Notes under the pieces: generated by a model | Told to the model about the DNA's origin: nothing | What the model saw: the letters and a program-made list of their open reading frames with translations, nothing else | The model's database searches: none | Position numbers and translations under genes: made by a program | Assembly: GCF_014698965.1 (NCBI RefSeq) | Contig: NZ_JACXAE010000050.1 | Coordinates: forward strand, 109,439-141,438 | From: Iningainema tapete BLCC-T55 | GTDB taxonomy: Bacteria; Cyanobacteriota; Cyanobacteriia; Cyanobacteriales; Nostocaceae | Reading direction: 5' to 3' | Length of the DNA stretch: 32,000 nucleotides | Part shown: in pieces, positions 1 through 32,000 of the stretch | How the letters are laid out: each line of letters begins with the position of its first letter | Numbering within the stretch: position 1 is the stretch's first letter

Positions 1-381
1 AACCCATGATTCATTTAGTTTGTGATGAAAGTTGCGACCACTGATAAAATCATATTTAACCAATGCTTCACCCATTGCGGCAACCCAACCTGGAGCAACT
101 TCATCATCTGCATCGCAAAATGCGAGTGCTTCAGCTTGAGCATTCTTAGCACCGCAATTACGAGCATAAGCAGCACCTTTTTTTGCTGATGCATCGACTA
201 TCCGCAGCGATGGTATTTTTGCTTGAAATAATTCAGCAACGGCAACTGTATTATCAGTTGAACCATTATCAGCAACTATTACTTCCCAAGGTTGATGCCA
301 TTCTTGACTAGCTAGGGCTTCGAGTTGTACTGCAATTGTAGTTGCTGCATTATAGCAGGGAATAATTACACTTAATTTCAT
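1..381 (-). CDS. Glycosyltransferase family 2 (GT-A), N-terminal part; the C-terminus lies beyond the window start
   Basis: A reverse-strand ATG at 381 opens an unbroken frame to position 1. It is absent from the ORF track because it runs off the window. My translation is MKLSVIIPCYNAATTIAVQLEALASQEWHQPWEVIVADNGSTDNTVAVAELF...LAFCDADDEVAPGW. The IIPCYN start, DNGSTD and DADD (DXD) are canonical GT2 signatures. Confidence 0.8.
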   Translation of the reverse strand, partial: MKLSVIIPCYNAATTIAVQLEALASQEWHQPWEVIVADNGSTDNTVAVAELFQAKIPSLRIVDASAKKGAAYARNCGAKNAQAEALAFCDADDEVAPGWVAAMGEALVKYDFISGRNFHHKLNESWV

Positions 382-462
382 AGATTTTTTTGGTTGATAA
401 TGTTTTTGACATTCTTAACGACTAGCAAAGTTATCTGCGGTTTCTTTGCGCCAATGTAATGT

Positions 463-1641
463 TCAATTAACTACATTTTTTAATCTGCGTGTTTGCTTCA
501 CATTTGACATAAAAGGTTTCTCAAACAAGAGGTAGAAAGGGTAAGCAAACAGTAGTGATGCAATTATGCCTAATAAGTAAGATGCGGTAGCGAACATATG
601 ATCTGATAATTGTAGTTGAAATAAGCAGTAACGTACTAAAGAAAGCACTGGTCCATGAGTTAAATATAAACTGTAAGAAATTGTTCCTAGTGCGATCGCC
701 AAAGGATGCTCGAATACCTTGAGTATTAATGGTGTTTTTTTACCATCAATTAGACAAGAAGTGCAGTAAATAAATAAACAAGCACTTGCTAAACCAAAAA
801 AGCTATAACCTATCCATACATGTAATCCCAGCCTTCTCCACTCGGTAATGAAAGCTACTATAGTGAAAATAATACTGAGTACTCCCCACGGTAAGGAGTT
901 TCTCATCGCTACTAATTCTGGTTTTGGAGAGAATCCAATCTCTGCTGCCACCATTCCCAAGGCAAATACGCCAATATACCAAGGTGAGGCTGATGCAAAT
1001 AATCCGTTCAAAAGGTATATGGGTATCAAACCGATAAAAAAGGCTGTGATTACAGATACTAGTAAGCCAAACCGTCGCCACACTGGCAGTAATATCAGTG
1101 GAAAGATAAAGTAAATTTGCCACTCTGTTGCTACACTCCACATTGGTGGGTTAATAGCCATGTAAGAGGTGGGACTAAGATTGTGAAGTAGTAGCAGATA
1201 TGATAATACATCAATTAATGTAAAGTTTGGAGAAAAAGGACCTTTCCCGGCAATTTCGTCCCACTGAAAACTACTAAATTTTTCTAGTAAAAATATTGTC
1301 AGTCCTAGTAATAAACAAAATAATAAAGCTGCGTAATAAGGTGGTAAAATTCGACGCGATCGCCGCTGAATATAATCAGTCAAACTACCAGATAAATGAC
1401 CACTCGGAGAACGTGATACCGGAAGCATTAAAACATAACCAGACAGCACGATAAAAATAGCCACCGCAAACCCTCCGTATCTGAGAGTATTTTCAAACAC
1501 AGACCAAAATAGGGGTAGTTGCGCTCCTATTTCTGGCTCGACATGTACAAGTACTACATACAAAGCAGCAAGTCCGCGCAAACCGTCTAAATAATGAAGA
1601 CGTAGTTTGTTTGAAGAAGATTTTTCTATAGATTTAGTCAT
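463..1641 (-). CDS. Acyltransferase family 3 (OafA/NolL-type membrane O-acyltransferase)
   Basis: 392-aa polytopic membrane ORF. The N-terminal LDGLRGLAALYVVLVHV matches the conserved start of the acyltransferase_3 family. It lies next to a GT2 gene, a typical polysaccharide-modification context. Confidence 0.8.
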   Translation of the reverse strand: MTKSIEKSSSNKLRLHYLDGLRGLAALYVVLVHVEPEIGAQLPLFWSVFENTLRYGGFAVAIFIVLSGYVLMLPVSRSPSGHLSGSLTDYIQRRSRRILPPYYAALLFCLLLGLTIFLLEKFSSFQWDEIAGKGPFSPNFTLIDVLSYLLLLHNLSPTSYMAINPPMWSVATEWQIYFIFPLILLPVWRRFGLLVSVITAFFIGLIPIYLLNGLFASASPWYIGVFALGMVAAEIGFSPKPELVAMRNSLPWGVLSIIFTIVAFITEWRRLGLHVWIGYSFFGLASACLFIYCTSCLIDGKKTPLILKVFEHPLAIALGTISYSLYLTHGPVLSLVRYCLFQLQLSDHMFATASYLLGIIASLLFAYPFYLLFEKPFMSNVKQTRRLKNVVN

Positions 1642-2348
1642 TAACTTACTCTCCTACTGTATTAACCGAAGCGAGATGTAGATGTTCTAGATGTGCTTGA
1701 CACTGCACTCTGAAATTTATTTTGACTAGGATTTTCCTGCCCAAACTTAAATACGTGTGTGAAGTTGCTCAAGTTCATTTGGCAACCTCAAGATACAGCC
1801 AAGTAAACATGAAGCACTTTGCAAAAGTATGTAATTTGATAGCTATCTGTATCTGTTTAAATAAACATGATTGATTGAATACTAGCTCGTCAATTTTTCA
1901 ATATTGACTACTTCCGCGCAGCGGTGCTAGCTATTCCCAGGCGAGAACATGAAGACTAAAATTATATGAAAATGCCATTAAGTTTGAGGTGAAAACTTTA
2001 AGCCTACATATGTATGTCAATATAGACCCATCAGACATACATTTTTCGGTACAAAGATTTTCCCAATCATCAATTACTTTAAATACTAAGGTGGAGTGTC
2101 GCCTACTTCAGCCATAATGTTGAAGTTTACCATCGGCGCAAACATATAAACGCTTCCCCGATTACTATAGCGGATTTCTTGTATCCAGTTTTCTGTACTT
2201 GTAGATATAATCATGTCGAATCCGTGGGTCTACTCTTGGATTTACATTTTTACCCTATAATCTGGGAAGTTTTTTGTTTTACCTTCTAAGGAGAATATCA
2301 CATCTTTTGTAAAGTATGTGTAAATTAATCATGAAAAATATGATGTTT

Positions 2349-3068
2349 TCATAAAATTATTATATAGCTAAACCATGTAGCTATGATTACTGATATGGGA
2401 ATAAGAATATTATCTACCTCTTTGGAACTGCAACCTTCAACCAAAGTGGCGATAAAAGCTAACAGCAAAATTTGGACAATATTCAAGCTGGCTGGTAAGA
2501 TGAGCCAGACAAAAAACACACTGGCAAGAAAGGCAAAGATAAACATCGAAAGGCTTCCTTCCACGCTTTTTTCGCTGAAAATTTTGTACTTCAACTTACC
2601 GTATCGGGAACCAATAATCGATGCCATACCATCACCCCAACCCAGGGTTGCCATGGCGACAATTCCAGGAAAAGTTTTGTAAAAAACTGTGCCACAAATA
2701 GTTGCAACAATGACAAAATAAAGTGGACCTTTGAGGAGTTCAAGGCGATCGCCAGTACGAGTCATTGTTTTCACAGCCTCGTCATCTGGTTGGGCAAAAA
2801 ATCCTTTTTGTACCAACAAAGCTATCCATACCACAAAAATTGCTACATTTAAATACTTTGACCAATCTAAATCGCTAAAAAGTGGTAAAAATCCAATCAG
2901 TGAGCCTGCACCGATATGAGTAATTTTGCGGCTAATATCCTGTGGTAGCCCATATTTTGTGACGCAAAAATTCATGAGCGCTACAAGCCCAAAGACATAA
3001 ACAAAAGTTAGTGCCGTCGCTACCAAATTTCCGGCTAGTGGGTTCAAACCGAAGAAGGCGAAAAACAT
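2349..3068 (-). CDS. Polytopic membrane protein of the dolichol/phytol kinase - CDP-diglyceride synthase superfamily (VTE5-like)
   Basis: The track ORF starts at TTG 3071; the adjacent in-frame ATG at 3068 is the likelier start. LGWGDGMASIIGSRYGKLKY resembles the nucleotide-binding loop of CTP-dependent polyprenol/phytol kinases. The start is 8 nt downstream of the GHL10 stop, which suggests an operon. The family call is from memory of the motif. Confidence 0.6.
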   Translation of the reverse strand: MFFAFFGLNPLAGNLVATALTFVYVFGLVALMNFCVTKYGLPQDISRKITHIGAGSLIGFLPLFSDLDWSKYLNVAIFVVWIALLVQKGFFAQPDDEAVKTMTRTGDRLELLKGPLYFVIVATICGTVFYKTFPGIVAMATLGWGDGMASIIGSRYGKLKYKIFSEKSVEGSLSMFIFAFLASVFFVWLILPASLNIVQILLLAFIATLVEGCSSKEVDNILIPISVIIATWFSYIIIL

Positions 3069-3076
3069 CAACTTAC

Positions 3077-4327
3077 TTATCTCCTTTCTTGCGGAAAAAC
3101 TTTTGACTTTTGACTTTTGACTTTTGACTTTCGCGCAGCGGTGCTGGGCTGATTTAGAGCCGACAAAGATGGGAATACCGCAGATTGGGCATAAGGACCT
3201 GTGCGCAACACTTGAGCTAAAGTATAATTATCTTCGCGCAAACCTTCGTAAAAGAAAAACACTTCTCCATTTATACCACAAGCTCTGTTATACTCAATTA
3301 TCTGCACCAAGTAATCTGGGCTAATTCGATAAGAACCAACCTTCATCAAAATCCCTGGTGCTAACTTAGGCAGCGTCACATCTGTAAACTGCTCGTTGAC
3401 TAACCTATCAACAATATTTTTATAGTCACTGAAGTTGCGACGATATATTTGCGGGTGTATCATATCTACTACTTTGCGCTCTAACCAAGTGGGAGAATCT
3501 TGTAAATATTCCTTAAATGCCCAATCATGTATATTTGGAGCAATTGACACGAGCAAGTGAGAATTTACAGCTTTGACTTCGTGATACAAACGTGCCCAGA
3601 ATTCAGTGAGGATATCAGCACGCCATTGTAACCATTGTGTATCCTTGGGGTTTTGTGGCGGATTTTGCTCAAATTGCTGGCGGTAAAGTTCTATGGTATT
3701 TTGATCGTATCCGCCTTCGGATGGTAGTGCAGGTAAGCGATCGTCTCCTTGAATACCATCAACGTCATAATTTTTCACTACTTCTAGTACTAGATTCAAC
3801 ATGAAATCTTGTACTTCTCTATCCAAAGCATTCAGCCACTCAAAGCCATTTTTCTTCAGCAAATTACCTTGACTATCAAGGGCTGCCCACTCTGGTTTTT
3901 TTGCCAGCAATATTCCACCATTTGAATTGTAAGAACTAGCGAATCCGTATTCAAACCAAGGAATCACCTTTAGCCCTACTCGCCGCGCTGCTTCTACTAC
4001 TTCGGCTATTGGATCTCTTCGTGTATACTGTGGATCTATTTCTATCCCAAATGTTTGCTGCATCACTTGACTAGGATACAGCGTCGCTCCCTTTGTCCAA
4101 ACTACCGGAAAAACAACATTAAATCCTGTCTCGGCAAGGAAATTCATCGCTTGCGCAATATTTTCCTGGGAAAGAAGAACTTGACTATCAGTAGTAGTCA
4201 GCCATACGCCGCGTGTTTCTGTGATTGTCACTTTTAGATATTTGTTGCTAACCGACGATAACGCGCTTGAACTACCATGTAAATTCCATAGGCAACCAAA
4301 CCTAATGATACAATACCTAAAAGCCAA
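3077..4327 (-). CDS. GHL10 / DUF187 (YngK-like) TIM-barrel glycoside-hydrolase-like protein
   Basis: Family-like motifs are RGVWLTT, FNVVFPVVW, VIPWFEYGF and DGIQGDDRLP. The ATG at 4327 overlaps the upstream gene by 94 nt. An in-frame GTG at 4231, 2 nt after the upstream TAA (4234-4236), would give 384 aa and is an equally plausible start. The last ~25 codons are built from repeat DNA. Confidence 0.7.
   Translation of the reverse strand: MAFRYCIIRFGCLWNLHGSSSALSSVSNKYLKVTITETRGVWLTTTDSQVLLSQENIAQAMNFLAETGFNVVFPVVWTKGATLYPSQVMQQTFGIEIDPQYTRRDPIAEVVEAARRVGLKVIPWFEYGFASSYNSNGGILLAKKPEWAALDSQGNLLKKNGFEWLNALDREVQDFMLNLVLEVVKNYDVDGIQGDDRLPALPSEGGYDQNTIELYRQQFEQNPPQNPKDTQWLQWRADILTEFWARLYHEVKAVNSHLLVSIAPNIHDWAFKEYLQDSPTWLERKVVDMIHPQIYRRNFSDYKNIVDRLVNEQFTDVTLPKLAPGILMKVGSYRISPDYLVQIIEYNRACGINGEVFFFYEGLREDNYTLAQVLRTGPYAQSAVFPSLSALNQPSTAARKSKVKSQKSKVFPQERR
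3099..3131. repeat. Heptamer tandem repeat (ACTTTTG) x ~4.7, STRR-like, inside the 3' end of the GHL10 CDS
   Basis: The sequence reads acttttg acttttg acttttg acttttg actttcg directly. On the coding (minus) strand it encodes KSKVKSQKSKV. Confidence 0.9.
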
Positions 4328-5064
4328 GGACCGTATGGTTGTTGCGCTAGTGTTTGTAATGCCTCGTCTAAACCTCCCGCTCGACTGGCGTCAGAATTAA
4401 TTGCTGCTTGAATTAAAAACCAGCCGATAATACAAAAGACGATTCCCCGCGCTAGCATACCAAATCGGCAAATACTTATAATCCACTTGCGTTCGCGATC
4501 GCTCAACTCTGTTAAACTGAGTTCCCGACGAAACTTACTAGTAAAAGCTTCATAAAACTGATAGAAACCCAAACCAATAGTAAACGCTCCCACTGTCCCA
4601 ACCAACCATTGACCAAAAGGCTGAGAAAGTAATCTTGCCGTCCAATCTTGCGTAGAATTACTGTTACCACCGCCGGAGCCAAGAACAATTTGTACAGCGC
4701 TTAAAGCTAAACCAGCATATATAAAACCATTAATTGCATAACCAATTCGCTGTGCCAAACCTTTAGCATCTGTACCTTTATTTTCTGGATCTTTAATTGC
4801 CTGCACAAAACGCCAAATTACGTATCCAATTAAACCAATTGCTACTAAAGCCAACAAAAACTTTCCAAATGGCTGGTTAACAATTGTTTGCAGAGCGCCT
4901 TGAGTATCTGTCGTTTTTCCACCACTTCCAAAAGCTGCTTGTGCTGCAAGTAGCCCAACTATCGCGTAAACTACTCCTTTAGAAGCGTAACCAAATCGCG
5001 CCAGTCGCTCAACCCATACCGAAGGGTGGTGTATTAGCTGTTGTGTCATGGTAATAGGGTGCAA
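4234..5064 (-). CDS. DUF1206 family membrane protein (three repeated TM-pair units)
   Basis: A three-fold internal repeat is visible: YASKGVVYAIVGLLA, YAINGFIYAGLALSA and MLARGIVFCIIGWFL. Each is followed by a second helix, the pattern I associate with DUF1206. Confidence 0.7.
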   Translation of the reverse strand: MHPITMTQQLIHHPSVWVERLARFGYASKGVVYAIVGLLAAQAAFGSGGKTTDTQGALQTIVNQPFGKFLLALVAIGLIGYVIWRFVQAIKDPENKGTDAKGLAQRIGYAINGFIYAGLALSAVQIVLGSGGGNSNSTQDWTARLLSQPFGQWLVGTVGAFTIGLGFYQFYEAFTSKFRRELSLTELSDRERKWIISICRFGMLARGIVFCIIGWFLIQAAINSDASRAGGLDEALQTLAQQPYGPWLLGIVSLGLVAYGIYMVVQARYRRLATNI

Positions 5065-5223
5065 TCATGGATATTTTCTACCAAAATTTCTACACAAAAT
5101 ACATCTTCCTCGAGAATTGTTTTACCAATCTTACAATTATTTATAGCCTGAGTTAGTAGCGATAATTTCTATGAAGATTTATCATTCATATCTTAATAGT
5201 TTAATTACTCAGGAATCTTCAGT

Positions 5224-6093
5224 ATGTTCGTCACAGAAAGTTCTGTACAGAACGAGTACATTAATACCAACGGAATTAAGCTGCATTACGTCACCCAAGG
5301 GAAAGGTCCCTTAATGCTGATGTTACACGGATTTCCTGAATTTTGGTACTCTTGGCGCTATCAAATACCAGAATTTGCCAAATCTTTTAAAGTCGTCGCT
5401 CTTGATTTACGTGGCTACAACGATAGCGATAAGCCAAAAGAAAAATCAGCTTATGTAATGGATGAATTTATTCAAGATGTTGAGGGAGTAATTAGAGGTT
5501 TAGGTTATGACAAGTGTGTTTTAGTAGGGCATGATTGGGGAGGTGCTATTGCTTGGAGTTTTGCTTATGCTCATCCGGAGATGGTAGAGCGATTAATTAT
5601 ACTCAATCTTCCTCACCCTGCTAAATTCGCTCAAGGCTTACTCACACCGCAACAGTTGCTACGTAGTTCTTACGCTTTCTTCTTTCAACTTCCTTGGCTA
5701 CCGGAATTACTCTTACAATTATCAGATTATCAACAGATTGAAACTATTTTCAAAAGTATGGCTGTTGATCAAAGTATTTTCTCTGATGTAGATATTGAAG
5801 CTTATAAAAATGCTGTGGCAAAGCGCGGTGCTTTAACAGCAATGTTGAACTATTACCGTAATGCTTTTAAGCAAGGAATGCTGAACAAAAGTTGGGGAAT
5901 TCTGGAAGTATCAACGTTGCTGATTTGGGGAGAAAAGGATAAGGCGCTGGGTAAGGAACTAACCTATGGTACAGAAGCTTACGTGAAAGACTTTCACATT
6001 AAATATATTCCCAATTGTAGTCATTGGGTGCAGCAGGAAAAGCCTGATTTGGTGAATCAGTACATGCGCGAGTTTCTGGAGCTTTGCATTTAA
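5224..6093 (+). CDS. Alpha/beta hydrolase, epoxide-hydrolase / haloalkane-dehalogenase-like (Asp nucleophile)
   Basis: HGFPEFWYSWRYQIP (oxyanion HGxP), GHDWGG (Asp nucleophile elbow) and a C-terminal CSHWVQQEKP catalytic His. Confidence 0.85.
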   Translation: MFVTESSVQNEYINTNGIKLHYVTQGKGPLMLMLHGFPEFWYSWRYQIPEFAKSFKVVALDLRGYNDSDKPKEKSAYVMDEFIQDVEGVIRGLGYDKCVLVGHDWGGAIAWSFAYAHPEMVERLIILNLPHPAKFAQGLLTPQQLLRSSYAFFFQLPWLPELLLQLSDYQQIETIFKSMAVDQSIFSDVDIEAYKNAVAKRGALTAMLNYYRNAFKQGMLNKSWGILEVSTLLIWGEKDKALGKELTYGTEAYVKDFHIKYIPNCSHWVQQEKPDLVNQYMREFLELCI

Positions 6094-6113
6094 GTGTAAG
6101 GCTCATAGCTTTC

Positions 6114-6183
6114 GGGTACTGGGTACTGGGGATTGGGCAAAGTTGTTTCTTACCCAATCGCCAATCGCCAATCCCCAATCCCT
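6114..6183. repeat. STRR-like heptamer arrays forming an inverted pair (probable terminator) downstream of the hydrolase gene
   Basis: gggtact gggtact ggggatt ggg ... cccaatcg ccaatcg ccaatcc ccaatcc c. The two arms are mutually complementary heptamer arrays. Confidence 0.8.
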
Positions 6184-6456
6184 TTTAAGCTAACCACCGT
6201 TTCTGTCTTACTGCATACCCTAATCAACGCCCATAGGTATACATAAGCGTTAACTTCAATTGTTACTATTGTACGTAGCGATAGTTAATCAAAGTGCATC
6301 AGTGTACAACTAATAGCAGTTGTCCTCATCACTACTAATAATGATTTGTGTCACATCGCATTAGTGGTATCAATCAACTACCACGTCAACAATAGTGGCA
6401 TAATAAAGGTGTGAGGACAAGAACGGAAGCAGTTTGAGGAAAAAGGGGAAAAACAT

Positions 6457-6915
6457 ATGATCCGCAAGATTTTGACTACTCTAGCTTTAATAACTCCCCT
6501 GTTATTCGCTAGTTCAGTGAGAGCGGAAAATCCGCAACATGTACAAAAGCTGTTATCTACTGGGGAATGTGCTAAGTGCGATTTATCGGGGGCTAACCTT
6601 AAGGGCGCTCACTTAATTGGCGCTGATTTACGCGGAGCTAACTTGCAAGGTGCTAATTTAACTAAGGCAAACCTAGAAGGTGCAGATTTAACTGGTGCTA
6701 ATTTAACTGGTGCTAATTTAACTGCTGCTTTTGCCACTAACGTTGATTTTAAGAAAGCTGATCTTGATAAGGTGAATTTTACTAACGCTAAGATTCATGA
6801 TTCTAACGTATATGGAGCGTCAATGACTGACCTCGTGATCACTAATGCCGATATATTTTACACTGGGATCGGGATTGGTGGCGAAGATGGTGCTACTGTT
6901 CCTGATTGGAAGTAG
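6457..6915 (+). CDS. Secreted pentapeptide-repeat protein
   Basis: Signal peptide MIRKILTTLALITPLLFASSVRA, then consecutive A(D/N)LxG pentads (GANLKGAHLIGADLRGANLQGANLTKANLEGADLTGANLTGANL). Confidence 0.9.
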   Translation: MIRKILTTLALITPLLFASSVRAENPQHVQKLLSTGECAKCDLSGANLKGAHLIGADLRGANLQGANLTKANLEGADLTGANLTGANLTAAFATNVDFKKADLDKVNFTNAKIHDSNVYGASMTDLVITNADIFYTGIGIGGEDGATVPDWK

Positions 6916-6990
6916 AAAAATCATAAACGCGAGGCAGAGCTTCGTGGAAATTAGTGGGGGCGAACAATTTTTTGCCCCTACTGTGTATCT

Positions 6991-7098
6991 TTGACTAAGA
7001 CTTGGACTTTGACTGTGACGCCATCGGTGACGTTGACTTTGACTAAGACTTTAACTGTGGAACTAATTTTGACTAAAACGTTGACTTTAACCACAATC
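6991..7098. repeat. Degenerate hexanucleotide tandem repeat, 18 units, consensus TTGACT
   Basis: Parsed by hand: ttgact aagact tggact ttgact gtgacg ccatcg gtgacg ttgact ttgact aagact ttaact gtggaa ctaatt ttgact aaaacg ttgact ttaacc acaatc. Confidence 0.85.
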
Positions 7099-7752
7099 TC
7101 GGAAATTTTATTATAGCCTGCCCCCAGGTAAGATCAGGCAGGGATGCCTGCTTCCACAATAATAATTGTCTACTTTTTTATTTGGAAGTCTCTTAAAGGA
7201 TAGTCTTTTATTCAGCAAGGTGGTTGCCAATTTGCCAATAATGCGATCGCATCACAATTCCACCCAGTAGTCAGGTGATCGCATCACAATCCTTTATCAC
7301 ATAACCATTTTCAAGTCAAGGATTTGTGAGCAGATGATAACTTTTATTAAGTATTAATATCAAAATTTACTGTATTAATTGAGAATTGTAGCTTAAGATT
7401 ACCTAAATATCAGGTAAAATCGGCATTTAGACTTGTATAAAGGAAAGGTGGACTGATTTGACAAGATTTGTACTTGAAGATCAGCAAATTACCCCTGGCT
7501 GATCCGCCAAAGCTAGAGAAAATCTAACTAGTTATGCTGATTCCAATTCATCATAACTGCGCCACGAATTGCCATCTTACTACCGAGTTATACCTTGTAG
7601 TTGATGAAGTAGTAGTTGAAAGGCAATTATGGTAATAGTCAAATCAGCCCTTTAAATTCCATCGGTTGTGAGTGGTGCACTCGCAAATTGCACTGTTAAA
7701 GCAGCCTTTTGGTTGTAATTGTCCGGAATAAAGTAACTCAACTTTGAAAAAT

Positions 7753-8199
7753 ATGGAAGCGCAAATGCAAGAACCGGAATACGTAGAAACCAAGTCTCCA
7801 CAACAAACAATGCCAGATATAAACAACCAAACAGGAACAATAACCAAACTTCAGTCATCCTCTCAGTCGCAAGAACAATGGCTGCAATATGGCGAACAAG
7901 TTTCTAGCTTTTTAGCTACACTACCCGACTATCTAGGTAGCTTCTTCAATAGATACAAACAGCCCTTGATTAGCGTTGGTCTAATTGTAGCGGCAATTGT
8001 AACAGTCAAGGTAGTGTTGGCAGTACTGGATGCATTGAATGATATTCCCTTAGTAGCACCAACCTTTGAATTGATTGGTATTGGTTATTCTATCTGGTTT
8101 GTATATCGCTATTTACTCAAAGCCTCAACCAGGCAAGAGTTGACTGGTGAAATTGCAACGCTCAAAACACAAGTTGTCGGTGAAACTACAGAAGCTTAA
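7753..8199 (+). CDS. CAAD-domain / CurT (CURT1-like) thylakoid membrane protein
   Basis: The track start is TTG 7744; the ATG at 7753 is likelier. The C-terminal two-helix hairpin YKQPLISVGLIVAAIVTVKVVLAVLDALNDIPLVAPTFELIGIGYSIWFVYRYLL is the CAAD signature as I remember it. Confidence 0.75.
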   Translation: MEAQMQEPEYVETKSPQQTMPDINNQTGTITKLQSSSQSQEQWLQYGEQVSSFLATLPDYLGSFFNRYKQPLISVGLIVAAIVTVKVVLAVLDALNDIPLVAPTFELIGIGYSIWFVYRYLLKASTRQELTGEIATLKTQVVGETTEA

Positions 8200-8278
8200 G
8201 AAAAGCTAAGGCAGTAGGTAGAGGGCAAAAGGAAAGAAAAAAGTCTCCCTTGTGCCTTCTGCCTTGTTGCTTCTGCCT

Positions 8279-9316
8279 TTAACGAGGTACTTTAACAATA
8301 TTTTCGGACTGAATTGGTTGTAATCTTCCCATTTTTACCAAAGCTTGATGCACCATTGCCGCAACCTCACCACGAGTAATTTCTCGATTGGGAGCTAAGG
8401 TTTTAGTATCTGGGTAATTGACGACAAGATTATTTTCTGTAGCTGCTGCTACTTTGTTGACTGCCCATTGCGGAATTTCTTGAGCATCATTAAATATAGT
8501 GACAACTTTTTCTGGGGCAGCAGGAATTCCCAAATTCATGCCACTAGCAAGAGAAACTAAAACTTGTACTCGCGGAATTCTTTGATCTGGTTTAAAGATT
8601 TGATTAGGGTATCCTTTTAAATAACCAGTGTTAGTAGCTTTGCCTATTACTGGAATTGCCCAAAAATTTTCAGGTACATCTTTAAAGCCTACTGTAGTAC
8701 CAGGTTGACTTTTGGCAAATGCTTCTTCGACTATAGCAGCATATTCTGCACGAGTTACAGGTTGATCGGGTTTAAAAGTCTGATCCGCAAAGCCCCCTAA
8801 TATACCACGAGCAGAAAGAGCATCAACAAAAGGCTTTGCCCAATAGTCAGCAGGCACATCTGTAAATGCAATTGGTGTAGGAATGGTAGGCTTTTGCGTA
8901 GATGGAGTTACTACTACCTGTGGAGATGGCTGTACCTGTGGTATTGCTACCGGAGGGACATAAGAATAAGGAGGCAACACCACCTTGGGCGGAACATCAA
9001 CAGATGACAATGGCGTTTGTGTAAAGATGTCCCAACGAGGCGTCTGTATAGCCCCCGGTATCGACGTCTGTGTAGTTCCCGGTACTGGTGTCTGTACAAC
9101 AGTCCCCGGTAGTGGTGTTTGTACTACTTTTGGTGACGGTGTTTGTACGGTAGTAGAAGGTAGCAACCCACTTAAATTCCACCCACCATCTTTACGAGAA
9201 AATGACCAAAATAGAATCGCTCCGATAGTAGCAAAGGCAACTAAAATACCAATGAAATCGTCAAAATCAAGCGAATTATTCTGGGAATTGGGGTCGGAAG
9301 GAGGCATGTTCATCAT
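8279..9316 (-). CDS. SLH-domain protein with N-terminal TM anchor and a Pro/Thr-rich repeat linker
   Basis: Three SLH-like units: FTDVPADYWAKPFVDALSARGILGGFADQTFKPDQPVTRAEYAAIV, FKDVPENFWAIPVIGKATNTGYLKGYPNQIFKPDQRIPRVQVL and a third with ITRGEVAAMV. TM helix FIGILVAFATIGAILFWSF. Confidence 0.85.
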   Translation of the reverse strand: MMNMPPSDPNSQNNSLDFDDFIGILVAFATIGAILFWSFSRKDGGWNLSGLLPSTTVQTPSPKVVQTPLPGTVVQTPVPGTTQTSIPGAIQTPRWDIFTQTPLSSVDVPPKVVLPPYSYVPPVAIPQVQPSPQVVVTPSTQKPTIPTPIAFTDVPADYWAKPFVDALSARGILGGFADQTFKPDQPVTRAEYAAIVEEAFAKSQPGTTVGFKDVPENFWAIPVIGKATNTGYLKGYPNQIFKPDQRIPRVQVLVSLASGMNLGIPAAPEKVVTIFNDAQEIPQWAVNKVAAATENNLVVNYPDTKTLAPNREITRGEVAAMVHQALVKMGRLQPIQSENIVKVPR

Positions 9317-9420
9317 TTTAAATGTTTTATTTCAATCCCTAGAGGAACAATTGAAAGCGCTCCCGTTCCAAATAATACCTGTATAGGTATTATCCAGATT
9401 GTACAATATAACATACCGCT

Positions 9421-10746
9421 TTACAGCACTCGTAGCAAGCTAGGAATACTATCTACTGCTGCTAAAGTTTCAATTTCTCTCAAAGCTTGTCGAAAATCAC
9501 CTTCTTTTACATCATGGGTGACAACAACAATCTCTGCTAGTTCTGCTTGAAAGCCAGTTTGGACGATTGACTCTAAGCTAACTCGGTGATTACCAAAGCA
9601 AGTACCCAATTTACCAATAACTCCGGGTTGGTCTTTGGTGAGAAAACGGGTGTAAAATTTAGTCACTAATTCTGAATTCGGCACAATTTGACAGTAGTCT
9701 TGATGCCTACAAGCTAGTAGGGGATTAATTAAAGAGATTTTGGATTGGTGTTCTTGAGTGCTGAGTTTTTCGGTTTTTAAAGCTGCTACTATGTTAAGAA
9801 TATCCGATACTACAGCACTAGCGGTTGCACCAGCACCAGCACCAGGACCGAAAAACATTACCTGTCCAATTGGTTCGCCTTCTACTAGAATCGCGTTGTT
9901 AACGTTGTTGATGCTAGCTAAGGGATGTGTTTGGGGTACTAAGGTGGGATGAACTCTGACGGAAAGGGTAGTAGAGACGCCCCGTCGGGGCGTCTGTACG
10001 GCGATCGCCAGTAATTTGATCACGAATCCCAATTTCTCAGCATAAGCAATATCTGTCTTGCTGACTGAGCGAATGCCTTCACAATAAATGTCTTCTAATT
10101 TAATTCGTCCGCCAAATGCTAATGATGCTAAAATAGCAATTTTATCGGCTGCGTCCAACCCATCAACATCAGCCGTTGGATCTGCTTCTGCATATCCTAA
10201 GCGTTGAGCATCAGCTAAAACATCATTAAAGCTACTACCTTCTTGGGTCATCCGTGTGAGGATGTAGTTAGTTGTACCATTAACAATGCCAGTAACAGTA
10301 TGAATCCGATTGACGCTTAAAGACTGCTTCAATGGTTGAATTACTGGTATACCACCACCAACAGCAGCTTCAAGCATTACATATACTCTAGCTAGATTGG
10401 CGTTGGTAAATATTTCATCACCAAAGCGCGCGATCGCTGCTTTATTTGCTGTCACTACATGTTTACCCGCTTGTATCGCTTTGAGCATGAGCGATCGCGC
10501 TGGTTCCAATCCACCGATAACTTCAACTACAATATCTATCTCTGGGTCAGTGACAATTGCGTCTAAATCTGTAGTAACTACCCCTGAGGCAAATTGTACT
10601 GCACGAGGTTTGTCAAGCGATCGTACTCCTACACGATATATTTCGATCTCATCTAGTAACGGATGACGCCCAACAGTATCTTGTAACAACTGCACCGCAC
10701 CCGTCCCTACAGTACCTAATCCTAGTATTCCTAAGCGTACAGCCAC
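9421..10746 (-). CDS. hom: Homoserine dehydrogenase
   Basis: GTG start. Rossmann loop GILGLGTVGTG, then VVTANKA, NGTTNYIL, GYAEADPTADVDG and a C-terminal ACT-like domain. Confidence 0.95.
   Translation of the reverse strand: MAVRLGILGLGTVGTGAVQLLQDTVGRHPLLDEIEIYRVGVRSLDKPRAVQFASGVVTTDLDAIVTDPEIDIVVEVIGGLEPARSLMLKAIQAGKHVVTANKAAIARFGDEIFTNANLARVYVMLEAAVGGGIPVIQPLKQSLSVNRIHTVTGIVNGTTNYILTRMTQEGSSFNDVLADAQRLGYAEADPTADVDGLDAADKIAILASLAFGGRIKLEDIYCEGIRSVSKTDIAYAEKLGFVIKLLAIAVQTPRRGVSTTLSVRVHPTLVPQTHPLASINNVNNAILVEGEPIGQVMFFGPGAGAGATASAVVSDILNIVAALKTEKLSTQEHQSKISLINPLLACRHQDYCQIVPNSELVTKFYTRFLTKDQPGVIGKLGTCFGNHRVSLESIVQTGFQAELAEIVVVTHDVKEGDFRQALREIETLAAVDSIPSLLRVL
9971..9999. repeat. 29-nt palindromic element (gtagagacgcccc gtc ggggcgtctgtac) inside the hom CDS
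   Basis: 13-nt arms with one mismatch and a 3-nt loop. It encodes VQTPRRGVST within Hom. It shares the GTAGAGACG...CGTCT(C/G)TAC arm sequence with the intergenic copies at 10838-10885. Confidence 0.85.
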
Positions 10747-10837
10747 AAACTTTATACTCCTGTTTCCATAAAAACAATTTTAGGGTGAGCTGTAGCAACC
10801 CACCCTAATAAAGTGATTATTTTGTTCTTGATCCAAG

Positions 10838-10885
10838 GTAGAGACGTTCCATAAAACGTCTCTACACGAAATTTCGCGTCTGTAC
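10838..10885. terminator. Two adjacent palindromic repeat units abutting the petH stop codon; probable petH terminator
   Basis: gtagagacgt-tccataaa-acgtctctac is a perfect 10-bp stem at 10838-10865. It is followed by acgaaatttcgcgtctgtac (10866-85). The petH stop is at 10886-10888. Confidence 0.6.
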
Positions 10886-12217
<1,332 letters not shown>

Positions 12218-12858
12218 TTAACCTTTGCTCAAATGCCTTGTCACGTACACTCACCAATAGACACGCAGGCATTGCAAAACACACACCTGTTCACCTTCTA
12301 AAGTAGAGGATAAGTCTTTTGGAGAATGTTAATAATGAGTCAATTTAATGTTTTTTTCTTGAAATACCACCTTCCAAAGGGAGAGATTGATTCCAAGTTC
12401 CCGCCGGGTAGACCCCCCCATTAGGGAGTTGCTTTTGGATTTTAATCACGGAAACTTTCTTCCGATAACTAAATTATACTACTACCTTTAGTTTTAGCAG
12501 CCAATAAATCCACACCCTGAGAAAGAGTACGGAACTTAAATGCGATTCCGATAAGCAACTATAATAAGTTTTACTTGATGTGAAACTTCTGTCAATATTC
12601 AAAGCTCAGAGTAAGCCTTGTATGGAATACCCCCTTCTGTTAAAATCAAATATATCACTAGGACTAAATACTTACCAGCAATGCAGTTAGATCAGTGCGA
12701 CGGGAAAAAGCAAACTCTTTTTGTCTGCCCGTCCAACTAGTCTTATTTATTGCTGAGTGGAAAGAATTCAGGAAAAGCCACTAAGGTCTCCTGGCTTCAA
12801 AATGCAGTGAGAAAAATATTGATTGAATCATCTTTAGTATCTATCTTAGAGGAGATTT

Positions 12859-13860
12859 ATGACTAAGCCGGAACGCATAGTACTGATTGGAGTAGCAGGA
12901 GACTCGGGATGCGGCAAATCAACATTTTTGCGTCGCTTATCAGATTTATTTGGAGAAGAATTCATGACAGTCATCTGTTTGGATGACTATCATTCTCTAG
13001 ATAGAAAGCAGCGCAAAGAGACAGGTATAACTGCTCTTGACCCCAGAGCAAACAACTTTGACCTCATGTATGAGCAAATTAAAGCGCTCAAAAATGGTCA
13101 AGCAATTGACAAACCAATTTACAATCACGAAACTGGTACAATCGATCCACCAGAGCGAATTGAACCAAATCATATTGTAGTAGTTGAAGGGCTACATCCT
13201 TTATATGATGAACGGGTACGTGAACTGATTGACTTCAGCGTCTACTTTGACATTAGCGATGAAGTTAAAATTGCTTGGAAAATCCAGCGAGACATGGCGG
13301 AAAGGGGACACCGTTACGAAGATGTCTTAGCTCAAATCAATTCCCGTAAACCTGATTTTACTAAGTACATCGAACCGCAAAGAGAGTTTGCTGACGTAGT
13401 TCTCCAGGTATTACCCACTAACTTAATTAAAGAAGACAAAGAACGCAAAGTCCTGCGGGTTCGGATGCTGCAAAGGGAAGGTAAAGATGGCTTTGATCCA
13501 GTCTACCTTTTTGATGAAGGATCAACAATTCATTGGACTCCTTGTGGACGCAAGCTTACCTGTTCCTACCCAGGAATGCAATTGTACTACGGGTCTGATG
13601 TATACTACGGTCGCTACGTCTCGGTATTAGAGGTAGATGGTCAATTCGATAACCTCGAAGAAGTAATTTACATTGAAACCCACCTCAGTAAAACATCTAC
13701 TAAATATAAAGGTGAGATGACTCACTTGTTGCTGCAACACCGTGAGTATCCTGGTTCTAACAATGGTACTGGTTTATTCCAAGTATTGACAGGATTGAAA
13801 ATGCGTGCTACATACGAGCGCTTAACAGCTAAGGAAGCTCAACTGGCTGCGAAGGTGTAG
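12859..13860 (+). CDS. prk: Phosphoribulokinase
   Basis: P-loop GVAGDSGCGKSTF, then LDDYH and EGLHPLYDERVRELIDFSVYFDISDEVKIAWKIQRD. The 333-aa length is typical of cyanobacterial PRK. Confidence 0.95.
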   Translation: MTKPERIVLIGVAGDSGCGKSTFLRRLSDLFGEEFMTVICLDDYHSLDRKQRKETGITALDPRANNFDLMYEQIKALKNGQAIDKPIYNHETGTIDPPERIEPNHIVVVEGLHPLYDERVRELIDFSVYFDISDEVKIAWKIQRDMAERGHRYEDVLAQINSRKPDFTKYIEPQREFADVVLQVLPTNLIKEDKERKVLRVRMLQREGKDGFDPVYLFDEGSTIHWTPCGRKLTCSYPGMQLYYGSDVYYGRYVSVLEVDGQFDNLEEVIYIETHLSKTSTKYKGEMTHLLLQHREYPGSNNGTGLFQVLTGLKMRATYERLTAKEAQLAAKV

Positions 13861-13867
13861 GAAAGAA

Positions 13868-13941
13868 GGCAGAGGAGCCAGTGCCGTGGGCGGGTTTCCC
13901 GACTTGAGGCATCTGGCGTGGCAGAGGGCAGAGGGCAGATG
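13868..13941. repeat. GGCAGAG heptamer array interrupted by a ~45-bp GC-rich hairpin element
   Basis: ggcagag | gagccagtgccgtgggcgggtttcccgacttgaggcatctggcgt | g gcagag ggcagag ggcagat. Removing the middle piece restores an uninterrupted 4-unit array. Confidence 0.7.
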
Positions 13942-14121
13942 TTTTTTAACACAACTTCTGCTTTGTGCCTTTTAACTTCTGTTTTAATTTTGCCGAGATT
14001 TGTGAAGATAACATAATAGCGACGATAAATTATAAAAATATTGTTATGATCTCAGGTTGAAGCGACTGAACTAATTGTGTAAATTTAGTCAGTTTACAAC
14101 CTACTCAAGGAGGAATTTAAT

Positions 14122-15384
14122 TTGTCACGTCGCTATTTTTTTACCTCCGAGTCTGTGACCGAAGGACATCCAGATAAAATCTGCGATCAGATTTCTGATA
14201 CTATTATTGATGCCCTACTGACACAAGACCCAAGCAGCCGTGTTGCAGCTGAAGTAGTAGTTAATACTGGTTTAGTATTAATTACTGGTGAAATTACTAC
14301 CAAAGCTCATGTTAATTACGTCGAGCTTGCTCGCAAGAAAATTGCCGAAATTGGCTACACTGATGCCGATAACGGCTTTTCTGCTAATAGTGCAAGTGTT
14401 CTCATTGCTTTGGACGAACAATCTCCTGATATTGCCCAAGGTGTTAATACCGCTCAGGAAACCCGCGTTGAGGATAGTGATGAACTATTCGACAAGGTTG
14501 GTGCAGGCGATCAAGGGATTATGTTTGGCTTCGCTTGTAACGAAACGCCAGAATTCATGCCTTTGCCCATCTGTCTCGCGCATAGAATTGCTCGTAGACT
14601 AGCAGCAGTACGTAAAACAGGTCAATTACCATACTTACGTCCAGATGGTAAAACTCAGGTAACTGTGGTCTATGAGAACGGTAAACCTGTAGGTATTGAT
14701 ACGATTCTGGTTTCAACTCAGCATACAGCAACAATCGGTGACATCACTGATGAAGCAGCAGTACAAGCCAAAATTAAACAAGACCTCTGGTCTATTGTTG
14801 TGGAACCAGTATTCGGCGACATTGATGTGAAGCCAGATGCAGAAACACGCTTTTTAGTCAACCCCACAGGCAAGTTTGTCATTGGTGGACCTCAAGGTGA
14901 TTCTGGTCTAACTGGGCGCAAAATTATTGTTGACACCTACGGTGGCTACTCACGTCATGGTGGTGGAGCTTTTTCCGGAAAAGATCCCACTAAAGTAGAC
15001 CGCAGTGCAGCTTATGCTTGTCGCCATGTGGCAAAAAATATTGTCGCTGCAGGTTTGGCAGAAAAATGTGAAGTCCAGCTAAGTTATGCTATTGGGGTAG
15101 CAAGACCAGTGAGCATTCTTGTGGAGACTTTTGGTACAGGGAAAGTCGATGATGAGACTTTGTTGGAATTGGTGAAACAGCATTTTGAACTGCGTCCGGC
15201 AGGAATTATCCATTCCTTCAATTTACGTAATCTACCAAGTGAAAGAGGCGGACGTTTTTATCAGGACGTCGCGGCTTATGGTCATCTGGGCAGAAACGAT
15301 CTCGACTTGCCTTGGGAAAAGCTTGACAAAGTAGAATTACTTAAGCAAGCAGCAGACAAGTTACTGTCGGCGGCGATCGCCTAA
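14122..15384 (+). CDS. metK: S-adenosylmethionine synthetase
   Basis: TTG start preceded by aggagg. Motifs [24 protein letters not shown] and [16 protein letters not shown]. Confidence 0.95.
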
Positions 15385-15406
15385 TCCACAAACTTAATTA
15401 ACTGCG

Positions 15407-15430
15407 TAGGGCGAACGGTAGTTCGCCCTA
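15407..15430 (+). terminator. Perfect 10-bp stem hairpin downstream of metK
   Basis: tagggcgaac ggta gttcgcccta, 22 nt after the metK stop. No U-tract follows, so terminator function is only presumed. Confidence 0.5.
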
Positions 15431-15629
15431 AAAATGTGCATATCAAAAATAATTAGCTATAATCAGGACTGTGCAGTTTGGCGTTTATGGTTTCTACACA
15501 GAAGTATAAATGTTTGTAGAGTGTCAAGATATGTATTTAGTTAATAATTAATATAATTTGCCACTTTTATGAGTAAGAAATCTAAAATTAGAAAAGTATC
15601 AGGTCTTCACCTTAGTCAATGATTTATCA

Positions 15630-17285
15630 GTGTCAGCCAATCAGCCCTCCACCGATGAACTCCCAACGATAGAATTTCCCTCTAGAGGGAAACTCAAAGC
15701 TAGTTCTTGGCGCATCCATCAAAAAATTGGCTATGGGTACTTTTTGGCAATTGGAATCGGTTTTTTTGGTTCACTTACTGGATTAATAATTTCTAACTAC
15801 TACAGAGCATTGGAAATTAGACAATTAAATCATGCTACTTTTCAAGCTCAAATGTTAGCTGATTATAAGGAAGCATTAATAAGTGCACAAATAAATAGCT
15901 TCGGCTTAGTAGCTGTAATCGAAAATCCCGAAAAACTTGCCAGCAAGAAAACAGAATTTGAGAAAAGTGTTAAAAATGCCAAAGAAGTAGAGCGTAGAAT
16001 TACCAGCTTTCTTAAAGGTAAGCCAGGAAAATTAGCAGCAACTGAATCAACTTTACAAACTTTATTATATGAGTACTCCACAAATATAGATTCATACACA
16101 AGACAAATAGAGTCCGCCTTACAACAATTGCAACAGGGACAGACTACAGCTACGCGAAATAGGCTGTTAGCAATTATGGCTGGTGATACAGCAGTAGAAA
16201 TAGATCAGTTATGTAAAAGATTAAGTAACATTCTACAAAGCGCACAAGAACAAGAACAGGAAAAGAAAAAAGATTTAGATCAAGCAAAAGGAGTAGAAAG
16301 ATTAATTGTAATTGCGAGTATGCTACTATCAGTGGCGATCGCCGCAATTATAGCATGGCGAACTTCGCGAGCGATCGCAGAGCCAGTAATCACAGTAACT
16401 CAAGTTGCTGAACAAGTAGCAAAAAAATCTAATTTCGATTTACGCGCCCCCATCACCACCGAAGATGAAATTGGATTATTAGCCAAATCGCTCAATCGAC
16501 TGATCGAACAAGTATCTAAACACACAAAAGAATTAGAACAAGCCAAAGAACAAGCAGAATCTGCTAACAAAGCAAAAAGTCAGTTTCTTGCCAACATCAG
16601 TCACGAGTTACGTACACCATTAAATGCCATCATCGGCTTAAGCAAACTACTAGAAGATGATGCTGTCGATCTGAATTTAACAGATGACTTTATTGCCGAT
16701 CTTGAATCCATCAACTCTTCAGGAAGACACTTACTAACCTTAATCAACGATATCCTAGACTTATCAAAAATTGAAGCAGGTAAAATGACATTTTACCCAG
16801 AAACATTTGAGTTAGCCGCGTTAATTAATAACGTAGTCTTCACAGTCAAACCTTTAATAGAAATCAATGCCAATGTTTTAGAAGTTGACTTCGAGCAAGA
16901 ACTAGGTATCATGTATACTGACCAAACAAAGCTACGGCAAGTACTATACAATTTACTGAGTAACGCCGCCAAATTCACCACTAACGGAAAAGTAAAGCTT
17001 TTAGTAAAAAAAGAAAAAGTTGAAATAGATAACATCCTCAGTGAAATTATTATCTTTGCTGTTAGAGACACGGGAATTGGTATGTCATATGAGCAACAGC
17101 AGCAGTTATTTCAACCCTTTACTCAAGGAGATGCTTCCACTACGAAAAAGTATGGTGGTACAGGGTTAGGCTTAGCAATTAGCCGTCACTTTTGCCATAT
17201 GATGGGGGGTAATATTTTTGTCGAAAGTGAACCAGGAGTGGGTTCAATTTTCACAGTTAGCTTACCTTTGAAGGTTAAAGACTAG
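15630..17285 (+). CDS. Sensor histidine kinase (two TM helices, ~170-aa extracytoplasmic coiled-coil/CHASE3-like region, HAMP, HisKA, HATPase_c)
   Basis: GTG start. H-box [17 protein letters not shown]-box [11 protein letters not shown]1 DTGIGM, G2 [11 protein letters not shown]. There is no receiver domain and no adjacent response regulator. Confidence 0.85.
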
Positions 17286-17307
17286 ACAATCCGCCTAGCG
17301 CCTAGAA

Positions 17308-17357
17308 CCTAGAACTGAAGTTCTAGGCTTATAGCTAAAGTCAGAAGACAGCTGACT
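17308..17357. repeat. 50-nt double-hairpin element, copy A (between the convergent kinase gene and the 123-aa gene)
   Basis: cctagaac tgaa gttctagg cttatagctaa agtcag aagacag ctgact. It matches the reverse complement of 17842-17891 at about 44/50 positions. Confidence 0.85.
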
Positions 17358-17371
17358 AAACTTTTGATTTA

Positions 17372-17743
17372 TTAAAAGGCATCAAAAAAGCCAGTAACTT
17401 CTGTCTTCACCACAAAGCCTTCCAAATTACTAGGTATAGATTTTTGCACCCCAGCATCTCGTAAGTAAACCACAATTACTTCCTGCCCAATTTCATTTCT
17501 TTGGATACCAACGCCAACCACCCCGTCAATAGATAGTAATCTCTGCTCGTGTTTTTGCTTAACACGCTCAATTTGAGATTGAGGATTCAGCGACATAGTA
17601 AAGGGCATAGCTACTTCTTCCACCAGTGGATTCAAATTAGGATTGTCAAAACTGGGATTTTGGTCTATTTCCATTGCCGCAATAGCTCCAGTAAAGTTGA
17701 AAAGTAATAACAGTATTGTAGAAAATATTAATCTCAGCATCAT
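17372..17743 (-). CDS. Small secreted protein, stand-alone paralogue of the N-terminal (pro-domain-like) region of the adjacent protease
   Basis: Signal peptide MMLRLIFSTILLLLFNFTGAIAA. The mature part aligns by eye with residues ~40-160 of the 386-aa protease: EEVAMP/EEAAMP, VGVGI/VGVGL, VIVVYL/INVYVV. Confidence 0.6.
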   Translation of the reverse strand: MMLRLIFSTILLLLFNFTGAIAAMEIDQNPSFDNPNLNPLVEEVAMPFTMSLNPQSQIERVKQKHEQRLLSIDGVVGVGIQRNEIGQEVIVVYLRDAGVQKSIPSNLEGFVVKTEVTGFFDAF

Positions 17744-17841
17744 GGCAAGTCGTCATTCCCCCAACTCCCCGATCCTCAGGAGGCACAAAAGGATCATGTT
17801 AAAAACTCAAGTCCAGCTTCAGCTAACTGCGTAACTCTTGC

Positions 17842-17891
17842 AGTCAGCTGTCTTCTGACTTGAGCTATTAGCCTTGAACTGAAGTTCAAGG
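17842..17891. repeat. 50-nt double-hairpin element, copy B (inverted; between the protease stop and the 123-aa gene)
   Basis: agtcag ctgtctt ctgact tgagctattag ccttgaac tgaa gttcaagg. Confidence 0.85.
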
Positions 17892-17903
17892 CGTAGTCAT
17901 CAT

Positions 17904-19064
17904 TTAGGTATAAAGGCTAACATCCAAAGCCCGCAACACAGTACGCATCTTGTTCGCAATAGTTAAGCCGCCACCACCAGCAAATAGCAAACCAACAGGG
18001 TTACGTTGATTATCCCAAGTCCAGATGGAAGAACCAGAGTCACCGCCAGCACTAAAGTCGCCGCCAAGACCACGTATAATAATCTGATCGCAGAACAAAG
18101 CAACACGACCACTACCGTAGTTCACCCTAACGCTAGCATTGATGTCAGTAATCTGACCTCTAGTTAACTGAGTTGTGCGTCCCGACTTGCCTACAATCAT
18201 GTTTAATTGAGGATCTCTAATCAGGCTGCTAATGCGGAAAAGTTCAGGCTTTCCGCCACTAAGATAGACTAGCTCACGACGAACGCGATCGGGCCAAGCC
18301 CAACCAGTGGCAGCATCAACATAGTTGCATCTGCCATCAAAGTAAATCGGAACGTACCGCTCTAAAATAGCGATGGGGTTTGGACTACAAGCATTCTTGC
18401 CACCATCATAAGGTCCAGGTTGGTAAATATGGTCGCCAAAACTAGCATTATTTGTGTTGGCAAGGACATGATTGTTGCTAAGAATCAAGAGCCGATTGGG
18501 GCGATAAGCCAGACAGCCTAATGTACCTGCTGTAATCTTGAAATGTCCCACAGAGACACCCCCAGGAGCAGGCCTCATACAGAATCGATGCGGTTGTACA
18601 TCGATAATTCCAGATACAACCACATTAATAGGAACATTATCGCTGGCAGCTGCTGAAATACCCATAGAGTCAACGAGAACAGATTTGATCTCATCTACGG
18701 AAGTTTGTTCTACAACATAGACATTGATTGCCGTAGCACCAGGTGTCAAACCTAAACTCGAAGGTTCATCAGGAACACCTAAACCAACACCAACAATGTT
18801 GTTAGCTCCTTGAGGAGCGAATAAGGCTTGTGAGCTTGAAACACCAACTAGTCGAGATAGTTGACTTTCAATCTGTGTTTTAATCTGCACCAGATTTTCA
18901 TCTACACCAGAATATTGATCTGCACTTGGTACAGGCATAGCTGCCTCTTCGGTATTAACATTTTCAGGTACAGCAGCTTCTTCAAACTCAGATTGCATCT
19001 GATACTGATTAGTTGTGCTTTCTGTGGGTATTTCAAATTCTTCGTTTGTTTGTGAGTTTGTCAT
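17904..19064 (-). CDS. Chymotrypsin-fold (S1-like) serine protease with acidic N-terminal extension and no signal peptide
   Basis: Catalytic triad context LILSNNHVLAN (His), CNYVDAATG (Asp) and AGGDSGSSIW (Ser). The N-terminal ~60 aa are acidic and low-complexity. Confidence 0.75.
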   Translation of the reverse strand: MTNSQTNEEFEIPTESTTNQYQMQSEFEEAAVPENVNTEEAAMPVPSADQYSGVDENLVQIKTQIESQLSRLVGVSSSQALFAPQGANNIVGVGLGVPDEPSSLGLTPGATAINVYVVEQTSVDEIKSVLVDSMGISAAASDNVPINVVVSGIIDVQPHRFCMRPAPGGVSVGHFKITAGTLGCLAYRPNRLLILSNNHVLANTNNASFGDHIYQPGPYDGGKNACSPNPIAILERYVPIYFDGRCNYVDAATGWAWPDRVRRELVYLSGGKPELFRISSLIRDPQLNMIVGKSGRTTQLTRGQITDINASVRVNYGSGRVALFCDQIIIRGLGGDFSAGGDSGSSIWTWDNQRNPVGLLFAGGGGLTIANKMRTVLRALDVSLYT

Positions 19065-19281
19065 GATTCACCTTTGTGTAATTGTAATTAAACTCTCTTT
19101 TGACCAGAGACAGGGTTTACTGAACCCATATCTATAGGTTCTTCGAGAAAATAAAAAGCGTCGATACTGATAAGTTAATAAGTTTTATTTGCTGAACTTA
19201 AGGTGAAAATTGTAGAGCAGGTCAGATAACTTCATAAAAACTCATAAAAATTTATTCAGTTGAGATTAAAAACTAGTTCAG

Positions 19282-19335
19282 CTTGGCGCTCTTCTCCTGG
19301 CGGAGACGCTGCGCGAAGGCGTCTTGGCGGTTCAT
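19282..19335. repeat. 54-bp inverted repeat, left copy
   Basis: cttggcgctcttctcctggcggagacgctgcgcgaaggcgtcttggcggttcat is the exact reverse complement of 23664-23717. I checked every base by hand. Confidence 0.95.
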
Positions 19336-19428
19336 AACTCAATTAAAATTGCCATAGCGTGACAATTTCTAAATTTAGGAAATAGAATAAGATATTAGAA
19401 AAATTTTGATAAAAAACCATCCTGAAAC

Positions 19429-21104
19429 ATGGATTTTGAAATAGTTCTACAAGTAACTGATGCCGCAGTTTTTGCCAAGATACGTAGACATTTAAAAGAC
19501 ATCGAAATCGCCATTCTTCGAGGATCTTGGCAAGGTCAAAATTATGATGATATCGCCAAAATTTATGGCTATACTCCCAAATACCTCAAACAATACGTTG
19601 GTCCGAGGTTATGGCATCTACTTTCAGAAGTACTGGGAGAAAAGGTAAGTAAAACAAACTTTCAAGCAGCACTGGAGAGGCGGGCAACAGTGAGGGAGTG
19701 GGGGAGTACAAGAGTGGGGGAATCTAACCCCCCTCTTCCCCCCGAAGTTCGGGGGGATTAAAGGAGGGTACAGATTGGGGAGAGGCAATTGATGTATCTG
19801 TTTTTTTTGGTCGCCATGATGAACTTACTACCCTCACTCAATGGATAATACAAGATCGCTGCCGTTTGGTAACAATATTAGGTATGGGAGGCATTGGTAA
19901 AACTACTCTCGCCGTTAAACTGGCACAACAAATCCAAGGTGAGTTTGAATACCTGATTTGGCGAAGTCTCCGTCATGCCCCACCCTTAGTCTCAATCTTG
20001 ACAGATTTAAACGAATTACTGACAAAAGAGTCACAAACCGTCATACCAGAAACTGTAGATTGTCAAATCTCCTGCCTGCTAAAAATCTTGCGGCGCAAGC
20101 GCTGTTTGCTCATCCTTGATGATTGGGAGACGGTTCTAAGTAGTGGAGACATAGCTGGCTACTATCGCCAAGGCTATGAAGGTTATGGAGAGTTGCTCAA
20201 GCGTGTAGGAGAAGAACCTCACCAAAGCACATTGGTATTCTTGAGTCGGGAAAAACCAATAGAATTAGCGGAACTTGCGGGTGTTACTTTACCTGTGCGT
20301 GTTTTGCTTCTCAAAGGTTTTCCGCGACAAGATGCTATAAAGCTTTTGGCGACAAAAGGTTTTTCTGAGACAGAAAAAGGTTTAGAAGAACTAATTCAAC
20401 TATACCGAGGTCATCCTACGGCGTTAAAAATTGTTGCCACCACAATTAAAGATTTATTTAATGGTAACATCTGCCAATTTATGCAGCAAAGTTCGTTAGT
20501 GATTGGAGATATTTTTTCTCATCTTTTGAACGAACAATTTGCACGTTTATCTTCTTTAGAAGAAAAAATTATGTACTGGTTGGCAATTGAATGTCAGCCA
20601 ATTTCACTTGAGCAATTAAAAACCAACTTAGGGGTTGGGGTATCTAGTTCTGAGTTACTAGCAGTGCTAGAATCTCTTTCCAGGCGATGTTTGATCGATA
20701 AGGCTAGTCTTTTGCTAATGGAACAAGAACAAACCTCGGTTGATAGTACAGCCTTGTTCACCCTCCAACCTGTGATCATGAAATATGTTACTAATTTATT
20801 TGTAGAAAAAATCTGCCAGAATATTATTGAAGTAATTAGAACCAAGTCTATTGAAAAACTAGGGTTACTTAGAACCCATGCCCTCGTTAAGCAGGAATCA
20901 GATGATGTCCAGCAGTGTCGGCAAGTGCGTCTCATACTTACACGGATTCAGGAGCGTCTACATTTGGTTATGGAAAATACCAATGCTATAAAAGAGCAGC
21001 TACAAAATCTGCTTTCACAATTACGTGGGTATCCCGGACGAGGAAATGGATACGCAGAATACAATCTACAAAAGCTGCTGAGAATAACAGAAACAGGGTG
21101 GTAA
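19429..21104 (+). pseudogene. STAND NTPase (HTH-like N-terminal cap + NB-ARC + winged helix, no C-terminal repeat array), split into two frames by a 1-nt offset
   Basis: Frame 1 (19429-19761) encodes ...AILRGSWQGQNYDDIAKIYGYTPKYLKQYVGPRLWHLLSEVLGEKVSKTNFQAALERR. I recognise this as the N-terminal cap recurrent on cyanobacterial NACHT/NB-ARC-WD40/TPR proteins; the database name, from memory, is 'vWA-MoxR associated protein N-terminal domain'. Frame 3 is open from 19728 and reads ...GTDWGEAIDVSVFFGRHDELTTLTQWIIQDRCRLVTILGMGGIGKTTLAVKLAQ. It carries the P-loop, Walker B CLLILDDWE, LVFLSREKP, GxP motif YRGHPTALKIVA and winged helix IMYWLAIECQPISLEQL. It could also be two real CDSs (19429-19761 and 19866-21104) or an assembly error. 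Confidence 0.7.
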
Positions 21105-21109
21105 CCGCC

Positions 21110-22750
21110 ATGATTTGTCCAGGAGTTATACTTCAAAATCGCTTCCGAGTTGTCCGTCAAATTGGTTGCGGTGGTTTTGGTCAGGTGTTTGAGGTGGATG
21201 ATGGCGGTACACTAAAAGTACTCAAAGTTCTCAGGTTAGAGCGTTTTTATAACCCAACAGTGAAAAATAAGGCGATCGCCCTATTCCAGCGAGAAGCCCA
21301 ATTGTTGAGTAAAATTCGGCATCCCGGCATTCCGCTGGTAGAGCCACCTGGATATTTTACTTGGAGTGAAGGTACAAGTGAGCCGTGGCACTGTCTAGTG
21401 ATGGAGAAAATACCAGGTACTAACTTAGAAGATTGGTTGCAAGCCAGAGGTAATCAACCCATCACCACAGAACAAGCCTGTGAATGGTTAACTCAGTTAG
21501 TAAAAATTATTCAAGAATTACATAAACATCAGTATTTTCACAGAGATATTAAACCATCAAACATTATGCTCAGACCAAACGGGCAGCTAGTGCTGATTGA
21601 TTTTGGTGCTGTGCGAGAAGTGACAACAAGCTACTTACAAAAACAAAAAGGTAACGAAACAGGTACTGTACTTATTTCTGCTGGTTACACACCGTCAGAA
21701 CAAGCTGAAGGTTATGCTGTGCCACAATCAGATTTTTTTGCTCTAGGACGTAGCTTTGTCTATTTACTTACTGGTAAATCACCATTGGAGTTTCCCAAAA
21801 ACCCCCAAACAGGAGAATTAATTTGGCGTGACGAGGCAAATGTATCACAGCATTTGGCAGATTTGATCGAGCGCCTCATGGCTCCTTTTCCTGGACAAAG
21901 ACCGCAAAATTGCCCAGAAATATTACAATACCTACAACAAACTCAACCATACTCCCTTTTGTCATTCGCGCAGACGATACCAGGTATTAGCTCTCTGGTA
22001 TCGAAGTGCAATGCCAAAGATACACCACGCCACAACAAAGGTTTTTATTTAGCTTTAGCTAGTTTATTGTTGTTAGGGGTTGGTGGCTTGTGGAATTTTT
22101 CCCCAACTATTGCTTCCCAATTAAATCGACAAGGGTTTGCTGACTATAAAAACAAACGTTTGAATGCTGCTGAGTTTTACTACAAATTAGCTCTAGTTTT
22201 TCAGCCCAAAAATCCCAAAGCTAATTACAACTTGGGAGTGCTTTACGAAGATCGACAAAATATGCCTAAAGCGCGTGCAGCTTACGAGATATCTGTTCAG
22301 CAGGGTTTTGATAAAGCTTATAACAACTTAGCGCGATTGTATATTTTGGACAACAAATCGGCACTCGCAATGCCTCTGCTCAATTCAGGTTTGCCACTTG
22401 CTCAAGAAACCACAACTAAATATGCAATGTTGAAAAACCTTGGTTGGGCGCAAATGAAATTGGGGCGTTACCAAGAGGCGGAAGTTAATCTGAAAAAGGC
22501 GATTGAACTGAGTGGCACGCGCTCTAGTGCTCATTGTCTCCAAGCTATGCTTTTAGAACGTCAAGGTAGTGTTTCTGTCGCTGCTTGGGATAAGTGTGAT
22601 AAATATTACAAGGACAATGATCCAGATGTAAAGCAGTGGATAGCGTCTCGTACCAAGAAAGATGAAAATTCAAAGGATTACTCTGTTGTATCCTCAGTTG
22701 TTAATGAGCGCGAACCGCAAAGACACAAAAAGAAAGGAATAGGGTTATGA
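21110..22750 (+). CDS. Membrane Ser/Thr protein kinase with extracytoplasmic C-terminal TPR/Sel1-like repeats
   Basis: The first ATG after the upstream TAA (21102-21104) is at 21110. Gly-loop IGCGGFGQVFEV, catalytic loop HRDIKPSNIM, IDFG, TM helix FYLALASLLLLGVGGLWNF, then TPR-like repeats (AEFYYKLALVFQPKNPKANYNLGVLYEDRQNMPKARAAYE...). Confidence 0.9.
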   Translation: MICPGVILQNRFRVVRQIGCGGFGQVFEVDDGGTLKVLKVLRLERFYNPTVKNKAIALFQREAQLLSKIRHPGIPLVEPPGYFTWSEGTSEPWHCLVMEKIPGTNLEDWLQARGNQPITTEQACEWLTQLVKIIQELHKHQYFHRDIKPSNIMLRPNGQLVLIDFGAVREVTTSYLQKQKGNETGTVLISAGYTPSEQAEGYAVPQSDFFALGRSFVYLLTGKSPLEFPKNPQTGELIWRDEANVSQHLADLIERLMAPFPGQRPQNCPEILQYLQQTQPYSLLSFAQTIPGISSLVSKCNAKDTPRHNKGFYLALASLLLLGVGGLWNFSPTIASQLNRQGFADYKNKRLNAAEFYYKLALVFQPKNPKANYNLGVLYEDRQNMPKARAAYEISVQQGFDKAYNNLARLYILDNKSALAMPLLNSGLPLAQETTTKYAMLKNLGWAQMKLGRYQEAEVNLKKAIELSGTRSSAHCLQAMLLERQGSVSVAAWDKCDKYYKDNDPDVKQWIASRTKKDENSKDYSVVSSVVNEREPQRHKKKGIGL

Positions 22751-23664
22751 GGTATGCTGTAATGGGTGCTAAGGGGAAACAAAGAAGTATTTTTCTCCTA
22801 TTTTTTGCTGTTTTGTTTTTGCTTTTGATTTTGGTTGTACCTGAGCGAATCGTGGCAGATGGTGGTAGGAGTAATGAGGTACTGGTTGCACAAAATTGTG
22901 GCAATGGTGATACCTCTGTAGCTCGTAGTCCTACTGATATTCCTTATGTGATTAGTCCTCGCAATACTTTATTATTATCTAATCAGCCAAAGCTACGCTG
23001 GAATTCTCTTTTGGATGCTAAAAGTTATACTGTAAGTCTGGTTAAGGGTGACAAAACTGTTTGGGAAACGACGGTAGGTAAAAATGAAGTTGTGTATCCA
23101 GGAAAACCAGTACTTGAGGCTGGGGTAGAGTATTTATTAAGTGTTAAAGCTGATAGTGGTAAGTCATCGGCAGAAGTACAAGAATCTGCACGGGGATTTA
23201 GGTTATTGCCTACTTCTGTTGCTCAAGTTGTTAAGGTGGCGATCGCTCAATTGAATAGTCAACAAATACCACAGAAGGTGAGAGGATTGGCGAGTGCTTA
23301 TATTTATAGTGGTGCTGATTTGAAGTCGGAGGCGATTGAAACGCTTGAGGCAATGGTGGCTGGTGGGGTTAAGGATGTTAGCGTGCATCATCAATTGGGG
23401 AATCTTTACTGGCTTACGGGTGTGAGTTTGCTCTCGGAGATTAATTATAAGGAAGCTGTTAAGTTGGCGAAGTCTTCTCAGGATTTGCCAGAATTGGCAG
23501 AGATTTCTTCTGCTTTGGGTAGGTTGTATGTGGCGATTGGGGAGAAAGGTGAGGCTGTTAAATGGTTTAGTCAAGCACGTGATGTTTATAAGGCTTTGGG
23601 TAATACGCTACGGGTTAGGGAGTTGAATGGGCAGGTGGATTTGATGAAGAGAAGTTTGATTTGA
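22747..23664 (+). CDS. Signal-anchored periplasmic protein: beta-rich N-domain + C-terminal TPR-like repeats
   Basis: Its ATG overlaps the kinase TGA (ATGA at 22747-22750). Hydrophobic anchor IFLLFFAVLFLLLILVV. C-terminal HHQLGNLYWLTG...ALGRLYVAIGEKGEAVKWFSQARDVYKALGN is TPR-like. I recognise no specific family. Confidence 0.7.
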   Translation: MRYAVMGAKGKQRSIFLLFFAVLFLLLILVVPERIVADGGRSNEVLVAQNCGNGDTSVARSPTDIPYVISPRNTLLLSNQPKLRWNSLLDAKSYTVSLVKGDKTVWETTVGKNEVVYPGKPVLEAGVEYLLSVKADSGKSSAEVQESARGFRLLPTSVAQVVKVAIAQLNSQQIPQKVRGLASAYIYSGADLKSEAIETLEAMVAGGVKDVSVHHQLGNLYWLTGVSLLSEINYKEAVKLAKSSQDLPELAEISSALGRLYVAIGEKGEAVKWFSQARDVYKALGNTLRVRELNGQVDLMKRSLI

Positions 23665-23717
23665 TGAACCGCCAAGACGCCTTCGCGCAGCGTCTCCGCC
23701 AGGAGAAGAGCGCCAAG
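23664..23717. repeat. 54-bp inverted repeat, right copy
   Basis: atgaaccgccaagacgccttcgcgcagcgtctccgccaggagaagagcgccaag. It starts on the last base of the stop codon of the 305-aa gene. Confidence 0.95.
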
Positions 23718-23831
23718 GAAAGAGGAAGAGAGGAAGAGAGGGGAGGTGTATCCGGAATGTGGTGATTTGATTTGGTAGCTATGTTTGTGCCAATTAATTT
23801 TGAAATCACTCTCGAAGTGGAGCTTTGTTGT

Positions 23832-24119
23832 ATGAGTTACCAAGGTTTATCTCAAGATAAAGATGCGCGTAAAGTTGAAGCGACTCTGTTGGTTGAACAT
23901 GCTAATCGGCAGTATGAGGAAGCTTTAATAGCTTACCAAAAGGCACGAGATATTTATCAGGAAATTGGTGAGCAGGTTTTTGCTACTCTTATTTCTCATC
24001 TGATTCAAGGCAACATTTCTAATGTTTCCAATACACAAGAGTTTGTTTCTCCTGTCAGACATACGAAGAACGATCAAGGCATTTGGGATAATCCCCCAAT
24101 TATTAATGGTCCTAAGTAA
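23832..24119 (+). CDS. Hypothetical small protein with a single TPR-like unit; possibly a remnant of a TPR gene
   Basis: The track ORF starts at 23772; the internal ATG at 23832 gives MSYQGLSQDKDARKVEATLLVEHANRQYEEALIAYQKARDIYQEIGEQ... The YxxAL-IYQEIG pattern resembles the TPR units of the CHAT protein downstream. I found no other support. Confidence 0.3.
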   Translation: MSYQGLSQDKDARKVEATLLVEHANRQYEEALIAYQKARDIYQEIGEQVFATLISHLIQGNISNVSNTQEFVSPVRHTKNDQGIWDNPPIINGPK

Positions 24120-24262
24120 TGGAAAAAATCGCTCTCATGCGCTTTATGCTATGCTGGTATAACCGTTAGACTTGTAGTCTACAGCATTTCACAGCAGGGT
24201 TGCAGCGGCAGCGCGATTTTTCCCAAAAATTCAAGATATGCAATTTTGAGACGTTATAGCTT

Positions 24263-24457
24263 ATGACTACCAATTTAGTCAAAAATATTACTGATAAGTC
24301 AAAATCTGAGCATCCTTGGATGAAATTTGCGGGTAAGTATAAGGATGACCCACAATTCGATGATATGCTGGCGGATATAGAAGTATATCGACGTGAACGA
24401 GATGCAGAAATGGCAGAATATTACCGACAACTGGACGCTGAGGAAGAGCAAGCGTGA
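24263..24457 (+). CDS. Small acidic antitoxin-like protein (partner of the PIN gene)
   Basis: 64 aa; PWMKFAGKYKDDPQFDDMLADIEVYRRERDAE matches a motif I recall from cyanobacterial antitoxins encoded upstream of VapC genes. Its stop overlaps the downstream GTG (GTGA). Confidence 0.6.
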   Translation: MTTNLVKNITDKSKSEHPWMKFAGKYKDDPQFDDMLADIEVYRRERDAEMAEYYRQLDAEEEQA

Positions 24458-24714
24458 GTTTAGCTTTAGTATTAGCTTACACACAATTGCAAGAAACATT
24501 AGAAGATTTTAAAACTATCAACGTACTCGAATTCAATCCAAATGCTGCTAATTGCTACACAAAATTACTCAAGCAAAAAATTCGTATCGGTACGCAAGAT
24601 TTACGAATTGCGGCAATTGTAACTTCTCTTAATGGCATTTTAGTAACGCGCAACCAACGAGATTTTTTGCCTGTACCTGGCTTGCACTTTGAAGATTGGA
24701 CAATCGAGGATTAG
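24454..24714 (+). pseudogene. VapC-type PIN-domain toxin, N-terminally truncated (C-terminal ~2/3 only)
   Basis: ...IGTQDLRIAAIVTSLNGILVTRNQRDFLPVPGLHFEDW is the canonical VapC C-terminus. The frame is closed by TGA at 24439-24441, so about 40-50 N-terminal residues, including the first catalytic Asp (DTN motif), are missing. Confidence 0.7.
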
Positions 24715-24747
24715 TGCGCTCAAAATGACATTGAATAATTAATTACT

Positions 24748-25008
24748 ATGCAGAAAACTGACACAAACGCACTTAAACCTATCTTGGACTATTTACCAGA
24801 ACGTATTAAACAGGCAATAGAGGAATACTCTCAAGAAACCCAACTTCCCCCGGAATTGGTGATTGAGTTGGCGATAGCTCATTTCTTAGATGTAGACTCT
24901 GTGACTTTTGACGATTGTCGGATTGAGTCACCAGGTATTCTTAGAGAACAGAATAAAATCCTCAAGATTCAGTTAGCAGCTATCGAGGGTGCTCGCTCAA
25001 GTACGTAG
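24748..25008 (+). CDS. Conserved small protein, copy 1 (86 aa; possibly RHH/DUF2811-like)
   Basis: It is a paralogue of 31725-32000. Most nucleotide differences between the copies are synonymous, so both copies appear to be under purifying selection. LPPELVIELAIAHFL resembles RHH/antitoxin-like helices, but this assignment is weak. Confidence 0.7.
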   Translation: MQKTDTNALKPILDYLPERIKQAIEEYSQETQLPPELVIELAIAHFLDVDSVTFDDCRIESPGILREQNKILKIQLAAIEGARSST

Positions 25009-25066
25009 TTCATCATTTTCTCCTAACCTGTCATCAGCGAGATAAAATTAAGGTAAAGCTTTTCTC

Positions 25067-27934
25067 ATGCGTTTACCCGATCTTAACTGGCGCTTGGCGA
25101 TCGCTGCAATGCTTCTCGGACTGACTTCGCCACTGTATCCACAACCAGTATTAACAACCACTATCTCCCATTCAACCTTTCAACAAGCAAAGCAATTGTA
25201 TGACTTGGGGGTTGAGCAATATAATCAACGTCAGTTCTCACAAGCTCTCAAAACTTATCAAAAAGTTCTCGAAATTTATCGGCATGGTAAACAAGAGGAT
25301 ATTGCCAAAACTCTCTACGCTATCGGAATCACTTACATCCAACTAGCTCAATATCAAAACGCCAGCGATTTCCTCAATCAAGCATTGGTACTTTACCGTA
25401 ATATAGGCGAGCGCCACAGAATTTGTGATACTCTCAATAGCTTGGGGGCAGTTTACAATCATCTCGGTAATTATTCACAAGCACTCTCTTACTATCAGCA
25501 AGCTTTGGCGATTAGCCCAGAAGTAGGTGTAACTGCTGATATCCTTAATAATATTGGTGGAATCTATCAAGCTACAGGGCAGTATAATAAAGCATTAGAA
25601 TACTATCAGCGCACTCTTGATATCCACCAGAAAATTGGTAATAAGACAAGTATAGCCCACACTCTTAACAGTATTGGGGGAGTGTATTATGAACAGGGGC
25701 AGTATTCCCAAGCACTTAAGCTTTCTCAGCTTGCTTTAGCGAATGCTCAATCTGCTCAAAATTTGCGAGAGCAAGGCAATATTCTTAATAACATTGGATT
25801 AATTGAGAGTGAACTCGGTCAATATATTTCAGCTATACAATATTATCAGCAAAGCTTGGCAATCCGCCGCAAAATAGGTGACTATTCAGGCGTTGGTACG
25901 ACACTGAATAATCTTGGCTTCGCCTACAATCACATGAAGAAGCATTCCCAAGCCTTAGAATTTTATCAGCAAGCTTATTCTGTTTTTAGAAGTATTGGTA
26001 ATCAGGCAAATGTTGGTAAAACTCTCAATAATATTGGCTTTACTTATCAAGCTTTGGGGCAGTATTCTCTAGCACTCAAGTCTCTTGAAGAAGCGTTGGC
26101 TATTCTTCAAAAAGTAGGCACTCGCCCTTCGGTTGGGCGTACTCTCGATAGTATAGGAACTGTTTACAAAAGTTTAGGTAAGTATTCCCAAGCTTTAGAA
26201 GCATATCAACAAGCGTTAGTCATTAGTCGGGAAGCAGCGCAACGGCAAACTGTTCGAGTTATCTTAAGTAATATAGGCGATGTGCTAGCAAAACAAAACC
26301 AGCCAAAATTAGCCATTATTTTCTACAAGCAATCAGTTAACGTTACCGAAGCCATTCGCAAAGAATTGCGATCGCTTGCACCTAAACAACAGCAATCTTA
26401 CACAGTAACCATAGCTGATACCTATCGCCGACTTGCAGATTTGCTGTTACAAGAAGACAGAGTGTTAGAAGCACAACAAGTTTTGGATTTACTCAAAGTA
26501 CAAGAATTAGATGATTATCTACGTAATGTACGGGGAAACGAAAAAACTGCCTTGGGTATTGATGCATTACCACCTGAGAAACAAATTAATGATGGCTTAG
26601 ATACCATTTTAAATAGACAAATTCAACTAGGTAAAAAACTTGCTGAATTACAAAACATTCCCCTCGACAAACGCAATCAAGAGCAAGTTAACCAGATAGC
26701 ACAGATTACTAAACAACAGCAGGAAATTAGCCAAGAATTTAACGAATTTCTCAAGAGTGAGGAAGTTGTTGCGGCATTAGCACAGTTAAATTCTACAGCA
26801 AGACAGCAAAGTGTGCCTCTTCGGTTACTGAAAACCTTGCCAGATAACTTACAACGGTTGAACCAAAATGCCGTATTGCTGTATCCTTTAATATTAGAAA
26901 ATCGTTTAGAATTGGTATTAACAACGCCTTACACACCCCCAATTCGTCGTAAAGTTGAGGTGAAAAAGGAAGAACTCAACCGGGCGATTGTTGAGTTACG
27001 GCAAGCTTTAGAAAATCCCGATGCAAATGTCAAAGTTGCAGCACAAAAATTGTATAACTGGTTAATTAAACCGATAGAAAAAGAACTTGCTGCCGCCAAT
27101 GCCAAAACTATCATTTACGCGCCCGATGGGCAGTTACGTTACATTCCTTTATCTGCTTTATATGATGGTAAACAGTGGCTGGTACAACGTTTCCGTACTA
27201 ACTATATTACTGCTGTGAGTTTAACAGAACTCGACACTAAACCTTTACCAAAAATTCAAATTTTAGCAGGGGCAACTACAGGTCGTCACATTGTTACAGT
27301 TGGATCTGCTGCGTTAGCATTTTCTAGTTTACCATATGCAGGAGCGGAAGTAGAAAATTTGGCGGCGATGATGCCGGGAACTAAGAAACTTTTAGATAGT
27401 GAATTTAGTCGCGAAAAAACTATCCCTTTTTTGAACAATTATACTTTTGTACATATGGCGACTCATGCCATGTTTGTGACGGGAAAGCCAGAAGATTCTT
27501 TTATTTTGTTGGGTGATGGTGATAAGATCACGTTGGCTGAAATTCAAAACTGGTCACTTCCTAATGTAGATTTAGTAGTTTTAAGTGGTTGTCAAACAGC
27601 TATAAGTGGTAATGGCGAAGAGATTTTGGGGTTTGGCTATCAGATGCAAGATGCAGGCGCAAGAGCAGCAATCGCTTCTTTATGGAAAGTAAATGATGGT
27701 GGTACACAAGCGTTGATGAGTACTTTTTATGCAGCGTTGCGTCAAGGCATTACCAAGGCAGAAGCTTTACGCTACAGCCAAATTGCCATGATTACAGGCA
27801 ACTACTCAGAAATAGCGCCACAAGACAGAGGAATTCTTCAATCAACACGCGATCGCTTACCGCCGAAGGTGACAGATCGTCTCAGTCACCCCTATTACTG
27901 GGCACCTTTTATTTTAATTGGCAATGGTTTGTAA
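25067..27934 (+). CDS. Secreted TPR-repeat / CHAT-domain (caspase-like) protease
   Basis: Signal-like N-terminus MRLPDLNWRLAIAAMLLGLTSPLYP, then about 9-10 TPR_12-type units (LNxIGxVYxxxGxYxxALxYYQQAL). After a coiled-coil region comes a CHAT domain with His FVHMATHAMF and Cys LVVLSGCQTA, ending HPYYWAPFILIGN. Confidence 0.9.
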   Translation: MRLPDLNWRLAIAAMLLGLTSPLYPQPVLTTTISHSTFQQAKQLYDLGVEQYNQRQFSQALKTYQKVLEIYRHGKQEDIAKTLYAIGITYIQLAQYQNASDFLNQALVLYRNIGERHRICDTLNSLGAVYNHLGNYSQALSYYQQALAISPEVGVTADILNNIGGIYQATGQYNKALEYYQRTLDIHQKIGNKTSIAHTLNSIGGVYYEQGQYSQALKLSQLALANAQSAQNLREQGNILNNIGLIESELGQYISAIQYYQQSLAIRRKIGDYSGVGTTLNNLGFAYNHMKKHSQALEFYQQAYSVFRSIGNQANVGKTLNNIGFTYQALGQYSLALKSLEEALAILQKVGTRPSVGRTLDSIGTVYKSLGKYSQALEAYQQALVISREAAQRQTVRVILSNIGDVLAKQNQPKLAIIFYKQSVNVTEAIRKELRSLAPKQQQSYTVTIADTYRRLADLLLQEDRVLEAQQVLDLLKVQELDDYLRNVRGNEKTALGIDALPPEKQINDGLDTILNRQIQLGKKLAELQNIPLDKRNQEQVNQIAQITKQQQEISQEFNEFLKSEEVVAALAQLNSTARQQSVPLRLLKTLPDNLQRLNQNAVLLYPLILENRLELVLTTPYTPPIRRKVEVKKEELNRAIVELRQALENPDANVKVAAQKLYNWLIKPIEKELAAANAKTIIYAPDGQLRYIPLSALYDGKQWLVQRFRTNYITAVSLTELDTKPLPKIQILAGATTGRHIVTVGSAALAFSSLPYAGAEVENLAAMMPGTKKLLDSEFSREKTIPFLNNYTFVHMATHAMFVTGKPEDSFILLGDGDKITLAEIQNWSLPNVDLVVLSGCQTAISGNGEEILGFGYQMQDAGARAAIASLWKVNDGGTQALMSTFYAALRQGITKAEALRYSQIAMITGNYSEIAPQDRGILQSTRDRLPPKVTDRLSHPYYWAPFILIGNGL

Positions 27935-28151
27935 ACATGGACATTTTTCGTAGTCAGGGCTTTAGTCCTTATTATCTCTGTAAAATGTAAAATTTGATAT
28001 ATTCTGAAATTTAAATAGCTAATACAAATTATACTTTGGAATAAGTCAGAAAAAAATCTGTTCAAAGGAACACACGTTTTTGTCAAAAAGCAAGTATAAA
28101 TTCACACAAAATTTGACAACAAAATAAGCAAAATAGAAAAAGAATTTAGCC

Positions 28152-30452
28152 ATGAGCAATGGTAAAAATACGAACCATAGCGGCTTGCCTAAATTAGAAT
28201 TGGAAGACAATCAAAAGGCAAGTAGGAGCAGGAACCGCTCCGCTCCCCCCTCGATCAATCTGCTGTCAAAACTTCTACAAGTGATTACAAACTTGGCAGC
28301 AAAGATAGTAACTGGACTCACCCAGCTATCTTCTCAATTGTCTAGGAGCATGAAAAGAGGCGCGTTGATCACCACGCTCCTGACAGTAACCATTATAGTT
28401 GGACACAGTGTCTCAGCGCAGATCACTGCGCTACCTCCACTTAACCAGGTAAAGGTTCCAGAACCAGATAATCTTGGGGACTTTATCCAGAACAAGGTAG
28501 CGGCGATCGCACTAGGAAAGTCTCTTTTCTGGGATATGCAGCTGGGCAGCGATGGCATTCAATCTTGTGCCAGTTGTCACTTTCATGCCGGAGCAGACAA
28601 CAGATCCAAAAACCAGATCAGTCCAGGTTTACGGGATAGAAATTTCACTACTGGAGGTGGTCCGAACTACCAACTGACAGCAGCAGATTACCCCTTCCAT
28701 AAGCTGGCAGATCCGAATAACATATCCTCAAATGTTGTTTCTGACAGTAATGACGTGACTGGCTCTCAGGGAGTCTTTAGATCAGAATTTGTTGATGTCG
28801 TTCCAGGCAGTGACAAAGACAAGGTGACGCCTCTAGAGGATGACGTCTTCAATGTGAATGGTACAAATGTACGCAGAGTAACGCCCCGCAATTCACCGAC
28901 AGTGATCAACGCAGTGTTCAACTTTCGTAACTTCTGGGACGGACTGGCTCAGAACACTTTTAACGGGGTGAATCCCTTGGGGTTGAGAGATAAAAATGCT
29001 TTTGTTTTAAAAGCAACTAGACCAAGGCGGCTAGAAGATGTGGCAATCAGTCTCAATAATTCGTCTCTAGCTTCACAAGCAGTAGGACCGCCACTCAATG
29101 CTCTTGAGACTGCGTCTGAAAACTTACCGATCGCGCCATTTAGGGTTGAAGAGTCCGAAACAGAGGATACAGTTAGTGTGTTCAACGCACAAGGTCAGAC
29201 TGTTAACAATAACGCTGATGCGGAGCGCTCAACGGATGCTAACTCCACAGAGCAACAACTTCAGGCGTCAGATAGTCCGCGTTTTAGAAGGATAGGTAGG
29301 AAACTTGGTAAGAAACTACTTTCTGTACAGCCCCTTGCTAAGCAGATTGTGGCTTATGATGACAGCGTTTTGGGTTCTTTAAGCAAATCTACTGCGCGAT
29401 CGCCTAGACCTGGTTTGAAAAAGTCTTATGAGGCGCTGATCGAAGATGCCTTCAAGCCGGAGTGGTGGCGTTCCAATATCATCATCCGCATCGATCCACA
29501 AACTGGCAAGCGAACTTTCTTGCGCAAGCCGCAGCGACGCTTGAGTACCATCGAATACACGCTGATGGAGTACAACTTCTCGCTTTTCTTTGGGCTAGCA
29601 GTTCAGGCATACGAGTCAACACTAGTGTCTGCTAATACACCATTTGACCAGTTCTTAGCTGGAAACACTAATGCTCTGACTACCCAGCAACAACAAGGTT
29701 GGAACATTTTCCAAAACAAGGGTTTGTGCATTGGCTGCCATGCCGGAGCGGAATTGACGCAAGCGTCAGTAAGCAGCGTCGCTCAAAGGGGACGAATTAC
29801 TCGTGCGCCCTTTGGTCCAAGACGCCCTGAGGACACTGGCTTCTTCAGTATCGGTGTCAGACCTGCTAGCGAAGACCCCGGTTTGGGTGGTAATGATGGT
29901 ATAGATGGTAATGATGAGTTCGGAAATCCACAGGGCAATCCACTGTCGGAGGTACGACTAGCTCAGCAAGGGACATTTCAGCAGCTCTTGGGCGAAAACC
30001 CTCCTACCCTCAATCCCCCGCTTAGCTCTACTGAACCTGTAACTGCAGACGGAGCCTTCAAAACACCGGGACTCCGCAATGTGGAACTCACTGCTCCCTA
30101 CTTCCACAATGGTGGTCAGTTGACTCTAGAGCAAGTAGTTGATTTTTACAATCGGGGCGGTGACTTTGGCGGTTTACCTGTGCTGAACCTCACACCAGAG
30201 GAAAAACAATCGCTAGTTGCGTTTATGAAAGGGTTGACTGATGAGCGAGTCCGCTTTCAAAGAGCGCCCTTCGATCACCCGCAACTGTTCGTTCCTAACG
30301 GACATCCAGGAAACCAAAACTCCGTCACCAACGATCCCAACGTCCAAACCCAAGACGGTGTTCGGCAAGCTACGGATGCTCTGTTAGAAATCCCGGCTGT
30401 TGGTCGTAACGGTGGTAATCCTCTGCCAAACTTCCTGGGAGCAACTCCCTAA
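28152..30452 (+). CDS. Di-haem cytochrome c peroxidase / MauG family protein, enlarged (766 aa)
   Basis: Two CXXCH motifs: LGKSLFWDMQLGSDGIQSCASCHFHAG and NKGLCIGCHAG. Distal motif FKTPGLRNVELTAPYFHNGGQLTLEQVVDFYNRGG. An internal ATG at 28350 (MKRGALITTLLTVTIIVGHSVSAQ, signal-peptide-like, preceded by aggag) may be the true start. Confidence 0.85.
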   Translation: MSNGKNTNHSGLPKLELEDNQKASRSRNRSAPPSINLLSKLLQVITNLAAKIVTGLTQLSSQLSRSMKRGALITTLLTVTIIVGHSVSAQITALPPLNQVKVPEPDNLGDFIQNKVAAIALGKSLFWDMQLGSDGIQSCASCHFHAGADNRSKNQISPGLRDRNFTTGGGPNYQLTAADYPFHKLADPNNISSNVVSDSNDVTGSQGVFRSEFVDVVPGSDKDKVTPLEDDVFNVNGTNVRRVTPRNSPTVINAVFNFRNFWDGLAQNTFNGVNPLGLRDKNAFVLKATRPRRLEDVAISLNNSSLASQAVGPPLNALETASENLPIAPFRVEESETEDTVSVFNAQGQTVNNNADAERSTDANSTEQQLQASDSPRFRRIGRKLGKKLLSVQPLAKQIVAYDDSVLGSLSKSTARSPRPGLKKSYEALIEDAFKPEWWRSNIIIRIDPQTGKRTFLRKPQRRLSTIEYTLMEYNFSLFFGLAVQAYESTLVSANTPFDQFLAGNTNALTTQQQQGWNIFQNKGLCIGCHAGAELTQASVSSVAQRGRITRAPFGPRRPEDTGFFSIGVRPASEDPGLGGNDGIDGNDEFGNPQGNPLSEVRLAQQGTFQQLLGENPPTLNPPLSSTEPVTADGAFKTPGLRNVELTAPYFHNGGQLTLEQVVDFYNRGGDFGGLPVLNLTPEEKQSLVAFMKGLTDERVRFQRAPFDHPQLFVPNGHPGNQNSVTNDPNVQTQDGVRQATDALLEIPAVGRNGGNPLPNFLGATP

Positions 30453-30512
30453 ATAGGAACACTCCCACCCCTTGGGTTGACTTGCTTTAAAACACGTAGT
30501 TCCTAACTGATC

Positions 30513-30538
30513 AAAAGCCTGGTAAACCAGGCTTTTTT
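30513..30538 (+). terminator. Rho-independent terminator downstream of the peroxidase gene
   Basis: aaaagcctgg taaa ccaggctttttt: a GC-containing stem followed by a T-run. Confidence 0.8.
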
Positions 30539-30702
30539 AGTGCCAATGAAGCCCAGAGATCTCTTTGACGATCTCAATGATCAACATAGCAAACTAATAA
30601 ACACGTGTATTCAGGCATGGTGGCGACTGACTCTATTTCGATGCCAGCCACCGATGATGTTAATTGTTTGTATTAGTGGCAACAACAGAGGGAAACAGCA
30701 CA

Positions 30703-31081
30703 ATGAAAGTTTCTAACTTCACCCAAGAAAACTCGGCTCTGCTTCTGATCGATCATCAAGTTGGCACTATAAAGCTCATCAAAAACTTGCCAAGCCGCGA
30801 GGTGGAGAAAAACACTCTTGCACTTGCAATCATTCGCAAAGGTACTCAAGATACCTGTGGTTTTGACAAGTAGCCAGGAGGAGCGGTTTCAAGGTTTGCT
30901 AATGACTGCTCTAGCAGAAAGTCTACCCGAAGCCTACTCGGCAAGAGTCAAACGTGCAGGCATCGTAAATGCTTGGGACGATGAGAACTTTGTCAAAGCA
31001 GTCAAAGACACAAATCGCACTAATTTAATCATGGCTAGCATTACCACGGACGTTTGCCTGGTTTATCAAGCAAGCTTCTAA
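30703..31081 (+). pseudogene. Isochorismatase-family hydrolase, frameshifted (~30830) and 3'-truncated
   Basis: Frame A reads MKVSNFTQENSALLLIDHQVGT...NTLALA. Frame B reads FAKVLKIPVVLTSSQEERFQG...RAGIVNAWDDENFVKAVKDTNRTNLIMASITTDVCLV, then a premature stop. The motifs LLIDHQ, PVVLT, NAWDD and TTDVC are in family order, but the last ~60-80 aa are absent. Confidence 0.75.
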
Positions 31082-31251
31082 CCCGTCCTGGTTCAAGGGC
31101 GAGCTAGAAGCAGCCTCAAGAACTACAATCGCTTTCATGCTCTTCTATGCTATAGTAGTAAAGCTGTTATGCTTGTATTCTAGCAGGGGTGCAGGAAAAG
31201 CGCGGTTTTTACTCAAAATCAAAGATATGTAACCTTTAGGCGCGACAGCTT

Positions 31252-31281
31252 ATGACTACTAATTTAGTAAAAAATAGCTGA
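31252..31281 (+). pseudogene. Remnant of the antitoxin-like gene (first 8 codons, then stop)
   Basis: atgactactaatttagtaaaaaatagctga translates to MTTNLVKNS*, compared with MTTNLVKNITDKS... in copy 1. Confidence 0.7.
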
Positions 31282-31347
31282 TTATACTGGGTTATGCTTA
31301 TGAAGATCGTTACCCACTCGTAGCCCCTAAACTGAAAAAATAGGAGC

Positions 31348-31719
31348 ATGACCGAAACTGAAATTAGGGAGGAAGCCGACAAGATTCTCGAAATCCTCAT
31401 TTCAAAGCCATTTGCTGAATGCTTCCCTTTAACAAGAGATTTTAAGCAGTTGCCCACATCCCCAGGTATATATGCCCTTAAATCTAGGGATGAGAAAATT
31501 CTGTACATTGGCAAATCAGGTGGGATAAGAGCGCGATTCCGAAGTGGGCATAATGCCTTAACCCAGGCTTTTTTTGATAGATTAGATCCAACAGATTTAA
31601 GAATTGCGGTTTTTGTTGTAACAATTCAACGGGTAAGGTTGCTATCAGAATTAGAATCATTAATTCTCCAAAAAATTGATAAACCAAGATATAACAGTAG
31701 AATCCCATCGAGAGAGTAA
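31348..31719 (+). CDS. Stand-alone GIY-YIG nuclease-domain protein (123 aa)
   Basis: GIYALKSRDEKILYIGKS (GIY-N10-YIG), a following Arg (IRARFRSGH), and a Glu/Asn region ELESLILQKIDKPRYNSR. aggag lies 2 nt upstream of the ATG. The stop is 5 nt before the next gene. Confidence 0.75.
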   Translation: MTETEIREEADKILEILISKPFAECFPLTRDFKQLPTSPGIYALKSRDEKILYIGKSGGIRARFRSGHNALTQAFFDRLDPTDLRIAVFVVTIQRVRLLSELESLILQKIDKPRYNSRIPSRE

Positions 31720-31724
31720 GTACT

Positions 31725-32000
31725 ATGCAGAAAACTGACACAAACGCACTTAAAAATATCTTGGACTATTTACCAGAACGTATTAAGCTGGCAATAGAGG
31801 AATACTCTAAAGAAACTCAACTCCCCCCTGAATTGGTGATTGAGTTGGCGATCGCTCACTTCTTAGATGTGGACTCGGTGACTTTTGACGATTGCCAGAT
31901 TGAGTCACCAGGAATACTTAGAGAACAGAATAAAATCCTCAAGATTCAGTTAGCAGCTATTGAGGGCGAGCGCTCAAAAACTCAAGCAATGCCGAGGTAA
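31725..32000 (+). CDS. Conserved small protein, copy 2 (91 aa)
   Basis: It is a paralogue of 24748-25008, with 4 aa differences in the first 78 residues. The TAA stop falls exactly at the window end. Confidence 0.7.
   Translation: MQKTDTNALKNILDYLPERIKLAIEEYSKETQLPPELVIELAIAHFLDVDSVTFDDCQIESPGILREQNKILKIQLAAIEGERSKTQAMPR

Follow-up and report, generated by a model that had tools for sequence, protein, structure and literature searches.

A putative STAND signalling locus of Iningainema tapete: extent and gene content

An NB-ARC ATPase gene whose product carries no repeats, placed a few nucleotides upstream of a membrane Ser/Thr kinase gene, raises the question of where such a protein would receive its signal and what it would act on. 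We examined this arrangement in a 32,000-nucleotide stretch of the genome of Iningainema tapete (the window). The locus looks like an undescribed envelope-to-gene signalling pathway, not a demonstrated anti-phage system, and we found no named equivalent for it. It is built from two nested, conserved modules: an envelope module and an HTH-NB-ARC/kinase pair.

A sequence-only reading, made without database searches, had described a tightly packed unit ending at position 23717 with a protease as a divergent member. The tight packing was confirmed on the forward strand, where all features below lie except the protease pair and the inverted repeat: the NB-ARC stop TAA (21102-21104) is separated by 5 nt from the kinase ATG (21110-21112), and the kinase TGA overlaps the next ATG (ATGA at 22747-22750). 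The gene architectures held as well; the single HTH/NB-ARC ORF, the extent of the cluster and the membership of the protease did not. Position 23717 is the end of the right arm (23664..23717) of a perfect 54-nt inverted repeat, the left arm of which lies at 19282..19335. This repeat brackets HTH/NB-ARC, kinase and p305 (the 305-aa protein), which is only part of the cluster, and was not found at the other loci. The cluster itself continues through a small conserved ORF (23832-24119) to a TPR-CHAT gene (25067-27934). Three small toxin-antitoxin-like ORFs (24263..25008) are inserted between these two genes; we rejected them as cluster members because they are missing from L085-L089. The best match to a promoter consensus, GTGACA-18-TAGAAT (10/12; 19359..19388), lies 40 nt 5' of the HTH ATG, and is a consensus match only, the number of such sites being not above shuffled expectation.

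The chymotrypsin-fold protease (17904-19064, reverse strand) lies 364 bp from the HTH ATG. Its divergent position, acidic N-terminus, lack of a hydrophobic leader and catalytic triad were as described, with H199, D250 and S343 invariant across 17 homologues. It nevertheless had to be dropped from the module, being absent from every related locus (0 matches in about 140 related loci) and having its own conserved partner ORF elsewhere. Together with that small downstream ORF (17372-17743, reverse strand) it forms an independent two-gene unit (17372..19064), a pair that recurs across phyla. Nostoc, Microcoleus and metagenomic relatives have the NB-ARC/kinase/305-aa trio in the same order, and in no other genome examined is the protease linked to the cluster.

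A repeat-less HTH-NB-ARC protein, frameshifted in the window

The HTH and the NB-ARC do not share one ORF: the HTH is in frame 1 and the NB-ARC in frame 0. The 110-aa HTH ORF (19429..19761) is what a frameshift has severed from the NB-ARC protein, namely its N-terminal domain of HTH_VMAP-M9 type; the UniRef name is 'vWA-MoxR associated protein N-terminal HTH domain', and intact homologues match PF26355. The NB-ARC reading frame opens only at 19728. The frameshift falls in a C/G-run linker (19728..19760), where the window is 1 nt short at about 19734/19735 relative to L145, a near-identical strain in which the 558-aa HTH-NB-ARC protein is intact. GenBank annotates the two parts as separate proteins. 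Because this 1-nt deletion splits the HTH from the ATPase, either the NB-ARC arm is inactive or decaying in the window, or the missing base is an assembly error.

The NB-ARC module (19773..21104) consists of an NBD, a helical domain, a winged helix and a C-terminal four-helix domain. Both its Walker A (GMGGIGKTT) and Walker B (LLILDDWE) motifs are intact, and it scores 53 bits against a Pfam cut-off of 23.5. A Pfam profile search for WD40, TPR and LRR repeats on the protein returned none, and the AF2 model places about 110 aa of helices C-terminal to the winged helix, in agreement with the earlier observation that the protein ends there without a repeat array. This is no truncation artefact: the homologues measure 520-640 aa, and the repeat-less forms group as one clade in a neighbor-joining tree of 93 NB-ARC modules. 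The C-terminal helical domain (aa 333-440) is conserved. When the model was compared with solved structures, the closest relatives of its NOD were plant immune NLRs, ZAR1 among them, and MalT (8bob) was also among the top matches.

The envelope module is conserved with or without NB-ARC

The 546-aa kinase (21110..22750) was correctly read as a membrane kinase with outside TPRs. Its Pkinase domain (aa 13-273, nt 21146-21928) is followed by a single hydrophobic segment (aa 312-330; TM helix at nt 22043-22099), and then by TPRs that are predicted to be extracytoplasmic (about nt 22145-22627). The motifs GxGxxG, K, HRDIKPSN and DFG are readable in the translation, and the enzyme looks active. The protein p305 (22747..23664) has the expected signal anchor (aa 11-32) and TPR domain (aa 156-304), with a beta-sandwich (aa 68-153) between them; its family is narrow, comprising 44 clusters, all from filamentous cyanobacteria. 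The small ORF encodes a predicted cytoplasmic protein of 95 aa with one TPR-like motif and no leader, and is the counterpart, by position and sequence, of 96-121-aa ORFs in L087-L089 and of 192-209-aa TPR proteins in L085/L086. The caspase-like TPR-CHAT protein (955 aa) is predicted to be exported, a call made from a simple hydrophobicity reading; it has an N-terminal signal-like segment, about nine TPRs and a CHAT domain (aa 658-953, nt 27038-27925) that has both its His (ATHA) and its Cys (SGCQT) motif. TM and signal segments across the envelope-module proteins were as expected.

The gene order kinase, p305, small ORF, TPR-CHAT is shared by L080, L085-L089 and L094-L101, with identities of 48-80%, and TPR-CHAT is 55-65% identical to its orthologue in every complete related cluster. 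These four genes always occur together, with or without the NB-ARC gene. Among deeper relatives TM-TPR, p305-like and CHAT genes still occur together, with the kinase domain swapped for other cytoplasmic domains. The description of the unit as STAND-centred thus fails, as the four genes are intact without an NB-ARC gene in at least five genomes.

The NB-ARC clade is paired with one kinase subfamily

A Ser/Thr kinase gene lies less than 400 nt downstream of NB-ARC in 9 of 15 repeat-less lineages, versus 0 of 70 WD40-bearing relatives (dereplicated; Fisher p = 1.2e-8). The two genes overlap by 4 nt at the closest and are 212 nt apart at the widest. Kinases encoded next to NB-ARC share 41-80% identity with the kinase domain of the window, whereas unlinked kinases in the same loci reach at most 35%. 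In filamentous cyanobacteria the repeat-less HTH-NB-ARC protein is thus repeatedly encoded immediately upstream of one particular kinase subfamily; a kinase of the same subfamily also lies directly upstream of one WD40-bearing HTH-NB-ARC. C-terminal domains of the partner kinases vary by lineage (TM plus TPR, seven WD40 repeats, or a Peripla_BP_6/ANF receptor), and the NB-ARC N-termini vary too, yet all are HTHs (VMAP-M9 type, HTH_26/XRE or GerE). Variable kinase sensors with an HTH throughout are the pattern expected of a sensor kinase with a DNA-binding switch. Of the proposal that sensing, switching and output sit on separate polypeptides, the first part is upheld, since the sensor and repeat domains are on the partner kinase and off the NB-ARC protein.

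The link between NB-ARC and kinase is facultative, because the envelope module occurs without NB-ARC in at least five lineages and the NB-ARC orthologues of Hassallia (L082) and Brasilonema (L084) have no kinase gene beside them. The two units might be functionally independent and merely adjacent: a self-contained envelope module beside a separate HTH-NB-ARC regulator with a tendency to arrive or persist beside kinases, and now being lost here. The lone NB-ARC genes fit this, as do the frameshift in the window's copy, an inverted repeat that encloses only part of the cluster, and L087-L089, which at the same syntenic position (metK, then a HAMP histidine kinase) carry the whole envelope module but no NB-ARC. 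We nonetheless consider independence unlikely. Adjacency recurs with three unrelated kinase sensor architectures in different genomic contexts, it is confined to a single clade of NB-ARC and a single subfamily of kinases, the genes overlap or are less than 25 nt apart in six lineages, and the NB-ARC gene is intact in the near-identical strain.

A proposed kinase-to-STAND pathway

We tentatively favor, at somewhat less than even confidence, a kinase-to-STAND transcription-factor pathway resembling AfsK/AfsR and fed by an extracytoplasmic TPR-CHAT sensor resembling DdvA. Exported TPR-CHAT, p305 and the kinase TPRs would assemble outside the cytoplasmic membrane and respond to a cue in the envelope or outside the cell, probably via CHAT proteolysis of a partner, and this response would alter kinase activity. 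The kinase would then act on the sensor-less NB-ARC protein by phosphorylation, which we infer only from gene adjacency, or by direct binding. Such input would replace the cis repeat sensor that normally frees a STAND ATPase from autoinhibition; ATP-bound NB-ARC would oligomerize, and its predicted DNA-binding N-terminal HTH would change transcription. There are published precedents: AfsK phosphorylates AfsR, a STAND regulator in which the NOD and TPR domains keep the DNA-binding domain autoinhibited (PMC10936776), and the anti-sigma factor DdvA, with an extracytoplasmic TPR and CHAT domain, controls a transcription factor (PMC6061681).

The locus could instead be an NLR-like conflict or defense system of multicellular bacteria, in which the kinase and the exported TPR/CHAT proteins detect invaders or contact with non-kin, NB-ARC is the switch, and a protective or suicidal response follows through CHAT proteolysis, kinase-mediated shutdown or HTH-driven effector expression. 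Conflict systems predicted in filamentous bacteria repeatedly contain NB-ARC, CHAT and kinase domains (PMC7159879, PMC8195603), the DdvA precedent controls a CRISPR-Cas system (PMC6061681), and the kinship of the NOD with plant immune NLRs points the same way. The VMAP-M9-type HTH takes its name from VMAP conflict proteins and is also part of proteins that have been placed in conflict systems. Distribution is patchy, with gene loss; some neighborhoods hold toxin-antitoxin genes, an integrase and an HNH gene, and related modules are found on plasmids. Against this, PADLOC and NCBIfam searches for a catalogued system matched none, apart from generic matches to the kinase catalytic domain, and the NB-ARC N-terminus is always some HTH, as it is in STAND transcription factors, never an enzymatic effector or EAD-type adaptor. 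Orthologues share 50-80% identity and keep their synteny from one order to another, with housekeeping neighbors (metK, PRK, glgC, dnaJ) in most genomes, which is atypical of fast-evolving immune sensors. Moreover, the sensor and effector proteins are predicted to be extracytoplasmic, where phage components are not normally met. We regard a defense role as improbable. No observation singles out anti-phage defense. Of the original interpretation, the repeat-less NB-ARC, the collinear trio and a sensor on the partner are upheld; the protease and the central place of STAND are not.

A reversed flow, in which NB-ARC is an upstream platform whose ATP-driven oligomerization gathers and activates kinases by proximity, apoptosome-like, and the HTH merely tethers or autoregulates, would suit the typical activation of partners by STAND ATPases through induced proximity, the NLR-kinase partnerships of plants (ZAR1-RKS1 and Prf-Pto), the first position of NB-ARC in the operon and a C-terminal helical domain that could dock a partner, but is very unlikely given that the repeat-less NB-ARC has no evident signal input, every partner kinase has a sensor domain, and the kinase module occurs in genomes without an NB-ARC gene.

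Comparison with known systems

Our favored pathway resembles AfsK/AfsR of Streptomyces, where a Hanks-type kinase that bears a repeat sensor is encoded near a STAND (NB-ARC) regulator that binds DNA; there, the kinase phosphorylates the regulator, and access to the DNA-binding domain is gated by the NOD in dependence on ATP (PMC10936776). The locus differs in its HTHs (VMAP-M9, XRE or GerE, against the SARP/BTAD of AfsR) and in lacking cis TPRs (AfsR is SARP-NB-ARC-TPR), and the NCBIfam AfsR model reaches 19 bits, with a cut-off of 1430. Its NB-ARC and kinase genes, unlike those for AfsK/AfsR, are directly adjacent and probably co-translated, and the cyanobacterial system is joined to a predicted exported CHAT module, with a phosphorylation step that is putative here. 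DdvS/DdvA of Myxococcus xanthus likewise has TPR and CHAT together outside the cytoplasm, a unit put forward as the sensory end of a transmembrane pathway to a transcription factor (PMC6061681). At the locus, however, TPR-CHAT is a protein of its own that is predicted to be exported, a Ser/Thr kinase is the transducer in the membrane where DdvA is a zf-HC2 anti-sigma factor, and the cytoplasmic output is an HTH-NB-ARC protein where DdvS is an ECF sigma factor.

STAND transcription factors of the MalT/GutR type also fuse an HTH to a STAND NOD, but theirs is a C-terminal LuxR-type HTH with a cis inducer-binding sensor arm, whereas that of the locus is N-terminal and no arm is present. Avs, bNACHT and cyanobacterial HTH-NB-ARC-WD40 proteins have the NOD core in common with the repeat-less clade, and the last are relatives at 41-48% identity that share its N-terminal HTH types and its C-terminal helical domain. 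In all three, one polypeptide also carries a repeat sensor at the C-terminus, which the repeat-less clade lacks, as it lacks the enzymatic N-terminal effector of Avs; PADLOC gave no significant match for this clade. Plant ZAR1-RKS1 and Prf-Pto pair an NB-ARC switch with a separately encoded kinase-fold partner that shares in sensing. These NLRs, however, retain their LRRs along with a CC effector domain; they work with (pseudo)kinases of the cytoplasm, and their output is cell death, not DNA binding.

Two cyanobacterial cluster types, for which we found no published description, share adjoining TM-TPR and p305-like genes with a CHAT protein nearby: DUF1822/cytoplasmic CHAT-TM-TPR/p305-like/TPS-haemagglutinin clusters and TPR-CHAT/helical-TM-TPR/FecR-like-p305 clusters. 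Both differ from the locus in having a CHAT or helical cytoplasmic domain in place of the kinase and, except in L117, no NB-ARC.

Gene order and boundaries of the cluster

The genes considered here begin with a HAMP histidine kinase gene (15630-17285), followed by two minus-strand genes encoding a 123-aa protein, the small partner of the protease (17372-17743), and the 386-aa protease-like protein itself (17904-19064). Beyond these lie a 110-aa HTH ORF (19429-19761), an NB-ARC ORF ending at 21104, a 546-aa Ser/Thr kinase (21110-22750), the signal-anchored 305-aa protein p305 (22747-23664), a small ORF with two candidate starts (23772 or 23832, to 24119), three short toxin-antitoxin-like ORFs (24263-25008) and a 955-aa TPR-CHAT protein (25067-27934). 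The HTH, NB-ARC, kinase and protease proteins match GenBank/RefSeq entries of Iningainema tapete BLCC-T55 (Nostocales) exactly. The gene junctions proposed by the sequence-only reading proved exact: the NB-ARC stop TAA occupies 21102-21104, the kinase ATG lies at 21110, and the kinase and p305 genes overlap in ATGA at 22747-22750. Its proposed unit end at 23717 was too early, as the conserved cluster runs on to the TPR-CHAT gene.

That end coordinate is explained by the right arm of a perfect 54-nt inverted repeat, which stops there. The arms (19282-19335 and 23664-23717) flank the HTH/NB-ARC, kinase and p305 genes; no further copy was found in the window or in the other comparison loci fetched from genomes and metagenomes (designated by L numbers), and the repeat folds no better than shuffled sequence (z = -1.1). 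In the near-identical strain (L145), a different GC-rich palindrome occupies the left repeat site instead of the 54-nt arm. The repeat may be a dispersed element or a cassette boundary. Immediately past its right arm is a polypurine tract, GGAAAGAGGAAGAGAGGAAGAGAGGGGAGG (approximately 23716-23745), and GC skew peaks at +0.38 in 23001-24000. A separate 50-nt inverted repeat (17308-17357 and 17842-17891, 88% complementary) flanks the small ORF downstream of the protease.

The three short ORFs at 24263-25008 (64, 86 and 86 aa), between the small ORF and the TPR-CHAT gene, are absent from related clusters. The first two overlap by 4 nt in the style of a toxin-antitoxin pair, and the second resembles the C-terminal part of a PIN toxin by eye, with no Pfam match. 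Downstream of the TPR-CHAT gene is a gene for a 766-aa di-haem cytochrome c peroxidase/MauG-like protein (28152-30452), which was not found at the corresponding position in related loci.

A conserved kinase, p305 and TPR-CHAT module

The kinase protein matches PF00069 at 106 bits, followed by TPRs, and a single hydrophobic segment lies between the two. GCGGFGQVF, KVLKVL, HRDIKPSN and DFG can be read in its translation, supplying the G-loop, the VAIK lysine, HRD...N and DFG of a predicted Hanks-type Ser/Thr kinase. p305 has a strong N-terminal anchor and a TPR_12 match in Pfam; its structural model (pLDDT 84) comprises a TM helix, a beta-sandwich and a TPR domain, for which a Foldseek search against the PDB returned only generic TPR proteins. 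The N-terminal domain has weak matches to fn3 (8 of 38 family members) and DUF928 (2 of 38). At 90% identity the family comprises 44 clusters, every one of them from filamentous cyanobacteria. The TPR-CHAT protein matches PF12770 at 206 bits over aa 658-953, and ATHA and SGCQT in the translation provide the catalytic His and Cys of a predicted CHAT peptidase.

Among close relatives of p305 (at least 46% identity), the order kinase(TM-TPR), p305, small ORF, TPR-CHAT recurs wherever the flanks suffice. Compared with the window orthologues, the kinase domains are 66-80% identical, the p305 proteins 48-57% and the TPR-CHAT proteins 55-65%. The module is real and conserved and, as far as we found, undescribed; the NB-ARC gene upstream of it is split in the window copy (see below). 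Another component is disrupted elsewhere in the cluster family: Scytonema sp. PRP1 (L089, 11633-14571) has a split TPR-CHAT gene, with a 118-aa signal-peptide ORF and an 879-aa ORF.

A repeat-less NB-ARC clade and an apparently frameshifted window copy

The NB-ARC protein matches PF00931 at 53.3 bits (Pfam cut-off 23.5), and an alignment of 36 sequences shows no variation in GMGGIGKT or the DD..E motif. In its AF2 model (pLDDT 78), the NBD is joined by a helical domain, a winged helix and a C-terminal domain of four helices; the best Foldseek matches are Roq1, ZAR1, RPP1, Cdc6/Orc1 and MalT, and among PDB sequences the protein matches plant CNLs best. Profile, Walker A and B motifs and the NBD-helical-winged-helix arrangement place it in the NB-ARC/AP-ATPase clade of STAND NTPases. 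The short NB-ARC proteins carry N-terminal HTH domains of the PF26355 (HTH_VMAP-M9), HTH_26 and GerE families. The absence of repeats in cis, noted from the sequence, was upheld, with zero repeat-family matches in Pfam.

The single HTH/NB-ARC ORF that had been read here did not hold up, in that its two parts sit in different reading frames in the window. In homologues, one polypeptide of 520-640 aa carries the HTH at its N-terminus, and L145 (Logan assembly) has an intact 558-aa HTH-NB-ARC protein. DNA alignment places the difference at approximately 19734, in a C-run linker where the window is one base short (CCCCCCT-CTTCCCCCC versus CCCCCCTATTTCCCCCC in L145).

We scanned 185,579 species genomes and obtained at least 79 loci with NB-ARC relatives at 41-54% identity; the closest genomes, Iningainema included, lie outside these 79, and closer homologues were added by exact look-up. 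In most scan loci among the matches listed, the NB-ARC frame runs approximately 660 aa further as WD40 repeats. The window protein stops 0-10 aa past the region common to its relatives, to which the WD40-bearing clade adds this extension. The repeat-less forms make up one clade in a neighbor-joining tree, to which the closer homologues also belong. This conserved short-form clade and the intact sister-strain gene rule out a truncated WD40 protein or pseudogene as the origin of the short form. Within the WD40-bearing clade, one comparison locus (L032, 630-4160) has a short NB-ARC ORF with a separate pentapeptide/WD40 ORF 18 nt on, which may be either a natural split of NB-ARC and sensor or a frameshift.

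Repeat-less NB-ARC genes often adjoin a related kinase gene

Counted over dereplicated lineages among the matches listed, a Ser/Thr kinase gene lies less than 400 nt downstream in 9 of 15 repeat-less lineages versus 0 of 70 WD40-bearing relatives (Fisher p = 1.2e-8). The adjacent kinases are 41-80% identical to the window kinase domain, whereas unlinked kinases at the same loci reach at most 35%. Their C-terminal regions vary: the window clade has TM and TPR, and in Limnofasciculus as well as a Coleofasciculaceae MAG there are seven WD40 repeats. Two further loci encode a zinc ribbon, kinase and Peripla_BP_6/ANF receptor (L038) and a zinc ribbon and kinase (L065). In Calothrix sp. FI2-JRJ7 (L051, 7574-13411), the gene for a 615-aa zinc-ribbon-kinase-TM protein of this kinase subfamily, its kinase domain 47% identical to that of the window, immediately precedes the gene for a WD40-bearing XRE-HTH-NB-ARC protein of 1261 aa. 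The link between kinase and HTH-NB-ARC genes thus also occurs outside the repeat-less clade, in reversed gene order. What the sequences show is the adjacency, its restriction by clade, the exchange of domains and the intactness of the motifs.

The short NB-ARC gene directly precedes the kinase gene in the window and L145, in Nostoc sp. (L080, L081, L094), in Nostoc GBBB01 and relatives (L085, L097, L101), in Microcoleus (L086) and in L100; in seven further cases, NB-ARC and p305 homologues lie on a contig of equal length. The four-gene module stands without an upstream NB-ARC gene in Nostocales HT-58-2, Brasilonema, Scytonema PRP1 and three metagenomic relatives, and in the first three of these, metK and the HAMP histidine kinase gene come before it just as they do in the window. 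In Hassallia, the NB-ARC gene occupies this syntenic site with no kinase module, and Brasilonema UFV-L1 has both, on separate contigs. Most simply, an ancestral locus contained both NB-ARC and the module, and parts were then lost differentially between lineages, a trend that the apparent window frameshift fits.

TM-TPR, p305 and CHAT proteins as an older core

Every p305 relative at 30-42% identity has before it a homologue of the TM-TPR half of the kinase, minus the kinase domain. Two classes can be distinguished, with the order TPR-CHAT, helical-domain-TM-TPR, FecR-like-p305 in class A and sigma-like protein, DUF1822, cytoplasmic CHAT-TM-TPR, p305-like protein, TPS/haemagglutinin protein in class B. 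Class A also occurs on the 36-kb plasmid pANSO36D of Nostoc cf. commune SO-36 (L146, 7402-13994), in the order TPR protein, p305-like, TPR protein, CHAT-TPR, all only generically annotated in RefSeq; p305-like genes are on 25 cyanobacterial plasmids. One class B locus (L117, 4335-9341) contains a divergent short XRE-HTH-NB-ARC gene (520 aa) between the cytoplasmic-CHAT-TM-TPR gene and the p305-like gene, within the DUF1822/TPS-haemagglutinin cluster.

The two kinase-less classes, one with an NB-ARC gene at a class B locus, therefore identify the TM-TPR, p305 and CHAT extracytoplasmic trio as the ancient core, to which the kinase supplies one cytoplasmic head among several. The earlier description of the unit as STAND-centred must be revised accordingly: the trio is the core, and NB-ARC is absent from some complete modules.

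The neighboring protease is a separate unit

The divergent protein, a candidate chymotrypsin-fold (S1/Nal1-like) serine protease, indeed lacks a leader, as had been noted, and the residues of its putative His/Asp/Ser triad (H199, D250 and S343) do not vary among 17 homologues. Its Pfam match to Nal1_C (19.3 bits) is below the cut-off of 26.1, and its one PDB sequence match, 1hpg, is weak (E = 0.023). The family has more than 7,700 matches, at 56-72% identity across Cyanobacteria, Acidobacteria and Deinococcus. Its inclusion in the module is rejected: tblastn gave 0 matches in approximately 140 NB-ARC- or p305-anchored loci, and the protease's own neighborhoods differ. A small ORF 52-54% identical to the window 123-aa ORF comes after the protease gene both on a cyanobacterial metagenome contig and in a Pyrinomonadaceae genome, in surroundings unrelated to the window locus. 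This two-gene unit, with a partner ORF of approximately 95-120 aa, spans 17372-19064 (minus strand) in the window, 6001-7721 in comparison locus L090 and 6001-8037 in the Pyrinomonadaceae locus (L093).

Both proteins contain an EEAAMP-like motif and then an I-E-x-V-K...GVxGVG segment, so the partner looks like a free copy of the protease N-terminal region. The true start of the 123-aa ORF is probably M24, because its hydrophobic first 23 aa are missing in homologues. In L093, the protease unit adjoins genes for a 1551-aa DUF928-TPR-CHAT fusion and a zf-HC2 protein (8325-12980); the DUF928-like, TPR and CHAT parts in one chain mirror p305 plus TPR-CHAT.

Interpretation

From its sequence, we rate the locus as a predicted Ser/Thr kinase paired with a STAND regulator, plus an uncharacterized, putatively exported TPR-CHAT sensing unit. 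A kinase-controlled STAND transcription factor fits best, because the sensor is on the kinase, the HTH is on the NB-ARC protein, and the NB-ARC protein has no sensor of its own; the direction and chemistry of the signaling we infer.

A conflict or defense role is less likely, although the domain repertoire, the patchy distribution and the relatives on plasmids would be in keeping with it. High conservation, housekeeping neighborhoods and extracytoplasmic sensing parts speak against a classical anti-phage NLR. A bolder proposal, which we consider unlikely, is that the locus is a bacterial counterpart of receptor-kinase-to-NLR immune signaling with an interchangeable extracytoplasmic sensing complex. 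In this scheme, an extracellular or envelope threat, or contact with non-kin, would be sensed by the exported caspase-like protease together with the TPR scaffolds, and the membrane Ser/Thr kinase would relay the signal across the membrane. The kinase would then switch the sensor-less NLR-type ATPase in trans, leading to a transcriptional or suicidal response, and the sensing complex could swap between kinase, CHAT and other cytoplasmic outputs.

In the usual view, a STAND/NLR ATPase requires a cis repeat sensor for release from autoinhibition. A conserved clade that has lost this sensor and is coupled to a sensor-bearing kinase would mean a second control route for STAND switches and would give cyanobacteria a kinase-based analogue of two-component signaling. 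The TPR-CHAT, p305 and TM-TPR trio is widespread in filamentous cyanobacteria and their plasmids and wholly uncharacterized; as it plugs into different cytoplasmic outputs, it offers a tractable way into what exported caspase-like proteases do in bacteria. Natural comparison strains exist with NB-ARC, without NB-ARC and with a frameshifted copy.

Comparison with known systems

A canonical tripartite STAND/NLR (Avs, bNACHT, Apaf-1-like) is rejected, as the cis C-terminal WD40, TPR or LRR sensor is absent and, in all members examined, an HTH replaces the N-terminal enzymatic effector or death-fold/EAD adaptor. AfsR (SARP-NB-ARC-TPR) combines a SARP N-terminus (OmpR-type wHTH and BTAD) with C-terminal TPRs, whereas the window NB-ARC protein has neither: the NCBIfam AfsR model reaches 19 bits (cut-off 1430), over the NOD only, with no BTAD or Trans_reg_C match. 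AfsR-type regulators are also phosphorylated by a neighboring Ser/Thr kinase, a role that the adjacent kinase would fill here. The DdvA type of anti-sigma protein unites a zf-HC2 anti-sigma domain, a TM helix and TPR-CHAT in one chain beside an ECF sigma factor gene; in contrast, our TPR-CHAT protein has a signal-like N-terminus only, and there is no sigma factor in the cluster.

The gene combination had not been recognized as a named system from the sequence, and the component proteins indeed fit none of the defense-system models in full. Known defense systems (PADLOC; NCBIfam MADS and BREX) are rejected, since the matches are limited to the kinase catalytic domain. PD-T4-6, a single-gene Ser/Thr kinase defense, may fit in part: its model PDLC04051 scores 350 bits over aa 6-282, the catalytic domain only (profile positions 28-298 of 476), leaving the TM-TPR half unmatched. 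In PADLOC-DB v2, NB-ARC appears only at E >= 3e-4, the CHAT protein matches generic TPR models only, and p305, the protease and the small ORFs have zero matches. MADS is defined by MAD6, MAD7 and MAD8 with methylase and specificity genes (bioRxiv 10.1101/2023.03.30.534895); here MAD6 reaches 96.6 bits against an NCBIfam cut-off of 460 and mad8 18 bits, and the cluster has no methylase. A VMAP/vWA-MoxR ternary system is dismissed, there being no vWA or MoxR in the ten ORFs at 15.6-30.5 kb or in the called genes of L080-L089.

We found no description of the cluster in literature on DUF1822/CHAT, DUF928/CHAT, or NB-ARC and cyanobacterial kinases. Two published systems provide points of reference: AfsK/AfsR is the characterized analogue of a kinase-controlled STAND transcription factor, and DdvA/DdvS is a precedent for an extracytoplasmic TPR-CHAT protein feeding a transcription factor.

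Follow-up and report, generated by a model that had tools for sequence, protein, structure and literature searches.

Background

The closest described relatives of the repeats treated here are small dispersed repeats (SDRs). SDR1-8 of Nostoc punctiforme and its relatives were reportedly described by Elhai, Kato, Cousins, Lindblad and Costa (Genome Res 2008), who are said to have surveyed three genomes. We know of no established mechanism for the spread of SDR-type mini-repeats. Passages of PMC5861425 and PMC3116915 cite these SDRs (Elhai et al. 2008), and a passage of PMC3116915 names them as possible analogues of REP/REPIN sequences. Other systems of small repeats that invite comparison are the STRR or heptameric tandem repeats of Nostocales, MITEs such as the cyanobacterial Nezha type, and the RAYT-mobilised REP/REPIN elements themselves.

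Here we analyse a 32,000-nt stretch of the genome of Iningainema tapete BLCC-T55 (subsequently referred to as the window), which belongs to a genus that we take to be part of the Scytonemataceae. A perfect inverted repeat of 54 bp brackets three genes in this window. Both copies are very probably two-layer small repeats, a host element filled with an SDR-type module, and their position around the three genes is probably incidental. The repeats would then neither have imported these genes nor define a transposable unit.

The inverted pair in the window

A repeat search of the window and direct reading of the sequence both gave two inverted arms of 54 nt that are 100% complementary (54/54 nt) and separated by 4328 nt (Table 1), just as the first-pass annotation had stated. 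The next best inverted pairs in the window are one of 50 nt at 88% and then pairs of at most 35 nt at about 71-90%. The perfect match of the two 54-mers is far above chance level; the 19-nt core GACGCCTTCGCGCAGCGTC occurs twice in the window, with 0.01 occurrences expected.

The placement of the copies given in the first-pass annotation was likewise correct. The interval between the protease gene, which starts at 19064 on the minus strand, and the STAND gene, which starts at 19429 on the plus strand, holds the left copy. The right copy begins on the A of the TGA stop codon (23662-23664) of the 305-aa ORF. The internal hairpin AGACGC-N9-GCGTCT that had been noted in the 54-mer is also present. 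Just 3' of the right copy follows a purine-rich tail, and a comparable tail is found 3' of the host element in other genomes. Immediately after the tail starts a conserved ancestral intergenic motif, ATCCGGAATG.TGTGATTT.

Table 1. Repeats and genes at the locus, in window coordinates
Feature	Position	Strand	Remarks
orf123	17372-17743		forms a two-gene module with the protease gene
386-aa protease-like gene	17904..19064	-	outside the repeat pair
Left 54-nt composite repeat	19282..19335	-	minus-strand reading ATGAACCGCCAAGACGCC-TTCGCGCAGCGTCTCCGCCAGGAG-AAGAGCGCCAAG; nhmmer E=2.9e-14
24-nt SDR-like hairpin module of left copy	19294..19317	-	at second CGCC^AAG of the host
STAND NTPase gene	19429..21104	+	HTH_VMAP-M9 + NB-ARC/NACHT
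Ser/Thr kinase-TPR gene, 546 aa	21110..22750	+	53-59% identity, collinear in Scytonema, Brasilonema
305-aa TPR gene	22747..23664	+	WP_190828880.1, Iningainema tapete; 52-54% identity, collinear in relatives
Right 54-nt composite repeat	23664..23717	+	nhmmer E=1.7e-14
24-nt SDR-like module of right copy	23682..23705	+	TTCGCGCAGCGTCTCCGCCAGGAG; filled, vs empty site in related strain (L046, L047)
Purine-rich tail	23718..23748	+	GAAAGAGGAAGAGAGGAAGAGAGGGGAGG...; just 3' of right 54-mer
Short relative with 5' half of module only	3130..3150	+	TTCGCGCAGCG; straight after TTTTGAC x4 heptamer array

A host element filled with a hairpin module

The 54-mer can be divided into a 30-nt host, ATGAACCGCCAAGACGCC|AAGAGCGCCAAG, and the 24-nt hairpin module TTCGCGCAGCGTCTCCGCCAGGAG, which is placed at CGCC^AAG. 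The host (~30 nt) consists of three tandem CGCCAAG-type units that recur every 8-9 nt, ATGAACCGCC AAGACGCC AAGAGCGCC AAG, and is usually followed by the purine-rich tail. The module (24-27 nt) has the structure TTCGCGCAGCG-TCTCC-GCCA-GGAGA-AG, sits between the CGCC and the AAG of one host unit and forms a conserved mini-hairpin. Across 55 tabulated modules its length is 21-25 nt, plus the shared AAG, and the net insert relative to the empty allele is 24 nt. All loop variants (10/10) retain a perfect hairpin. The longer ones gain C and G on both arms jointly (TCTC/GAGA, TCTCC/GGAGA, TCTCCC/GGGAGA), while the invariant TCTC/GAGA core is uninformative either way.

The module is independent of its host and behaves as a very small dispersed repeat, because it is found in unrelated flanks and because empty hosts exist. 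Eight metagenome loci have it in the form GCGCAGCGTCTCCGCCAGGAGAAG, and in at least 6 of them the flanks are unlike the host. The flanks are wholly different at L055, L056, L058, L059, L060 and L062, and a further locus (L057) carries an additional insertion nested within the module. Double insertions are seen in L024 and L027. An empty host with the identical sequence AACCGCCAAGACGCCAAGAGCGCCAAG is present at L022 and another empty one at L016. A third (L051) lies within the syntenic locus, at an intergenic spot other than the two window sites.

We take this class of module to be an SDR-type small dispersed repeat as described by Elhai et al. 2008. As is reported for SDRs, the window module has a length of 24-27 nt, is restricted to heterocystous cyanobacteria and occurs in many unrelated contexts. 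Short tandem repeats and elements resembling mini-transposons serve as its surroundings, some insertions are nested or in tandem, and differences in occupancy between close strains point to recent mobility. Joint changes in the two arms of a conserved hairpin may be a further likeness. The traits that place it in this class are thus a unit length of ~21-27 nt, unrelated contexts, restriction to Nostocales and embedding or nesting, and it is likened to SDRs by this description, not to a published SDR1-8 consensus. Iningainema was not among the three genomes originally surveyed, and two copies here happen to be inverted, 4.3 kb apart. The core sequence was not found in print in the literature searched, which included papers citing Elhai et al. 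2008; only unrelated 10-mer matches turned up. The host, for its part, resembles the STRR or heptameric repeats of Nostocales in being built of three CGCCAAG-type units, and a TTTTGAC x4 array is present in the window as well. It differs from them in that it has just three units, is itself dispersed together with a purine-rich tail, and serves as an insertion context.

Distribution of the family

The pattern CAAG(N)ACGCCTTCGCGCAGCGTCTC was found at 42 loci in a scan of 185,579 species representatives. All loci with a taxon name belong to Nostocales, and one record is labelled only 'uncultured bacterium'; this restriction is that of exact-pattern scans, which overlook diverged copies. The genera with the composite are Nostoc, Scytonema, Stigonema, Calothrix, Tolypothrix, Cylindrospermum, Halotia, Hassallia and Amazonocrinis; the source genome was not among the matches. 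The selection pattern included the host, so the preference for CGCC^AAG in this set is inflated by ascertainment. A blastn search of the 54-mer against 72,556 plasmids gave matches on Nostoc plasmids only (9), mostly in unannotated stretches. With these 42 loci in Nostocales genomes, 9 Nostoc plasmids and 8 metagenome loci, the sequence does belong to a dispersed repeat family, as had been proposed. The aligned family copies have the ends of the window 54-mer in common, (N)GAACCGCCAAG...GCCAAG, and many composites are nested in larger MITE-like elements with inverted ends, for example AGGACTTACGCA...TGCGTAAGTCCT. Each 54-mer thus appears to be a copy of a small non-coding repeat that is widespread in heterocystous cyanobacteria.

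Like MITEs, the composite is small, non-coding, dispersed and intergenic, and elsewhere it is centred in elements of 100-130 nt with terminal inverted repeats. However, the 54-mer lacks its own terminal inverted repeats, has neither a target-site duplication nor a partner transposase, and is shorter than typical MITEs. With REP/REPIN elements it shares the short, hairpin-forming, extragenic repeat, which in those elements sometimes forms inverted doublets. Unlike them, the window has no RAYT (IS200/IS605-like) gene, the 54-mers lie 4.3 kb apart and form no doublet, and the module inserts into other repeats.

The alignment also bears on the coding potential of the repeat. Both copies begin with an ATG, and the right one overlaps the upstream stop codon as TGATG, so the 54-mer could be read as the beginning of a small gene (ATG AAC CGC ...) that was duplicated or truncated at both sites. 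Its translation, MNRQDAFAQRLRQEKSAK, looks like the N-terminus of XRE-type HTH proteins. This reading is extremely improbable, and we rejected it: the family shows ACG, TTG, TCG, GTG or ATG at the position of the ATG, indels of 1-4 nt in the loop disrupt the frame, and copies are nested within other repeats. In the window, the two frames run on for just 2 and 15 codons, into unrelated sequence.

Conserved pairing could alternatively indicate a functional cis-element at both ends of the operon, be it a protein-binding site, a hairpin for RNA stability or termination, or the source of a small RNA. Consistent with this, the hairpin is conserved and, where its stem is longer, both arms are extended together, the copies lie mostly in unannotated stretches beside gene ends, and the right copy adjoins a stop codon. 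Nevertheless, we consider such a role quite unlikely. The folding energy of the 54-mer is ordinary for its composition (z = -1.3 and -0.6), no Rfam family was found in the window at gathering thresholds, and the contexts are heterogeneous, including nesting within other repeats. In addition, near-identical strains differ in whether they have the module, and orthologous loci lack it. The terminator version was rejected, since neither copy shows a hairpin followed by a T-run.

Short relatives elsewhere in the window

Two sites near 1914 and 3130 had been described as shorter, degenerate relatives of the repeat. A family HMM trained on 44 copies and searched against the window reported only the two 54-mers as significant (E about 1e-14); positions 3130-3140 had E=1.9, and 1914 was not reported. 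Their status as degenerate copies therefore did not hold up, whereas a relationship in the 5' half did: the 11-mer TTCGCGCAGCG occurs 4 times in the window at up to one mismatch, vs 0.22 expected. The partner site (1913-1932) and the 3130 site have CGCGCAGCGGTGCT in common, and the latter lies directly 3' of the TTTTGAC x4 array at about 3108-3135. None of the 66 loci retrieved contains CGCGCAGCGGTGCT. From these comparisons, the two sites look like a related small repeat with a common 5' half rather than degenerate 54-mers, and the 1913/3130 pair may be a variant particular to the Iningainema tapete BLCC-T55 genome.

Filled and empty hosts in a related strain

Logan contigs from a close relative, whose reads are those of SRR19742217, SRR30635598 and SRR30635601, allow a comparison of both ends. 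Contigs L046 and L047 are 97.6% and 96.3% identical to the window over the unit, and L048-L050 are 99.4% identical over the protease. The linkage of L046 to L048 is inferred solely from matching host halves. At both ends, these contigs contain the same 30-nt hosts as the window. At the right copy (L046, L047), the otherwise identical host lacks the 24-nt module, which appears as a 24-nt gap in L046. At the left copy, a different and longer insert is located at the first CGCC^AAG, vs the second CGCC^AAG for the module in the window; its middle CAGCG is inferred, as the contigs are short de Bruijn contigs that end within repeats. The identical stretch is thus interrupted in the sister strain, leaving about 10 + 20 nt.

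The first-pass annotation had argued from the perfect identity for a recent event, and the comparison is in good agreement with this. The perfect 54-bp identity probably reflects recent small-repeat turnover, because a 97.6%-identical strain has an empty host on the right and a differently filled one on the left. The two 30-nt sites may have seen three or more insertions or losses between strains that are 0.6-2.4% apart.

Gene order around the repeats

A perfect inverted pair that exactly bounds three co-oriented genes suggests the ends of a MITE-flanked cassette, similar to a composite transposon, that moves STAND, kinase/TPR and TPR305 as one 4.4-kb unit. Capture or mobilisation of this kind had been proposed from the sequence alone. 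The association of the family with MITE-like elements in other genomes would fit, as would Logan contig L046, which covers exactly the unit, although this is expected of any repeat-bounded segment.

The gene order in relatives tells against this proposal. In Scytonema sp. PRP1 and two Brasilonema records, the genes prk-metK-HK-kinase/TPR-TPR(314 aa)-small ORF-CHAT are collinear on a single strand. Both TPR-encoding genes, the kinase/TPR one and the 305-aa one, appear to be ancestral residents in their ancestral place and strand, because these relatives carry them at the same position and in the same orientation, flanked by the same histidine kinase and CHAT genes. The genes orf123, protease, STAND and vapBC are absent from the syntenic locus of the same three records. 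Likewise, the repeat family has no significant match in these records, and nothing is present at the two window sites. The only additions to the locus would be the STAND gene and, outside the repeat, the protease pair. The block that varies between genomes consists of orf123, protease and STAND (about 17286-21109), so that the left repeat lies inside it and not at its edge. The module of orf123 and protease is also found in other contexts without any STAND gene. In the window the STAND gene is split by a 1-nt deletion at about 19734, vs an intact 558-aa gene in the related strain.

Other hallmarks of a mobile unit were not found in the 32-kb window and at the orthologous sites, where we looked for movement as a block, a target-site duplication and a cognate transposase. 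Outside the pair, the left flank ...TAGTTCAG and the right flank GAAAGAGG... do not match, and the outer sequences ...CTAGTTCAG and GAAAGAGGA... contain no direct repeat. As the first-pass annotation had also observed, there is no transposase or recombinase gene in the window, judging by scans of its ORFs with Pfam or NCBIfam. By eye, the remaining ORFs are housekeeping genes (petH, prk, metK, homoserine dehydrogenase and a histidine kinase); positions 31348-31719 hold a small gene for a GIY-YIG nuclease. Finally, the ends in the 97.6%-identical strain are alike only in the interrupted host. Two of the three enclosed genes are in their ancestral place and orientation, so the bracketed stretch is not a gene unit that was captured or mobilised; the idea of a moving cassette is very unlikely and already largely refuted by synteny.

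The same data are relevant to a further possibility, namely that the 54-bp repeats serve as substrates for a RecA-dependent inversion of the 4.3-kb segment, as a phase-variation-like switch or a structural polymorphism. Repeats in inverted arrangement give inversion and not deletion, and 54 bp of perfect identity exceed the minimal length usually cited for homologous recombination in bacteria. However, the orientation in the assembly is the ancestral one, and, with the identical stretch split in the sister strain, there is no conservation of the arrangement as a switch. For STAND, the best promoter-like site (19359-19388, not above chance) lies within the segment and would invert along with the genes, leaving no obvious switch. 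An invertase or recombinase gene, as expected next to a site-specific invertible segment of the invertase or shufflon type, is not present in the window. Inversion as the role of the repeats seems unlikely.

Proposed history of the two copies

Returning to two-layer small repeats as the preferred reading, we infer the order of events and the way of copying as follows. In the Iningainema lineage, two host copies would have arrived in opposite orientation at two intergenic spots, one upstream of the recently added STAND gene and the other immediately 3' of the ancestral 305-aa TPR gene. The window strain would then have acquired the same 24-nt module in both hosts, at the same CGCC^AAG, giving 54 nt of perfect identity. 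The double filling could stem from two targeted insertions, or from a single one followed by short-patch conversion between the hosts. If the insertions were independent, it would be a coincidence that both copies have the same insert at the same position; the conversion route would need recombination across flanking homology of 18 + 12 nt.

It is conceivable, if improbable, that the 24-nt module is mobile today and is precisely copied into the CGCC^AAG of identical hosts, and that the resulting 54-bp inverted repeat might flip the STAND/kinase/TPR segment by homologous recombination. If this were true, there would be structural heterogeneity in a signalling or conflict locus. The locus would also be a natural filled/empty system for studying the movement of mobile elements that are among the smallest known.

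Implications

The tempting reading of a defence-like STAND/kinase/TPR cassette mobilised between MITEs is removed by these comparisons, and the gene order appears to be mostly ancestral. Annotators should be aware that perfect inverted repeats in the intergenic DNA of Nostocales often are coincident copies of abundant small repeats. As a by-product, the locus offers a clean natural polymorphism, in which identical hosts occur in two close strains as empty, filled with 24 nt or differently filled. Such a filled/empty polymorphism is the type of evidence that is needed to study the spread of SDR-type mini-repeats.

The inverted pair and its surroundings

The two copies of the 54-mer are exact reverse complements, separated by a spacer of 4328 nt. 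In the orientation of the right copy the sequence reads ATGAACCGCCAAGACGCCTTCGCGCAGCGTCTCCGCCAGGAGAAGAGCGCCAAG. Its G+C content, counted from the sequence, is ~65% (window average ~40%), and its 19-nt core has two sites in the window, both within the 54-mer copies, where 0.01 would be expected. The left copy lies between the divergent starts of the protease gene (19064, minus strand) and the STAND gene (19429, plus strand), while the right copy begins at the A of the TGA stop codon of the 305-aa ORF (WP_190828880.1 / MBD2773295.1, Iningainema tapete BLCC-T55). The first-pass annotation had placed the perfect repeats correctly and had seen their internal hairpin (AGACGC-N9-GCGTCT); as it had also stated, there is no transposase or recombinase among the window ORFs scanned.

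Features of the window, with tblastn identities of genes in Scytonema sp. PRP1 and two Brasilonema records to the window
Feature	Coordinates	Strand	Identity
prk			94%
metK			87-90%
histidine kinase			71-73%
kinase/TPR	21110-22750	+	53-59%
TPR305	22747-23664		52-54%
orf115			43-44%
CHAT			63-65%
orf123	17372-17743	-	
protease	17904-19064	-	
STAND NTPase	19429-21104	+	
Iningainema addition	~17286-21109		
54-mer, left copy	19282-19335	-	
54-mer, right copy	23664-23717	+	
24-nt gap in sister strain	23682-23705		
12-nt insertion	23649-23660		
divergence cluster	22282-22782		
promoter-like site	19359-19388		
short relatives	1913-1932, 3130-3150		
heptamer array and adjoining sequence	3108-3150		
second inverted pair	17308-17357, 17842-17891		
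direct repeats	24193-25000, 31182-31977		
GIY-YIG nuclease	31348-31719		
pentapeptide-repeat protein	6457-6915		

The pair had been read as delimiting a three-gene unit that might have been captured or mobilised, and gene order in relatives contradicts this. In Scytonema sp. PRP1 (L051) and in two Brasilonema records (L053, L054) the gene order is (petH)-prk-metK-histidine kinase-Ser/Thr kinase/TPR-TPR (314 aa)-small ORF-CHAT/TPR, and from prk onward these genes keep the window order on the same strand. Missing from all three are orf123, the protease and STAND genes, the vapBC remnant and orf86. What Iningainema has added between the histidine kinase and kinase genes is orf123 and the protease gene (minus strand) with the STAND gene (plus strand), a block that straddles the left repeat; in other organisms the protease and its small partner form a separate two-gene module without a STAND gene. 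On the right, a conserved motif upstream of the small ORF (ATCCGGAATG.TGTGATTT) marks the return to ancestral sequence at ~23749, just past the right repeat and its purine tail. The outside flanks of the pair hold no direct repeat and no target-site duplication. Because the kinase/TPR and TPR305 genes are collinear at the orthologous site, the left repeat sits mid-block, there is no flanking direct repeat, and the window ORFs scanned include no transposase or recombinase, we rejected a mobile cassette.

In the three relatives the family HMM gave no significant match, and nothing was found at the two window repeat sites. An empty host (AAACCGCCAAGACGCCAAGTACGCCAAG plus purine tail) is present in Scytonema sp. 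PRP1 at ~7790-7820 of L051 (minus strand), between the kinase and TPR314 genes; the neighbourhood is the same, but the spot is not that of either window copy.

A host repeat and its module

The first-pass assignment to a dispersed repeat family is borne out. A scan for the exact pattern CAAG(N)ACGCCTTCGCGCAGCGTCTC, with one genome per species, yielded 42 loci and at most five per genome. Those named to taxon are all Nostocales (Nostoc, Scytonema, Stigonema, Calothrix, Tolypothrix, Cylindrospermum, Halotia, Hassallia, Amazonocrinis); one record is labelled just 'uncultured bacterium'. Among 72,556 plasmids searched with the 54-mer by blastn, Nostoc plasmids alone matched, chiefly in stretches without an annotated feature. 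Placed side by side, the copies share the unit (N)GAACCGCCAAG(A)ACGCC-TTCGCGCAGCGTCTC-loop-GAGAAG-(A)ACGCCAAG, whose ends match those of the window 54-mer and which is often followed by a purine-rich tail. In many genomes this unit sits centrally within a larger element bounded by inverted ends, for example AGGACTTACGCA...TGCGTAAGTCCT or TATAGCAATCCTAAAT...ATTTAGGACTGCTATA.

A second scan with the inner part alone (GCGCAGCGTCTCCGCCAGGAGAAG) found eight metagenome loci. The flanks of at least six do not resemble the host, and in one locus (L057) another insertion is nested within the module. The 54-mer is therefore built of two layers: a ~30-nt host of CGCCAAG-type tandem units and a 24-27-nt module that also exists alone. 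Empty hosts occur elsewhere, at L022 with identical AACCGCCAAGACGCCAAGAGCGCCAAG and also at L016 and L051. The 55 modules tabulated are 21-25 nt long plus AAG, and the stem is perfect in each of the ten loop variants, the longer ones gaining C and G on both arms together. For its composition, the 54-mer folds with an unremarkable energy, and an Rfam scan of the window gave no match.

The small dispersed repeats (SDRs) of Elhai et al. 2008 are reportedly 21-27 nt long and restricted to heterocystous cyanobacteria; they are also said to lie within heptamer arrays or mini-transposons, to be nested and recently mobile, and to share a hairpin. The module is consistent with this description. The 54-mer pair probably adds a new example to a known type of mini-repeat in cyanobacteria. 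The study of Elhai et al. 2008 is cited in PMC5861425 and PMC3116915.

Other repeats in the window

Degenerate relatives of the 54-mer core had been proposed at ~1914-1938 and ~3128-3152. The likeness stood in part: the 5' half of the module has four sites in the window against 0.22 expected, both places included, but neither gave a significant family-HMM match. The two share 14 nt, a variant with no counterpart among the 66 fetched loci, and probably represent a related small repeat rather than decayed 54-mer copies. The site near 3130 follows a TTTTGAC x4 heptamer array (then TTCGCGCAGCGGTGCT...), with a similar 14-nt core at the other, and this may be another small-repeat variant.

A second inverted pair (50 nt, 88%) surrounds the 123-aa gene beside the protease gene, each arm with its own palindromes, e.g. 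CCTAGAACTGAAGTTCTAGG. Direct repeats of 95 nt (78%) and 277 nt (90%), with ~7 kb between the copies, lie on either side of the genes for CHAT/TPR and a MauG-like di-haem peroxidase. In the space between the two repeat blocks there is a vapB-like gene with a truncated vapC in the first copy, and a GIY-YIG nuclease gene in the second. The 15-nt periodic direct repeats of the pentapeptide-repeat protein gene are ordinary.

Turnover of modules between close strains

A sister strain is represented by Logan assemblies of three sequencing runs, whose contigs break inside repeats. One contig (L046, 4383 bp) spans the entire three-gene segment at 97.6% identity to the window, L047 a portion of it at 96.3%, and L048-L050 the protease gene at 99.4%. 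The STAND gene, intact in L046 (558 aa), is broken in the window by the loss of 1 nt at ~19734, which leaves ORFs of 110 aa and 412 aa; the break reflects either pseudogenisation or an error of sequencing. Divergence is unevenly spread: 41 of 94 mismatches cluster within 500 nt, where the TPR end of the kinase gene meets the beginning of the 305-aa gene, and the STAND and protease regions are ~99.4% identical, which suggests different histories or different selection. Next to the right repeat the window has a 12-nt insertion (GAGAAGTTTGAT), with the neighbouring TTGATTTGATGAA partly duplicated, through which the 305-aa protein ends in ...DLMKRSLI* (sister ...DLMK*).

The right copy of the sister strain is ATGAACCGCCAAGACGCCAAGAGCGCCAA, that is, the host without the 24-nt TTCGCGCAGCGTCTCCGCCAGGAG, and global alignment to the window leaves a clean gap. 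Its left copy, taken from contig ends (minus strand), is ATGAACCGCC/TTCTCTTCGAGAGGCTTCGCCAACGCG...TCTCGAAGAGAAG/ACGCCAAGAGCGCCAAG/CTGAAC: the same host, here interrupted at the first CGCC^AAG by a palindromic double module that is different and longer, a composite also present in L017 and L026. As the same hosts are differently filled in the two strains, the inverted 30-nt hosts appear to be older than the strain split, and the modules in both would have changed at least three times after it.

A perfect 54-bp inverted repeat could in principle recombine and make the orientation of the segment heterogeneous, which we consider quite improbable here. A conserved switch is made less likely by three observations: the segment is assembled in its ancestral orientation, there is no invertase gene in the window, and repeat identity is interrupted in the sister strain. 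Moreover, the sole promoter-like site upstream of the STAND gene, itself not above chance, lies inside the segment and would therefore move together with the genes on inversion.

The perfect identity of the two copies is the product of recent module turnover, in keeping with the recent event first proposed, given the empty right copy and the differently filled left copy of the sister strain. The two hosts may each have received an insertion at a shared preferred site; alternatively, one host may have received it and the other acquired a copy. This filled/empty polymorphism between close strains is of modest interest.

Follow-up and report, generated by a model that had tools for sequence, protein, structure and literature searches.

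The window analysed here is a 32,000-nt stretch of the Iningainema tapete BLCC-T55 genome (contig NZ_JACXAE010000050.1, positions 109,439 to 141,438), and it contains two direct-repeat copies which share their ends and differ in the middle. As shown in Table 1, each copy opens with a leader and the start of vapB and closes with a small gene. The leader plus the first 8 vapB codons (24127-24286 vs 31127-31275) are ~76% identical. The repeat search gave 78% identity for 24193-24287 and 31182-31276, blastn between the copies aligned the leader and vapB start at 72% over 162 nt, and global alignment of the 136/125-nt leaders resulted in 94 matches, 30 mismatches and one 12-nt indel. The vapB ATG is located at 24263 in copy 1 and at 31252 in copy 2, and MTTNLVKN represents the 8 codons common to both. 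At the other end, the small gene was found both by the repeat search (24724-25000 and 31701-31977, 90% identity) and by blastn (24740-25000 and 31717-31977, 92% over 261 nt). Between the shared ends lie 24288-24723 (436 nt) in copy 1 and 31277-31700 (424 nt) in copy 2, which have no similarity to each other. The initial annotation, which was made from the sequence alone, had pointed out the same shared segments and unrelated middles, and both were recovered, the shared segments in place and far beyond chance. Inverted repeats bounding the duplicated unit were limited to short, weak pairs, giving no sign of a transposon.

The copies are separated by an intervening block of genes. Two ORF fragments in it, at 30664-30873 and 30818-31081, had no Pfam match, and in other genomes the small gene had none of the CHAT, peroxidase or fragment genes in its vicinity. 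Recombination between the 261-nt, 92% identical direct repeats could in principle lead to loss of the 6-kb block.

Table 1 Features of the two repeat copies and the block between them (window coordinates).
Feature	Coordinates	Strand	Description
Leader, copy 1	24127..24262	+	136-nt 5' region of vapBC remnant; 76% identity to 31127-31251
delta-vapB	24263..24457	+	64-aa antitoxin remnant; in-frame 183-nt internal deletion
delta-vapC	24454..24714	+	86-aa PIN remnant; in-frame 165-nt deletion of codons 4-58
Small partner gene, copy 1	24748..25008	+	86 aa, MBD2773298.1; now without nuclease
Intervening block	25067..31081	+	TPR-CHAT, peroxidase-like, broken ORF fragments
TPR-CHAT protein	25067-27934	+	Pfam CHAT, TPR
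Di-haem cytochrome c peroxidase-like protein	28152-30452	+	Pfam CCP_MauG
Broken ORF fragments	30540-31081	+	Part of intervening block, just before copy 2
Leader, copy 2	31127..31251	+	125 nt; homologous to 24127-24262
vapB stump	31252..31281	+	8 shared codons, one more, stop; deletion scar
Native GIY-YIG 5' region with Shine-Dalgarno	31285..31347	+	Colinear with Stigonema L002, L003, L005
GIY-YIG nuclease, intact	31348..31719	+	123 aa, MBD2773303.1; Pfam GIY-YIG
Small partner gene, copy 2	31725..32000	+	91 aa, MBD2773304.1; 5 nt 3' of GIY-YIG

Copy 1 contains the remnant of a vapBC cassette

The middle of copy 1 had been described as an antitoxin gene followed by an N-terminally truncated VapC/PIN gene. 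The antitoxin gene is present, but it is not intact. VapB of the related loci L047 and L048 is a 125-aa protein; in copy 1, codons 1-11 and the last 52 codons remain, whereas 61 internal codons are absent and the N-terminal domain is gone. The product matched neither Pfam nor NCBIfam, and the overlap with vapC is retained. The truncation of VapC is also real, but it results from the in-frame internal deletion and is no simple 5' truncation. VapC homologues have ~141 aa, and the copy 1 protein aligned to residues 59-141 of one of them (P0103) with 77% identity. It covers just positions 55-130 of 130 in the NCBIfam VapC model, and its Pfam PIN score of 13.1 bits is below the cut-off of 23.6. The deleted residues 4-58 hold the ILDTD and EEQ acidic motifs, and the gap is visible in the DNA alignment. 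Since two of the four acidic PIN residues, which include an N-terminal Asp and a Glu near residue 40, are lost, an active PIN nuclease is impossible, and the protein is the remnant of a VapC toxin instead of one with the complete ~130-aa domain.

Compared with VapBC systems (type II, with a PIN toxin of the tRNA(fMet)-endonuclease VapC subfamily), copy 1 has the same overlapping gene pair (GTGA), and in their C-terminal halves the two products share 77-92% identity with intact cyanobacterial VapB (125 aa) and VapC (141 aa). It differs from them in that both genes carry in-frame internal deletions, and copy 2 keeps just 8 vapB codons. vapB begins with these 8 codons in copy 1, in the copy 2 stump and in L047. 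The small protein was also considered as the antitoxin of the PIN toxin, which was rejected because other vapBC loci of the subfamily have no small gene and other small-gene loci have no such vapBC.

The leader was absent from more than 50 related loci, including the vapBC loci L047/L048 and every GIY/small locus. It had no counterpart upstream of GIY-YIG in Stigonema and Dulcicalothrix, and the leader pattern gave 0 matches in metagenome contigs. A consensus scan found no convincing sigma-70-like promoter candidate in either leader, while the terminator scan detected a terminator-like hairpin at 24199-24212, in copy 1 only. The Rfam gathering scan of the whole window detected no RNA family, indicating that the leader is no known riboswitch or sRNA. 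Judging from these comparisons, the leader is the 5' region of vapB and is foreign to the GIY/small pair.

Copy 2 contains an intact GIY-YIG nuclease gene

In copy 2, the vapB ORF stops after 9 codons, and homology to Stigonema begins only at ~31280-31285. The downstream GIY-YIG gene is intact, as the initial annotation had stated: it is full length and keeps the conserved motifs. The protein belongs to the GIY-YIG superfamily, with a match to Pfam GIY-YIG (PF01541) of 26.3 bits against a cut-off of 22.6. At least 93% of 33 homologues share Y42 (of the GIY motif), Y53 and G55 (of the YIG motif, Y53-I-G55), K56, R63 and H68, and Glu103 and Asn116 were present in all full-length homologues. The dN/dS of the gene is 0.10-0.17 (0.10-0.13 vs Stigonema).

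UvrC and Cho combine the GIY-YIG domain with UvrB-binding, Endo V-like and (HhH)2 domains in proteins of ~300-600 aa. UvrC/Cho models were the best NCBIfam matches of the 123-aa protein, but only the N-terminal domain aligned, and the scores were at most 34 bits vs cut-offs of at least 285. The protein has no UvrC C-terminal domains and is not a UvrC/Cho excinuclease, and it is encoded outside a repair operon. It also recalls the I-TevI/Seg-type homing endonucleases, since in its fused relatives the catalytic domain comes first and a second domain follows, as in I-TevI. The copy 2 protein differs from both groups: it is stand-alone, has a family-specific conserved 35-aa N-terminal extension and no known DNA-binding domain, and in all cases comes paired with, or fused to, a small protein which has no Pfam match.

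The small gene is conserved in both copies

The copy 1 small protein matched a hypothetical protein of Iningainema tapete with 100% identity and belongs to a conserved cyanobacterial family. Both small proteins of the window fell into one 90% cluster, and over their first 78 residues they differ at 4 positions. Nei-Gojobori comparison of the two genes gave Sd=11, Nd=5, dS=0.26 and dN=0.028, with a dN/dS of 0.105, which agrees with the earlier observation that the differences are mostly synonymous and both genes selected. Both partner genes thus appear to be under purifying selection. The dS between the window copies was 0.26-0.31, and all other comparisons gave at least 0.38, which makes the two small genes the closest relatives of each other.

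The small protein contains an acidic motif, DSVTFDDC, and probably ends in an amphipathic helix, and its long relatives consist of two tandem copies. It had no Pfam match, and a PDB search with the family profile gave only a chance match (E=1.7). AlphaFold2 modelled the short form as all-helical (pLDDT 67) and the two-repeat form as helical (pLDDT 63, pTM 0.57), both with a confidence too low for a fold to be assigned. Foldseek against the PDB returned nothing at E<=0.001. For the two-repeat model, 1u9p ('permuted single-chain Arc') had the top target-normalised TM among the 50 listed Foldseek matches (0.62; rmsd 3.5 A over 89 columns), with a non-significant E of 3.7. An hhalign comparison of the family with a hand-typed set of five ribbon-helix-helix sequences gave a probability of 1.4%, which was taken as uninformative. 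The small protein may resemble Arc/CopG/MetJ ribbon-helix-helix proteins in its hydrophobic strand-like ILDYLP, followed by a helix, a turn and a helix (VIELAIAHFLD), and the tandem repeat of the long relatives recalls single-chain tandem Arc forms. Unlike Arc/CopG/MetJ, however, its first element was modelled as a helix and not a strand (pLDDT 63-67), and it has no Pfam ribbon-helix-helix match.

The nuclease/partner pair recurs across cyanobacteria

A GIY-YIG sequence was found directly upstream of the small gene, in the same orientation, at 34 of 46 loci spread over many cyanobacterial orders, and 31 of these 34 had full GIY-YIG ORFs. The gene order and spacing of copy 2 (5-nt gap) recur in relatives. 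In addition, the two are fused in ~10 distinct 50%-identity clusters of 188-232 aa, each on several independent contigs, with GIY-YIG N-terminal and the small domain C-terminal. On Leptolyngbya boryana plasmid p1 the fusion is annotated as a 205-aa protein (WP_017292018.1), and umuD and a Y-family polymerase gene lie a few kb from it. Such fusion proteins are unusual for toxin-antitoxin pairs, and a catalytic-plus-targeting architecture fits them equally well.

Beyond the GIY-YIG/small pair no conserved synteny was found; the pair occurs on plasmids, in variable chromosomal contexts and in transposase neighbourhoods. Its spread is patchy, with 45 matches to two peptide patterns in one genome for each of 185,579 bacterial/archaeal species, and a metagenome scan for the small protein added only 2 loci, both uninformative. 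One Stigonema MAG (L003, L004) and one contig of Scytonema sp. UIC 10036 (P0010, P0095) each contain two GIY/small loci. PADLOC had no match for the small protein, and its GIY-YIG matches all stayed below threshold. Our literature searches found no description of the pair. The suspected linkage of the small protein to a nuclease was therefore borne out by adjacency in 34 of the 46 loci and fusion in ~10 lineages. It thus represents the conserved partner encoded downstream of the GIY-YIG nuclease, and the pair of copy 2 is the ancestral one.

Nuclease loss and neighbouring toxin-antitoxin modules

In Nostocales, the nuclease was repeatedly deleted with the small gene left intact. The GIY-YIG gene of L004 has lost its 5' half. 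In L005, 41 GIY-YIG codons are left and fused in frame to the small gene, and in L008 and L011 only ~50-60 nt of the GIY 3' end remain. L009 and L012 show a clean GIY deletion in a locus otherwise syntenic with L006, and both keep the GIY 5' region and start codon. The small gene is under purifying selection without a nuclease in at least 8 Nostocales loci, and such orphan partners are 78-90% identical across genera, suggesting an independent role for the partner.

As had been anticipated, the gene upstream of the small gene varies by genome. This slot holds GIY-YIG in most genomes, a vapBC remnant in I. tapete and nothing in several others; it is occupied by ParD-ParE in Aulosira (L008) and by Phd-ParE in Aetokthonos (L010), both co-oriented with the small gene. 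The vacated nuclease position thus holds a type II toxin-antitoxin module in three genomes. Four type II modules were counted within 1 kb of the small gene (~27 kb of near flank) vs ~3 in ~118 kb of far flank, an enrichment which was noticed post hoc and is based on small counts.

Discussion

The two copies in the window are paralogues of a single composite unit, which is made up of a GIY-YIG/small two-gene operon and a vapBC cassette with its own leader. In this lineage only, vapBC came to be placed directly upstream of the GIY/small operon. The best explanation of the two copies is probably that one composite was duplicated once and that each copy then underwent different deletions, and not that nucleases were swapped. 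The ancestral unit would have been leader-vapB-vapC-GIY-small, with a length of ~1.6 kb. In copy 2, the stretch from vapB codon 9 to the end of vapC would have been deleted and the nuclease/partner operon retained. Copy 1 would have lost the nuclease gene, and two in-frame deletions would have cost VapB its N-domain and VapC its catalytic N-terminal third.

The Jukes-Cantor distance between the leaders is 0.29 vs a small-gene dS of 0.26-0.31, a comparison of ~125 leader sites with ~50 synonymous sites, and such equal divergence indicated a single duplication. Copy 1 shows several deletion scars, and in copy 2 the vapB stump is joined to the native GIY 5' region. Taken together, the equal divergence, the scars and the stump junction fit duplication and deletion better than exchange. 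Two points count against this model. The composite leader-vapBC-GIY-small was seen in no genome, and the copies are 7 kb apart instead of in tandem, so that an extra step is needed.

The initial annotation had interpreted the locus as a fixed frame of leader and small gene, in which recombination at the conserved flanks swaps one nuclease cassette for another. Part of it holds: the small gene is linked to nucleases and the slot is variable, both ends are common to the two copies with differing middles, and ParD-ParE and Phd-ParE stand in the same orientation in the slot of other Nostocales. The frame itself does not hold, because the left flank is conserved in no other genome and is the 5' end of vapB. 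PIN and GIY-YIG are also not equal alternatives. The PIN gene, with two internal deletions in its cassette, is the dead remnant of a neighbouring toxin-antitoxin cassette, while GIY-YIG is the ancestral, co-evolving partner, found at 34 of the 46 loci and, in several lineages, as a fusion with the small domain. As for the exchange, the GIY 3' ends left in L008 and L011 are the mark of a deletion and not of a swap, in line with the scars and equal divergence of the window copies. Polymorphic-toxin and cassette-exchange loci resemble the window in that its two copies share ends and have different nuclease-type middles. Unlike such loci, the window has no secreted or repeat-containing carrier and no orphan cassette array, its flanks are not conserved across genomes, and deletions explain the differences between the copies. 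With a unique left flank and a remnant as one 'cassette', the locus does not belong to this class, and exchange is improbable as its origin.

It was also considered whether the leader and vapB start are a mobile or gene-converted promoter fragment, copied in front of two older small-gene paralogues, of which one had GIY-YIG and the other vapBC. Duplication of the locus is recurrent, as in Stigonema (L003/L004) and Scytonema UIC 10036 (P0010/P0095), and could predate the leader. However, the leader and small gene are equally diverged at neutral sites, the two small genes of the window are sister sequences, and the window and related loci yielded neither terminal repeats nor extra leader copies. 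The fragment moreover ends inside vapB codon 9, like a deletion scar. We consider this origin very improbable.

As to the function of the GIY-YIG/partner pair, it is quite possible, if short of probable, that it forms a toxin-first addiction- or defence-type module in which the partner restrains or directs the nuclease. The GIY-YIG protein would then be a potentially harmful DNA nuclease. The partner, helical and ribbon-helix-helix-like, would bind the nuclease to restrain or direct it, and may repress the operon. Such a module would travel between genomic sites and plasmids, and in Nostocales the nuclease would be lost repeatedly while the orphan partner stays. The arrangement is that of type II systems, with two small adjacent genes at variable locations (5-nt gap, 34 loci, no synteny, plasmids). 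Toxicity and its neutralisation by binding are suggested only indirectly, by the fusions and by repeated nuclease loss with the partner kept.

The pair can be compared with toxin-first pairs (higBA, hicAB, mqsRA) and fused toxin-antitoxins. Like these, it consists of two small co-directional genes 5 nt apart, it is found in variable contexts and on plasmids, the nuclease is often lost with the partner kept, and its neighbourhoods are rich in other toxin-antitoxin modules. It is unlike them in that orphan partners are 78-90% identical across genera, which is beyond what is expected of a mere antidote. The nuclease class differs as well, since URI/GIY-YIG nucleases were apparently absent from classical toxin-antitoxin systems in a 2012 survey (PMC3482391).

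A second candidate, which we regard as unlikely, is a two-part site-specific (homing-type) endonuclease with the small protein as its DNA-targeting subunit and not as an inhibitor. The fusions, with the catalytic part N-terminal and a putative DNA-binding part C-terminal, are consistent with it, as are the variable contexts, the degenerate copies and the plasmid and transposase neighbourhoods. I-TevI likewise has its catalytic domain N-terminal and its DNA-binding domain C-terminal. However, comparison of L006 with L009 and L012 revealed a deletion leaving the GIY 5' region and start codon, and not the clean empty target of a free-standing homing endonuclease. At least 8 Nostocales loci retain the small gene under purifying selection although the nuclease is gone, and no DNA-binding fold was found for the small protein by the PDB search or by Foldseek with the low-confidence models. 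An ordinary housekeeping DNA-repair nuclease with its regulator, duplicated without special meaning, is highly improbable: the nuclease resembles the UvrC/Cho N-terminal domain and the L. boryana fused gene lies a few kb from umuD and the Y-family polymerase gene, but the pair has no conserved genomic context, a patchy distribution (45 matches, 185,579 species), frequent nuclease loss and plasmid copies.

The addiction- or defence-type module may be extended to a bolder proposal, which we consider speculative and somewhat unlikely. The pair, also in its fused form, would be an undescribed cyanobacterial addiction/defence module and the first GIY-YIG toxin-antitoxin-like system. The orphan partner would be a recurrent capture site for VapBC, ParDE and Phd-ParE, and maybe a co-opted downstream regulator common to whichever toxin module lies ahead of it.

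The repeat structure itself represents ordinary genome decay of a duplicated composite locus, and it illustrates that a pattern of 'shared ends, different middle' can result from deletions and not from cassette exchange. Its analysis exposed an uncharacterised pair conserved across cyanobacteria, composed of a stand-alone UvrC-like GIY-YIG protein and a dedicated partner without a Pfam match. If the pair is indeed an addiction or defence module, GIY-YIG nucleases would join the toxin repertoire of toxin-antitoxin systems.

Two direct repeats with a common leader and small gene

Two direct repeats with a spacing of about 7 kb were found in the window, and the repeat search, blastn and global alignment bore out the initial annotation in that both have a leader and a small gene in common. 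The small proteins, the GIY-YIG protein and the ORFs of 64 aa and 86 aa each match Iningainema tapete BLCC-T55 entries from a single contig at 100% identity. The leader segment was 78% identical over 95 nt in the repeat search and 72% over 162 nt by blastn, and global alignment of the copy 1 and copy 2 leaders gave 94 matches, 30 mismatches and one 12-nt indel. The middles of the two copies, 436 nt in copy 1 and 424 nt in copy 2, were unrelated, as had been claimed. Comparison of the small genes, which encode 86 aa in copy 1 and 91 aa in copy 2, by the Nei-Gojobori method gave Sd = 11, Nd = 5, dS = 0.26, dN = 0.028 and dN/dS = 0.105, indicating purifying selection on both copies, again in agreement with the annotation.

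The copy 1 leader also contains a 16-nt inverted repeat (88% complementary, arms 74 nt apart) and a short, terminator-like GC hairpin with a T run after it; neither was clearly kept in the copy 2 leader. The duplicated locus is embedded among genes of signalling or conflict type (window 19429-23664 and 25067-27934). The NTPase and kinase ORFs among them overlap by 190 nt, so they are possibly one frameshifted gene. The ORF fragments between the peroxidase gene and copy 2 are consistent with a broken gene, and the second and third of them had no Pfam match at E<=1e-4.

Positions of the features, counted within the window or within the named locus
Feature	Position	Observation
NB-ARC/NACHT NTPase ORF	19866-21104	
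Ser/Thr kinase with TPRs	20915-22750	
TPR protein	22747-23664	
Inverted repeat, copy 1 leader	24120-24135 / 24210-24225	
Leader and first 8 antitoxin-like codons	24127-24286 (copy 1), 31127-31275 (copy 2)	repeat search, blastn, global alignment
Terminator-like hairpin, copy 1 leader	24199-24212	
vapBC remnant, copy 1	24263-24714	
Small gene and few upstream bases	24740-25000, 31717-31977	92% identity over 261 nt (repeat search, blastn)
TPR-CHAT protease-like protein	25067-27934	
Overlapping ORF fragments	30540-30716, 30664-30873, 30818-31081	
L004, L057		5' half of GIY-YIG gone
L005 (Stigonema ocellatum)	5881-6243	first 41 GIY-YIG codons fused in frame to small gene
L008, L011		only ~50-60 nt of GIY-YIG 3' end left
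L009, L012		clean GIY-YIG deletion; syntenic with GIY-positive L006
L012 (Calothrix sp. FI2-JRJ7)	5990-6233	GIY-YIG start (ATG ACC) joined in frame to small-gene codon 3-4
L050 (Leptolyngbya boryana IU 594 plasmid p1)	120046-120663 of the record	fused gene, WP_017292018.1

The small protein as partner of a GIY-YIG nuclease

The middle of copy 2 holds a 123-aa ORF which scored above the Pfam GIY-YIG threshold and resembles the N-terminal domain of UvrC/Cho. A scan for the small-protein family with one genome per species yielded 45 loci, and direct look-up added one. By tblastn with the window's proteins, 34 of the 46 loci have a GIY-YIG sequence on the small gene's strand and directly upstream of it (complete ORFs in 31 of the 34), and none of the 46 gave a match to the vapB or vapC remnants. 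The 34 loci span Nostocales, Leptolyngbyales, Phormidesmiales, Elainellales, Symploca, Coleofasciculus and Thermosynechococcaceae. In the alignment of 33 GIY-YIG sequences, Y42, Y53, G55, K56, R63 and H68 were conserved in at least 93%, and all full-length sequences had Glu103 and Asn116. Compared with Stigonema and Dulcicalothrix, GIY-YIG showed dN/dS of 0.10-0.17.

Run against 1.8 billion representative proteins, a profile search found 123 family members, and about 10 separate clusters were fusions of 188-232 aa with GIY-YIG at the N terminus and the small domain at the C terminus. Such fusions recur on independent contigs, and one is annotated, a 205-aa protein on plasmid p1 (411 kb) of Leptolyngbya boryana. 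The adjacency in 34 of 46 loci together with the fusions shows that the small protein is the dedicated partner of the GIY-YIG nuclease, and copy 2 has the pair in its ancestral arrangement. On the L. boryana IU 594 plasmid, umuD and a gene for a Y-family DNA polymerase lie ~3.6 kb from the fused gene, which may point to a connection with the SOS or damage response.

The small protein had no sequence match in Pfam, NCBIfam, PADLOC or PDB. Its core reads as ribbon-helix-helix-like (ILDYLP, a helix, a turn, VIELAIAHFLD). After the core come the acidic motif DSVTFDDC and an amphipathic helix at the C terminus, and relatives of 133-135 aa have two such core units in tandem. AlphaFold models were all-helical with low confidence, and Foldseek found nothing significant for them; among the 50 matches listed for the two-repeat model, the top target-normalised TM-score was that of single-chain Arc (TM 0.62, E = 3.7). 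A distant 71-aa family member (P0262) weakly matched Pfam DUF2811 over the conserved core (E = 0.14), and the family may be distantly related to DUF2811.

Loss of the nuclease and neighbouring toxin modules

No conserved neighbours were found beyond the pair itself, except among very close relatives; plasmid-borne copies of the pair exist, and one lies between transposase genes. Deletion of the nuclease gene with the small gene left intact has occurred repeatedly in Nostocales, and no trace of the nuclease was found in loci L001, L007/L055, L010 and L054. The deletions in L005 and L012 preserve expression of the partner. Small proteins from nuclease-less loci still share 78-90% identity with the rest, at a dN/dS of about 0.1.

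Two small-gene copies were also present in one Stigonema MAG (L003 and L004) and on one contig of Scytonema sp. UIC 10036 (P0010 and P0095). In these members of Scytonemataceae/Stigonemataceae one copy has the nuclease eroded or absent, so duplication and unequal decay of the locus may be recurrent. Five loci, all non-Nostocales (L034, L039, L042, L043 and L044), carry a conserved ORF of ~186 aa on the minus strand ~400 nt downstream of the pair, whose sequence, judged by eye, resembles a resolvase/invertase-type serine recombinase.

Which toxin module lies directly upstream of the small gene varies between genomes. In Aulosira (L008) the position is taken by ParD-ParE and in Aetokthonos (L010) by Phd/YefM-ParE, two other type II modules in the small gene's orientation. 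In L005, MazE-PIN lies just downstream. Confirmed toxin-antitoxin modules were counted in the window and 12 loci, 13 Nostocales-type sequences in all, giving 4 at up to 1 kb from the core (near flank, ~27 kb in total) and ~3 farther out (far flank, ~118 kb), a ~six-fold difference in density (Poisson P near 0.005) in a post hoc comparison of small numbers. 

The initial annotation had proposed a fixed frame in which nuclease modules are exchanged by recombination at conserved flanks. Its linkage of the small gene to nucleases and its variable occupant held up, and the middle slot is not always one gene (ParD-ParE, Phd/YefM-ParE or none), although GIY-YIG occupies most loci. The fixed frame and the exchange did not hold up: the leader, supposed to be a conserved flank, was found nowhere in the rest of the window, any fetched locus or the metagenome contigs scanned. 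The GIY-YIG traces left behind point instead to insertion beside the pair and then deletion.

The vapBC remnant and a proposed history of duplication

The 86-aa ORF in the middle of copy 1 matched only the C-terminal 60% of VapC models, and its homologues are ~141 aa long. The reference was the closest pair of intact loci, L047 and L048, with a vapB of 125 aa and a vapC of 141 aa. Against these, copy 1 vapC has an in-frame internal deletion of 165 nt (codons 4-58). It takes out ILDTD and EEQ, the motifs with two of the four acidic residues of PIN domains, whose role there is well established. The vapB gene, previously read as simply the rest of the antitoxin before a truncated PIN, is also internally deleted, by 183 nt in frame, with codons 1-11 and the last 52 retained. 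Copy 1 therefore carries a dead vapBC remnant. Since both deletions are in frame and the GTGA stop/start overlap of vapB and vapC is intact, products of 64 aa and 86 aa could still be made from it. The retained parts showed dN/dS of 0.10-0.25 against intact relatives, no higher than among these relatives, and the two in-frame deletions may reflect chance (about 1 in 9) or a retained antitoxin-like function.

The first 8 codons common to both copies read MTTNLVKN, and L047 starts with MTTNLVNN. MTTNLVKN is the genuine start of this vapB family, and the leader is thus vapB's own 5' region; no counterpart of it was found by alignment upstream of L047 or L048. Homology of copy 2 to the Stigonema and Dulcicalothrix loci starts at ~31280-31285, directly after the 8 vapB codons, and takes in the final 60-70 nt ahead of the GIY-YIG start. 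Copy 2 thus consists of the leader and a vapB stump, to which the GIY gene is attached with its native 5' region, and then the small gene. The order in copy 1 is leader, deleted vapB, deleted vapC, ~33 nt and small gene.

The Jukes-Cantor distance of the leaders (0.29) equals the synonymous distance of the small genes (0.26-0.31), and the window's two small genes form the closest pair, because every other comparison gave dS of at least 0.38. We infer a four-step history as the simplest account: a vapBC cassette would have come to adjoin the GIY/small operon on its upstream side, the unit leader-vapB-vapC-GIY-small would have been duplicated once, copy 2 would have lost vapB codon 9 through vapC, and copy 1 would have lost GIY-YIG and undergone the two internal vapBC deletions. 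The composite ancestor was not seen among the loci examined, and the two copies are dispersed, not in tandem. As such, the repeat is a case of ordinary duplication and decay.

A putative nuclease module

A 2012 survey reported that URI/GIY-YIG nucleases are apparently absent from classical toxin-antitoxin systems (PMC3482391), and our literature search found no later description of the GIY-YIG/partner pair. The GIY-YIG protein, a putative DNA nuclease, may have its activity restrained or steered by its partner, and the pair would spread and persist as an accessory addiction-type or defence-type module from which the nuclease is easily lost. The chief alternative is a site-specific nuclease made of two parts, with the partner responsible for DNA targeting, which the fusion architecture fits equally well, but the survival of orphan partners without the nuclease and the deletion type of the absence alleles argue against it. 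A nuclease restrained or directed by its partner in an accessory module is the preferred reading. Following up the repeats has thus yielded, as a by-product, a conserved and uncharacterised module of GIY-YIG and partner, which exists in fused and in plasmid-borne form, tends to lie among toxin-antitoxin cassettes and is experimentally testable.
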